Shown: positions 1 to 23,064 of the stretch, piece after piece | How the letters are laid out: the number at the start of each line of letters is the position of its first letter | Numbering within the stretch: position 1 is the stretch's first letter | NCBI RefSeq assembly: GCF_000012905.2 | Contig: NC_009007.1 | Location: 90,982-114,045, forward strand | Source of the DNA: Cereibacter sphaeroides 2.4.1 | GTDB taxonomy: Bacteria; Pseudomonadota; Alphaproteobacteria; Rhodobacterales; Rhodobacteraceae | DNA length: 23,064 nt | Reading direction: 5' to 3' | Position numbers and translations under genes: made by a program | The notes under the pieces: generated by a model | The model's database searches: none | Seen by the model: only the letters and a program-made list of their open reading frames with translations | Told to the model about the DNA's origin: nothing

Positions 1-509
1 GCGCAGTTCGCCAGGGGCCTGCCCGGCCGGACGACCGGCACCGGCCGCTGAACCTGCCCCCGGACCGGCTGGCCGACATCCTGTGCTGGCGCGACCAGCG
101 CTACGTCGGGAACCAGCTCACCTTCACCTACGAGCACCGGCGGATCCTGCTGGAGGAAAGCGACCTCACGCGCGGCATCGTGGGGAAATACGTCGACACC
201 TACGCCTTCCCGGACGGACGTTTTGAAGCTCGATGGAAAGGCATCTCGCTCCCCTACCGCAGCTTCGATCCCGAGCAGCAGCATGTCACCCACGCGGCCA
301 TCACCGCGAACAAGCGGCTCAGCGACGTCCTGGCGCTGGCGAGGAGCCTGCAGGAAAGCCAACCCCCGCGCGTGAGCCGCGTCGGCCGGCAGCGCACAGT
401 CTACGAGCCGACGGGTCGGCGGAACGACGGCTGGAATTCGAAACTGGCCCGCCGCGCCAGGCAGCGGGCGGACGGGACGGCGAAGCCTCCCGACATCGCG
501 GCGGAATGA
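1..509 (+). CDS. ISNCY-family-like transposase, C-terminal fragment (5' end lies outside the window)
   Basis: Frame 3 is open from the window edge to TGA at 507-509. The translation ...NQLTFTYEHRRILLEESDLTRGIVGKYVDTYAFPDGRFEARWKGISLPYRSFDPEQQHVTHAAITANKRLSDVLALA matches, from memory, the conserved C-terminal tail of ISNCY/IS1202-group transposases (..YPDGR..i.Y.G..LpY..FD......aaI.eNKRL..vL). Not checked against ISfinder. Confidence 0.55.
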   Translation, partial: AVRQGPARPDDRHRPLNLPPDRLADILCWRDQRYVGNQLTFTYEHRRILLEESDLTRGIVGKYVDTYAFPDGRFEARWKGISLPYRSFDPEQQHVTHAAITANKRLSDVLALARSLQESQPPRVSRVGRQRTVYEPTGRRNDGWNSKLARRARQRADGTAKPPDIAAE

Positions 510-655
510 CCGTGCGGACCCGGAGCGTTCCGCCCCCGCCGGCCCCGTCCCTACGGCCCTTCCTGACGAGAGCGGGCCGGGGCCGGCTCAGCCCTGCGAC
601 ACCGGGACGACATTTCTACTTTGCACGCCAGGCGACACTTTAACTTGGTGACAAC
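1..655 (+). mobile_element. Right-hand part of an IS element; the outer boundary cannot be fixed without the left end
   Basis: The transposase 3' end is followed by a short, visibly less G+C-rich stretch (about 610-655, ...catttctactttgcacgccaggcgacactttaacttggtgacaacaacgg). The partner inverted repeat is not in the window, so the end coordinate is a guess. Confidence 0.3.
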
Positions 656-773
656 AACGGTTCCCGGGGCAGGATGTCCGAAGGCGGCAGGACATGTCCC
701 CCGAGGCGAGCTCAGCGGCGGGCGCTGCCGCCGAAGCCTCCCGGGCCGCAGGGCCTGACCGTGGACCCGATCC

Positions 774-1625
774 TCACCCGCCCGGCACGGATCCCTTCGG
801 GGCGCCGGCGCTGCTGGCGGACACCAGTTCGAGGATTTCCGTCGTCATCTGCTCCTGCCGGGCCTGCTGCCAGGCGCGTTTCAGCTCGGCGCTGATGCGC
901 TTCACGCTGCTCTGGGCCCGGGCCATCGCCTCGGCGCGGGCGGCATTCTCGGCGGCGAAGCCCAGCATCAGCATCTCGCAGAGCTCGGTGAAGACATAGG
1001 CCTCCATCAGCGCCGCGAGCAGGTCTCCGGGCGGCAGCGTGATCAGCGGAAGGCGCCGGGGGTCGATGGGAAAGCGGGTGAAATCGAACGGGAAGAGGCG
1101 CCGGATCTGCGGACGCGCCGTCTCCTGCGGATCGCAGAAGACCACATGGACGGTCCCCTGGGGACGGCCGGGCAGCCATCCGAAGAGGGCGTCGGCCAGG
1201 CGGCTGGCGAGGGCTGCCACCTCGGGGACATGGGGCGCCATCTCGGCGGACCAGACGGGCCGGACGCCCCGGTCGCGGAGCGCCCCCAGCGTGCGCCCGC
1301 CGATGGCCATCACCGCATGGCCCCGGCCGGCGGCGGCCAGACCCGCCTCGGCCAGCCGCTCGCCGTAAAGGCCCGAGAAGCCCTGCGCGGCACCGATCAC
1401 CACGGTGAGCGCAGCGTCCCCCCGCCCCTCCTCCGGCGCGGCGCCCGCCAGAGCCAGCGCCTCCGAGAGCGCCGCCGCCACGGTCGCCTCCTGCGCCCGG
1501 ATCGCCGCGAGATGGCCCTCCGCCTCGCGCTGGTGCGCCGCCGCCAGCGCCTGCAGGGTCGCGATCACGCTGCCGATCTCGCCCACGTTCGCCAGACGGT
1601 CGCGGACCTCCTCGGGGCGGCTCAT
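774..1625 (-). CDS. atpG: N-type ATPase gamma subunit
   Basis: 283-aa ORF. Its ATG (1623-1625) overlaps the atpA stop as ATGA. The C-terminal helix ...[21 protein letters not shown] matches the gamma-subunit C-terminal ..RQ..IT.EL.EIV.. signature. It is the last gene of the atpDCQRBEFAG order. Confidence 0.9.
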
Positions 1626-3115
1626 GGCGCCTCCCGCGCGCGGCGGACACAGGCCAGAAGCGCCGCGCGGGTCTCGGGCTCCAGCCGGTCGGGGGCCGCG
1701 CGGAAGGGGCCGAGCGAGGCATCCGCGGCCAGCACCGGCCCGAGCGCGGCCTTGAGCCGGGCCAGATCCTCGAGCGGCACATCGTCGAGCGCGCCCTCGG
1801 CCAGCGCAGCCAGCAGCGCCACCTGCACCGGGGTCGAGAGCGGGGTCGTGCGCGGCTGGGCGAGAAGCGCGCCGATCCGCTCTCCGCGCGCCAGACGCGC
1901 GCGCAGGGCCGCATCGCCGAAGCCGCCGAAGCGCGAGAACATCTTCATCTCGAGATATTGCGCATAATCGAGCCGCACCCGCCCCGCCACCGCCTTCAGC
2001 GCGCCCCGCTGCGCCTTGCCGCCCACGCGGCTGACCGACAGGCCGATATCCACCGCGGGGCGCTGGTTGGCGGCAAAGAGCGCAGCCGAGGTCACGATCT
2101 GGCCATCGGCGATCGAGATCAGGTTGGTGGGGATATAGGCCGAGAGGTTGCCCGCCTCGATCTCGGCGATGGGCAGCGCGGTGAGCGAGCCGCCCCCGTT
2201 GACAGCCGACAACTTTGCCGAGCGCTCCAGAAGCCGCGCATGGAGGTAGAAGATGTCGCCCGGATAGGCCTCGCGCCCCGGCGGCTGGCGCGCGAGCAGC
2301 GCCAGCTCGCGGTGGACGGCCGCATGTTTGGTCAGATCGTCATAGACGATCAGCGCATGCCCGCCCCGGTCACGCACCCATTCGGCCATGGAGGTCGCGG
2401 CGAAGGGGGCGATCCAGCGCAGGCCGGGCGAAGCCGTCGCGGGCGCCACCACGAAGACCGTGCGCGCGAAGGCCCCCTTCTCGCGCACGGTCTCGATCAC
2501 CCGGCGGACGGCCGTCGTGCGCTGGCCGATGGCCACATAGAAGCAGACGATGTCGCTCGCGGCCTGGTTCACGATGGCATCGACCGCGAGGGAGGTCTTG
2601 CCCGTCGCACGCTCGCCGATGATGAGCTCGCGCTGCCCGCGGCCCACGGCAAAGAGCGCATCCACCACCAGAAGGCCCGTCTCCACCGGCTCGGCCACCA
2701 TGTCGCGGTCGACGATGCCGGGGGCCGGGCGCTCGATCTCGAGCCTGGCCTCGGGCAGGATCGCGGGCAGTCCGTCGAGCGGGCGGCCGAGCGGATCGAC
2801 GACGCGGCCCAGAAGCCCCTGGCCCACCGGCACCGACAGGAGCTGCCCGGTGCGGCGCACCTCGGTGCCCGAGCCCAGGGCCGCGCCGGGATCGAGCAGC
2901 GCCACCTGCACCGTCTCGGGATCGAGGGTCAGCACCAGCCCCTCGGCGCCGCCCGCGAAACGCACCACCTCGCCCAGCCGCGCGCCGGGCAGGCCCTCGA
3001 CCTCTACGAGCCCGTCGGCCAGCGTGGCGATGCGGCCGGTCTCCTCGATCTCGGGGCCGAGCGGAACCTCCGCCACCCGCGCCTTCAGCGCCTCCAGTCC
3101 CGGATCACCGCTCAT
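1622..3115 (-). CDS. atpA: N-type ATPase alpha subunit
   Basis: 497-aa ORF with Walker [18 protein letters not shown] and [23 protein letters not shown], which are classic F1-alpha motifs. Its ATG at 3113-3115 overlaps the atpF 3' end by 11 nt. Confidence 0.97.
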
Positions 3116-3809
3116 GGGTCAGCGCCTCGGCAATGCGGCCGATGTCATGGGCCAGCGAATTGTGCAGCACCCCGTTGGCCGAGCGCAGCTCGAGCCCCGC
3201 GATCAGCGCGGGATCGGTCTCCACCGGCAGGGGGGGCAGGCCCGCCACCTCGGGCACTTCGGCGAGGGGCGCGGGAGCGGCCAGCCGCAGCCCCGCGCCC
3301 GAGGCCAGCGCCGCGCGCCGGTCGGGGGGCAGATGCGCCAGCGCCTCGGCCAGCCGCCGGGCATAGCCCGCGGCATCGGGCGGCACCGGCTGGGCCGCCA
3401 GCGCCCGCCCGACGATGGCGAGCGCGAGATCGCGGGCGCGGCGCAGGGTCTCGGCGCCCGCGGCCTCGACGGTGCGGGCGGCCTCGGCCTCGGCCGCGCG
3501 CGCCGTGGCTGCGGCCGCGTCGCGGGCCTCGGCCAGAAGGCGGCGGCGCAGGGTCTCGGCCTCCTGCCGGGCCTCTTCCAGAAGCGCCGCGCGCTGCCGC
3601 AGGGTCTCGGCCGCAGCCGAAGCCGCCTCGGCCTCCGCCGCATGCGCCCGCGCCTCGGCCGCCTCGGCCGCGCCCAGCGAGGCCGTCAGCACCCGCTGGC
3701 GCTCAGCGATCATCGCGGCCACCGGGCGGAAGAGCACATGGCGGAGGATCGCCAGCAGGATCAGGACATTGGCGATCTGGACGGCGAAGGTGAGCCAGTC
3801 GAAGGTCAC
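3105..3809 (-). CDS. atpF: N-type ATPase b subunit (long form, delta-like C-terminus)
   Basis: 234 aa, GTG start at 3807-3809. It has one N-terminal TM helix ([23 protein letters not shown]) followed by a long Ala/Glu/Arg-rich helix, which is the b-subunit architecture. Its position between atpE and atpA fits. Confidence 0.8.
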
Positions 3810-3814
3810 GGCGG

Positions 3815-4066
3815 TCAGCCGGTGAAGGGATTGGCGAAGAGGAGCAGGAGCGCGATCACGAGGCAGTAGATCGCCATGGTCTCGATCATGGCGAGCCCCA
3901 CGAACAGGGTGCGCGAGAGGGTGCCCGCGGCCTCGGGCTGGCGGGCGATGGCCTCCATGGCGGCGGCCACGGCCCTTCCCTCCCCCAGCGCCGGGCCGAG
4001 GGAGCCTATTCCCACGGCGAAGGCCGCGCCGAGGATGCTGGCGATCTGGACGGTTTCGGGGGTCAC
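3815..4066 (-). CDS. atpE: N-type ATPase c subunit (rotor ring)
   Basis: 83 aa if started at the GTG (4064-4066) that overlaps the atpB stop (GTGA). It is a hairpin of two TM helices joined by the ARQPE loop, with IETMAIY in helix 2 and the FANPF tail typical of c subunits. The 342-aa ORF in the track is a spurious 5' extension. Confidence 0.9.
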
Positions 4067-4746
4067 GGGGCGGTCTCCTCTGCGGCGCCGTCCTCCACGG
4101 CGCTCGCGATGAACACGAGCGCGAGGATGGCGAAGATATAGGCCTGCACGGCGCCGGTCAGCAGATCGAGCGCCATCAGCGGGATCGGCACCAGAAGCCC
4201 CGCGAGCGAGAGCACGATGCCTAAGACGAAGACCCCGCTCATGACATTGCCGAAGAGGCGCAGCATGAGCGAGACGGAGCGGGTGACCTGCTCGACGAGA
4301 TTGAGCGGGATCATGGCCCAGGTCGGCCGGGCGAAGGCGCGGAGCCAGCCCCAGAGCCCCTGCGCGCGGATGCCGAAGCCGATGGTGGTCAGGAACACGA
4401 TCAGCGCCAGCGCCGCGTCGGTTTCCAGATGCGCGGTCGGCGGCTCGACGCCCGGGATCAGCGAGGACCAGTTGCAGGTCAGCACGAAGAGAAGCAGCGT
4501 GCCGATCAGCGCGCGGACCCGGCCCGGATCGCCCGCGAGGGTCGAGAGGATCTGCGCATCGAGCGCGGTCACCACAAGCTCCAGCGCCGCCTGCCCCCGC
4601 CCGGGCACGAGCGCGAGCCGCCGCGTGACAGCCCAAGAGCCGAGCGCCAGCACCGCCATGACGCCCCAGGTCACCACCACCGTCTCGCTGACGGCCAGCG
4701 GCCCGAGGGTGAAGGCGATGCGTTCGGCAAGCGGACTCTCGATCAT
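4063..4746 (-). CDS. atpB: N-type ATPase a subunit
   Basis: 227 aa from the ATG at 4744-4746, which overlaps the atpR stop as ATGA. It is polytopic and carries the conserved stator arginine motif ..[13 protein letters not shown].. The upstream part of the 336-aa track ORF is Arg/Pro-rich and non-protein-like. Confidence 0.9.
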
Positions 4747-5003
4747 TTCGCGCGCTCCCGCCGCAGGATGAGGGCGCGGCCCCCGAGGATGCCTGCGGCG
4801 GCGGCAAGCAGCGTGGTCGCCCCGCCCCGGCTGCAGAGGACAAGGAAGGCGGCCAGCAGCGCGAGCCGGAGGAGCTGCAGCGGGATCGCCCCGAGATCGC
4901 CCCGGAGCAGCCGGTCCGACAGGCGGCGGAGGGTCGCGAAATGCAGCGCCCCGGCGAGGGTTCCGGCGCCGAGCGCCGCGAGCGGGAGGAGGAGGTCGGT
5001 CAT
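4743..5003 (-). CDS. atpR: AtpR, N-ATPase-specific small membrane protein
   Basis: 86 aa from the ATG at 5001-5003, which overlaps the atpQ stop as ATGA. It has two to three hydrophobic segments with embedded Arg residues. Its position between atpQ and atpB is diagnostic of N-ATPase operons. Confidence 0.7.
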
Positions 5004-5361
5004 TGCGCATGCATCCATCGCAGGGCGAGCCAGAGGCCCAGGGCCGCGCCCGCCATCGTGAGGGCGGCGGCAAAGGTGATCCCGGTGCCGAGGAGCCGGT
5101 CGAGCCAGCCCCCGGCCAGCACGCCGCCGAGGGTCGGCAGCACGATCACCCATCCCAGCACCCCGATCTGGCCGAAGCGGCGCGCGAGCGAGGGCTCGGG
5201 ATCGCGCCGCCCCGCCTCGGCGCGGACGGCGCTGCGCCGGACGGCCTCCGCGAGCGGATCCGGGGAGGCCCCGGGCGGGGCCGGGGGCGAAATGGCGGGC
5301 GCGGCCGCGGGATCCGGTCCGGGACCGGCTCCGGGCGGGGCGGATCCCGGGCCGGGGCCGG

Positions 5362-5365
<4 letters not shown>
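5000..5365 (-). CDS. atpQ: AtpQ (AtpZ/AtpI-like) membrane protein of the N-ATPase operon
   Basis: 121 aa from the ATG at 5363-5365, which overlaps the atpC stop as ATGA. The C-terminal half has two TM helices (FGQIGVLGWVIVLPTLGGVLAGGWL; ITFAAALTMAGAALGLWLALRWM) like AtpZ/AtpI-family proteins. The N-terminal 40 or so residues are a Pro/Gly/Ala low-complexity tract. Confidence 0.7.
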
Positions 5366-7238
<1,873 letters not shown>

Positions 7239-7293
7239 TTACGCCCCGGTCCCCCCGTTGCCCACCCCGCGCGGGAGCCCGCGGGGCGCCTTG

Positions 7294-7353
7294 CCGGATT
7301 ATCCGGAGCCCGCCGGAATTGCAGACGGCGAGGCCCCTGCCCTGCAATTCCGG
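7294..7353. promoter_or_regulatory. Pair of palindromes 100-160 bp upstream of atpD (candidate operator or promoter-region elements)
   Basis: CCGGATtATCCGG (7294-7306) is a 13-bp palindrome. CCGGAATTGCAG (7313-7324) and CTGCAATTCCGG (7342-7353) form a perfect 12-bp inverted repeat with a 17-nt spacer. Function is unknown, and no convincing -35/-10 could be read. Confidence 0.3.
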
Positions 7354-8023
7354 CGAGGAAACCCATTCTCCGATGGCAGAGGATGCGCCCCGCCCTTTTT
7401 GCTCCTCCGGTCTCCGGGTCCGGCAAATGCCTTTGCAGGGCGGACCCCCTCCTGACTTGAAAGACCACGGGTCCGCCTTTGCCGATCTTCGGACGCCGGA
7501 GATAAGGACGTCCCTCTTTTCCCGCCTGCCCGCCCGAGGCCTCGAACGGCCTGCTGCGCCTCGAGTGCGCCCCCGCCCGCACGGGCCCGCGTCTGCACCG
7601 GCGGCGCGCCGAGGGCCTTCGGGGAGCCGTTCGGACGATCCCCGCTTCCCGCGGCGGAGCCCCGTCTCGCCTCGACCGCCCCCGCGCCCGCTTCCGCAGG
7701 GGCAAGGCTGCGCAGGCCTCTCGCCCGACCGACGCCACATGCCCTTCGGACACCTCGGCGGCGACAGGGGCGCACCGAACCGGAAGCCGCCTCCCCTCAC
7801 CGCCCGTCTCAAGGAGTCCTGCGGGTTTTCGGGGGGCCGAAGGCGATCCTCCCGCTCCCTTCAGGACCCTGCGCGCCCTCCCGATCGGACCGGGCCTCTC
7901 GGAACGCCCGCACCCGGGATTAGGGGCTCCGGAACGCGCCCTTCAGGGGAGACCGGACGGATGTCCGGCACAAACCCGAACGGGAGGAATGAGGAGGGGC
8001 GGTGACGCCGCCGGGGGGCGAAA

Positions 8024-8070
8024 AGCCGTGGCCAAAATTGGCCATGGCGTGGCCAATTTTGGCCACGGCT
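8024..8070. repeat. Perfect 21-bp inverted repeat (5-nt loop) made of four phased TGGCCA hexamers; possibly a minus-strand intrinsic terminator or a protein-binding array
   Basis: Bases 8024-8044 pair perfectly with 8050-8070, base by base; the loop is tggcg (8045-8049). TGGCCA occurs at 8029, 8039, 8050 and 8060, giving start-to-start spacing of 10, 11 and 10 bp. On the minus strand the stem is followed by a short T run (TTTTCGCCCC). Confidence 0.6.
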
Positions 8071-8082
8071 CCAGAAAAGGAT

Positions 8083-8155
8083 TCAAAATCAACAGGTTTT
8101 GACCCGGCAGAGCTTTTGGCGCCAAATTCAGCCGAAAATCCTTTATTCATAAAGG
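8083..8155. promoter_or_regulatory. Cluster of A+T-rich palindromes next to the 21-bp hairpin
   Basis: Three elements: TCAAAA-N8-TTTTGA (8083-8102), the perfect 12-bp palindrome TTTGGCGCCAAA (8115-8126), and CCTTTAT-tc-ATAAAGG (8140-8155). All sit in a locally A+T-rich island within very G+C-rich flanks. The TTGGC/GCCAA half-site is shared with the hairpin arms. Confidence 0.35.
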
Positions 8156-8398
8156 CTTGAAGGCAATGGGCAGCCTGCTGCGTCAGGTGTGTCCGCTTCG
8201 GGCGGGAATGGCCGCCGCAAGACTGCCGAACCGGAGCCCGCAGGCGCTCGCTGTCGTGGGCCGGAGGCCTCCCGAGAGCGTGTCCGGGGCCGGCCGCGCC
8301 AGGGAGCGCGCGCGCTCGGGCGGGACCCCCGCGGCCTGCCCGCTCCGAAACCGGAGCGCAAAGGCCGGGGCCATCAGGGAGGCGGTCCTCCTGAAGAT

Positions 8399-8433
8399 CC
8401 CCCGCCTCGCCGCGGCTCGGGGCGAGGCGGGGG
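8399..8433. repeat. Strong G+C hairpin (13-bp perfect stem, 9-nt loop) in ORF-poor DNA
   Basis: Bases 8399-8411 (ccccc gcctcgcc) pair perfectly with 8421-8433 (ggcgaggc ggggg). No T tract follows on either strand. Confidence 0.4.
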
Positions 8434-9120
8434 CCAGACGAGGCGGAGGCCGGTTTCTGGAGCGGCCTTCCCTGCCCGGCCGAAACCGGGAGAGCGCGGC
8501 GGCGCCGGATATCTGCGGGATGCGCGGCCTCCATGGCCTTCGGGAGGCTCGGGGGCTGACGGCCCGAAAGCCGACCGCTGCCGGGTCCCCCTCGCTTTCG
8601 GGGCACTTTCCGGTCTGCCCTCCCGGCGCAAGGATCCTCGCCCTTGCGTGCGGAGCCGGGGCCGATCTCCCTGCCCCGCCGCGCAGGACGCCAACGCCTC
8701 GCCCGTGCGCGAGCCGGGGCGCCCGGCGCGGCTGCGGCAGGACCGGAGAGCGGGCAGGACCGAATGCGGACCTACCCGCGGAGGGGGCGCGGGCCACGGT
8801 CCGACAGCCGGGTCCTTGATCCCTCTGCAATGCACCGCGCGCCATGGGCATTGCCTCTTCAACCAATCTTGACTCTCGAATCCAGCAAATCACTCTCTTC
8901 AATGCCCGCCCCTCGAGGCGCGGCCTCAAAGGTAATTCAGGGGCAATTCGGCATTGCCCCTGGTCCATTCAAGAAGCCGGAGACCGAATTGGTCCTTACT
9001 GTCCTGTCCCCCTTGCTTTCAACCGTGGCTTCGGCCTGTGTCTATGCCCACGGAATACGTCGCCAGAAGCAGACCATCCGCCAGTGCCAGAACCCCGCCA
9101 CGGCGGCCCGCCTCGAGGAA

Positions 9121-9384
9121 ATGCGTCCCCTGGCCCTTCGGAACGGCCATCGTCTTCTGGCGGTGGAAGCGGCCTATCTGCTGTTCGTGCTCGTTCTGGC
9201 GGCGACGGGACTCAACGATGACCCGGAGGGCGCGTCGTTCGTGACGCTGATCCTCGCGCTCACGAGCGGCGGCGTGGTGGCGCTCCTCGCCGTGACCCAT
9301 CTGGCGAGCGACCCGTCGGGGTCCCTCGTGCTTCCGCCGCTCCTGCTCATGGTGTTCGGGGCGGTCTATCCGATCCTGCAGTAA
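9121..9384 (+). CDS. Small hypothetical membrane protein (87 aa; an alternative ATG at 8902 would give 160 aa with a fourth TM segment)
   Basis: Three hydrophobic segments ([20 protein letters not shown]; [22 protein letters not shown]; [18 protein letters not shown]). From about 9121 onward the third codon positions are strongly G/C-biased, as expected for real coding DNA in this genome. No recognisable family. Confidence 0.4.
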
Positions 9385-9402
9385 CGGCCCCAAAGGAAGG
9401 GC

Positions 9403-9438
9403 GGCCGCAGCAGCCTCGGGATCCGAAGAGCTGCGGCC
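9403..9438 (+). terminator. Candidate stem-loop downstream of the small membrane ORF
   Basis: GGCCGCAGC (9403-9411) pairs with GCTGCGGCC (9430-9438), a 9-bp stem with an 18-nt loop. It lies 19 nt after the TAA at 9382-9384. There is no U tract, so it is not a canonical intrinsic terminator. Confidence 0.25.
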
Positions 9439-9509
9439 TACTCCCGGGCGGCGCGGGGCCGCCGGGGGATGGCGCCATGATAGCGCAAACATCGGCCGGG
9501 CGGGACGCG

Positions 9510-9585
9510 GCGAAATGTCGTCGCTTGCGCGGGGCGCGTCCGTCCCCGCGAAATGTCGTCGCCCGCACGGGGCGCGCGGCCGCCC
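9510..9585. repeat. Two tandem 38-bp direct repeats upstream of the epimerase gene
   Basis: Unit 1 (9510-9547) and unit 2 (9548-9585) share gcgaaatgtcgtcgc (15/15), then 11 of the next 14 bases including ggggcgcg. By hand alignment that is 26/29 matches in the core. Confidence 0.6.
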
Positions 9586-9668
9586 GCCCTGCCGGGGTTC
9601 CGGTTCGCCCGCCCCGCCGCTATGGTCCGGCCCGAGGGGGACGCGGCCCCCGGCAGAAGGGGCTCTTC

Positions 9669-10673
9669 ATGCGGCGCATCCTCGTCACCGGCACGGCCGG
9701 CTTCATCGGCTTCCATCTCGCGCGCCTCCTGCTGGCCGAGGGCTTCCGCGTCCATGGCTACGACGGGATGACCGACTATTACGACGTGGCCCTCAAGCGG
9801 CGGCGCCATGCGATGCTGCTGCAGGACCCGAACTTCTCGGCCACGGAGGGCATGCTCGAGGATCAGGCGCTCTTCGACCGCGTGGCCGATGAGTTCGCGC
9901 CCGAGGTGATCGTCCATCTCGCGGCCCAGGCGGGCGTGCGCTATTCGGTCGAGAACCCGCGCGCCTATCTCGATGCGAATGTGATCGGCAGCTTCACCGT
10001 GATGGAGGCCGCGCGGCGGCTGAAGGTGGCCCACCTGATGATGGCCTCCACCTCCTCGGTCTATGGCGCCAACGAGGAGATGCCCTTCCGCGAGACCGAC
10101 AAGGCCGACCGCCAGCTCACGATCTATGCCGCGACCAAGAAGGCCAACGAGAGCATGGGCCACGCCTGGGCGCATGTGCATGGCCTGCCCATCACGATGT
10201 TCCGCTTCTTCACCGTCTACGGCCCCTGGGGGCGGCCCGATCTTGCGCTGTTCCGGTTCGTCGAGGCGATCCTCGAGGACCGGCCGATCGAGATCTACAA
10301 CCACGGCGAGATGTGGCGCGACTTCACCTATGTGGACGATCTCGTCCGCGCGATCCGGCTCCTGATCGAGGCCGTGCCCGGCGGCCCCGAAACGGCGGTC
10401 GAGGAGGACAGCCTCTCGCCCGCAGCCCCCTTCCGCATCGTCAACATCGGCAATTCCGACAAGGTGCGGCTGCTGGATTTCGTGGAGGCGATCGAGGAGA
10501 GCCTCGGGCGGCGCGCGATCCGCAGCTACCTGCCGATGCAGGTGGGCGACGTGCCCGCGACCTGGGCCGACGCGGGGCTTCTCCAGCGCCTGACCGGCTA
10601 CCGCCCGCAGACGGACATCCGCGACGGGATCGCGCAGTTCGTCTCGTGGTATCGCGATTACACGGGGAAGTAG
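9669..10673 (+). CDS. NAD-dependent epimerase/dehydratase, UDP-glucuronate 4-epimerase-like
   Basis: 334 aa from the ATG at 9669, with GAAGGGG about 7 nt upstream. It has the Rossmann motif [19 protein letters not shown], and the catalytic YAATKKANE (YxxxK). Overall it resembles the Cap1J/LpsL-type UDP-GlcA 4-epimerases. The track ORF starting at 9477 is an upstream extension. Confidence 0.85.
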
Positions 10674-10792
10674 TCACACCCGTTTGCCTCGTCGGAAACG
10701 TCGGGTTAGAGAAGAGGCGCCGGGAGATCCGCAGGACTTTCCCGCAGGACAGAAGGCCAGGATGCGGCCCTTCGCAACAAGGAGATGACCGC

Positions 10793-11845
10793 TTGGCACG
10801 ACTGCTTCTCCACATTGGCGCACATAAGACGGCGACCAGCTACATCCAGCGGCGCTTTCATCTCAATCGCGACCTGCTCGCCCGGCACGGCATCCTCTAT
10901 CCCGACATCGGGCCGAACCGGGCCCATCACATTCTCGCCACGCCTTGGATCGACATTCCCGAAATTCCCGAGAGCTATTGGGGCCCCGAAGAAACAGGGT
11001 CGACTGGGCGCACGAGGCAGGACGCTTTCTTCGAGAAATTCACGAAGGACTATGCCTCCCAGAAGGGTACCGTCTTCCTGTCCGCCGAGGTTTTCAGCCG
11101 AGCCCTGCCCCAGCATGTGGACATGGCAGATCTAGCCAAGCGCCTGTCGGATTTCGAAGAGGTGAAGATTGTCTATGTGGTGCGGCACCAGACGGATTAC
11201 ATCCAGTCCATCTGGCTTCAGGTGGCCAAAAACGGCAGGGCGGGAAGATTTGATCCGTTCCTTGCACATGCCCTTCAGAAGCATCTGGCATCTGGGGTAT
11301 GGATCGATCATCATAAGGTGATCGAGAACGTGCTGAGCGGCTTCAGCCGCGACCAGCTCATCCTTTTTGACTATGAGACCATACGCAAACATCCCGAAGG
11401 GGTCATAGGACCTTTTCTCGAGCTTCTGGGATCTCCTCTCCATGTTCATGATCTCGCCGAACTCGACAATCGAGAGGCGAATATCTCTCCAGACCCTCTG
11501 GCAATCTGGATGACACATGCCGCCTTCTTCCCAAACCCGCTCAAGCTCGGCCTTTACCAGAAGCTGAAGGACGCGCTTGACAGGATCAGGGAAAATTACG
11601 GCAAGAAAAAAACCAGCCTCTACACGCGCGCACAGTACGAAGCGGTCATTCAGGCCTCCAGCGAGATGAACATCCCGCTCCGGGGGTGGCTCGAGTCCGA
11701 CAAGGGTGACTCCCCAATCTTCACAACTCCGTCGTCAGATCAGATACTTTTTCGGGACGATCTGACGGAAGCTGATTTGGGTCCTTATCTCCCGGAAGAA
11801 AACCTGCGCATGCGCGAGAAACTCAGGGCTGCCCTCTCGCAATAG
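10793..11845 (+). CDS. Sulfotransferase-like protein (paralog of 18630-19622)
   Basis: 350 aa if started at the TTG at 10793, which has AAGGAG 9 nt upstream. The N-terminus MARLLLHIGAHKTATSYIQ parallels MARVVLHIGTHKTATTTIQ of the other paralog and resembles a 5'-PSB PAPS-binding loop. VVRHQTDYIQSIW resembles a 3'-PB motif. G+C is visibly lower than in the flanks. The 510-aa track ORF is an extension through the epimerase 3' end. Confidence 0.65.
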   Translation: MARLLLHIGAHKTATSYIQRRFHLNRDLLARHGILYPDIGPNRAHHILATPWIDIPEIPESYWGPEETGSTGRTRQDAFFEKFTKDYASQKGTVFLSAEVFSRALPQHVDMADLAKRLSDFEEVKIVYVVRHQTDYIQSIWLQVAKNGRAGRFDPFLAHALQKHLASGVWIDHHKVIENVLSGFSRDQLILFDYETIRKHPEGVIGPFLELLGSPLHVHDLAELDNREANISPDPLAIWMTHAAFFPNPLKLGLYQKLKDALDRIRENYGKKKTSLYTRAQYEAVIQASSEMNIPLRGWLESDKGDSPIFTTPSSDQILFRDDLTEADLGPYLPEENLRMREKLRAALSQ

Positions 11846-11869
11846 AAATAGCGCCTTCGCCCTGCTTTT

Positions 11870-12559
11870 TCATATCAAAACCGTGGCTTCCGGCCCGGCG
11901 AGACGGCTTTCAAGGATTGCAAGGGTGGCATAGGTGGCGTGGCTTGCGAGCCGGATATTCCGACGCGCGAGTTCGCTCATCGTCTTCGTCACCCGCTCGG
12001 GCGGAAGTCGATGCTTATAGGAGTTCTTGGTAACCGGGGCTTCTGCCGCCTGAAGGCCTTGGGATGTCAGAAAATGCGGCAGGTCAGCGCCGATCCGTTC
12101 CATGCGGATCACATGGGTGCGCCCAGAGGGTAGTTCGCTCGCGATCTGCGGCGGCAAATACCATCCCAGATCGAACTGCATGTGGAGCTTGCTTGCCCTC
12201 AGCGCCGCAACGGCTGCCTGTCGTCGCTCCCTCCGGGGATCCGTGAGCGCCTCTGCCAGATCGTTTGCAGTCAGGAAGGCACCGAATATCCGCCGCCAGG
12301 TTTCATTCTTGAGGCGACGCCCGTCCCCGTCGAGGCTCTTGGAGTGAAGATCCCATTCGAAAGCCGACACGAACCGGTCAACCGGATCGCGGGTCAGGAC
12401 GATGAAGATGTCGGAGGGATCGTGCCTCAGAACGGCATCGGCAAGCTGCAGATTGGCGTCATGGACGTGATAGATCTCGAGGCCCGCCACCTGGGGCTGG
12501 AGGGTGCGGATAACGGATTCTCCGGCACATTTGCCGACATGGACGAGATGGTAGGGCAA
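11870..12559 (-). CDS. Sulfotransferase family 2-like protein
   Basis: 229 aa, TTG start at 12557-12559 with GAGAGGA upstream. HVGKCAGESV matches the 5'-PSB motif (h.PK.aGtS.) and LTRDPVDRFVSAF matches the 3'-PB motif (RdP.dR.vS.f) of carbohydrate sulfotransferases of the Sulfotransfer_2 type. Confidence 0.75.
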   Translation of the reverse strand: MPYHLVHVGKCAGESVIRTLQPQVAGLEIYHVHDANLQLADAVLRHDPSDIFIVLTRDPVDRFVSAFEWDLHSKSLDGDGRRLKNETWRRIFGAFLTANDLAEALTDPRRERRQAAVAALRASKLHMQFDLGWYLPPQIASELPSGRTHVIRMERIGADLPHFLTSQGLQAAEAPVTKNSYKHRLPPERVTKTMSELARRNIRLASHATYATLAILESRLAGPEATVLI

Positions 12560-12648
12560 GAAAATCCTCTCTTCTGCAGAAGCAGAGTCACCAGACGGAA
12601 GGTTCTGAGCAACCCGCGGAACGGCGAGTCAGGCCTCGTTCATTGGCA

Positions 12649-13971
12649 TTATCGATCACCATGTTCCAGCCGCTCGATCAGCCGCTCCATGTACCAGGCG
12701 TTGCTGAGTGGATTTACGCCCCAGGACTGGTAGTAGATGTGGGCCACATGGTCGGCAATGCGGGTGCCGTCGCGCAGGACGAGCTGCCGCGCCAGCTCTC
12801 CCCCAGGGCTCAGCTCATCCGCGTAGGTGAAGCTGTCGCGCAGATAGTCGGCATCGTTGTCCATGGCTCCATCCTGGGCATTCGCCACGGTATCCTCTCC
12901 GATCTGTGCCCTCTGGCAGGCTTCACTGACGGATCCTTTTCCCCGGCGGAAGGTCAGGAAGGCCACGTCCGGCCTGCCCTCGCGTTTCAGGCAGGGGTTC
13001 AGATAGCTGTGTGTGTTGACGATGAAGCCCAAGGGCGGCGGATGTCCCGACCGGGGATTGAGGGCGCGTGAGGAGAGCCACAGGTTCCGGACCCGGATCG
13101 CATAGCGGTTCGGATTCTGTTTCCCCATGGAATAAGGGTAGCCGATCACCACCTCGGCGATTTCGAGAGCCCGCCCCGGCAGCTCCTGTTCGGCCTGTGC
13201 CTTGGCCAGAGATCGGACTGCATCGGTAAGATCAGTCGTAGGCTTAGCATCGGGGGTTGGTTCGCTGTAGACGGGGTTTCGGGGAACCCTTCCCACTTGC
13301 CACAGCGGAAGATTGACCAGCCATCGAACCTGGACTGTTTGTTTTTCTTGAGCCGCCTCGATCCGATCGCGCAGTTCGACCATGTAGGCATGCACGATCT
13401 GTCCGGCGCTTCGCACGTCAAAGCCCGCGCCGGCCGTCTCCCGGCAACCTGCTGGCTTGTCCGAATCCGGGAGGAGCCGGAGCATCGGCCCGTCAACGTT
13501 GATCGCCGAGACGGGGATGCCGGCATCGGTCAGCCGTCTCACATTGCGCTCGAACTCGAACGCGGCGGCTGCACGGCCCAAAGCCTCTGGCGAAAGGCTG
13601 GCGTCACAGCGGGCGCCCGACAGGCCCACGCCCGCCTCATAGGTCACCTGCAGCCCCGTTCGCGCGACAATGGCGGCAAGTCCTCCCAGATCTGCATCGG
13701 TCAGATAGGTATCGTCCGGGCGGCGTTTTTCTCCCTTGGCGCCGATCCCCCGGAAGTCGGTGGTCATCAGGAAGGAGGCATTGAGCACGATCCCCTCCAC
13801 CCCCGCGCGGTCGAGCTCCTGCCAGAGCGGCAGGTTCGCGGCGGCGAAGATCTCGCGGTTGTCGAGCGCCCGGGGGCCGGGGCCGTAGATCGCCTCGGGG
13901 GCCGCCTCCGCCCCCGCGCCGAGGGCGAGGGACAGAAGGGCTGTGAGCAGGGTCGTCCGGAGCAGGGTCAT
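12649..13971 (-). CDS. Secreted hypothetical protein (Sec signal peptide; no recognisable domain)
   Basis: 440 aa from the ATG at 13969-13971, with GGGAGG 5 nt upstream. The N-terminus MTLLRTTLLTALLSLALGAGAEAAP is a typical signal peptide. I cannot assign the remainder to a family. Stop is TAA at 12649-12651. Confidence 0.7.
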   Translation of the reverse strand: MTLLRTTLLTALLSLALGAGAEAAPEAIYGPGPRALDNREIFAAANLPLWQELDRAGVEGIVLNASFLMTTDFRGIGAKGEKRRPDDTYLTDADLGGLAAIVARTGLQVTYEAGVGLSGARCDASLSPEALGRAAAAFEFERNVRRLTDAGIPVSAINVDGPMLRLLPDSDKPAGCRETAGAGFDVRSAGQIVHAYMVELRDRIEAAQEKQTVQVRWLVNLPLWQVGRVPRNPVYSEPTPDAKPTTDLTDAVRSLAKAQAEQELPGRALEIAEVVIGYPYSMGKQNPNRYAIRVRNLWLSSRALNPRSGHPPPLGFIVNTHSYLNPCLKREGRPDVAFLTFRRGKGSVSEACQRAQIGEDTVANAQDGAMDNDADYLRDSFTYADELSPGGELARQLVLRDGTRIADHVAHIYYQSWGVNPLSNAWYMERLIERLEHGDR

Positions 13972-14086
13972 GGGAGCCTCCCGTGGCGGTTTGCCAGAGG
14001 ATGCCGCATTTCCCGGGACGGGCAACCCCCGGCGCCGCGCTTGGGCGCCGGGCGGCGCTCCTCTGCCCGGGGCCGGCCGGGCGGCC

Positions 14087-15028
14087 TCAGAACAGGAAGT
14101 CGTCGCGGGTGAGCATCTCGGAGGAGATCCCCTCGAGCGTGATCCGGTTCGCGCCCACCTCGATCACGACATGGCCGTTCACCTCCGACAGATGGTTCGC
14201 CATCAGATCGCCGAAGCCGGTGATGGCCCCCACCCCGCGCAGGTCGATCCACTCGCCTTCCATGTCGGGCGAGAAGTCGCGGATCCGGTCCCGGCCGAAA
14301 TTGCCGGCGAAGACGAACCGGTCCGCCCCGCCGCCGCCGATCAGGATGTCGTTGCCCGCCCCGCCCACCAGCACGTCGCGCTCCCACTGGCCGTCGAGCC
14401 GGTCGTTGCCCGCGCCGCCGAGCAGCAGGTCGTTGCCGGTGCCGCCGAAGAGCGCATCGGCCCCCTCCATGCCGCGCAGCACATCCGCCCCGCCCCGCCC
14501 CTCGAGCCGGTCGTTGCCGAGCCCGCCCGACAGCGTCTCGGCCAGACGGCTGCCCAGAAGCACATCGGCCCGCGCCGAGCCTATGACGATCTCGATCGAT
14601 TTCACCACATAGGGGCCGAAGGGCTCGGGCCGGAAGTCGTAGCGCCCCGCGGCCAGATCCACCCGGAAGCCGAGCCGCAGGTTGGTGTAGCCGCTCAGGT
14701 CCAGCGTGTCGGTCCCCGCCCCGCCATAGACATCGTCGGCGAGATCCACGCCGCGGATGCGGAACGTGTCGTTGCCGGCCTGGCCGTAGCAGGCGTCATG
14801 GTAGAAGCCGCCGTCCAGAAGGTCGTCGCCATCGCCGCCATAGAGCCGGTCCACGCCGTCGCGGCCGTTGATCGTGTCGTTGCCGTCCCCGCCGACCAGC
14901 CGGTCGGCCCCGGGCCCGCCGTTCAGCAGGTCGTTGCCGGGGGTGCCGGCCGGGGTCTGGGCGAGCGCGCTCTGGGCCAGGGGAGCGGACAGCGGGGAGA
15001 GGCTGGGGAAAGGAGAGACTTCAGGCAT
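14087..15028 (-). CDS. RTX-type calcium-binding repeat protein (probable type I secretion substrate)
   Basis: 313 aa from the ATG at 15026-15028. It has multiple GGxGxDxUx nonapeptides (GGPGADRLVGGDGNDTINGRDGVDRLYGGDGDDLLDGG; GGLGNDRLEGRGGADVLRGMEGADALFGGTGNDLLLGGAGNDRLDG; GGAGNDILIGGGGADRFVF) and no Sec signal. Confidence 0.85.
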   Translation of the reverse strand: MPEVSPFPSLSPLSAPLAQSALAQTPAGTPGNDLLNGGPGADRLVGGDGNDTINGRDGVDRLYGGDGDDLLDGGFYHDACYGQAGNDTFRIRGVDLADDVYGGAGTDTLDLSGYTNLRLGFRVDLAAGRYDFRPEPFGPYVVKSIEIVIGSARADVLLGSRLAETLSGGLGNDRLEGRGGADVLRGMEGADALFGGTGNDLLLGGAGNDRLDGQWERDVLVGGAGNDILIGGGGADRFVFAGNFGRDRIRDFSPDMEGEWIDLRGVGAITGFGDLMANHLSEVNGHVVIEVGANRITLEGISSEMLTRDDFLF

Positions 15029-15209
15029 TGTTTCCAAAATTCCTTCAATAGGGCGCGCCAAACGGGATTTTCTATGTCTGGTCTGAAATCGCGCGTCTTC
15101 CGGAAGAAATCCACGCCGTCCCAACCTTCTGGAAAGAAGGCCCGCCGTCAATCTGCTTGGAAGGACAGGGGCGCCGGGTCCCGGCACCCGCCGGGGCGGG
15201 CCGGAAACC

Positions 15210-16511
15210 TCAATACCAGCGGCCCATCGAGATCAGCTCGACCTGCGCGGCAAGGCGCGTGTTCGTGGCGCTGAAGACCGAGACGCCGACGCTGGTCGTC
15301 GTCCGCCCGGTCAGCCGCGGGCTGAGCGCCTGGGCTCCGTTCGAGACCACGCTCGAGACCGTGACGAGGCCCGTGGCGGTGGAGAAGGCGGCGGGAAAGG
15401 GGGCCACCACATCGGCGGAGGCCGAGGTGGTCACCTTCTGCCAGCAGCTCTGCGTCCCGTCCTGATGGCGGATGTAGCGGCCGTTGGCGTTGCCCGCGCT
15501 CTCGACGATCCCGCCCGCGACCCAGGGCGACCAGGCGCCCTCGCCGCGGGCGCGCGAGAAGAGGATGCCCGGCATGAGGCCCCCGCCCCCCGCCTCCACG
15601 AGAAAGAGCTGCACCTCGCCCGCCCCGCGGCTCTGGTGAAGGAGAAGGCCCGCCTGCACGCCCGCAGGGCCGCCGCTGCTGCCCTGCGCGCTGTCGTAGC
15701 CGTAAAAGCCCGGCGCGAGCGCGCCGTCCACCGCCCCGGCATTGCCGACGAGCGGCGCCGGCGCCCCCAGCCCGAAGGCCCCCACCGTCAAGAGCCGGCC
15801 CGGGGTCGCATCGGCGGCCGAGGCCTGCACCGCGCTTCCGGTGAGGCTGCCCGTCACCACCGCCCCCTGCGGCAGCGCCACCCGCCCGCTCGCCCGGTCG
15901 GCGCTGAGCGCGGTGCGGAAGGAAGTGCCGTCCGGGCTGACCTTCAGCGCGAAGTCGTCGCTGCCCGCAAGCCCGATTTCGGCCCGGCCCGACCAGTCGG
16001 ACTGGAACAGGAGGCTCGCCGTCTCGGCCTCCGCGGCCTTGTTGACCTTGATCCGGTGGCTCGCACCCGCATGGGTGAAGAGCGTGGCGGGGCCCGCCAC
16101 CGCGAGGCGGTTGGTGGCATCGGCCGAGGTGGCGATGCCCAGCGAGGGAAATTCCGGCAGAAGGCCGATCAGCGTGCGCCAGCCCTGGGCGGTGAAGACG
16201 AGCCCCGCTCCCTCGGCCAGCACGAAGGTCTGCCAGCCCGGCTGCGGGGCGAGGAAACGCCAGACCGCCGCCTCCGCGTCCCAGACCGCAAAGGCCTCCT
16301 CCCGCCCTGCCCAGGCCCCTTCGGCGCCCGGGCCCACCAGATGCCGCGCCCCCGCGGCCGGGGCGGCGGGCGGCGCGGAGCGGTCGCGGTCGAGCACGGC
16401 GGGCTGGACCAGCACATCGAGCCGCTGCAGCGCCTCGTTGTGGGTCACATGTTTCTGCGCCTGGGAAGGCAGGATGTAGGGAAGCGACAGGATCGGCGAG
16501 GCGTCGGACAT
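15210..16511 (-). CDS. DUF2793-type, phage-tail-fibre-like protein
   Basis: 433 aa from the ATG at 16509-16511. A GTG at 16529 would add 6 aa. The N-terminus MSDASPILSLPYILPSQAQKHVTHNEALQRLDVLVQ and the internal ..NKAAEAETASLLFQSDWSGRAEIGLAGSDDFALKVSPDG.. match, from memory, the DUF2793 family found in alphaproteobacterial prophage, tail-fibre and GTA-associated proteins. The alternative-frame 488-aa ORF is Arg/Gly-rich junk. Confidence 0.75.
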   Translation of the reverse strand: MSDASPILSLPYILPSQAQKHVTHNEALQRLDVLVQPAVLDRDRSAPPAAPAAGARHLVGPGAEGAWAGREEAFAVWDAEAAVWRFLAPQPGWQTFVLAEGAGLVFTAQGWRTLIGLLPEFPSLGIATSADATNRLAVAGPATLFTHAGASHRIKVNKAAEAETASLLFQSDWSGRAEIGLAGSDDFALKVSPDGTSFRTALSADRASGRVALPQGAVVTGSLTGSAVQASAADATPGRLLTVGAFGLGAPAPLVGNAGAVDGALAPGFYGYDSAQGSSGGPAGVQAGLLLHQSRGAGEVQLFLVEAGGGGLMPGILFSRARGEGAWSPWVAGGIVESAGNANGRYIRHQDGTQSCWQKVTTSASADVVAPFPAAFSTATGLVTVSSVVSNGAQALSPRLTGRTTTSVGVSVFSATNTRLAAQVELISMGRWY

Positions 16512-16647
16512 GAAAAACCCCTTCGGCACAGGATCGGCCGCCGCAGGCTAGGCGGAGAGGGTGAACGGCCGGTGGCCGGAGCGTGCGCTGCCTCCTCCGC
16601 CGGGCGCGGGACACTTCCGCACGGCCCGCCTGCAGGGCGCATCCGGC

Positions 16648-16789
16648 TCGGGGGCCGCCGGACGCGCGGGATCTCCGCCGTCACGCCAGCCGCAGTCTGC
16701 CCGCCGGACGGTATCCGGTTCGGGGCCGCCGGCGTGGGGGCTCCTCGAGGATCGGCGGCAGGCGGGGCTCGACAGGTCGGGGCCGCCGG
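16648..16789. repeat. Three dispersed direct copies of TCGGGGCCGCCGG in a divergent intergenic region
   Basis: Copies lie at 16648-16661 (with one extra G), 16720-16732 and 16777-16789. Copies 1 and 2 also share the upstream ATCCGG(c/t), and copies 1 and 3 share the downstream ACGCG. Start-to-start spacing is 72 and 57 bp. Confidence 0.5.
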
Positions 16790-17113
16790 ACGCGGGAGGT
16801 CTGCCCTGCCCTTCTCCGGCCTGCCGCGGCGACTCCGACGGGCGCTTCGGGCACCGCAACCGGGACGGGGACGGCGCGCCTCCTCCCCCGGAAAAGCCAT
16901 TCCCTTTGAAAGCGGAGTCGAATTTCATTGTTTTCCGGCCCCACTGCCTGCCGAAAGGAACAGGCGCCCCCTGCCCCGGCTTGAAGAAGCCTCGTCGCCG
17001 TCCATAGTCGGAGGACCACCCTCGCCGCCCGCCCTCGCAGCCAGGTCCGGCAGGGCGCTCCCGCGCCCGATCCGGCCGCCCGCCCTGACCCAGCCAGAGG
17101 TTCACCGCGCTTC

Positions 17114-18472
17114 ATGACGTCCGACCAGACCCCTGCCCGCCCAGCCCTTCTCGTCCTCGGAATGCACCGCTCCGGCACCTCGGCCCTTGCGGGCGTGCTC
17201 GGCCGGGCGGGCTTCGCGCTGCCGCAGGAGTTGATGCCTCCGACCGAGCACAATCCGCGGGGCTATTTCGAATCCACCCGGATCTTCCGGCTGAACGATG
17301 CGCTTCTGGCCGCGGCGGGCTCTTCCTGGGACGACTGGCGGGCCTTCGATGCGGACTGGCACCTCTCGCCCGCGGCCGAGCCGTTCCATGCCGAGGCGCA
17401 GGAGGCGCTCGCGGCGGAATTTCCCGGCACGGCGCCGATCGTGCTCAAGGATCCGCGGATCTGCCGGCTGCTGCCCTTCTGGACCCGCGCGCTGACCGAG
17501 GCGGGCTTCCGGCCGCTGGCCGTCTGCACCCACCGCCCCGCGCGCGAGGTGGGCGCCTCGCTCGCGCGCCGCAACGGCTGGCCCGAGGCGCGCGGCCTCC
17601 TGCTCTGGCTGCGCCATGTGCTCGATGCCGAGGCCCAGACCCGCGGCAGGCCCCGGGTCTTCGTCTCCTACGACGGGCTGCTCGCGGACTGGCGGGGAAC
17701 GCTCGGGCGCATCGCGGAGGCCTTCGATCTGGCGCTCCCGCGCCCGCTCGACGAGGCCGCGCCCGAGATCGAGGCCTTCCTCTCGGCCGACCTGCGCCAT
17801 GCGCCGGAGACGCCCGCGGCCGCGGCGGGCCTGTCCGACTGGATCGCCCGCCCCGAGGAGATCCTCGACCGGAAGGCCGCCGGAGAGGACCGCCCCGGAG
17901 ACCGCGAGACGCTCGACCGGATCGCGGCCGAAGTCGCGGCCGCGGCCCCCCTGCTGGCAGACCTCTCCGGAGCGGTGGAGGAACAGGGCGCCCGGCTGGA
18001 GCGCGAGGCGGCCCTGCGCCACGAGGCCCAGACCATCCTGCAGCAGGAGAGGCAGCGGCTCGACGACCTGACGGCCGAGCTGCAGCTCCAGCTCCATCAC
18101 AGGACCCTCCATGTCGCGGAACTGGAGCGTCATGCGGGGGAGCTGGCCCAGCAGCTCCGGCAGAAGACGCAGCACGCGGCCGAACTCGAGCGCCATGCGG
18201 AAGAGCTCGCCCAGCAGCTCCGGCAGCAGAGGTCGCACGCGGCCGAGCTCGAGCGCCATGCCGGAGAGCTCTCGGCCCTGACCCACGAGCTGCGCCAGCA
18301 GGTGCATCACAAGGGCCGGCATGTCCAGGAACTGGAAGCCCACTCGGGAGAGCTCGAAGCGCGGCTTCTCGCTCTCGAGGCCGAGCATGCGGCTCTTCTG
18401 GGCAGCACCTCCTGGAAGGTCACGCACCCCCTGCGCCGCATGTCGCTGGCCTTGCGTCGTCCGAAGACGTGA
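17114..18472 (+). CDS. Sulfotransferase domain fused to a C-terminal tandem-repeat coiled coil
   Basis: 452 aa. LLVLGMHRSGTSALAGVL is a 5'-PSB-like loop and THRPAREVGASLARRNGW is 3'-PB-like. From about residue 285 the sequence is heptad-rich. It contains 21-aa repeats (HVAELERHAGELAQQLRQKTQ / HAAELERHAEELAQQLRQQRS / HAAELERHAGELS... / HVQELEAHSGELEARLLALEAE) and ends with ..STSWKVTHPLRRMSLALRR. Confidence 0.8.
   Translation: MTSDQTPARPALLVLGMHRSGTSALAGVLGRAGFALPQELMPPTEHNPRGYFESTRIFRLNDALLAAAGSSWDDWRAFDADWHLSPAAEPFHAEAQEALAAEFPGTAPIVLKDPRICRLLPFWTRALTEAGFRPLAVCTHRPAREVGASLARRNGWPEARGLLLWLRHVLDAEAQTRGRPRVFVSYDGLLADWRGTLGRIAEAFDLALPRPLDEAAPEIEAFLSADLRHAPETPAAAAGLSDWIARPEEILDRKAAGEDRPGDRETLDRIAAEVAAAAPLLADLSGAVEEQGARLEREAALRHEAQTILQQERQRLDDLTAELQLQLHHRTLHVAELERHAGELAQQLRQKTQHAAELERHAEELAQQLRQQRSHAAELERHAGELSALTHELRQQVHHKGRHVQELEAHSGELEARLLALEAEHAALLGSTSWKVTHPLRRMSLALRRPKT
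18110..18382 (+). repeat. In-frame 63-bp tandem repeats (coiled-coil coding), two well conserved and two degenerate
   Basis: Units start at 18110, 18173, 18236 and 18320. Units 1 and 2 differ at about 13 of 63 positions by hand count. Unit 3 matches unit 2 closely over its first 33 or so nt and then diverges. All units are in frame with the CDS. Confidence 0.7.
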
Positions 18473-18629
18473 GGAGCCCTCCCGGCATGGCAGACCGCCT
18501 TTCTCCCGGAGGGCCTGCCCGCCTCAGAGAGGCTGCCTGACCGCACCGGCCCCCTTATTGCAACCTCTGCCGCGCCTGCTGTCACGCTCCTGCGGCTCCA
18601 CGGATCCCCGCAGCCCGCGACCTCGGGCA

Positions 18630-19622
18630 TCAGCCCCGGCGGGCGCGATAGATCCAGCGGCTGCACCGGATCCAGAACGAGGTGTTGAGCCCATCGCGAT
18701 AGACACGATTCTCCTCGGGATCGCTTTCCGAGATGCGGAACTCCGGCTGCACCGCCTTCCGGCGTTCCGACAGACGGCCGTTACGCTCCTTCGCATATGC
18801 GAAGAGCTGCTGGAACTCCGGGTATGTCCACAGGCAGGACTTGGCCTCTTCGCCATATTCGATGCGAAAGGCACCTGTCGCACAGTCGATCACCCAAGGG
18901 GCCGCTTGGTCCGGTTCCGTGATGACACAGGCCGCAAAGGTCGGCAGCGCCAGCGGCGAAACGTTTGACAGCCCGTCATGGACAACCTGAAGCGAAGAGG
19001 CTGAGAGACCGCAGCCAAGCGTGTCCAGCATGGCACCCACGACCCCGTCCCGATGTCGGCGGCAGGCATCAAAATCGAGGAAAGTGATCTCTTCGGGCGC
19101 GAAGGCAGAAAGCAGATGATCGTAGAGCAGGTTGTAGTCGATCCACAGCCCATCCGTCATGTCGCGTTTGAGAACGGAATCGACCATGGTGGAGGGCTTG
19201 GGCGGTTGCCGCTCCTTGGAAGCCTGCAGATAGATCGACTGCATGAATTGCCATTGCTCACGCAACACGCAAACCACGGACACGCTTTCGAAATCCGAGA
19301 GCAGTTCGCGCACGGCCCGGAAGTCCACCTGAGCACCGGGCTTGCCGCGTGAGAACTCTTCGGAACTGAGAACCAGCGTGCCCGGAACATGAGCGTAGTC
19401 ACGCGTGAGCTGTTTCAGCGTCGCGATACTGCCCTGAGGCAGGGCATACATGTCGGGCAGCTTGTTCCATTCCATCACGAGCCCATGGTGGCCCGCGACG
19501 CGGCTGAGGCGCGGATAGATCACCCCATGCTGCCGCAGAAGGTCCGCATTATGCGCGAACATGTCCTGGATCGTGGTGGTTGCCGTCTTGTGCGTTCCGA
19601 TGTGCAGAACGACTCTTGCCAT
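18630..19622 (-). CDS. Sulfotransferase-like protein (paralog of 10793-11845)
   Basis: 330 aa, ATG at 19620-19622 immediately after the upstream gene's stop (TGAATG). It has MARVVLHIGTHKTATTTIQ and CVLREQWQFMQSIYLQ motifs. It is collinear with the 10793 gene (..DYA..GT..LS.E.FSR.., LSDFE.V, G.WID), at roughly one third identity by eye. G+C is visibly lower. Confidence 0.65.
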   Translation of the reverse strand: MARVVLHIGTHKTATTTIQDMFAHNADLLRQHGVIYPRLSRVAGHHGLVMEWNKLPDMYALPQGSIATLKQLTRDYAHVPGTLVLSSEEFSRGKPGAQVDFRAVRELLSDFESVSVVCVLREQWQFMQSIYLQASKERQPPKPSTMVDSVLKRDMTDGLWIDYNLLYDHLLSAFAPEEITFLDFDACRRHRDGVVGAMLDTLGCGLSASSLQVVHDGLSNVSPLALPTFAACVITEPDQAAPWVIDCATGAFRIEYGEEAKSCLWTYPEFQQLFAYAKERNGRLSERRKAVQPEFRISESDPEENRVYRDGLNTSFWIRCSRWIYRARRG

Positions 19623-21878
19623 TCAGTGTGACCTCATGCCGTGCGCGGGCGGCTCCGCAAGATGGGTGGCGGGCTCCGCCGCTCCCAGATGCTGCCGCAT
19701 CACCTGGAGATTGAGATCGCCGAAGGTCAGGCTCGGCTCGAGGACGGCCTTCTCGGCCCATTCGTTCCAGGCATTGACGAAAAGCTCGCGGCGATAGGAG
19801 GCGGGCACGCGGCGCTCGAGCGCGCCCGCGAGCCAGACGTTGAAGGTGGCGGGATTGGCGCCGTAGGCCACATGGCCCGCCGCCCCGCGCCGGGCCGTAT
19901 TGTCCCAGCCCGGCATGACGCCTGCGATCGTGGCCTTGGGCAGGGTGCGGACATAGGTCTCCGACAGGGCCCGGCGCGCGACGGCGGCGTAATCGTAGAT
20001 CAGCCCCGAGAAGGCGGGGTTCATCGCGGCGGGCATCCGGTTGCCGTCGGGACCGCCGAAGAGATAGTCCGGCCCCTTCACCAGCCCGTGCGGCGGCATC
20101 TCGACCCAGAAGTCGAAGAGCCCCTCGGGCACCGGATGGGCGCCCTCGACATGGAACCGCACCGCGCCGAGCTCGACCTCGCCGATCCCCGCCCGCCGCC
20201 AGCCCTCGCGCAGCCGCGCCACGCTGGCCTGCGGATCGGGCATGTCCTCGGGACGGTAGATTACGAAGCGCGGACGGCGGCCGTCGGGGCGGGCGTAGCG
20301 CGGATCGCGCAGATAGGGGGCGGTGTCGGCGGCGAGCTTCTCCTCGAAGCCCGCGCCATAGGTCTGTTCGAGGAGCACGGTGCCCGACAGCCCGTCCCAG
20401 TTGCGCCGCCAGCTCTCGTTGGCCCAGCAGAGATAGAAGGGGAAGTCGATCTCGGGCCGCGCCATCAGCCGGTCGATCGGCGCCTCGAGGATGCGGCGGC
20501 CGTCGAACCAGTAGTGATAGACGCAGAAGGCGTCGATCCCGGCCTCGCGGGCCATCGCCGCCTGCTCGCCCATCACCTCGGTGGCGCGCAGGTCGTAAAA
20601 GCCCAGATCGGCGGGCAGCATCGGCTGGAGATGGCCCTCGAACATCGAGGGCGCCTTCACCACCGAGCGCCATTCGGTGAAGCCCTTGCCCCACCAGGCG
20701 TCGTTCTCGGGCACGGGGTGGAACTGGGGCAGGTAGAAGGCGCTGACGAAGGCGGGCTTCGCGGGCGCCGCCGCCGCGGCCGGGCGGAGCTCGCTCGTCT
20801 GCAGGACCTTCTGGCCCGCCCGCGCGGTCAGATAGCCCAGCACCCGCTCGATCGCATGGGCGAGGGTGCCGTCGACCTGACCCTCCTCGAGATCGAAATC
20901 CTCGAGCCGGAGCTGCAGGCTGCGCAGAAGCCCCAGCACCAGCGGCTTCACCCAGTAGATCGAGCCCGCCGGGAAGGAGAGCGCCTCGCGGTCGAGCGGG
21001 ATCTCGATGCGCTGAAGCAGATGGCGCGTGGCCTCGACGTTCGAGCCCCACCATTGGGTGCCGGTGTAATGCTGGCCGTCGGCCACCCAGAAGCCCGCCT
21101 CGGGCGCCTCGACGAAGGCCTCGAGCTTCTCCTCGAGCCCGGTCTCGGGCAGGATCCCCTCGATCAGATGCTTCCGCCAGAGATCGCCGTCCTGCCGGTG
21201 GGGCGATTTCTTCGTGTGGAACTTGCAGACCGCCCGGTAGCCGTCGAAGGCGCCCGCATTGAGCAGGGTGACGAAGGGCAGGATGTCGCGACCGCGGTTC
21301 GGCATCGGGGTCACGAAGGCGCCGGGGAAGTCGGCGCGGATCTCCTCGGCCAGCGCGTCGGTCTCCTCGCCGCGATAGGTCAGCGTGACATAGAGGTCGA
21401 ACGGGATGCGGAGCCGCCGCAGACGGGCGGCGAACTCGGGCCAGAGATCGGGATAATAGACATGCACCGCCACCGCATAGGGCGCGGTCTGGCGCCCGTG
21501 CTCGAAACGGACCTGCGGCATGCCGCGGGCGGGCAGCGCCACGACCTCGGGCAGCTCCTTGGTCAGGCGCTGCTCGGCATGGCCCACGCGGACATAATGC
21601 AGGAAGGGCGGCACGCCGGCCTCCGCCACGTCGGGGTGATAGCGCAGATAGGCCTGGGGCGAGAAGTCCGGGTTCGGCCGGTAGCCCAGCCGCTCGCCAT
21701 AGGCGATGTAGTGTTTCTCGGGATATTTCAGGTAGATCGGGTTCAACCCGGGGTAGGCCCCCCGATAATAGGTCCGGTCGAAAAGCCCGCTTTTCCGGAT
21801 GGCGCGGAGATAGCGCCGCTCCTCGCCCGTCAGGACCAGAATCCGGGCAAACCGGCGCAGACGGTGAAATTTCAGCAT
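19623..21878 (-). CDS. Two-domain glycosyltransferase: N-terminal RgpF (rhamnan synthesis F)-like plus C-terminal WbsX/GH99-like
   Basis: 751 aa from the ATG at 21876-21878, with GGAG 6 nt upstream; a TTG at 21890 would add 4 aa. The N-terminal half has AVHVYYPDLWPEFAARLRRLRIPFDLYVTLTY, MPNRGRDILPF and KFHTKKS (RgpF-like). The C-terminal half has FYLPQFHPVPENDAWWGKGFTEWRSV, LPADLGFYDL, FCVYHYWFDGRRILE and YLCWANESWRRNWDG (WbsX-like). Confidence 0.85.
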   Translation of the reverse strand: MLKFHRLRRFARILVLTGEERRYLRAIRKSGLFDRTYYRGAYPGLNPIYLKYPEKHYIAYGERLGYRPNPDFSPQAYLRYHPDVAEAGVPPFLHYVRVGHAEQRLTKELPEVVALPARGMPQVRFEHGRQTAPYAVAVHVYYPDLWPEFAARLRRLRIPFDLYVTLTYRGEETDALAEEIRADFPGAFVTPMPNRGRDILPFVTLLNAGAFDGYRAVCKFHTKKSPHRQDGDLWRKHLIEGILPETGLEEKLEAFVEAPEAGFWVADGQHYTGTQWWGSNVEATRHLLQRIEIPLDREALSFPAGSIYWVKPLVLGLLRSLQLRLEDFDLEEGQVDGTLAHAIERVLGYLTARAGQKVLQTSELRPAAAAAPAKPAFVSAFYLPQFHPVPENDAWWGKGFTEWRSVVKAPSMFEGHLQPMLPADLGFYDLRATEVMGEQAAMAREAGIDAFCVYHYWFDGRRILEAPIDRLMARPEIDFPFYLCWANESWRRNWDGLSGTVLLEQTYGAGFEEKLAADTAPYLRDPRYARPDGRRPRFVIYRPEDMPDPQASVARLREGWRRAGIGEVELGAVRFHVEGAHPVPEGLFDFWVEMPPHGLVKGPDYLFGGPDGNRMPAAMNPAFSGLIYDYAAVARRALSETYVRTLPKATIAGVMPGWDNTARRGAAGHVAYGANPATFNVWLAGALERRVPASYRRELFVNAWNEWAEKAVLEPSLTFGDLNLQVMRQHLGAAEPATHLAEPPAHGMRSH

Positions 21879-21941
21879 GTCCGTCTCCAAATGAATGGCC
21901 GATACCTAACAACTACCTGAGGTAGACGCAAAGGGACGCGG

Positions 21942-22742
21942 TCAGGCACCTTCATTCAGAAGCATCCGGTGATGACGGTTCAGCAACAGCATGCCGAAGA
22001 AGAGACAGACAAGGCTTACGGAATAGGCATAGAGCGGGTCGACCAGCCGGGCGTCGTAGGTCGCGAAGAAGCCCTGACGCATCTTCGCGATCACATGGGT
22101 GAGCGGATTGTAGGACAGAAGCGTGCGGAAGGGCTCGGGCACGGTCTCCATCAGGAAGAAGATCCCCGACAGCAGGAACATCGGCCGGTTGAGGATGGCC
22201 CAGACCCGTTCCCAGACCGGCGCCACGCTGAAGAGATAGCAGTTGAGCGTGCCCACGCCCATCGCCAGCGCCGCCGCCATGCTGAAGGCCTCGAGGATCG
22301 CGGGCAGATCGAGGCTCACGTTCAGATCGTAGAAGGCGATGATGCCCACCATCACGATCACGAAGACCACGAGGTTCGTCAGCGTGTTGAGCAGGAACCG
22401 GCTCAGGATCGCATCGAAGAAGCTCACCGCCGGATAGGCGAGAAGCGGGCGCGAGAAGCGGATCGCCTGGCCGATCTTCGCGGTGAGCGCGGTGTAATAC
22501 ATGAAGGGCAGATAGCCCGTGGCATAGAAGAGCGGGAAGTTGTTGCCCAAGGGCGGCGAGCGCATCAGGAAGGAGAAGACCACCGTCAGCAGCGTCAGCG
22601 CCGCCACCGGCTCGGCCACCGCCCAGAGATAGCCGCCCGGAGAGCGGCCGTAGCTCGTGGCCATCTCGCGCAGCATGAGCGAGAGGACCGACCGGCCCCA
22701 GAGGAAGCGCCGCCCTGCAAGAAGACCCGAGAGCCCCGTCAT
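21942..22742 (-). CDS. ABC-2 type polysaccharide export permease (KpsM/Wzm family)
   Basis: 266 aa from the ATG at 22740-22742. An alternative ATG at 22815-22817 adds a 25-aa Gly/Ala-rich extension. It has six hydrophobic segments and sequence typical of capsule/O-antigen ABC-2 permeases (..LMLREMATSYGRSPGGYLWAVAEP.., ..SYNPLTHVI..). Confidence 0.85.
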   Translation of the reverse strand: MTGLSGLLAGRRFLWGRSVLSLMLREMATSYGRSPGGYLWAVAEPVAALTLLTVVFSFLMRSPPLGNNFPLFYATGYLPFMYYTALTAKIGQAIRFSRPLLAYPAVSFFDAILSRFLLNTLTNLVVFVIVMVGIIAFYDLNVSLDLPAILEAFSMAAALAMGVGTLNCYLFSVAPVWERVWAILNRPMFLLSGIFFLMETVPEPFRTLLSYNPLTHVIAKMRQGFFATYDARLVDPLYAYSVSLVCLFFGMLLLNRHHRMLLNEGA

Positions 22743-23064
22743 TCCGCCTGCCCCAGTCGCCTGTCCCCGTCCGTCTCCGGCCCCGCCACCGGAGGGGGCG
22801 GCGGCCGGAGCGGCCATAACATCACTTGCAACCAGCGGTGTAAAGCTGGCATACCTTGGGCGATCAGCCCCGAGCCCGCGGACCCGCCATAGTGAACGCT
22901 TCCAAGCCGTCGGCCCCGCAAGCGCCTCTTGCCGACCCGCGATCTTCCCCGAATTCCGAGCCCGCGGAGCCTCCGCGCGGGGCCGGATCCGCGGCCCCCG
23001 GCCCGGTCGCCCGCCCCCGTCTGGGCGGCGCGGGCCCGGCCGGCGCCCGCGTCCGCGATCCCGC

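Follow-up and report, generated by a model that had tools for sequence, protein, structure and literature searches.

Gene content of the locus on plasmid pA

The window, a stretch of 23,064 nucleotides that was analyzed as a whole, is 100% identical to its source replicon, plasmid pA of Cereibacter sphaeroides 2.4.1 (NZ_CP030273.1). Positions 9669 to 22742 belong to a surface-polysaccharide island of this plasmid and make up one of its arms. Position 9669 is the ATG of an epimerase gene and position 22742 the RefSeq start of a KpsM-like gene, in exact agreement with the limits drawn in the first-pass annotation. Both ends therefore fall on gene boundaries, but the region treated there as a unit splits a larger island in two. 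The gene calls of that annotation (epimerase, fused RgpF/WbsX glycosyltransferase, KpsM-like permease, and four sulfotransferase-like genes) all hold. The genes are listed below.

G1, 9669..10673, + strand: NAD-dependent sugar epimerase, UDP-glucuronate 4-epimerase homolog (Pfam Epimerase, E = 7.6e-54)
G2, 10793..11845, + strand: sulfotransferase-like protein, HIGAHKTAT family, paralog A (Sulfotransfer_1, 38 bits, E = 1.6e-9)
G3, 11870..12559, - strand: probable Sulfotransfer_2-type sulfotransferase (Sulfotransfer_2, 17.2 bits, cutoff 22)
G4, 12649..13971, - strand: secreted orphan-family protein with a signal-peptide-like N-terminus
G5, 14087..15028, - strand: RTX calcium-binding repeat protein (HemolysinCabind, E = 1e-31, five stretches)
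G6, 15210..16511, - strand: DUF2793 protein (PF10983, 99 bits)
G7, 17114..18472, + strand: Sulfotransfer_3-type protein with C-terminal coiled coil and terminal motif (PF13469, 28.3 bits)
G8, 18630..19622, - strand: sulfotransferase-like protein, HIGTHKTAT family, paralog B, adjoining G9 (Sulfotransfer_1, 18 bits)
G9, 19623..21878, - strand: two-domain glycosyltransferase, RgpF-like and WbsX/GH99-like (PF14307 and PF05045)
G10, 21942..22742, - strand: KpsM-like ABC-2 permease of a capsule-type exporter (ABC2_membrane, PF01061, 39.4 bits, cutoff 26.9)

On pA, an RPA-family initiator, ParAB, rfbCBDA, and kpsMTE all lie within about 12 kb, and the plasmid also carries a sulfate ABC importer and a SulP transporter. 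Promoter and terminator scans of the locus give hits at chance level only, and no Rfam match was found.

Three genes of other kinds lie between the sulfotransferase-like genes. A search of 1.84 billion proteins yields no more than 35 representatives related to the orphan protein G4; its family contains four invariant cysteines, no member matches Pfam, and even the family profile finds no PDB match. The RTX protein G5 is probably a substrate of type I secretion. Elsewhere, pA encodes an ABC/HlyD pair for this kind of secretion, and both RTX proteins and DUF2793 genes recur in related loci. G6 shares DUF2793 with the attachment or tail-fibre-like protein Rcc00171 of RcGTA, which is required for gene transfer and whose gene adjoins polysaccharide export genes (PMC5026251). 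The embedded DUF2793 gene raises the possibility that such glycans serve gene transfer agents or phages as receptors; the literature searched does not connect gene transfer agents with sulfotransferases.

Sulfotransferase-like proteins

The first-pass annotation divided the four sulfotransferase-like proteins into three types. This division is right, because BLASTP shows no similarity between the families of G2/G8, G3, and G7, whereas G2 and G8 share 32% identity over their full length (E = 6e-52). Profile-profile comparison of the G8, G3, and G7 families with hhalign is not significant either (probability of ≤3%); the families are too divergent for this result to speak for or against a common fold. 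The density of such genes, considered striking before, is real and even understated, as two more sulfotransferases clearly above the Pfam thresholds are encoded on pA about 12 kb past the end of the window.

The HMM search suggested earlier gives a divided picture. Measured against the curated Pfam cutoffs (22 bits for Sulfotransfer_1 and Sulfotransfer_2, 27 bits for Sulfotransfer_3), G2 (38 bits) and, narrowly, G7 (28.3 bits) lie above threshold, while G8 (18 bits) and G3 (17.2 bits) lie below. Among PDB sequences, G2 finds a marginal match to SULT2B1, in which its RHQTDYIQS is aligned to RNPRDVVVS of the 3'-phosphate-binding motif. Single-sequence searches of the PDB sequences with G8, G3, and G7 return no meaningful match, and the family profiles of G8 and G3 return nothing significant.

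Both PAPS-binding motifs occur in all four proteins. The 5'-phosphosulfate loop corresponds to HIGAHKTATS in G2, HIGTHKTATT in G8, HVGKCAGES in G3, and GMHRSGTS in G7, and it directly follows strand 1 in the models of G8 and G3. All members of the G8 family and nearly all of the G3 family keep its lysine; in the G7 family, the HRSGTS residues are near-invariant (≥90% conserved). The R-x7-S motif for the 3'-phosphate, which in this superfamily marks the passage from a central strand into a helix, is represented by RHQTDYIQS (G2), REQWQFMQS (G8), RDPVDRFVS (G3), and RPAREVGAS (G7), and its arginine and serine are invariant in the family alignments of G8, G3, and G7. None of the four proteins has membrane-like segments, which fits the expectation for cytoplasmic PAPS-dependent enzymes.

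G8 is predicted to adopt a sulfotransferase fold. Its AF2 model has a pLDDT of 95.2, and all of its top 10 Foldseek matches belong to the sulfotransferases (E = 3e-4 to 3e-3, probability of ≥0.99). The best matches comprise 3RNL (E = 3e-4), SULTs, NDST, and 3-OST, almost all PAPS dependent, and about 40 of the best 50 are sulfotransferases, with nucleotide kinases among the lower ones. The 37 G8 homologs all carry K12, E88/E89, R121, and S129. At E ≤ 0.01, these homologs match Sulfotransfer_1 (7/37), Sulfotransfer_3 (5/37), and no other Pfam family. The relatives in the G2/G8 family number 388 or more, and nearly all of them are annotated as hypothetical. Two Shimia paralogs of this superfamily were considered as a statistical bridge and rejected; their motifs are more canonical, yet they have no Pfam match.

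G3 is the weakest sulfotransferase assignment of the four. Its AF2 model (pLDDT of 89.5) places sulfotransferases on top in Foldseek, though weakly (best E = 9e-3; NDST1, TM 0.48; HS6ST, TM 0.46), and is only suggestive of a sulfotransferase fold; for G8 and G3 alike, the structural matches are modest, with TM values of 0.3 to 0.5. At the family level, 16 of 23 members match PF03567 at E ≤ 0.01 (best, 8.8e-6), next to one stray Glyco_trans_1_2 match, and the motifs HVGKCxGES and RDPxxRFxSAFxW are near-invariant. Support is thus uneven across the set: Pfam for G2 and G7, paralogy and a confident model for G8, and sub-threshold and family-level matches for G3.

In another explanation, some of the four proteins lack sulfotransferase activity. 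Either G3 or the G2/G8 family would then consist of P-loop-kinase-like or other transferases, which might for example phosphorylate the glycan, or of inactive relics, and the polymer would carry little or no sulfate. The Pfam scores of G8 and G3, their family profiles without PDB sequence matches, the kinases among the lower G8 matches, the weak structural matches of G3, the nonsignificant hhalign result, and an alanine in place of the canonical glycine in the PSB loop (HKTATT) are all compatible with it. Members of the G8 family, however, match no Pfam families other than sulfotransferases, these also predominate among G3 relatives, and they make up most of the best structural matches of G8. 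G2 exceeds its threshold and has its R-x3-D-x3-S aligned to SULT2B1, the loop lysine and the arginine and serine of the 3' motif are conserved in both families as described, and a Walker-A GxxGxGK[ST] is not present. We regard this explanation as very improbable.

G7 differs from the others in its layout. The PF13469 match spans profile positions 1 to 214 of 216, and the family comprises at least 1,834 matches, many of them named sulfotransferase. The tail consists of 21-residue repeats matching SMC/Rad50 coiled-coil models and includes a 63-bp repeat at positions 18089 to 18271; among 61 long homologs, 32 share the C-terminal motif S-x-S-W-[KR]-x-T-x-P-[LM]-R. A Sulfotransfer_3 domain followed by a roughly 150-residue coiled coil and a terminal motif resembles WbdD of E. 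coli O9a, a terminating kinase/methyltransferase with a coiled-coil molecular ruler. By this analogy, G7-type proteins could be chain-terminating sulfotransferases that also gauge polymer length. A sulfate cap at the nonreducing end would then halt elongation of an ABC-exported glycan, with chain length set by the repeat number. The unannotated G2/G8 family would, in the same reading, be a new polysaccharide-sulfotransferase family tied to the RgpF/WbsX polymerase in Rhodobacterales. Sulfate is not known as a chain terminator, and we consider this a speculative and distinctly unlikely reading.

Predicted assembly, export, and sulfation of the glycan

The three top-scoring distinct PDB relatives of the epimerase G1 are 5U4Q (362 bits), 6ZL6/6ZLA (E = 4e-41), and MoeE5 6KV9 (E = 7e-37), which we take to be UDP-GlcA 4-epimerases; GalE, RmlB, and UXS score lower. 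G1 reaches no NCBIfam equivalog threshold. Judged by these relatives, it would convert UDP-GlcA and thereby supply UDP-GalA. The emphasis previously placed on uronic acid has no other basis than this gene; rfbCBDA and the RgpF domain favor rhamnose at least as strongly.

G9 comprises an RgpF domain (PF05045, 120 bits, residues 105 to 354) and a WbsX domain (PF14307, 375.8 bits, residues 379 to 726), and a sequence search finds no solved relative. From its domains, G9 is a putative polymerase with predicted activity and product. The permease G10 has several membrane-like segments and scores 80 bits against KpsM (cutoff of 300) and 58 bits against VexB of NCBIfam, both below the equivalog cutoffs. 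ABC-transporter-dependent export, as proposed from the permease, finds support directly outside the window: a KpsE-like gene (TIGR01010 BexC/CtrB/KpsE, E = 4e-62) and a KpsT-like gene, the partners that had been expected in the genome, lie just past its end, divergent from kpsM. The KpsT-like gene matches the glycan-export ATPases VexC, Wzt, and TagH, again under the equivalog cutoffs. Because all these scores stay below the NCBIfam equivalog cutoffs, the exporter genes are homologs and not assured equivalogs. The outer-membrane export and lipid-anchor genes kpsC, kpsS, and kpsD are not annotated on pA, where kdsA is the sole annotated Kdo-related gene, and a canonical group 2 capsule locus was rejected on these grounds; the three genes may lie elsewhere in the genome. 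PAPS synthesis, also named earlier as a component to be located, is on record for the host: R. sphaeroides has a characterized PAPS-forming ATP sulfurylase/APS kinase complex (PMC2576392), so that PAPS is available.

Since four sulfotransferase-like genes surround a capsule-type assembly and export system, the well-studied C. sphaeroides 2.4.1 probably produces a surface polysaccharide that is sulfated. No report of a sulfated polysaccharide or a plasmid sulfotransferase in R. sphaeroides was found in the literature searched. In the pathway that we favor, with a probability of roughly 0.6, G9 would build the glycan in the cytoplasm, probably aided by the GT2 enzyme whose gene lies on the far side of the replication module, from dTDP-rhamnose provided by the plasmid rfbCBDA and possibly from UDP-galacturonate provided by G1. 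PAPS-dependent sulfotransferases would O-sulfate the glycan in the cytoplasm, and the KpsM/KpsT/KpsE-type ABC system would export it. G8 would be the dedicated sulfotransferase of the G9-made polymer. The other three, G2, G3, and G7, would be accessory, as would the two enzymes encoded past the end of the window, all adding more sulfates to the same glycan or using other envelope glycans as acceptors. Sugar composition, actual sulfate transfer, the acceptor of each enzyme, and action on one polymer are what we infer from this gene content.

The special position of G8 comes from synteny. Its start abuts the stop codon of G9 with a zero-base gap, and the layout of KpsT-KpsE divergent from KpsM-G9-G8 recurs in Jannaschia, in Thalassovita, and on one 262-kb contig. 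Adjacency of G8 and G9 is further found in Salipiger, C. azotoformans, and Paracoccus yeei, so that G8 stands beside an RgpF/WbsX gene in at least five named genera of Rhodobacterales. The G8 family is confined to a subset (Cereibacter, Jannaschia, Salipiger, Thalassovita, Sulfitobacter, and Paracoccus) and is absent from Phaeobacter plasmids. Among the four, synteny with polymerase and exporter is conserved for G8 only, and G2, G3, and G7 belong to other transcription units; the multisite sulfation of one polymer suggested in the first-pass annotation thus goes beyond what gene order conveys.

The same observations suit a scenario with several acceptors, in which G8 acts on the KpsMT-exported glycan, while G2, G3, G7, and the two outside genes modify other molecules, such as lipopolysaccharide or lipo-oligosaccharide, glycolipids, or glycans of secreted or flagellar proteins. 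Clustering would then reflect a plasmid "surface-modification" island put together piecemeal. The spread of the four genes over at least three transcription units, with the RTX, DUF2793, and orphan genes between them, agrees with such an origin, as does the atypical GC3 of G2, G3, and G8 (0.68 to 0.74 for the three, 0.68 in G2), compared with about 0.9 in their neighbors (0.92 in G1). Alleles also vary between strains: the G2 of KD131 is a different one and is accompanied by an added methyltransferase, and G3 of IL106 is truncated. Separate sulfotransferases for LPS and capsule have a precedent in the LpsS and KpsS of rhizobia. The order of G1 to G10 is nevertheless preserved as a block among C. 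sphaeroides strains, other Rhodobacterales loci stack several G2/G8-superfamily genes beside glycosyltransferases, and no pathway for another acceptor is encoded between the genes. On balance, this scenario appears rather unlikely, and the pathway with a dedicated G8 and accessory enzymes is preferred.

If the preferred pathway is true, a tractable model organism with up to six sulfotransferases from at least three families would become available, giving access to the G2/G8 family, fixed by its probable polymerase, and to candidate enzymes for the microbial production of sulfated polysaccharides. Few bacterial polysaccharide sulfotransferases have been characterized, and current Pfam models lean toward the enzymes that act on glycosaminoglycans in animals (PMC11625862).

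Comparison with known systems

Similar gene clusters for sulfated glycans are already known in other bacteria, and that of Vibrio sp. KMM 8419 is the closest characterized analogue. It contains rml, RgpF, and kps genes with three sulfotransferases, and its sulfated Rha-Glc capsule is chemically proven (PMC11641403). Common to both systems are a dTDP-rhamnose operon, an RgpF-type glycosyltransferase, a kpsM/T/E exporter, and several sulfotransferases. The Vibrio cluster is chromosomal, spans about 80 genes, and includes its own cysNDC PAPS genes, kpsD, and kpsS. In contrast, the pA locus, known from its genes alone, sits on a plasmid and is compact. It has four sulfotransferases in the window, and pA encodes another two; PAPS is made by enzymes whose genes lie in other parts of the genome, and neither kpsD nor kpsS is annotated on pA.

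Alphaproteobacterial precedents come from rhizobia, where KpsS of Mesorhizobium loti and LpsS of Sinorhizobium meliloti carry out PAPS-dependent sulfation of capsule and LPS. KpsS is reported to lack the consensus motifs expected by Pfam models. LpsS is annotated as a member of the Stf0 family; membership in this family was considered for the window proteins and rejected, as none has a Stf0-family match by Pfam. The rhizobial surface-glycan sulfotransferases are single enzymes, compared to the four to six clustered on pA. The xss pathway for synechan in Synechocystis PCC 6803 is cyanobacterial and chromosomal, and it is of the Wzx/Wzy type and does not use an ABC transporter. The xss cluster is reported to combine polysaccharide assembly with several sulfotransferases (PMC8205485).

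The RepA-I "biofilm plasmids" of roseobacters have a rhamnose operon and a KpsMT-type exporter as their core, and curing abolishes attachment in several strains of this group; sulfotransferases are never mentioned in that study (Michael et al. 2016, PMC5030684). Phaeobacter plasmids share the epimerase and DUF2793 genes with the window at the DNA level, without the G8 family. A polyanionic sulfated glycan of rhamnose and uronic acid, if made, would provide a chemical basis for the attachment ascribed to rhamnose-operon plasmids in marine Rhodobacterales. In gene content, pA matches these biofilm plasmids: it is of the RepA type, with RepA and ParAB located by a KpsMT-type exporter and rfbCBDA.

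Gene content and plasmid setting

The GC content of the window is ~70%, and third-position GC was therefore used to tell real genes from spurious open reading frames; in the flagged region, the RefSeq gene boundaries match the resulting calls. Positions 9400 to 23064 show 100% identity to plasmid pA (124,316 bp; NZ_CP030273.1) of Cereibacter (Rhodobacter) sphaeroides 2.4.1. The region delimited by the first-pass annotation extends from the ATG of an epimerase gene (9669) to the annotated start of a KpsM-like gene (22742) and contains ten genes, numbered G1 to G10:

9669-10673, + strand: G1, epimerase
10793-11845, + strand: G2, sulfotransferase-like
11870-12559, - strand: G3, sulfotransferase-like
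12649-13971, - strand: G4, secreted protein from a very rare family
14087-15028, - strand: G5, RTX repeat protein
15210-16511, - strand: G6, DUF2793 protein
17114-18472, + strand: G7, sulfotransferase-like
18630-19622, - strand: G8, sulfotransferase-like
19623-21878, - strand: G9, RgpF/WbsX glycosyltransferase
21942-22742, - strand: G10, KpsM-like permease

These limits coincide with gene edges but split a larger island, with exporter partners, rfbCBDA, and two further sulfotransferase genes lying outside. The kpsT- and kpsE-like genes that the first-pass annotation proposed to locate are found just past the window, divergent from kpsM, as a gene of the BexC/CtrB/KpsE family (E = 4e-62) and a glycan-export ABC ATPase gene. 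A kpsD-like gene, sought likewise, is absent from the annotation of pA, as are kpsC and kpsS. The partition/replication module (ParB, ParA, and RepA) follows along pA, and past it lie genes for a GT2 glycosyltransferase, dTDP-rhamnose synthesis (rfbCBDA), two sulfotransferases, KdsA, and a methyltransferase. The two sulfotransferases (pA record L007, 40065-41939, ~12 kb past the window end) adjoin rfbCBDA and kdsA and match Sulfotransfer_3/1 with 45 and 49 bits, clearly above the Pfam cutoffs. pA further encodes a sulfate ABC importer (sbp-cysTWA) and a SulP transporter, and the plasmid as a whole looks geared to sulfate uptake and use. Genes for a type I secretion pair and for giant repeat proteins are present as well.

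Upstream of the flagged region, positions 7239 to 9668 (~2.4 kb) hold a single annotated gene for a 131-residue hypothetical protein. This stretch is nearly missing from two other C. sphaeroides strains, and several further Cereibacter plasmids carry a piece of it, ~145 bp in length (roughly 8127-8270), with ~82% identity. Farther upstream (774-7193, - strand), the plasmid bears a second operon for an ATP synthase. Its genes run beta, epsilon, (gap), subunit I, a, c, b, alpha, gamma, the order of N-type ATPases; a delta subunit is absent from the annotation.

G1 is clearly an epimerase of the extended SDR type (Pfam Epimerase, E = 7.6e-54). The three distinct solved structures that match it best, 5U4Q (362 bits), 6ZL6/6ZLA, and MoeE5 (6KV9), are UDP-GlcA 4-epimerases, which makes the earlier label "UDP-GlcA 4-epimerase-like" a fair one; GalE, dTDP-glucose dehydratases, and UDP-GlcA decarboxylases rank below them. 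These relatives suggest a specificity of G1 for UDP-GlcA. The other two assignments of the first reading are matched by profiles as well: G9 combines a complete WbsX domain (375.8 bits) with the C-terminal half of the RgpF model (120 bits), and G10 is an ABC-2 permease nearest to KpsM and VexB, with scores under the NCBIfam equivalog cutoffs. A sequence search for solved relatives of G9 found none.

Sulfotransferase candidates

Four sulfotransferases of three types had been proposed for the region. G2 (38 bits to Sulfotransfer_1; cutoff, 22) and G7 (28.3 bits to Sulfotransfer_3; cutoff, 27) pass their Pfam cutoffs, G7 narrowly and with a match spanning nearly the entire model, whereas G8 (18 bits to Sulfotransfer_1; cutoff, 22) and G3 (17.2 bits to Sulfotransfer_2; cutoff, 22) fall below theirs. 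The division into three types (G2/G8, G3, and G7) agrees with BLASTP, which detects no similarity between these families; profile-profile comparisons among them stay below significance.

G2 and G8 are paralogs over their full length (32% identity; E = 6e-52). The relatives of G8 number at least 388, come nearly all from Rhodobacterales, and are nearly all named "hypothetical"; none of those listed carries a precomputed Pfam domain. A Pfam scan of 37 family members returns sulfotransferase models only, Sulfotransfer_1 in 7 and Sulfotransfer_3 in 5 of them. Invariant positions in the alignment of these 37 members are K12 of the N-terminal loop, S86-S87-E88-E89, and R121...S129, with E88/E89 as the candidate base. 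The AlphaFold model of G8 built from this alignment (pLDDT, 95.2; pTM, 0.90) finds almost exclusively PAPS-dependent sulfotransferases as its best matches among solved structures, including the bacterial 3RNL (E = 3e-4), cytosolic SULTs, and the heparan-sulfate enzymes NDST and 3-OST, at TM-scores of only 0.4 to 0.5 and with a few nucleotide kinases further down the list.

The G3 family is small (24 relatives), and 16 of 23 members match Sulfotransfer_2 at E <= 0.01 (best, 8.8e-6). Its predicted model is good (pLDDT, 89.5) and shows weak structural matches (best E = 9e-3), headed by sulfotransferases such as NDST1 and the heparan-sulfate 6-O and 2-O enzymes. The catalytic domain of G7 belongs to a large family with at least 1,834 matches, many of them carrying PF13469 or a sulfotransferase name.

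In all four proteins, the first strand leads directly into a loop of the 5'-phosphosulfate-binding type, and each has a motif of the 3'-phosphate-binding type, R-x3-[DEQ]-x3-S, which in G2 aligns with that of human SULT2B1. A membrane-like segment is found in none of them, which fits cytoplasmic PAPS-using enzymes. G2, G7, and G8 are very probably sulfotransferases, and G3 is a likely one. PAPS, whose synthesis the first-pass annotation had proposed to trace, is available in the host: a "type III" sulfate-activating complex of R. sphaeroides, with active sites for ATP sulfurylase and APS kinase, has been characterised (PMC2576392).

Downstream of its catalytic domain, G7 carries ~150 residues of coiled coil matching SMC/Rad50 models. 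The coil is built of 21-residue repeats, ~five units in the protein, and the DNA shows a 63-bp tandem repeat at 18089-18271 with 2.9 copies. The C-terminal end is S-T-S-W-K-V-T-H-P-L-R-R, a motif shared by 32 of 61 long homologs and by 0 short ones. Protein P0145 has a catalytic domain 100% identical to that of G7 but another C-terminal motif, so that the tail seems to be a unit of recombination separate from the catalytic domain. A similar layout is that of WbdD, which terminates chains in the E. coli O9a O-antigen pathway and has a coiled coil as its ruler; a comparable terminating or ruler role for G7 may serve as a lead only.

Gene neighbourhoods and the predicted target of sulfation

The start codon of G8 directly follows the stop codon of G9, with zero gap. 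The layout KpsT-KpsE ⇄ KpsM-RgpF/WbsX-G8 (⇄ marks divergence) also occurs in a Jannaschia plasmid, Thalassovita pAge77, and a 262-kb metagenomic contig, and a G8-family gene adjoins an RgpF/WbsX gene in C. azotoformans, Salipiger abyssi, and, in reversed order, Paracoccus yeei. Because the G8 family is absent from the Phaeobacter plasmids, it is a marker for only part of this plasmid group. The strongest evidence for G8 acting on the product of G9 is this conserved pairing with an RgpF/WbsX gene.

The proposal of one heavily sulfated polymer finds no such backing: nothing comparable ties G2, G3, and G7 to the G9 polymer. These three genes lie in transcription units other than that of G8-G9, set apart by G4 to G6. 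G2, G3, G4, and G8 show a GC3 of 0.68 to 0.76, compared to 0.88 to 0.92 for neighbouring genes, possibly through separate acquisition or different expression; in G8, the low value occurs despite the zero-gap junction with G9 and a pair conserved across genera. Strain KD131 has another G2 allele and an additional methyltransferase. On the plasmid of C. sphaeroides f. sp. denitrificans IL106 (L015), the annotation shows the homologs of G3, G8, and kpsM as short fragments and lists no G9 CDS, which indicates either a decayed locus or an assembly with frameshift errors. Against this, three genes of the G2/G8 superfamily stand together next to glycosyltransferases in a Shimia locus, so that the clustering of several sulfotransferases recurs as a design.

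Among the interleaved genes, G5 encodes an RTX calcium-binding protein (Pfam) and G6 a protein with DUF2793. Genes of both kinds recur in related loci and are regular companions of such islands, not intruders. DUF2793 is a domain of Rcc00171. The R. capsulatus gene transfer agent requires this protein to transfer genes, cell-surface attachment is its proposed role, and its gene also lies beside polysaccharide export genes (PMC5026251). In Shimia and Jannaschia, further DUF2793 genes adjoin rhamnose operons or genes of the G8 family (related loci L010, 11586-12839, and L011, 16459-17457), which hints that a receptor-binding protein and its receptor are encoded side by side. G4, a predicted secreted protein, belongs to a very rare family with 35 representatives in 1.84 billion proteins and four invariant cysteines; searches, including those with the family profile, gave no Pfam or PDB similarity. 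It is encoded between the sulfotransferase gene G3 and the RTX gene G5 and is conserved across C. sphaeroides strains.

Overall reading and known systems

The best reading of the locus, with a probability of about 0.6, is an ABC-transporter-dependent, probably sulfated glycan with rhamnose and possibly uronic acid. The observation behind the first-pass annotation is borne out, and of its interpretation, ABC-dependent export and probable sulfation stand, while the single heavily sulfated polymer is no more than a proposal. Interest is added by a predicted, unannotated sulfotransferase family fixed beside its polymerase, by the high density of sulfotransferases on one plasmid, and by the tractable host.

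Few bacterial polysaccharide sulfotransferases are known, and the Pfam models are biased to animal enzymes (PMC11625862, a 2024 review). The characterised alphaproteobacterial enzymes for surface glycans are the rhizobial KpsS and LpsS. LpsS is a Stf0-family enzyme by annotation, and none of the window proteins matches Stf0. The closest characterised analogue of the pA locus comes from Vibrio sp. KMM 8419, whose capsule cluster combines an rml operon, RgpF, three sulfotransferases, cysNDC, and kps genes for export; that its product is a sulfated polymer of rhamnose and glucose has been established chemically (PMC11641403). In its layout, pA also agrees with the core shared by roseobacter "biofilm plasmids" of the RepA-I type, namely a rhamnose operon with a KpsMT-type exporter (PMC5030684); that description leaves sulfotransferases unmentioned.

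What the first reader, a model, noticed from the sequence alone, without database searches (positions are those of the whole stretch)
12649..16511. Tail-fibre-like (DUF2793), RTX and orphan secreted-protein genes embedded in the glycan locus
Three co-oriented genes interrupt the biosynthetic genes: a DUF2793 protein of the phage/GTA tail-fibre-like type, a Ca-binding RTX repeat protein and a Sec-secreted protein with no recognisable domain. In Rhodobacter capsulatus the gene transfer agent recognises capsular polysaccharide through dispersed spike and fibre genes. A fibre-like gene placed inside a capsule-type locus suggests linked inheritance of a glycan receptor and its recognition or remodelling proteins, or a domesticated tail-fibre acting as a surface lectin or depolymerase. 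No other phage structural genes are present in the window.
Basis: inference. Interest (0 to 1): 0.65.

Follow-up and report, generated by a model that had tools for sequence, protein, structure and literature searches.

The report
GTA tail-fibre gene inside glycan locus
A phage-type tail-fibre gene of the kind used by the bacterial gene transfer agent sits inside a plasmid-borne surface-sugar locus of Cereibacter sphaeroides, and this fibre-next-to-glycan arrangement, first noted in Rhodobacter capsulatus, turns out to be the rule across related bacteria.

Summary
The window is Cereibacter (Rhodobacter) sphaeroides 2.4.1 plasmid pA. Three co-oriented minus-strand genes lie between sulfotransferase genes of an ABC-transporter-type polysaccharide locus: a DUF2793 protein, a 313-aa RTX protein and a 440-aa secreted orphan.

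The DUF2793 protein is a complete phage/GTA tail fibre. Its N-terminal domain matches the fibre of the RcGTA-like baseplate of phage R4C. Its C-terminal part has an R-pyocin-fibre-like fold. There is no depolymerase beta-helix and no signal peptide.

Its WS8N orthologue is CtrA-dependent in published RNA-seq, like the gta genes. The RTX and orphan genes are not.

Context comparison:
- 80 species-representative genomes: a polysaccharide gene lies within 5 kb of the fibre gene in 61, an RTX gene in 27, a phage tail module in 0.
- 80 viral contigs: 4, 0 and 77.

So this is most likely the C. sphaeroides GTA receptor-binding fibre, linked to the locus that probably makes its receptor. The orphan is a predicted TIM barrel of a new family that varies together with neighbouring sulfotransferases. 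It and the RTX protein are locus cargo, not fibre partners.

The principle is already published for R. capsulatus. Its generality, its plasmid location and the RTX adjacency were not found in the papers searched.

The parts
15210..16511 (-). DUF2793 tail-fibre gene (433 aa; WP_011836243). Probable receptor-binding fibre of the C. sphaeroides RcGTA-type gene transfer agent.
   Evidence: Pfam PF10983, E 1.4e-28. PHROG tail-fibre families. PDB 8gtc_S, E 5.4e-9. AF2 pLDDT 83.8. Foldseek: R-pyocin fibres at E 3e-8; RDJL Phi 1 fibre at E 4e-16, with 134 viral matches at E<=0.001, among them many named tail fibres. WS8N orthologue is CtrA-dependent. dN/dS 0.33-0.37.
16158..16511 (-). Codons 1-118: N-terminal DUF2793 domain, inferred to dock on the baseplate (megatron/g15-binding).
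   Evidence: Aligns to the fibre protein of the phage R4C baseplate complex (8gtc_S/T). There, nine fibre proteins form three trimers on the hub-megatron complex (PMC10276861). Residues 1-~215 are the only part shared with phage fibres that directly follow g15.
15213..15866 (-). Codons 216-433: distal receptor-binding part. The beta-sandwich at residues 268-431 has pLDDT mostly above 90.
   Evidence: PHROG 2712 tail fibre, residues 218-438. Foldseek: R1/R2 pyocin fibre C-terminal regions, AP22 gp53, T4 gp34, and lectins HPA and SLL-2. This is the least conserved part of the family (43% mean identity) and has the highest dN/dS, 0.41-0.43.
16512..17113 (.). 602-bp G+C-rich intergenic region between the fibre gene and the divergent sulfotransferase gene. 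Presumed fibre promoter.
   Evidence: No TTAA-N7-TTAA in the window and not one TTAA half-site in this stretch. No sigma-70-like site. It is less conserved between strains than the genes: 86% in strain HJ. CtrA control is therefore probably indirect.
14087..15028 (-). RTX calcium-binding repeat protein (313 aa; WP_011836242). Almost all beta-roll repeats plus a type-I-secretion-like C-terminus (...DDFLF).
   Evidence: HemolysinCabind, E 4.6e-31, no other domain. Found only on 11 Cereibacter pA-type plasmids at 94-100% identity. 99.5% identical in ATCC 17029, like the fibre. Not among the CtrA/QS-dependent genes.
12649..13971 (-). Secreted orphan (440 aa; WP_011836241). Predicted (beta/alpha)8 TIM barrel of a family without a Pfam model. 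Probable glycan-active enzyme.
   Evidence: Signal-peptide-like N-terminus. 12 close homologues, all Cereibacter or CZR27; 44 in a profile search of 1.8 billion proteins. AF2 pTM 0.85 with eight alternating strand-helix units. Foldseek finds only weak GH barrel matches, best GH79 8ohv at E 2e-5 and TM 0.37. No Pfam or PDB sequence hit for any of 32 members. dN/dS 0.28.
10793..12559 (.). Two sulfotransferase-like genes (10793-11845 +, 11870-12559 -). Together with the TIM-barrel gene they form a low-G+C hypervariable cassette.
   Evidence: Sulfotransfer_1, E 2.8e-9; Sulfotransfer_2 weak. G+C 0.56-0.61 against about 0.72 elsewhere. In ATCC 17029 the first gene is replaced, the second is 93% identical and the TIM gene 81%, while the rest of the locus is ~99%.
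17114..22742 (.). Rest of the glycan locus in the window: sulfotransferase (17114-18472 +), sulfotransferase-like (18630-19622 -), WbsX/RgpF glycosyltransferase (19623-21878 -), ABC-2 permease (21942-22742 -).
   Evidence: Pfam; RefSeq annotation.
9669..10673 (+). NAD-dependent sugar epimerase/dehydratase, at the left edge of the glycan locus.
   Evidence: Epimerase, E 1.1e-53; annotation.

Best explanation
The DUF2793 gene encodes the receptor-binding tail fibre of the RcGTA-type gene transfer agent of C. sphaeroides. It is the counterpart of R. capsulatus Rcc00171.

Proposed mechanism:
- The gene lies away from the chromosomal head-tail cluster, inside a plasmid-borne locus for a sulfated, rhamnose-type surface polysaccharide exported by an ABC transporter.
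- It is made in the cytoplasm (no signal peptide) when the CckA-ChpT-CtrA relay switches on GTA production. Control is probably indirect, through a GafA-type activator.
- Its N-terminal domain forms trimers that dock on the fibre-binding domain of the megatron (g15) baseplate protein.
- Its C-terminal pyocin-fibre-like, lectin-type domain binds a surface glycan on recipient cells, most plausibly the one made by the surrounding locus.
- Physical linkage on one replicon makes fibre and receptor travel together, so GTA delivery is aimed at kin that carry the same plasmid.

The two downstream genes are cargo of the glycan locus. The secreted TIM barrel probably trims or turns over the glycan, and its specificity tracks the neighbouring sulfotransferases. 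The small RTX protein is a type-I-secreted calcium-binding surface protein of unknown role.

Shown here or in cited papers: fibre identity and fold, CtrA dependence of the orthologue, the context statistics, and the variation pattern.
Inferred: incorporation into GTA particles, the identity of the receptor, and the activities of the TIM and RTX proteins.
For: Fibre identity:
- Pfam DUF2793 at 99 bits.
- The N-domain matches the R4C baseplate fibre 8gtc_S (E 5.4e-9; Foldseek rmsd 2.6 A at 34% identity). That fibre is 30% identical to the RcGTA fibre and sits as three trimers on the hub-megatron complex (PMC10276861).
- C-terminal PHROG tail-fibre hits. Foldseek to R1/R2 pyocin fibres at E 3e-8 to 1e-7, AP22 gp53, T4 gp34. 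134 viral matches at E<=0.001, led by the RDJL Phi 1 fibre and including many named tail fibres.

Link to the GTA:
- Rcc00171 is a DUF2793 protein essential for RcGTA transfer. It lies next to EPS genes (PMC5026251) and binds capsule (PMC10218006).
- DUF2793 co-evolves with GTA genes (PMC10883770).
- The WS8N orthologue RSWS8N_20139 = WP_002724790.1 has log2FC -2.84 in the CtrA-off strain and is flagged as CtrA-controlled. The gta genes are in the same regulon.
- A relative 45% identical over its full length sits directly after g15 in viral contig L092.

The gene is functional:
- dN/dS 0.33-0.37.
- Intact at 97-100% identity on nine of the eleven C. sphaeroides plasmid records; in the other two (CP047039.1, CP047033.1) the match is split into three pieces and carries no annotated gene.

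Linkage to glycan loci:
- 38, 57 and 61 of 80 species-representative loci have a polysaccharide gene within 0.5, 3 and 5 kb. For loci with full flanks it is 45 of 52. None of the 80 has a phage tail module.
- Control set of 80 viral loci: 77 have the tail module and 4 a polysaccharide gene. Fisher p 7e-22 and 2e-42.
- 146 Rhodobacterales plasmid records carry such a gene. All six contexts inspected were polysaccharide loci, five of them on rep_cluster_252 RepA plasmids; the Sulfitobacter plasmid has no replicon typing.
- A C. sphaeroides strain with a different glycan locus (Wzx, Wzy, pyruvyl transferases) carries a fibre allele only 75% identical, at the same plasmid position.
Against: - No experiment shows GTA particles or GTA-mediated transfer in C. 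sphaeroides. None was found in the papers searched.
A chromosomal copy could be the true GTA fibre.
- There is no CtrA box or half-site upstream.
- Expression is very low (FPKM 2.7 against 0.4).
- Fine-scale co-variation fails. Between 2.4.1 and ATCC 17029 a sulfotransferase is swapped and the TIM barrel is 81% identical, yet the fibre is 99% identical. So the fibre does not track every change in the glycan.
- The glycan genes are not listed as CtrA/QS-dependent.
- The 80 genome loci were chosen as the best matches to a query that itself lies in a glycan locus. More distant prophage-borne copies exist (Hynes 2016).
Confidence: 0.6

Rival explanations
1. The fibre serves a different phage-like particle, either a resident RcGTA-like prophage or a tailocin, rather than the GTA. 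The gene is a moron or exchangeable receptor-binding module parked in a glycan locus.
For: The same N-domain is used by true siphophages such as Paracoccus phage R3, RcRhea, RDJL Phi 1 and R4C. Hynes 2016 reports extra rcc00171 homologues in prophages and phage-mediated transfer of the gene. The C-terminal fold resembles R-pyocin fibres.
Against: CtrA dependence matches the GTA regulon. No phage gene lies nearby on pA, either in the roughly 44 kb around the window or in pA 1-50 kb, or in any of 80 loci. The stand-alone arrangement is conserved across genera, which no single prophage would explain.
Confidence: 0.12
2. A domesticated fibre works off any particle, as a cell-surface or matrix lectin or a depolymerase for the plasmid-encoded glycan.
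For: It lies in 'biofilm-plasmid'-type polysaccharide loci in many genera. It has a lectin-like distal domain. It is often adjacent to secreted RTX proteins.
Against: - No signal peptide or secretion motif.
- The baseplate-docking N-domain is among the best conserved parts: identity 0.73-0.75 over residues 1-40.
- No beta-helix or catalytic domain.
- Purified Rcc00171 did not degrade capsule or EPS.
- Expression is CtrA-dependent and low, not co-expressed with the glycan genes.
Confidence: 0.08
3. The three genes form one functional unit, transcribed together: a fibre-like lectin, an RTX protein and a hydrolase that jointly remodel or display the glycan.
For: - The genes are co-oriented with short gaps of 181 and 115 bp.
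- No terminator-like site was found on their strand.
- Fibre and RTX are conserved as a block across C. sphaeroides strains.
- RTX genes are enriched next to DUF2793 genes in other genera: 21 of 80 within 3 kb, and about 22 ORFs in 443 kb near against 6 in 567 kb far, p 4e-4.
Against: - Only the fibre gene is in the CtrA/QS differential list; the other two are not.
- RTX and TIM are absent beside the fibre in strain GCA_021389855 and in CZR27.
- TIM diverges (81%) while fibre and RTX stay at 99%.
- Base composition differs: GC3 0.91, 0.84 and 0.75.
- RTX neighbours elsewhere belong to a different family with a large N-terminal domain and are mostly divergently transcribed.
Confidence: 0.1
4. 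An inert remnant of a degraded prophage.
For: It is a lone phage-type gene, on a plasmid that also carries an ISNCY transposase and an RHS-repeat gene.
Against: The gene is full-length with both domains and under purifying selection. It is conserved at 97-100% across strains and ordered the same way in three of them. It is regulated. No phage neighbours occur in any of 80 related loci.
Confidence: 0.03

Closest known systems
[quoted passage not shown] 2016; Alim et al. 2023)
   Same: - A DUF2793 N-domain followed by an all-beta distal part.
- Encoded away from the head-tail cluster, beside polysaccharide genes.
- Late, CtrA-dependent expression.
- Fast-evolving, with occasional plasmid copies already noted.
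   Different: - Here the gene lies in the middle of a plasmid-borne, sulfotransferase-rich locus with an ABC transporter, not downstream of three chromosomal EPS genes.
- No functional data exist for C. sphaeroides.
Fibre protein gp017 of roseophage vB_DshS-R4C (PDB 8GTC, chains S/T, deposited under the name 'Ribonuclease III')
   Same: The N-terminal ~135 residues align (E 5.4e-9; 34% identity, rmsd 2.6 A). The R4C fibre forms three trimers on the hub-megatron baseplate, which is RcGTA-like.
   Different: The R4C gene follows g15 inside a phage genome and the protein is 230 aa. The window protein is 433 aa, with a different and larger distal domain, and stands alone.
R-type pyocin tail fibres of Pseudomonas aeruginosa (PDB 6CL5, 6CL6, 6CT8)
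   Same: These are the best structural matches for the distal half (E 3e-8 to 1e-7). According to the title and abstract of PMC6363177, they bind core LPS through a lectin-fold receptor-binding domain.
   Different: No detectable sequence relationship (12-17% identity). They belong to a contractile tailocin with a different baseplate attachment.
[quoted passage not shown] 2016, PMC5030684)
   Same: pA has the same replicon type as the Phaeobacter and Leisingera plasmids (rep_cluster_252 RepA with parAB). It carries rfbCBDA and polysaccharide export genes, and those plasmids carry a DUF2793 gene too.
   Different: That paper does not mention GTA, phage, RTX or type I secretion. pA additionally carries many sulfotransferases, sulfate uptake genes, an N-ATPase operon and the Fla2 flagellin.
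Glycoside hydrolases encoded within exopolysaccharide loci, such as PslG, the PelA hydrolase domain, Sph3 and Ega3 (from my own knowledge, not tested here)
   Same: A secreted or periplasmic (beta/alpha)8-barrel protein encoded inside the biosynthetic locus for the polymer it would act on.
   Different: No sequence or confident structural membership in any GH family: Foldseek TM at most 0.41, no Pfam hit. The putative active-site Asp at position 277 is Gly in this allele group.

Membership tests
RcGTA-type tail fibre (Rcc00171 / DUF2793, PF10983) | N-terminal DUF2793 domain above the Pfam gathering score | tested here: met
   99 bits against a cut-off of 27, E 1.4e-28, profile positions 1-87 of 87.
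RcGTA-type tail fibre (Rcc00171 / DUF2793, PF10983) | Homology to a fibre seen bound to an RcGTA-like hub-megatron baseplate | tested here: met
   8gtc_S, E 5.4e-9 over residues 11-148. Foldseek 8gtc_T/S at 33-34% identity, rmsd 2.6-2.7 A. The role of that chain comes from PMC10276861.
RcGTA-type tail fibre (Rcc00171 / DUF2793, PF10983) | Distal receptor-binding region with a tail-fibre fold | tested here: met
   PHROG tail-fibre families 2712, 14458 and 7697. Foldseek to pyocin, AP22, T4 and Bdellovibrio fibres, and to many named viral tail fibres among 134 viral matches at E<=0.001.
RcGTA-type tail fibre (Rcc00171 / DUF2793, PF10983) | Expression with the GTA regulon (CtrA/GafA-dependent) | tested here: met
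   From published RNA-seq, not my own data. WS8N orthologue RSWS8N_20139 has log2FC -2.84, padj 3.7e-4, and is flagged as CtrA-controlled. GafA dependence was not tested. No CtrA site lies upstream.
RcGTA-type tail fibre (Rcc00171 / DUF2793, PF10983) | Host carries an RcGTA-type head-tail cluster with a megatron (g15) to dock on | not tested
   Literature only. The gta genes are named in the C. sphaeroides CtrA regulon, and strain 2.4.1 appears in a genome table of the GTA co-evolution study; I did not read that table's heading. The chromosomes were not available to search.
RcGTA-type tail fibre (Rcc00171 / DUF2793, PF10983) | Present in particles, required for transfer, binds capsule | not testable with these tools
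   Shown for Rcc00171 only.
RcGTA-type tail fibre (Rcc00171 / DUF2793, PF10983) | It is the only (orthologous) DUF2793 gene of the genome | tested here: inconclusive
No C. sphaeroides chromosomal paralogue appears among the top 120 of 4258 homologues.
Phage tailspike depolymerase | Right-handed parallel beta-helix or another catalytic domain | tested here: not met
   The AF2 model has no beta-helix. Tailspike matches cover only 75-116 columns at E above 0.01.
RTX type-I-secretion substrate | Tandem GGxGxD nonapeptide repeats | tested here: met
   HemolysinCabind, E 4.6e-31, 5 stretches; 9 motifs.
RTX type-I-secretion substrate | Uncleaved C-terminal secretion signal | tested here: inconclusive
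   It ends in ...TRDDFLF, like the RTX neighbours in other genera (...DDFIF...DDFLF...SDFLFS). No predictor was run.
RTX type-I-secretion substrate | Cognate ABC/MFP exporter genes nearby | tested here: not met
   None in the window, in the roughly 44 kb around it, or in pA 1-50 kb. The Phaeobacter plasmid does carry them. An exporter elsewhere in the genome is not excluded.
Glycoside hydrolase with a TIM barrel | (beta/alpha)8 fold | tested here: met
   AF2 pTM 0.85, eight strand-helix units. The top Foldseek matches are mostly TIM-barrel proteins, several of them glycoside hydrolases.
Glycoside hydrolase with a TIM barrel | Sequence membership in a described GH family | tested here: not met
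   0 of 32 family members hit any Pfam model. The profile finds nothing significant in the PDB. Best Foldseek hit E 2e-5, TM 0.37.
Glycoside hydrolase with a TIM barrel | Conserved acidic catalytic pair at the strand ends | tested here: inconclusive
   D37, D160 (end of strand 4) and N220 are invariant. D277 (end of strand 6) is nearly invariant but is Gly in the 2.4.1 allele group.
ABC-transporter-dependent surface polysaccharide locus (kps / O-antigen type) | ABC-2 permease, ABC ATPase, outer export protein, nucleotide-sugar and transferase genes | tested here: met
   ABC2_membrane, WbsX/RgpF and Epimerase by Pfam. KpsD-like 'sugar transporter', ABC ATPase, rfbCBDA and kdsA by annotation. 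The polymer itself is unknown.

The most novel reading that the evidence does not exclude
Stand-alone GTA fibre genes and the glycan loci around them form a co-inherited self-recognition ('greenbeard'-like) module, often on RepA 'biofilm' plasmids. The replicon that paints the cell surface also supplies the matching fibre, so GTA particles deliver DNA preferentially to cells carrying the same module. The RTX proteins that recur next to the fibre gene, including a large family with an undescribed N-terminal domain, would be part of this recognition system, for example as glycan-anchored co-receptors or shields. That would give a genetic mechanism for how GTA benefits are confined to kin.
Probability: 0.3. 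Interest if true: 0.75.

Novelty: new member of a known kind. Interest (0 to 1): 0.5.

Why it matters
An open problem in GTA biology is how a trait that kills its producers can be maintained. One proposal is that delivery is limited to close kin by specific polysaccharide receptors (discussed in PMC10883770).

Physical linkage of the fibre gene to a surface-glycan locus would be a simple way to keep the two matched. It is seen here on a C. sphaeroides plasmid and in about three quarters of 80 related genomes, against about 5% of viral contigs. It makes clear predictions: curing or swapping the plasmid should change both donor specificity and recipient capability.

It also connects two bodies of work that have not cited each other in the papers I read: roseobacter 'biofilm plasmids' and GTAs.

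For C. sphaeroides itself it assigns a function to an unannotated CtrA-regulon gene. It also flags an undescribed secreted TIM-barrel family that varies together with sulfotransferases.

Tried and rejected
- Depolymerase/tailspike reading: rejected on structure and on published negative lyase assays for Rcc00171.
- Prophage remnant: rejected.
- Direct CtrA control: I searched for TTAA-N7-TTAA with one mismatch and for TTAA half-sites upstream and found none. The promoter/terminator scan was uninformative.
- Family assignment of the secreted protein by sequence: Pfam, PHROGs, NCBIfam, PDB with a single sequence and with a profile, and Pfam on all 32 relatives all came back empty. Only fold prediction helped.
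- Hynes 2016 supplements are not held. The Kogay 2024 supplements do not list per-genome accessions for these proteins.
- Search for published CtrA data on the Phaeobacter plasmid fibre: the GTA cluster is silent in that study.
- Fine-scale co-variation of fibre and glycan within the species: not found. The fibre is 99% identical where a sulfotransferase is swapped.
- Homology between the window's RTX protein and the RTX neighbours of fibres in other genera: none outside the repeats.
- PADLOC was not run, because nothing pointed to a defence system.

Full report
**Source and anatomy**

The window is 100% identical to Cereibacter (Rhodobacter) sphaeroides 2.4.1 plasmid pA. This is a 124-kb circular, non-mobilizable RepA-type replicon (rep_cluster_252). 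G+C is about 0.72, so most long ORFs are spurious. Codon-position G+C picks out the real genes, and these agree with RefSeq.

Left to right, the window holds:
- an N-ATPase-type operon (about 700-7200, minus strand);
- a strain-variable stretch without recognisable genes (7200-9450);
- a glycan locus: epimerase (9669-10673), sulfotransferase (10793-11845), sulfotransferase-like (11870-12559), the three focal genes, sulfotransferase (17114-18472), sulfotransferase-like (18630-19622), a WbsX/RgpF glycosyltransferase (19623-21878) and an ABC-2 permease (21942-22742).

Just beyond the window, pA continues with a KpsD-like exporter, an ABC ATPase, parAB-repA, a glycosyltransferase, rfbCBDA, two more sulfotransferases and kdsA. 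Elsewhere it carries sulfate-uptake genes and the Fla2 flagellin.

The three focal genes are on the minus strand at exactly the stated limits:
- DUF2793 protein, 15210-16511, 433 aa;
- RTX protein, 14087-15028, 313 aa;
- secreted orphan, 12649-13971, 440 aa.

Domain calls are solid for the first two: PF10983 at 99 bits and HemolysinCabind at E 4.6e-31. The third has a signal-peptide-like N-terminus (judged by eye) and no hit in Pfam, PHROGs, NCBIfam or PDB sequences. No other ORF in the window matches a phage family.

**The DUF2793 protein is a complete tail fibre**

- Residues 11-148 align with chain S of PDB 8GTC (E 5.4e-9). That chain carries the misleading name 'Ribonuclease III'. It is the fibre protein of roseophage R4C. 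Nine copies form three trimers on a hub-megatron baseplate that is RcGTA-like, and it is 30% identical to the RcGTA fibre (PMC10276861).
- The AlphaFold model has mean pLDDT 83.8. It shows a compact N-domain (1-118), a low-confidence linker (120-165) and a confident beta-sandwich at 268-431.
- Foldseek places the distal half with the R1/R2 pyocin fibres (E 3e-8 to 1e-7), AP22 gp53, T4 gp34 and a Bdellovibrio fibre, with snail and coral lectins further down.
- Against viral models, the RDJL Phi 1 fibre is the top hit, and there are 134 matches at E<=0.001, among them many named tail fibres. PHROG tail-fibre families match the C-terminal part.
- There is no beta-helix, no enzyme domain and no signal peptide.
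- In real phages only residues 1 to about 215 are shared, and the gene follows the g12-g15 tail module directly.

**Link to the gene transfer agent**

Hynes et al. 2016 showed that Rcc00171 is a DUF2793 protein essential for RcGTA gene transfer. It is encoded outside the GTA cluster, directly downstream of three EPS genes. The head-spike genes ghsA/B sit next to the capsule-receptor genes. Purified Rcc00171 blocks transfer but does not degrade capsule. Alim et al. 2023 showed that the fibre binds capsule. Kogay et al. 2024 found that DUF2793 co-evolves with GTA genes.

The WS8N orthologue is RSWS8N_20139 = WP_002724790.1, in the same 90%-identity cluster as the window protein. It falls 2.84 log2 units in the CtrA-off strain and is flagged as previously known to be CtrA-controlled. 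The paper names the gta genes in the same regulon. Its neighbours RSWS8N_20129 (the orphan) and, by locus-tag order, 20134 (presumably the RTX gene) are not in the differential list.

No CtrA box and not a single TTAA half-site lies in the 602-bp upstream region. Control is therefore probably indirect, as it is through GafA in R. capsulatus.

**The gene is maintained**

dN/dS is 0.33-0.37 against two alleles about 75% identical, and is highest in the distal part. Nine of the eleven C. sphaeroides plasmid records carry an intact copy at 97-100% identity. In the other two (CP047039.1 and CP047033.1) the match is split into three pieces and no gene is annotated there.

**Is the placement in a glycan locus more than chance?**

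A tblastn search of PLSDB finds the fibre on 146 plasmid records. Nearly all are Rhodobacterales and 140 are non-mobilizable. All six contexts I read were polysaccharide loci. Five were on RepA plasmids of the same replicon type: Phaeobacter, Thalassovita, Jannaschia, Leisingera and Rhodobacter sp. CZR27. The Sulfitobacter plasmid has no replicon typing.

I then fetched the 80 best loci from one-genome-per-species contigs. I annotated their flanks with a panel of 58 reference proteins and a GGxGxD regex.

| Feature near the fibre gene | 80 genome loci | 80 viral (IMG/VR) loci |
|---|---|---|
| Polysaccharide gene within 0.5 kb | 38 | not counted |
| Polysaccharide gene within 3 kb | 57 | not counted |
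| Polysaccharide gene within 5 kb | 61 (45 of 52 with full flanks) | 4 |
| RTX gene within 3 kb | 21 | not counted |
| RTX gene within 5 kb | 27 | 0 |
| RepA/ParAB within 10 kb | 12 | not counted |
| Phage tail module | 0 (within 10 kb) | 77 (within 5 kb) |
| g15 directly upstream | not counted | 63 |

The viral set served as a control, using the same panel. Fisher p values are 7e-22 for polysaccharide genes, 2e-42 for the tail module and 1e-9 for RTX. Both polysaccharide and RTX gene densities fall with distance from the fibre gene.

Two cautions apply. The genome loci were ranked by similarity to a query that itself lies in such a locus. The panel is small, so the polysaccharide counts are lower bounds.

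**Co-variation with the glycan**

At coarse scale the fibre follows the locus type. A C. sphaeroides strain has a Wzx/Wzy/pyruvyl-transferase locus at this plasmid position instead of sulfotransferases. It carries a fibre allele only 75% identical, with no RTX or TIM gene beside it.

At fine scale it does not. Between 2.4.1 and ATCC 17029 the locus is about 99% identical, including fibre (99.0%) and RTX (99.5%). The exception is a low-G+C cassette: the first sulfotransferase is replaced, the second is 93% identical and the orphan is 81%. So the fibre cannot be reading every modification that this cassette makes.

**The secreted orphan**

It has only 12 close relatives, all in Cereibacter or strain CZR27. 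A profile search of 1.8 billion proteins finds 44. None of 32 aligned members hits any Pfam model, and the profile finds nothing in the PDB.

AlphaFold gives a confident (beta/alpha)8 barrel with pTM 0.85. Foldseek returns mostly generic barrel matches, several of them glycoside hydrolases. The best is a GH79 beta-glucuronidase at E 2e-5 and TM 0.37.

Invariant residues include D37, D160 at the end of strand 4, K172, N220 and two cysteines (C122, C176). D277 at the end of strand 6 is nearly invariant but is glycine in the 2.4.1 allele group. dN/dS is 0.28.

My reading, as inference: it is an exported glycan-active enzyme of a new family. Its specificity travels with the adjacent sulfotransferases, by analogy with hydrolases encoded in other exopolysaccharide loci.

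**The RTX protein**

It is almost entirely beta-roll repeats with a C-terminus typical of type I secretion substrates. No exporter genes are nearby on pA. It occurs only on Cereibacter pA-type plasmids.

In other genera the RTX genes beside fibre genes are much larger. Of 27, 22 share a roughly 380-residue N-terminal domain with no Pfam family, and most are transcribed divergently from the fibre. The window's protein lacks that domain. I cannot say what the recurrent adjacency means.

**Verdict**

The fibre is best filed as the C. sphaeroides member of the Rcc00171 family. Its position beside glycan genes repeats something already published for R. capsulatus.

The following were not found in the papers I could search:
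- how general the arrangement is;
- its frequent location on RepA 'biofilm' plasmids, whose key paper mentions neither GTA nor phage;
- the RTX adjacency.

In that library only five papers mention DUF2793, and none combines 'sphaeroides' with 'rcc00171'.

The 'triad' is not a unit, and the depolymerase and surface-lectin readings are not supported.

Still unproven:
- that C. sphaeroides makes GTA particles carrying this protein;
- that the pA glycan is the receptor;
- that no chromosomal paralogue exists.

Noticed in passing
L002 9502-11697; L004 8722-11763; L006 9491-11728; also L033, L063, L086, L087, L013, L055, L027: A family of 750-1500-aa RTX proteins shares a roughly 380-residue N-terminal domain with no Pfam model (only a sub-threshold 7-bladed lactonase-propeller hint). 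These genes lie next to stand-alone DUF2793 fibre genes in Phaeobacter, Sulfitobacter, Leisingera, Roseovarius and others, mostly divergently transcribed.
   Followed up: partly
window 10700-14000: A low-G+C (0.56-0.61) hypervariable cassette holds two sulfotransferase-like genes and the TIM-barrel gene. In ATCC 17029 the first gene is replaced, the second is 93% identical and the third 81%, while the flanks are ~99% identical. This looks like a recombination hot spot for glycan modification.
   Followed up: partly
window 13141-13143 (codon 277 of the 12649-13971 gene): Asp277 is nearly invariant in the TIM-barrel family and sits at the end of strand 6. It is Gly in the 2.4.1 allele group (GYPY instead of DYPY). 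This could mean altered or lost activity.
   Followed up: no
window 700-7200, minus strand: A plasmid-borne second F-type ATPase operon with gene order beta, epsilon, I, a, c, b, alpha, gamma and no delta. From my own knowledge this is the N-ATPase arrangement. It lies immediately beside the glycan locus.
   Followed up: no
window 7200-9450: A stretch with several long high-G+C ORFs but no Pfam, NCBIfam or PHROG hit and only one annotated hypothetical gene. It is present in some C. sphaeroides plasmids and missing from strain HJ and CP147412.
   Followed up: partly
window 16512-17113: An unusually long (602 bp), 74% G+C intergenic region upstream of the fibre gene, with no TTAA at all. It is less conserved between strains (86% in strain HJ) than the flanking genes. 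Its promoter and regulator sites are unknown.
   Followed up: partly
L091 (pA 1-50000): 21795-23499, 37587-41036, 42575-50434: The same plasmid carries the CtrA-dependent Fla2 flagellin genes (flaA, flaF, flbT), a sulfate ABC transporter plus SulP and TauE, and two giant surface-type proteins (Calx-beta and 'ice nucleation'-like). pA thus gathers several cell-surface and CtrA-regulon functions.
   Followed up: no
L141, L143, L134 (IMG/VR contigs): In a few viral or GTA-like contigs the fibre gene follows g12-g15 and is itself followed at once by a polysaccharide gene (wecC-like or sulfotransferase-like). This may be an intermediate arrangement between in-cluster and stand-alone fibres.
   Followed up: no
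PDB 8GTC chains S/T; phage records H107-H115: The DUF2793 fibre is still deposited and annotated as 'Ribonuclease III' in the PDB entry and in several phage genomes. Hynes et al. 2016 already pointed out this error.
   Followed up: yes

What the first reader, a model, noticed from the sequence alone, without database searches (positions are those of the whole stretch)
17114..18472. Sulfotransferase fused to a repeat-built coiled coil: possible WbdD-like chain terminator or molecular ruler using sulfate as the cap
The protein has an N-terminal PAPS-type sulfotransferase domain. About 150 residues of heptad-rich coiled coil follow, partly made of 21-aa (63-bp) tandem repeats (18110-18382), and then a basic C-terminal tail (STSWKVTHPLRRMSLALRR). 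In the ABC-transporter-dependent O-antigen pathway of E. coli O9a, WbdD caps the non-reducing end, and its C-terminal coiled coil sets chain length as a molecular ruler. The architecture and the KpsM-type export context here suggest an analogous terminator that caps with sulfate. I do not know of such a system having been described. The 63-bp repeats would also allow ruler length, and hence glycan length, to change by repeat gain or loss.
Basis: inference. Interest (0 to 1): 0.65.

Follow-up and report, generated by a model that had tools for sequence, protein, structure and literature searches.

The report
Stalk-mounted sulfotransferase for polysaccharide assembly
A plasmid gene of the model bacterium Cereibacter (Rhodobacter) sphaeroides 2.4.1 encodes a sulfate-adding enzyme on a roughly 25-nm rigid protein stalk, built like the known "cap-and-ruler" enzymes that set the length of bacterial surface sugar chains, so it may be a sulfate version of that mechanism and can be tested in a tractable organism.

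Summary
ORF 17114-18472 (+), 452 aa, has three parts:
- a PAPS-type sulfotransferase domain, aa 1-262;
- one uninterrupted 168-residue heptad helix, aa 263-430, containing four copies of a 21-aa unit;
- a basic C-terminal motif, STSWKVTHPLRR.

The window is 100% identical to plasmid pA of C. sphaeroides 2.4.1. The gene is DQL45_RS20675 / WP_011836244.1.

The protein belongs to a large family: at least 584 loci in species-representative genomes. The enzyme domain and the SxSWRxTxPLR motif are conserved. The stalk varies from 78 to 482 residues.

About 40% of complete family members carry polymerising glycosyltransferase modules fused after the motif. The window's neighbouring RgpF/WbsX glycosyltransferase aligns with those fused parts. 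A subset of members sits directly beside Wzt transporters that carry the cap-binding Wzt_C module.

This supports a WbdD/WbbB-like "terminator on a ruler" reading with sulfate as the cap. Three points weaken it here:
- the transporter is KpsMT-type and has no cap-binding module;
- five strains show no repeat copy-number change;
- terminal versus internal sulfation cannot be decided from sequence.

Verdict: a probable new chemical variant of a known mechanism.

The parts
17114..18472 (+). Whole gene: sulfotransferase, coiled-coil stalk and C-terminal motif (452 aa; DQL45_RS20675 / WP_011836244.1 of C. sphaeroides 2.4.1 plasmid pA)
   Evidence: ORF and translation. 100% identity to NZ_CP030273.1 and its annotation.
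17114..17899 (+). PAPS-type sulfotransferase domain, aa 1-262. The 5'-PSB loop GMHRSGTSA is at nt 17159-17185. The 3'-PB motif R141...S149 is at nt 17534-17560.
   Evidence: Pfam PF13469 at E=2.5e-6. AF2 model plus Foldseek matches to sulfotransferases. Invariant motifs aligned to known PSB and PB motifs. dN/dS of 0.07-0.16 among strains.
17900..18403 (+). Coiled-coil stalk, aa 263-430: 168 residues, about 25 nm if fully helical
   Evidence: Single helix in the AF2 model. One heptad register throughout. Matches to SMC, Rad50 and crescentin rods. Hypervariable across the family. dN/dS of 0.34-0.40.
18110..18355 (+). Four copies of the 21-aa (63-bp) unit H(V/A)AELERHAGEL..., at aa 333, 354, 375 and 403
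   Evidence: TRF period 63, 2.9 copies, score 170. Protein-level copies and spacings. Direct repeats.
18404..18469 (+). Conserved basic amphipathic C-terminal motif STSWKVTHPLRRMSLALRRPKT (SxSWRxTxPLR module)
   Evidence: Invariant S, S, W, P and R. A motif profile finds 9,571 representative proteins, mostly glycosyltransferases and methyltransferases. In fused relatives it lies between the stalk and the GT modules.
19623..21890 (-). RgpF + WbsX glycosyltransferase, the likely polymerase partner. Its N-terminus (aa 26-108) carries two degenerate 'FDxxxY...PxxHYxxxGxxEGRxP' repeats.
   Evidence: Pfam WbsX at 3.5e-112 and RgpF at 1.5e-34. It aligns with the post-motif parts of fused sulfotransferase-stalk-GT proteins.
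18630..19622 (-). 330-aa P-loop sulfotransferase-like protein without a coiled coil, convergent with the target gene
   Evidence: Weak Sulfotransfer_1 match at E=0.002. The homologue on plasmid pB lies next to the paralogous stalk enzyme.
21942..22817 (-). KpsM-type ABC-2 permease of the exporter. The KpsE-like protein and the 273-aa ATPase lie just beyond the window end.
   Evidence: Pfam ABC2_membrane and NCBIfam KpsM. Plasmid annotation. ATPase without Wzt_C.
9669..12559 (.). NAD-dependent sugar epimerase (9669-10673 +) and two further sulfotransferase-like genes (10793-11845 +, 11870-12559 -) of the same polysaccharide region
   Evidence: Pfam. Annotation. GC dip to 56-61% at 11-13 kb.

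Best explanation
The gene encodes a PAPS-dependent polysaccharide sulfotransferase. It sits at the membrane-distal end of a rigid, probably parallel, homo-oligomeric coiled-coil stalk of about 168 residues, roughly 25 nm.

The short basic amphipathic C-terminal motif (SxSWKxTxPLR) anchors the stalk at the cytoplasmic face of the membrane. There it docks to the RgpF/WbsX glycosyltransferase that polymerises a lipid-linked, probably rhamnose-containing, glycan. That glycan is exported by the plasmid's KpsMT(E)-type ABC transporter.

Most likely the enzyme sulfates the non-reducing terminal sugar once the growing chain reaches the catalytic head. This blocks further elongation, so the stalk acts as a molecular ruler in the manner of WbdD (stand-alone) and WbbB (fused).

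Shown here: the sulfotransferase fold and motifs, the continuous heptad stalk, the conservation of both ends with a variable stalk, the fusion of relatives to polymerase modules, and the adjacency of some relatives to Wzt-CBM transporters.

Inferred: oligomeric state, membrane docking, interaction with the glycosyltransferase, terminal position of the sulfate, and control of chain length.
For: Enzyme.

Stalk.

Family anatomy:
- 1,413 homologues at E<=1e-3.
- At least 584 loci in species-representative genomes.
- The stalk spans 78-482 residues between conserved anchors.
- Stalk lengths show a 3.5-residue periodicity. Rayleigh R=0.36, p=8e-7 for all lengths, and p=0.0015 for unique lengths. There is no signal at periods 3.0, 3.6, 4.0 or 7. 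This is what a continuous coiled coil would give if the two ends must keep a fixed angular relation.

Rosetta-stone evidence:
- 30 of 74 complete family ORFs continue after the motif. Among those 30, Pfam finds GT2 in 14, GT1 in 14, RgpF in 6 and WbsX in 3; WsaF was seen in one scanned individually.
- The window's glycosyltransferase aligns with those parts, always C-terminal to the motif. Examples: L018 at 2e-27, L010 at 4e-74 and L056 at 1e-72.

Context:
- An RgpF/WbsX homologue lies within 10 kb in 40 of 82 loci.
- A Wzt with Wzt_C lies near the family member in L044, L045, L059, L061, L066, L071 and L075, plus a weak case in L077.
- In L071 the whole five-gene cluster is wzm, wzt(CBM), the stalk sulfotransferase and glycosyltransferases. 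The sulfotransferase is therefore the only candidate capping enzyme.

Plasmid pA also carries rfbABCD, kdsA, further sulfotransferases and a sulfate importer.

Within the species the stalk length is invariant at 452 aa in 5 strains, although most amino-acid changes fall in the stalk.

Published principle: an extended coiled coil with the terminating enzyme at its distal end marks this assembly strategy, and polymerase modules may be fused or separate (PMC11231755; PMC11127046).
Against: - The ABC ATPase of this replicon (273 aa) has no Wzt_C module and the exporter is KpsMT(E)-like.
- One characterised ABC-transporter capsule pathway, H. influenzae type b, is stated to have no chain-terminating residue (PMC11231755).
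- The coiled coil plus SWR motif is also found on polymerising glycosyltransferases and other enzymes. The chassis is therefore not specific to terminators.
- The plasmid encodes at least five other sulfotransferase-like proteins, so sulfate is probably also placed internally. A terminal sulfate may not be chemically distinctive.
- No polysaccharide structure is available for this strain.
- The length-periodicity test is not corrected for relatedness of the sequences.
Confidence: 0.5

Rival explanations
1. Tethered decorating enzyme. The protein belongs to the same membrane-associated assembly complex, but it sulfates internal residues of the growing chain. The stalk is a scaffold or spacer that positions the head along the nascent polymer. 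It does not terminate chains or set their length.
For: - KpsT-type ATPase without a cap-binding module on this replicon.
- The SWR-motif chassis is shared by non-terminating glycosyltransferases.
- Many other sulfotransferases on the plasmid point to a heavily sulfated polymer.
- E. coli group 3 capsule loci, which are KpsMT-dependent, also carry putative methyltransferases with coiled coils of variable length and no proven terminator role (PMC13171606).
Against: [quoted passage not shown]
- Some relatives sit beside Wzt-CBM transporters as the only modifying enzyme.
- A 12-70 nm spacer is hard to rationalise for an enzyme that must act all along a chain.
Confidence: 0.3
2. The stalk serves only for oligomerisation or membrane localisation, and the acceptor is not the polymer. 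It could be a glycolipid primer or linker, lipopolysaccharide core, or a protein such as the neighbouring RTX or DUF2793 proteins.
For: - The closest solved folds include tyrosylprotein sulfotransferases.
- The gene is divergent from a DUF2793 / RTX / secreted-protein block.
- M. loti KpsS is described as a glycolipid or polysaccharide fucosyl sulfotransferase (PMC11625862).
Against: - Relatives are repeatedly fused to glycosyltransferase modules and co-located with RgpF/WbsX and glycan ABC transporters.
- The DUF2793 / RTX block is not conserved next to family members elsewhere: 5 and 1 of 82 loci for DUF2793 and the 458-aa protein.
Confidence: 0.12
3. The repeat-built stalk is a contingency locus. 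Slippage of the 63-bp repeats changes stalk length, and hence glycan length, between strains.
For: Tandem 63-bp units at 80% identity. Stalk length differs widely between genera.
Against: - Five strains at 92.5-100% identity all have 1,359 bp, and a sixth 95%-identical protein from a metagenomic assembly is also 452 aa.
- The units have diverged to about 80%, which disfavours slippage.
- Variation between strains arises by substitution and by recombination of the 3' end.
Confidence: 0.05

Closest known systems
WbdD of E. coli O9a / K. pneumoniae O3 (stand-alone methyltransferase-kinase terminator with a coiled-coil molecular ruler)
   Same: - A stand-alone protein with the modifying enzyme at the N-terminal, membrane-distal end.
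- A long coiled coil.
- A membrane-proximal C-terminal region that recruits a separately encoded polymerase.
- An ABC-transporter-dependent pathway (PMC11231755; PMC3482155).
   Different: - The catalytic domain is unrelated: PAPS sulfotransferase instead of SAM methyltransferase plus kinase.
- The putative cap is sulfate rather than methyl-phosphate.
- The transporter here is KpsMT-type without the cap-binding Wzt_C module.
- No homology to WbdD was detected.
WbbB of K. pneumoniae O12 / Raoultella terrigena, and ORF6 of K. pneumoniae O7 (terminator, coiled coil and polymerase GT modules in one polypeptide)
   Same: Many relatives of the window protein have exactly this layout: sulfotransferase, coiled coil, then GT2, GT1, RgpF or WbsX modules. 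The window's gene pair looks like a split version of it.
   Different: The terminator chemistry differs: beta-Kdo transferase or methyltransferase-kinase in the known cases. In the window the polymerase is a separate gene on the opposite strand.
Roseobacter RepA-I 'biofilm plasmids' (Michael et al. 2016, PMC5030684)
   Same: A Rhodobacterales plasmid with a replication initiator RepA, a rhamnose operon rfbABCD, and a KpsMT-like polysaccharide exporter whose ATPase lacks a C-terminal extension.
   Different: That paper does not mention sulfotransferases (0 occurrences). C. sphaeroides pA additionally carries a battery of sulfotransferases and a sulfate importer.
Characterised bacterial carbohydrate sulfotransferases (NodH, M. 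loti KpsS, mycobacterial Stf0/Stf1)
   Same: PAPS-type fold and PSB/PB motifs. The Pfam family Sulfotransfer_3 is shared with NodH (PMC11625862). There is weak profile similarity to Stf1, PDB 2zq5.
   Different: From my own recollection, which I did not check, none of these has a long coiled-coil stalk or the SWR docking motif. I could not obtain the KpsS sequence to test whether it belongs to this family.

Membership tests
PAPS-dependent sulfotransferases (Pfam Sulfotransfer_3, PF13469) | Score above the family's curated threshold | tested here: met
   28.3 bits against a cut-off of 27, E=2.5e-6, covering profile positions 1-214 of 216. This is marginal for the window protein. Relatives score up to 39 bits.
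PAPS-dependent sulfotransferases (Pfam Sulfotransfer_3, PF13469) | 5'-phosphosulfate-binding loop and 3'-phosphate-binding motif | tested here: met
   GMHRSGTSA (aa 16-24) and R141...S149 are invariant, or nearly so at T22, across relatives. They align to GLVRTGTTA of 2zq5 and to IVRNPKDTAVSM of cytosolic sulfotransferases.
PAPS-dependent sulfotransferases (Pfam Sulfotransfer_3, PF13469) | Sulfotransferase alpha/beta fold | tested here: met
   The AF2 domain has block-mean pLDDT mostly 86-97. The 11 best Foldseek PDB hits are all sulfotransferases, probability 1.00, E from 3.9e-6 to 4e-4.
PAPS-dependent sulfotransferases (Pfam Sulfotransfer_3, PF13469) | PAPS-dependent sulfate transfer to an acceptor | not testable with these tools
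   Needs an enzyme assay.
Coiled-coil terminator / molecular-ruler systems of ABC-transporter-dependent glycan assembly (WbdD/WbbB type) | Modifying enzyme at the distal end of an extended coiled coil | tested here: met
   Sulfotransferase at aa 1-262, then a single 168-residue heptad helix. The feature is as defined in PMC11231755.
Coiled-coil terminator / molecular-ruler systems of ABC-transporter-dependent glycan assembly (WbdD/WbbB type) | Membrane-proximal end fused to, or recruiting, the polymerising glycosyltransferases | tested here: inconclusive
   Fusion is seen in 30 of 74 complete relatives. The window's RgpF/WbsX protein aligns with the fused parts. Physical interaction in this organism has not been shown.
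Coiled-coil terminator / molecular-ruler systems of ABC-transporter-dependent glycan assembly (WbdD/WbbB type) | ABC transporter for a glycan completed in the cytoplasm, encoded in the locus | tested here: met
   A KpsM-type permease lies in the window. A KpsE-like protein and an ABC ATPase lie just beyond it on pA.
Coiled-coil terminator / molecular-ruler systems of ABC-transporter-dependent glycan assembly (WbdD/WbbB type) | [quoted passage not shown] | tested here: not met
   The 273-aa ATPase, scanned in a 95%-identical relative and annotated at the same size on pA, has ABC_tran only and no Wzt_C. The feature is met in related loci L044, L045, L059, L061, L066, L071 and L075.
Coiled-coil terminator / molecular-ruler systems of ABC-transporter-dependent glycan assembly (WbdD/WbbB type) | Modification is on the non-reducing terminal residue and stops elongation | not testable with these tools
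   No glycan structure is available. Needs NMR or MS and in vitro polymerisation.
Coiled-coil terminator / molecular-ruler systems of ABC-transporter-dependent glycan assembly (WbdD/WbbB type) | Chain length scales with coiled-coil length | not testable with these tools
   Only indirect evidence: the stalk spans 78-482 aa across the family and is invariant within the species.
WbdD protein family (by homology) | Homologous methyltransferase and kinase domains | tested here: not met
   No methyltransferase or kinase domain was found. PDB profile searches return no WbdD. The protein is an analogue, not a member.
KpsMT (group 2/3 capsule-like) export systems | KpsM permease, short KpsT ATPase and KpsE-type adaptor | tested here: met
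   KpsM by NCBIfam, 80 bits, below the equivalog cut-off. A 273-aa ATPase. A KpsE-like 'sugar transporter', judged from its sequence and not supported by Pfam. KpsC, KpsS and KpsD are not annotated on pA; the chromosomes were not examined.

The most novel reading that the evidence does not exclude
Sulfation is a previously uncharacterised bacterial chain-terminating chemistry. A widespread family, with at least 584 loci in species-representative genomes from Alpha- and Gammaproteobacteria to cyanobacteria, Desulfobacterota and Planctomycetota, would cap ABC-transporter-exported glycans with sulfate. These enzymes would measure chain length with stalks of 12-70 nm. They would plug into polymerases through a universal SxSWRxTxPLR docking module that thousands of glycosyltransferases and methyltransferases share. 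C. sphaeroides 2.4.1 carries two paralogous rulers of different length, on plasmids pA and pB, and would be a ready genetic model.
Probability: 0.35. Interest if true: 0.75.

Novelty: new variant of a known kind. Interest (0 to 1): 0.58.

Why it matters
Chain length of surface polysaccharides governs serum resistance, phage and gene-transfer-agent adsorption, and biofilm behaviour.

In the papers I could read, the capping chemistries described as characterised are a terminal methyl phosphate and Kdo. A sulfate cap would add a new chemistry. It would also extend the ruler principle to KpsMT-type exporters and to environmentally dominant Rhodobacterales, whose plasmids of this type decide between attached and free-swimming life (PMC5030684).

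The shared SxSWRxTxPLR motif, found in 9,571 representative proteins, may be a general assembly or docking element of these machines. No solved structure contains it.

The gene sits in a classic model organism with good genetics, so the hypothesis can be tested directly.

Tried and rejected
1. Searching the 5.8-billion-protein set with a profile of the C-terminal motif returned only 23 short fragments and no architectures. The exhaustive representative search worked instead.

2. Sequence searches of the PDB with the full-length profile gave only coiled-coil proteins. With the enzyme-domain profile they gave only weak sulfotransferase hits at E>=0.03. Fold comparison was needed.

3. No solved structure contains the SWR motif.

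4. The promoter and terminator consensus scans around the gene found nothing. They are uninformative in a window that is about 70% GC.

5. Literature. The 2019 census of terminators and the 2020 O-antigen review are not held. Five full-text searches found no paper that links a sulfotransferase to a coiled-coil terminator. No paper was found on a sulfated polysaccharide of R. sphaeroides.

6. Repeat slippage as a source of strain variation is rejected: the gene is the same length in five strains.

7. A protein-sulfating role suggested by the TPST fold matches is considered unlikely, given the fusions to glycosyltransferases.

8. Oligomeric state (dimer or trimer) could not be addressed. Only monomer prediction is available.
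Full report
**What is there.**

The finding's coordinates hold one ATG-to-TGA ORF, 17114-18472 (+), 452 aa. The window is about 70% G+C.

A megablast against plasmid records shows that window 9000-23064 is 100% identical to plasmid pA (124,316 bp) of Cereibacter (Rhodobacter) sphaeroides 2.4.1, NZ_CP030273.1. The ORF is annotated there as DQL45_RS20675 / WP_011836244.1, 'sulfotransferase'.

**Enzyme domain.**

- Pfam Sulfotransfer_3 matches aa 10-208 just above threshold: 28.3 bits against 27, E=2.5e-6.
- An AlphaFold2 model built on 40 relatives has mean pLDDT 86.9.
- Its 11 best Foldseek matches among solved structures are all PAPS-dependent sulfotransferases: OLS-ST 4gox at 3.9e-6, human TPST1/2 and a tick TPST, and CurM-ST. 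3-OST and StaL follow lower in the list.
- Across relatives the invariant residues include GMHRSG(T)S (aa 16-23), KDPR (112-115), R141, S149, W165, R177 and R181.
- A profile search of PDB sequences gives only weak hits (E>=0.03), but apart from two unrelated weak hits they are sulfotransferases.
- Those alignments place GMHRSGTSA on the 5'-phosphosulfate loop and R141...S149 on the classical RNPxDxxVS 3'-phosphate motif.
- The domain is under strong purifying selection among strains, with dN/dS of 0.07-0.16.

I accept it as a PAPS-type sulfotransferase. Activity is untested.

**Stalk and repeats.**

The model predicts one uninterrupted helix from aa 263 to 430, followed by a short helix at 432-447.

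A single heptad register fits the whole 168 residues. The d positions are 79% hydrophobic and almost all Leu. The a positions are 62% hydrophobic. From aa 312 to 430 the best register never changes.

TRF reports a 63-bp period at 18089-18271, 2.9 copies, 80% matches. At protein level the unit H(V/A)AELERHAGEL recurs at aa 333, 354, 375 and 403. The spacings are 21, 21 and 28 residues, so every spacing preserves the heptad phase.

The stalk is unusually rich in histidine (15 of 168 residues), mostly at one core-flanking position.

**C-terminal motif.**

The tail STSWKVTHPLRRMSLALRRPKT has net charge +6 and a helical hydrophobic moment of 0.49. S431, S433, W434, P439 and R441 are invariant in 40 relatives.

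A profile of this motif finds 9,571 representative proteins at E<=1e-3 in a library of 1.84 billion representative proteins.

Of the 74 best hits of at least 250 aa, 69 are not sulfotransferases. Their Pfam domains are GT2, GT1/GT4, RgpF, WsaF, several SAM methyltransferase families, a glycerophosphotransferase and PIG-L. The motif is often present in two or three copies.

The motif is therefore a general module of glycan-assembly enzymes. No PDB entry contains it.

**The family.**

The protein has 1,413 homologues at E<=1e-3 among the candidates scored. It has at least 584 loci in one-genome-per-species collections. These are mainly Alpha- and Gammaproteobacteria, with some cyanobacteria, Desulfonema, Planctomycetota and others.

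The enzyme domain and the motif are conserved, while the stalk is hypervariable in sequence and length. Between the D268-equivalent and the motif it spans 78 to 482 residues, with a median of 217 and 165 here.

These spans show a 3.5-residue periodicity: Rayleigh R=0.36, p=8e-7, and p=0.0015 when each length is counted once. There is no signal at periods 3.0, 3.6, 4.0 or 7. This is what one expects if the helix is a continuous coiled coil and the angular relation of head and foot must be kept. The test is exploratory and not corrected for phylogeny.

**Fusions (Rosetta stone).**

Of 74 complete family ORFs from the genome scan, 30 continue for 450-1,350 residues after the stalk.

Among these 30, GT2 occurs in 14, GT1 in 14, RgpF in 6 and WbsX in 3. 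Individual examples are listed.

The consensus order is: sulfotransferase, stalk, SxSWRxTAPxR, 'FDxxxY...PxxHYxxxGxxEGRxP' repeats, then glycosyltransferases.

The window's neighbouring glycosyltransferase (19623-21890, minus strand; RgpF + WbsX) begins with two degenerate copies of those repeats (aa 26-108). By blastp it aligns with the post-motif parts of the fused proteins:
- aa 37-362 with L018 739-1086 (2e-27);
- aa 376-755 with L010 509-871 (4e-74);
- aa 382-724 with L056 1337-1669 (1e-72).

The window's two genes therefore look like a split version of single polypeptides found elsewhere. This is the strongest computational argument that they work together.

**Transporters.**

An RgpF/WbsX homologue lies within 10 kb in 40 of 82 loci and an ABC ATPase in 34.

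In L044, L045, L059, L061, L066, L071 and L075, with a weak case in L077, that ATPase is a Wzt carrying the Wzt_C carbohydrate-binding module. In six of these loci it lies 3-1,090 bp from the family member.

In Sulfuricella sp. T08 (L071) the whole cluster is wzm, wzt(CBM), the stalk sulfotransferase, GT2-GT4 and GT4-GT1, flanked by unrelated genes. There the sulfotransferase occupies the position of WbdD and is the only candidate capping enzyme. Desulfonema magnum (L044) and L045 are similar.

**This replicon.**

On pA the exporter is a KpsM-type permease (in the window), a KpsE-like protein and a 273-aa ATPase. That ATPase has no Wzt_C.

The same plasmid carries:
- ParAB/RepA;
- a GT2;
- rfbCBDA, for dTDP-rhamnose;
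- kdsA;
- two further small sulfotransferases;
- a sulfate ABC importer.

Together with the three other sulfotransferase-like genes in the window, the plasmid looks dedicated to a sulfated, probably rhamnose-containing surface polymer.

It resembles the RepA-I 'biofilm plasmids' of roseobacters. Those share a rhamnose operon and a KpsMT-like exporter lacking the C-terminal extension (PMC5030684).

Strain 2.4.1 has a paralogue of 488 aa on plasmid pB, next to a GT4-GT1-RgpF protein.

**Strain survey.**

Orthologues in ATCC 17029, IL106, KD131 and HJ (92.5-99.1% nucleotide identity) are all exactly 1,359 bp. The 63-bp repeats have therefore not changed in number.

Amino-acid changes concentrate in the stalk: 17-27 of 21-38 in the three more divergent strains (IL106, KD131, HJ), against 1-5 in the enzyme domain. 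Stalk dN/dS is 0.34-0.40.

KD131 and HJ carry a different allele from about aa 405 to the end, with tail dS of 0.84. They are also the strains whose annotation shows a methyltransferase gene immediately downstream; a near-identical metagenomic relative of that allele (L002) carries that gene plus a 334-aa gene. This suggests a recombination breakpoint inside the stalk.

**Comparison with what is known.**

[quoted passage not shown] The terminating enzyme sits at its distal end. The polymerase modules may be fused (O12 WbbB, O7 ORF6) or recruited by the membrane-proximal region (WbdD with WbdA) (PMC11231755). Such systems typically pair with a Wzt whose CBM binds the cap (PMC11127046).

The family studied here reproduces all of these layouts with a sulfotransferase as the head.

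The window protein itself matches the stand-alone WbdD layout. It is not a WbdD homologue, and its transporter lacks the CBM. One ABC-dependent capsule pathway (H. influenzae b) is stated to have no terminating residue. On the other hand, E. coli group 3 capsule loci do contain putative methyltransferases with coiled coils of variable length (PMC13171606).

**Verdict.**

The most likely mechanism is a sulfate-capping terminator on a roughly 25-nm ruler docked to the RgpF/WbsX polymerase (confidence about 0.5). The main rival is a tethered internal decorating enzyme (about 0.3).

The idea that repeat slippage tunes length between strains is not supported.

I found no open-access description of a sulfotransferase terminator. 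The 2019 bioinformatic census that 'predicted new chemistries' (wording from my recollection of its abstract) could not be read. I therefore rate this a new variant of a known kind rather than categorically new.

Noticed in passing
window 774-7193 (-): A complete second ATP synthase operon lies on the plasmid, in the order beta, epsilon, subunit I, a, c, b, alpha, gamma. No delta subunit is annotated, and from my own knowledge this order resembles the N-type ATPase gene order. An ISNCY transposase lies next to it, just outside the window.
   Followed up: partly
window 19623-21890 (-), protein aa 26-108: The RgpF/WbsX glycosyltransferase starts with two degenerate copies of an 'FDxxxY...PxxHYxxxGxxEGRxP' repeat. 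The same module replaces the SWR motif at the C-terminus of about 12% of the sulfotransferase-stalk family. In fused relatives it lies between the SWR motif and the GT domains. It may be a docking partner or an alternative docking module.
   Followed up: partly
window 17900-18403 (+): The stalk contains 15 histidines in 168 residues, mostly at one heptad position flanking the core. This could make the stalk pH- or metal-sensitive.
   Followed up: no
window 18320-18472 (+), compared with L087, L088 and L002: Strains KD131 and HJ carry a divergent allele of the last roughly 48 codons, including the docking motif (SASWRVTGPLRRVSEALRRPKS). Their annotation shows a methyltransferase gene immediately downstream, and the metagenomic relative L002 with the same allele carries that gene plus a 334-aa gene, both absent from 2.4.1. 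This implies a recombination breakpoint inside the stalk.
   Followed up: partly
window 11000-13000: G+C drops to 56-61%, against about 72% in the flanks, over two sulfotransferase-like genes (10793-11845 +, 11870-12559 -). The second has no counterpart in the 95%-related locus L002. This suggests a recently acquired cassette.
   Followed up: no
window 12649-16529 (-): A block of three genes sits between the polysaccharide genes: a 458-aa protein with an N-terminal hydrophobic, signal-peptide-like stretch and no Pfam match, an RTX calcium-binding protein with 27-bp repeats at 14327-14448 and 14876-14941, and a DUF2793 protein. From my own knowledge, which I did not check, DUF2793 occurs in phage and gene-transfer-agent tail-fibre proteins. 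The block's link to the glycan is unknown.
   Followed up: no
window 8027-8069: Two tandem copies of a 21-bp palindromic unit, CGTGGCCAAAATTGGCCACGG, lie inside a roughly 1.8-kb stretch (7194-8989) without annotated genes.
   Followed up: no
L001 (plasmid pB, NZ_CP030274.1) 10001-11467: Strain 2.4.1 has a second stalk sulfotransferase of 488 aa, 46-47% identical. It is co-directional with a GT4-GT1-RgpF protein and a 333-aa sulfotransferase-like protein, and no transporter lies within 10 kb. The same cell therefore has two stalks of different length.
   Followed up: partly
L084 (plasmid pA record 52574-59704, outside the window): A peptidase-domain ABC transporter, a HlyD adaptor and a methyltransferase are followed by kdsA and two small sulfotransferases. 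From my own recollection, which I did not check, this arrangement resembles the RaxST/RaxAB sulfated-peptide secretion system. A sulfate importer (cysPTWA-like) lies about 12 kb away.
   Followed up: no
family-wide (P0001-P0120, L003-L082): Stalk lengths across the family cluster at multiples of 3.5 residues (Rayleigh p=8e-7, and p=0.0015 on unique lengths). This suggests a conserved angular relation between head and foot. The test is not corrected for phylogeny.
   Followed up: partly
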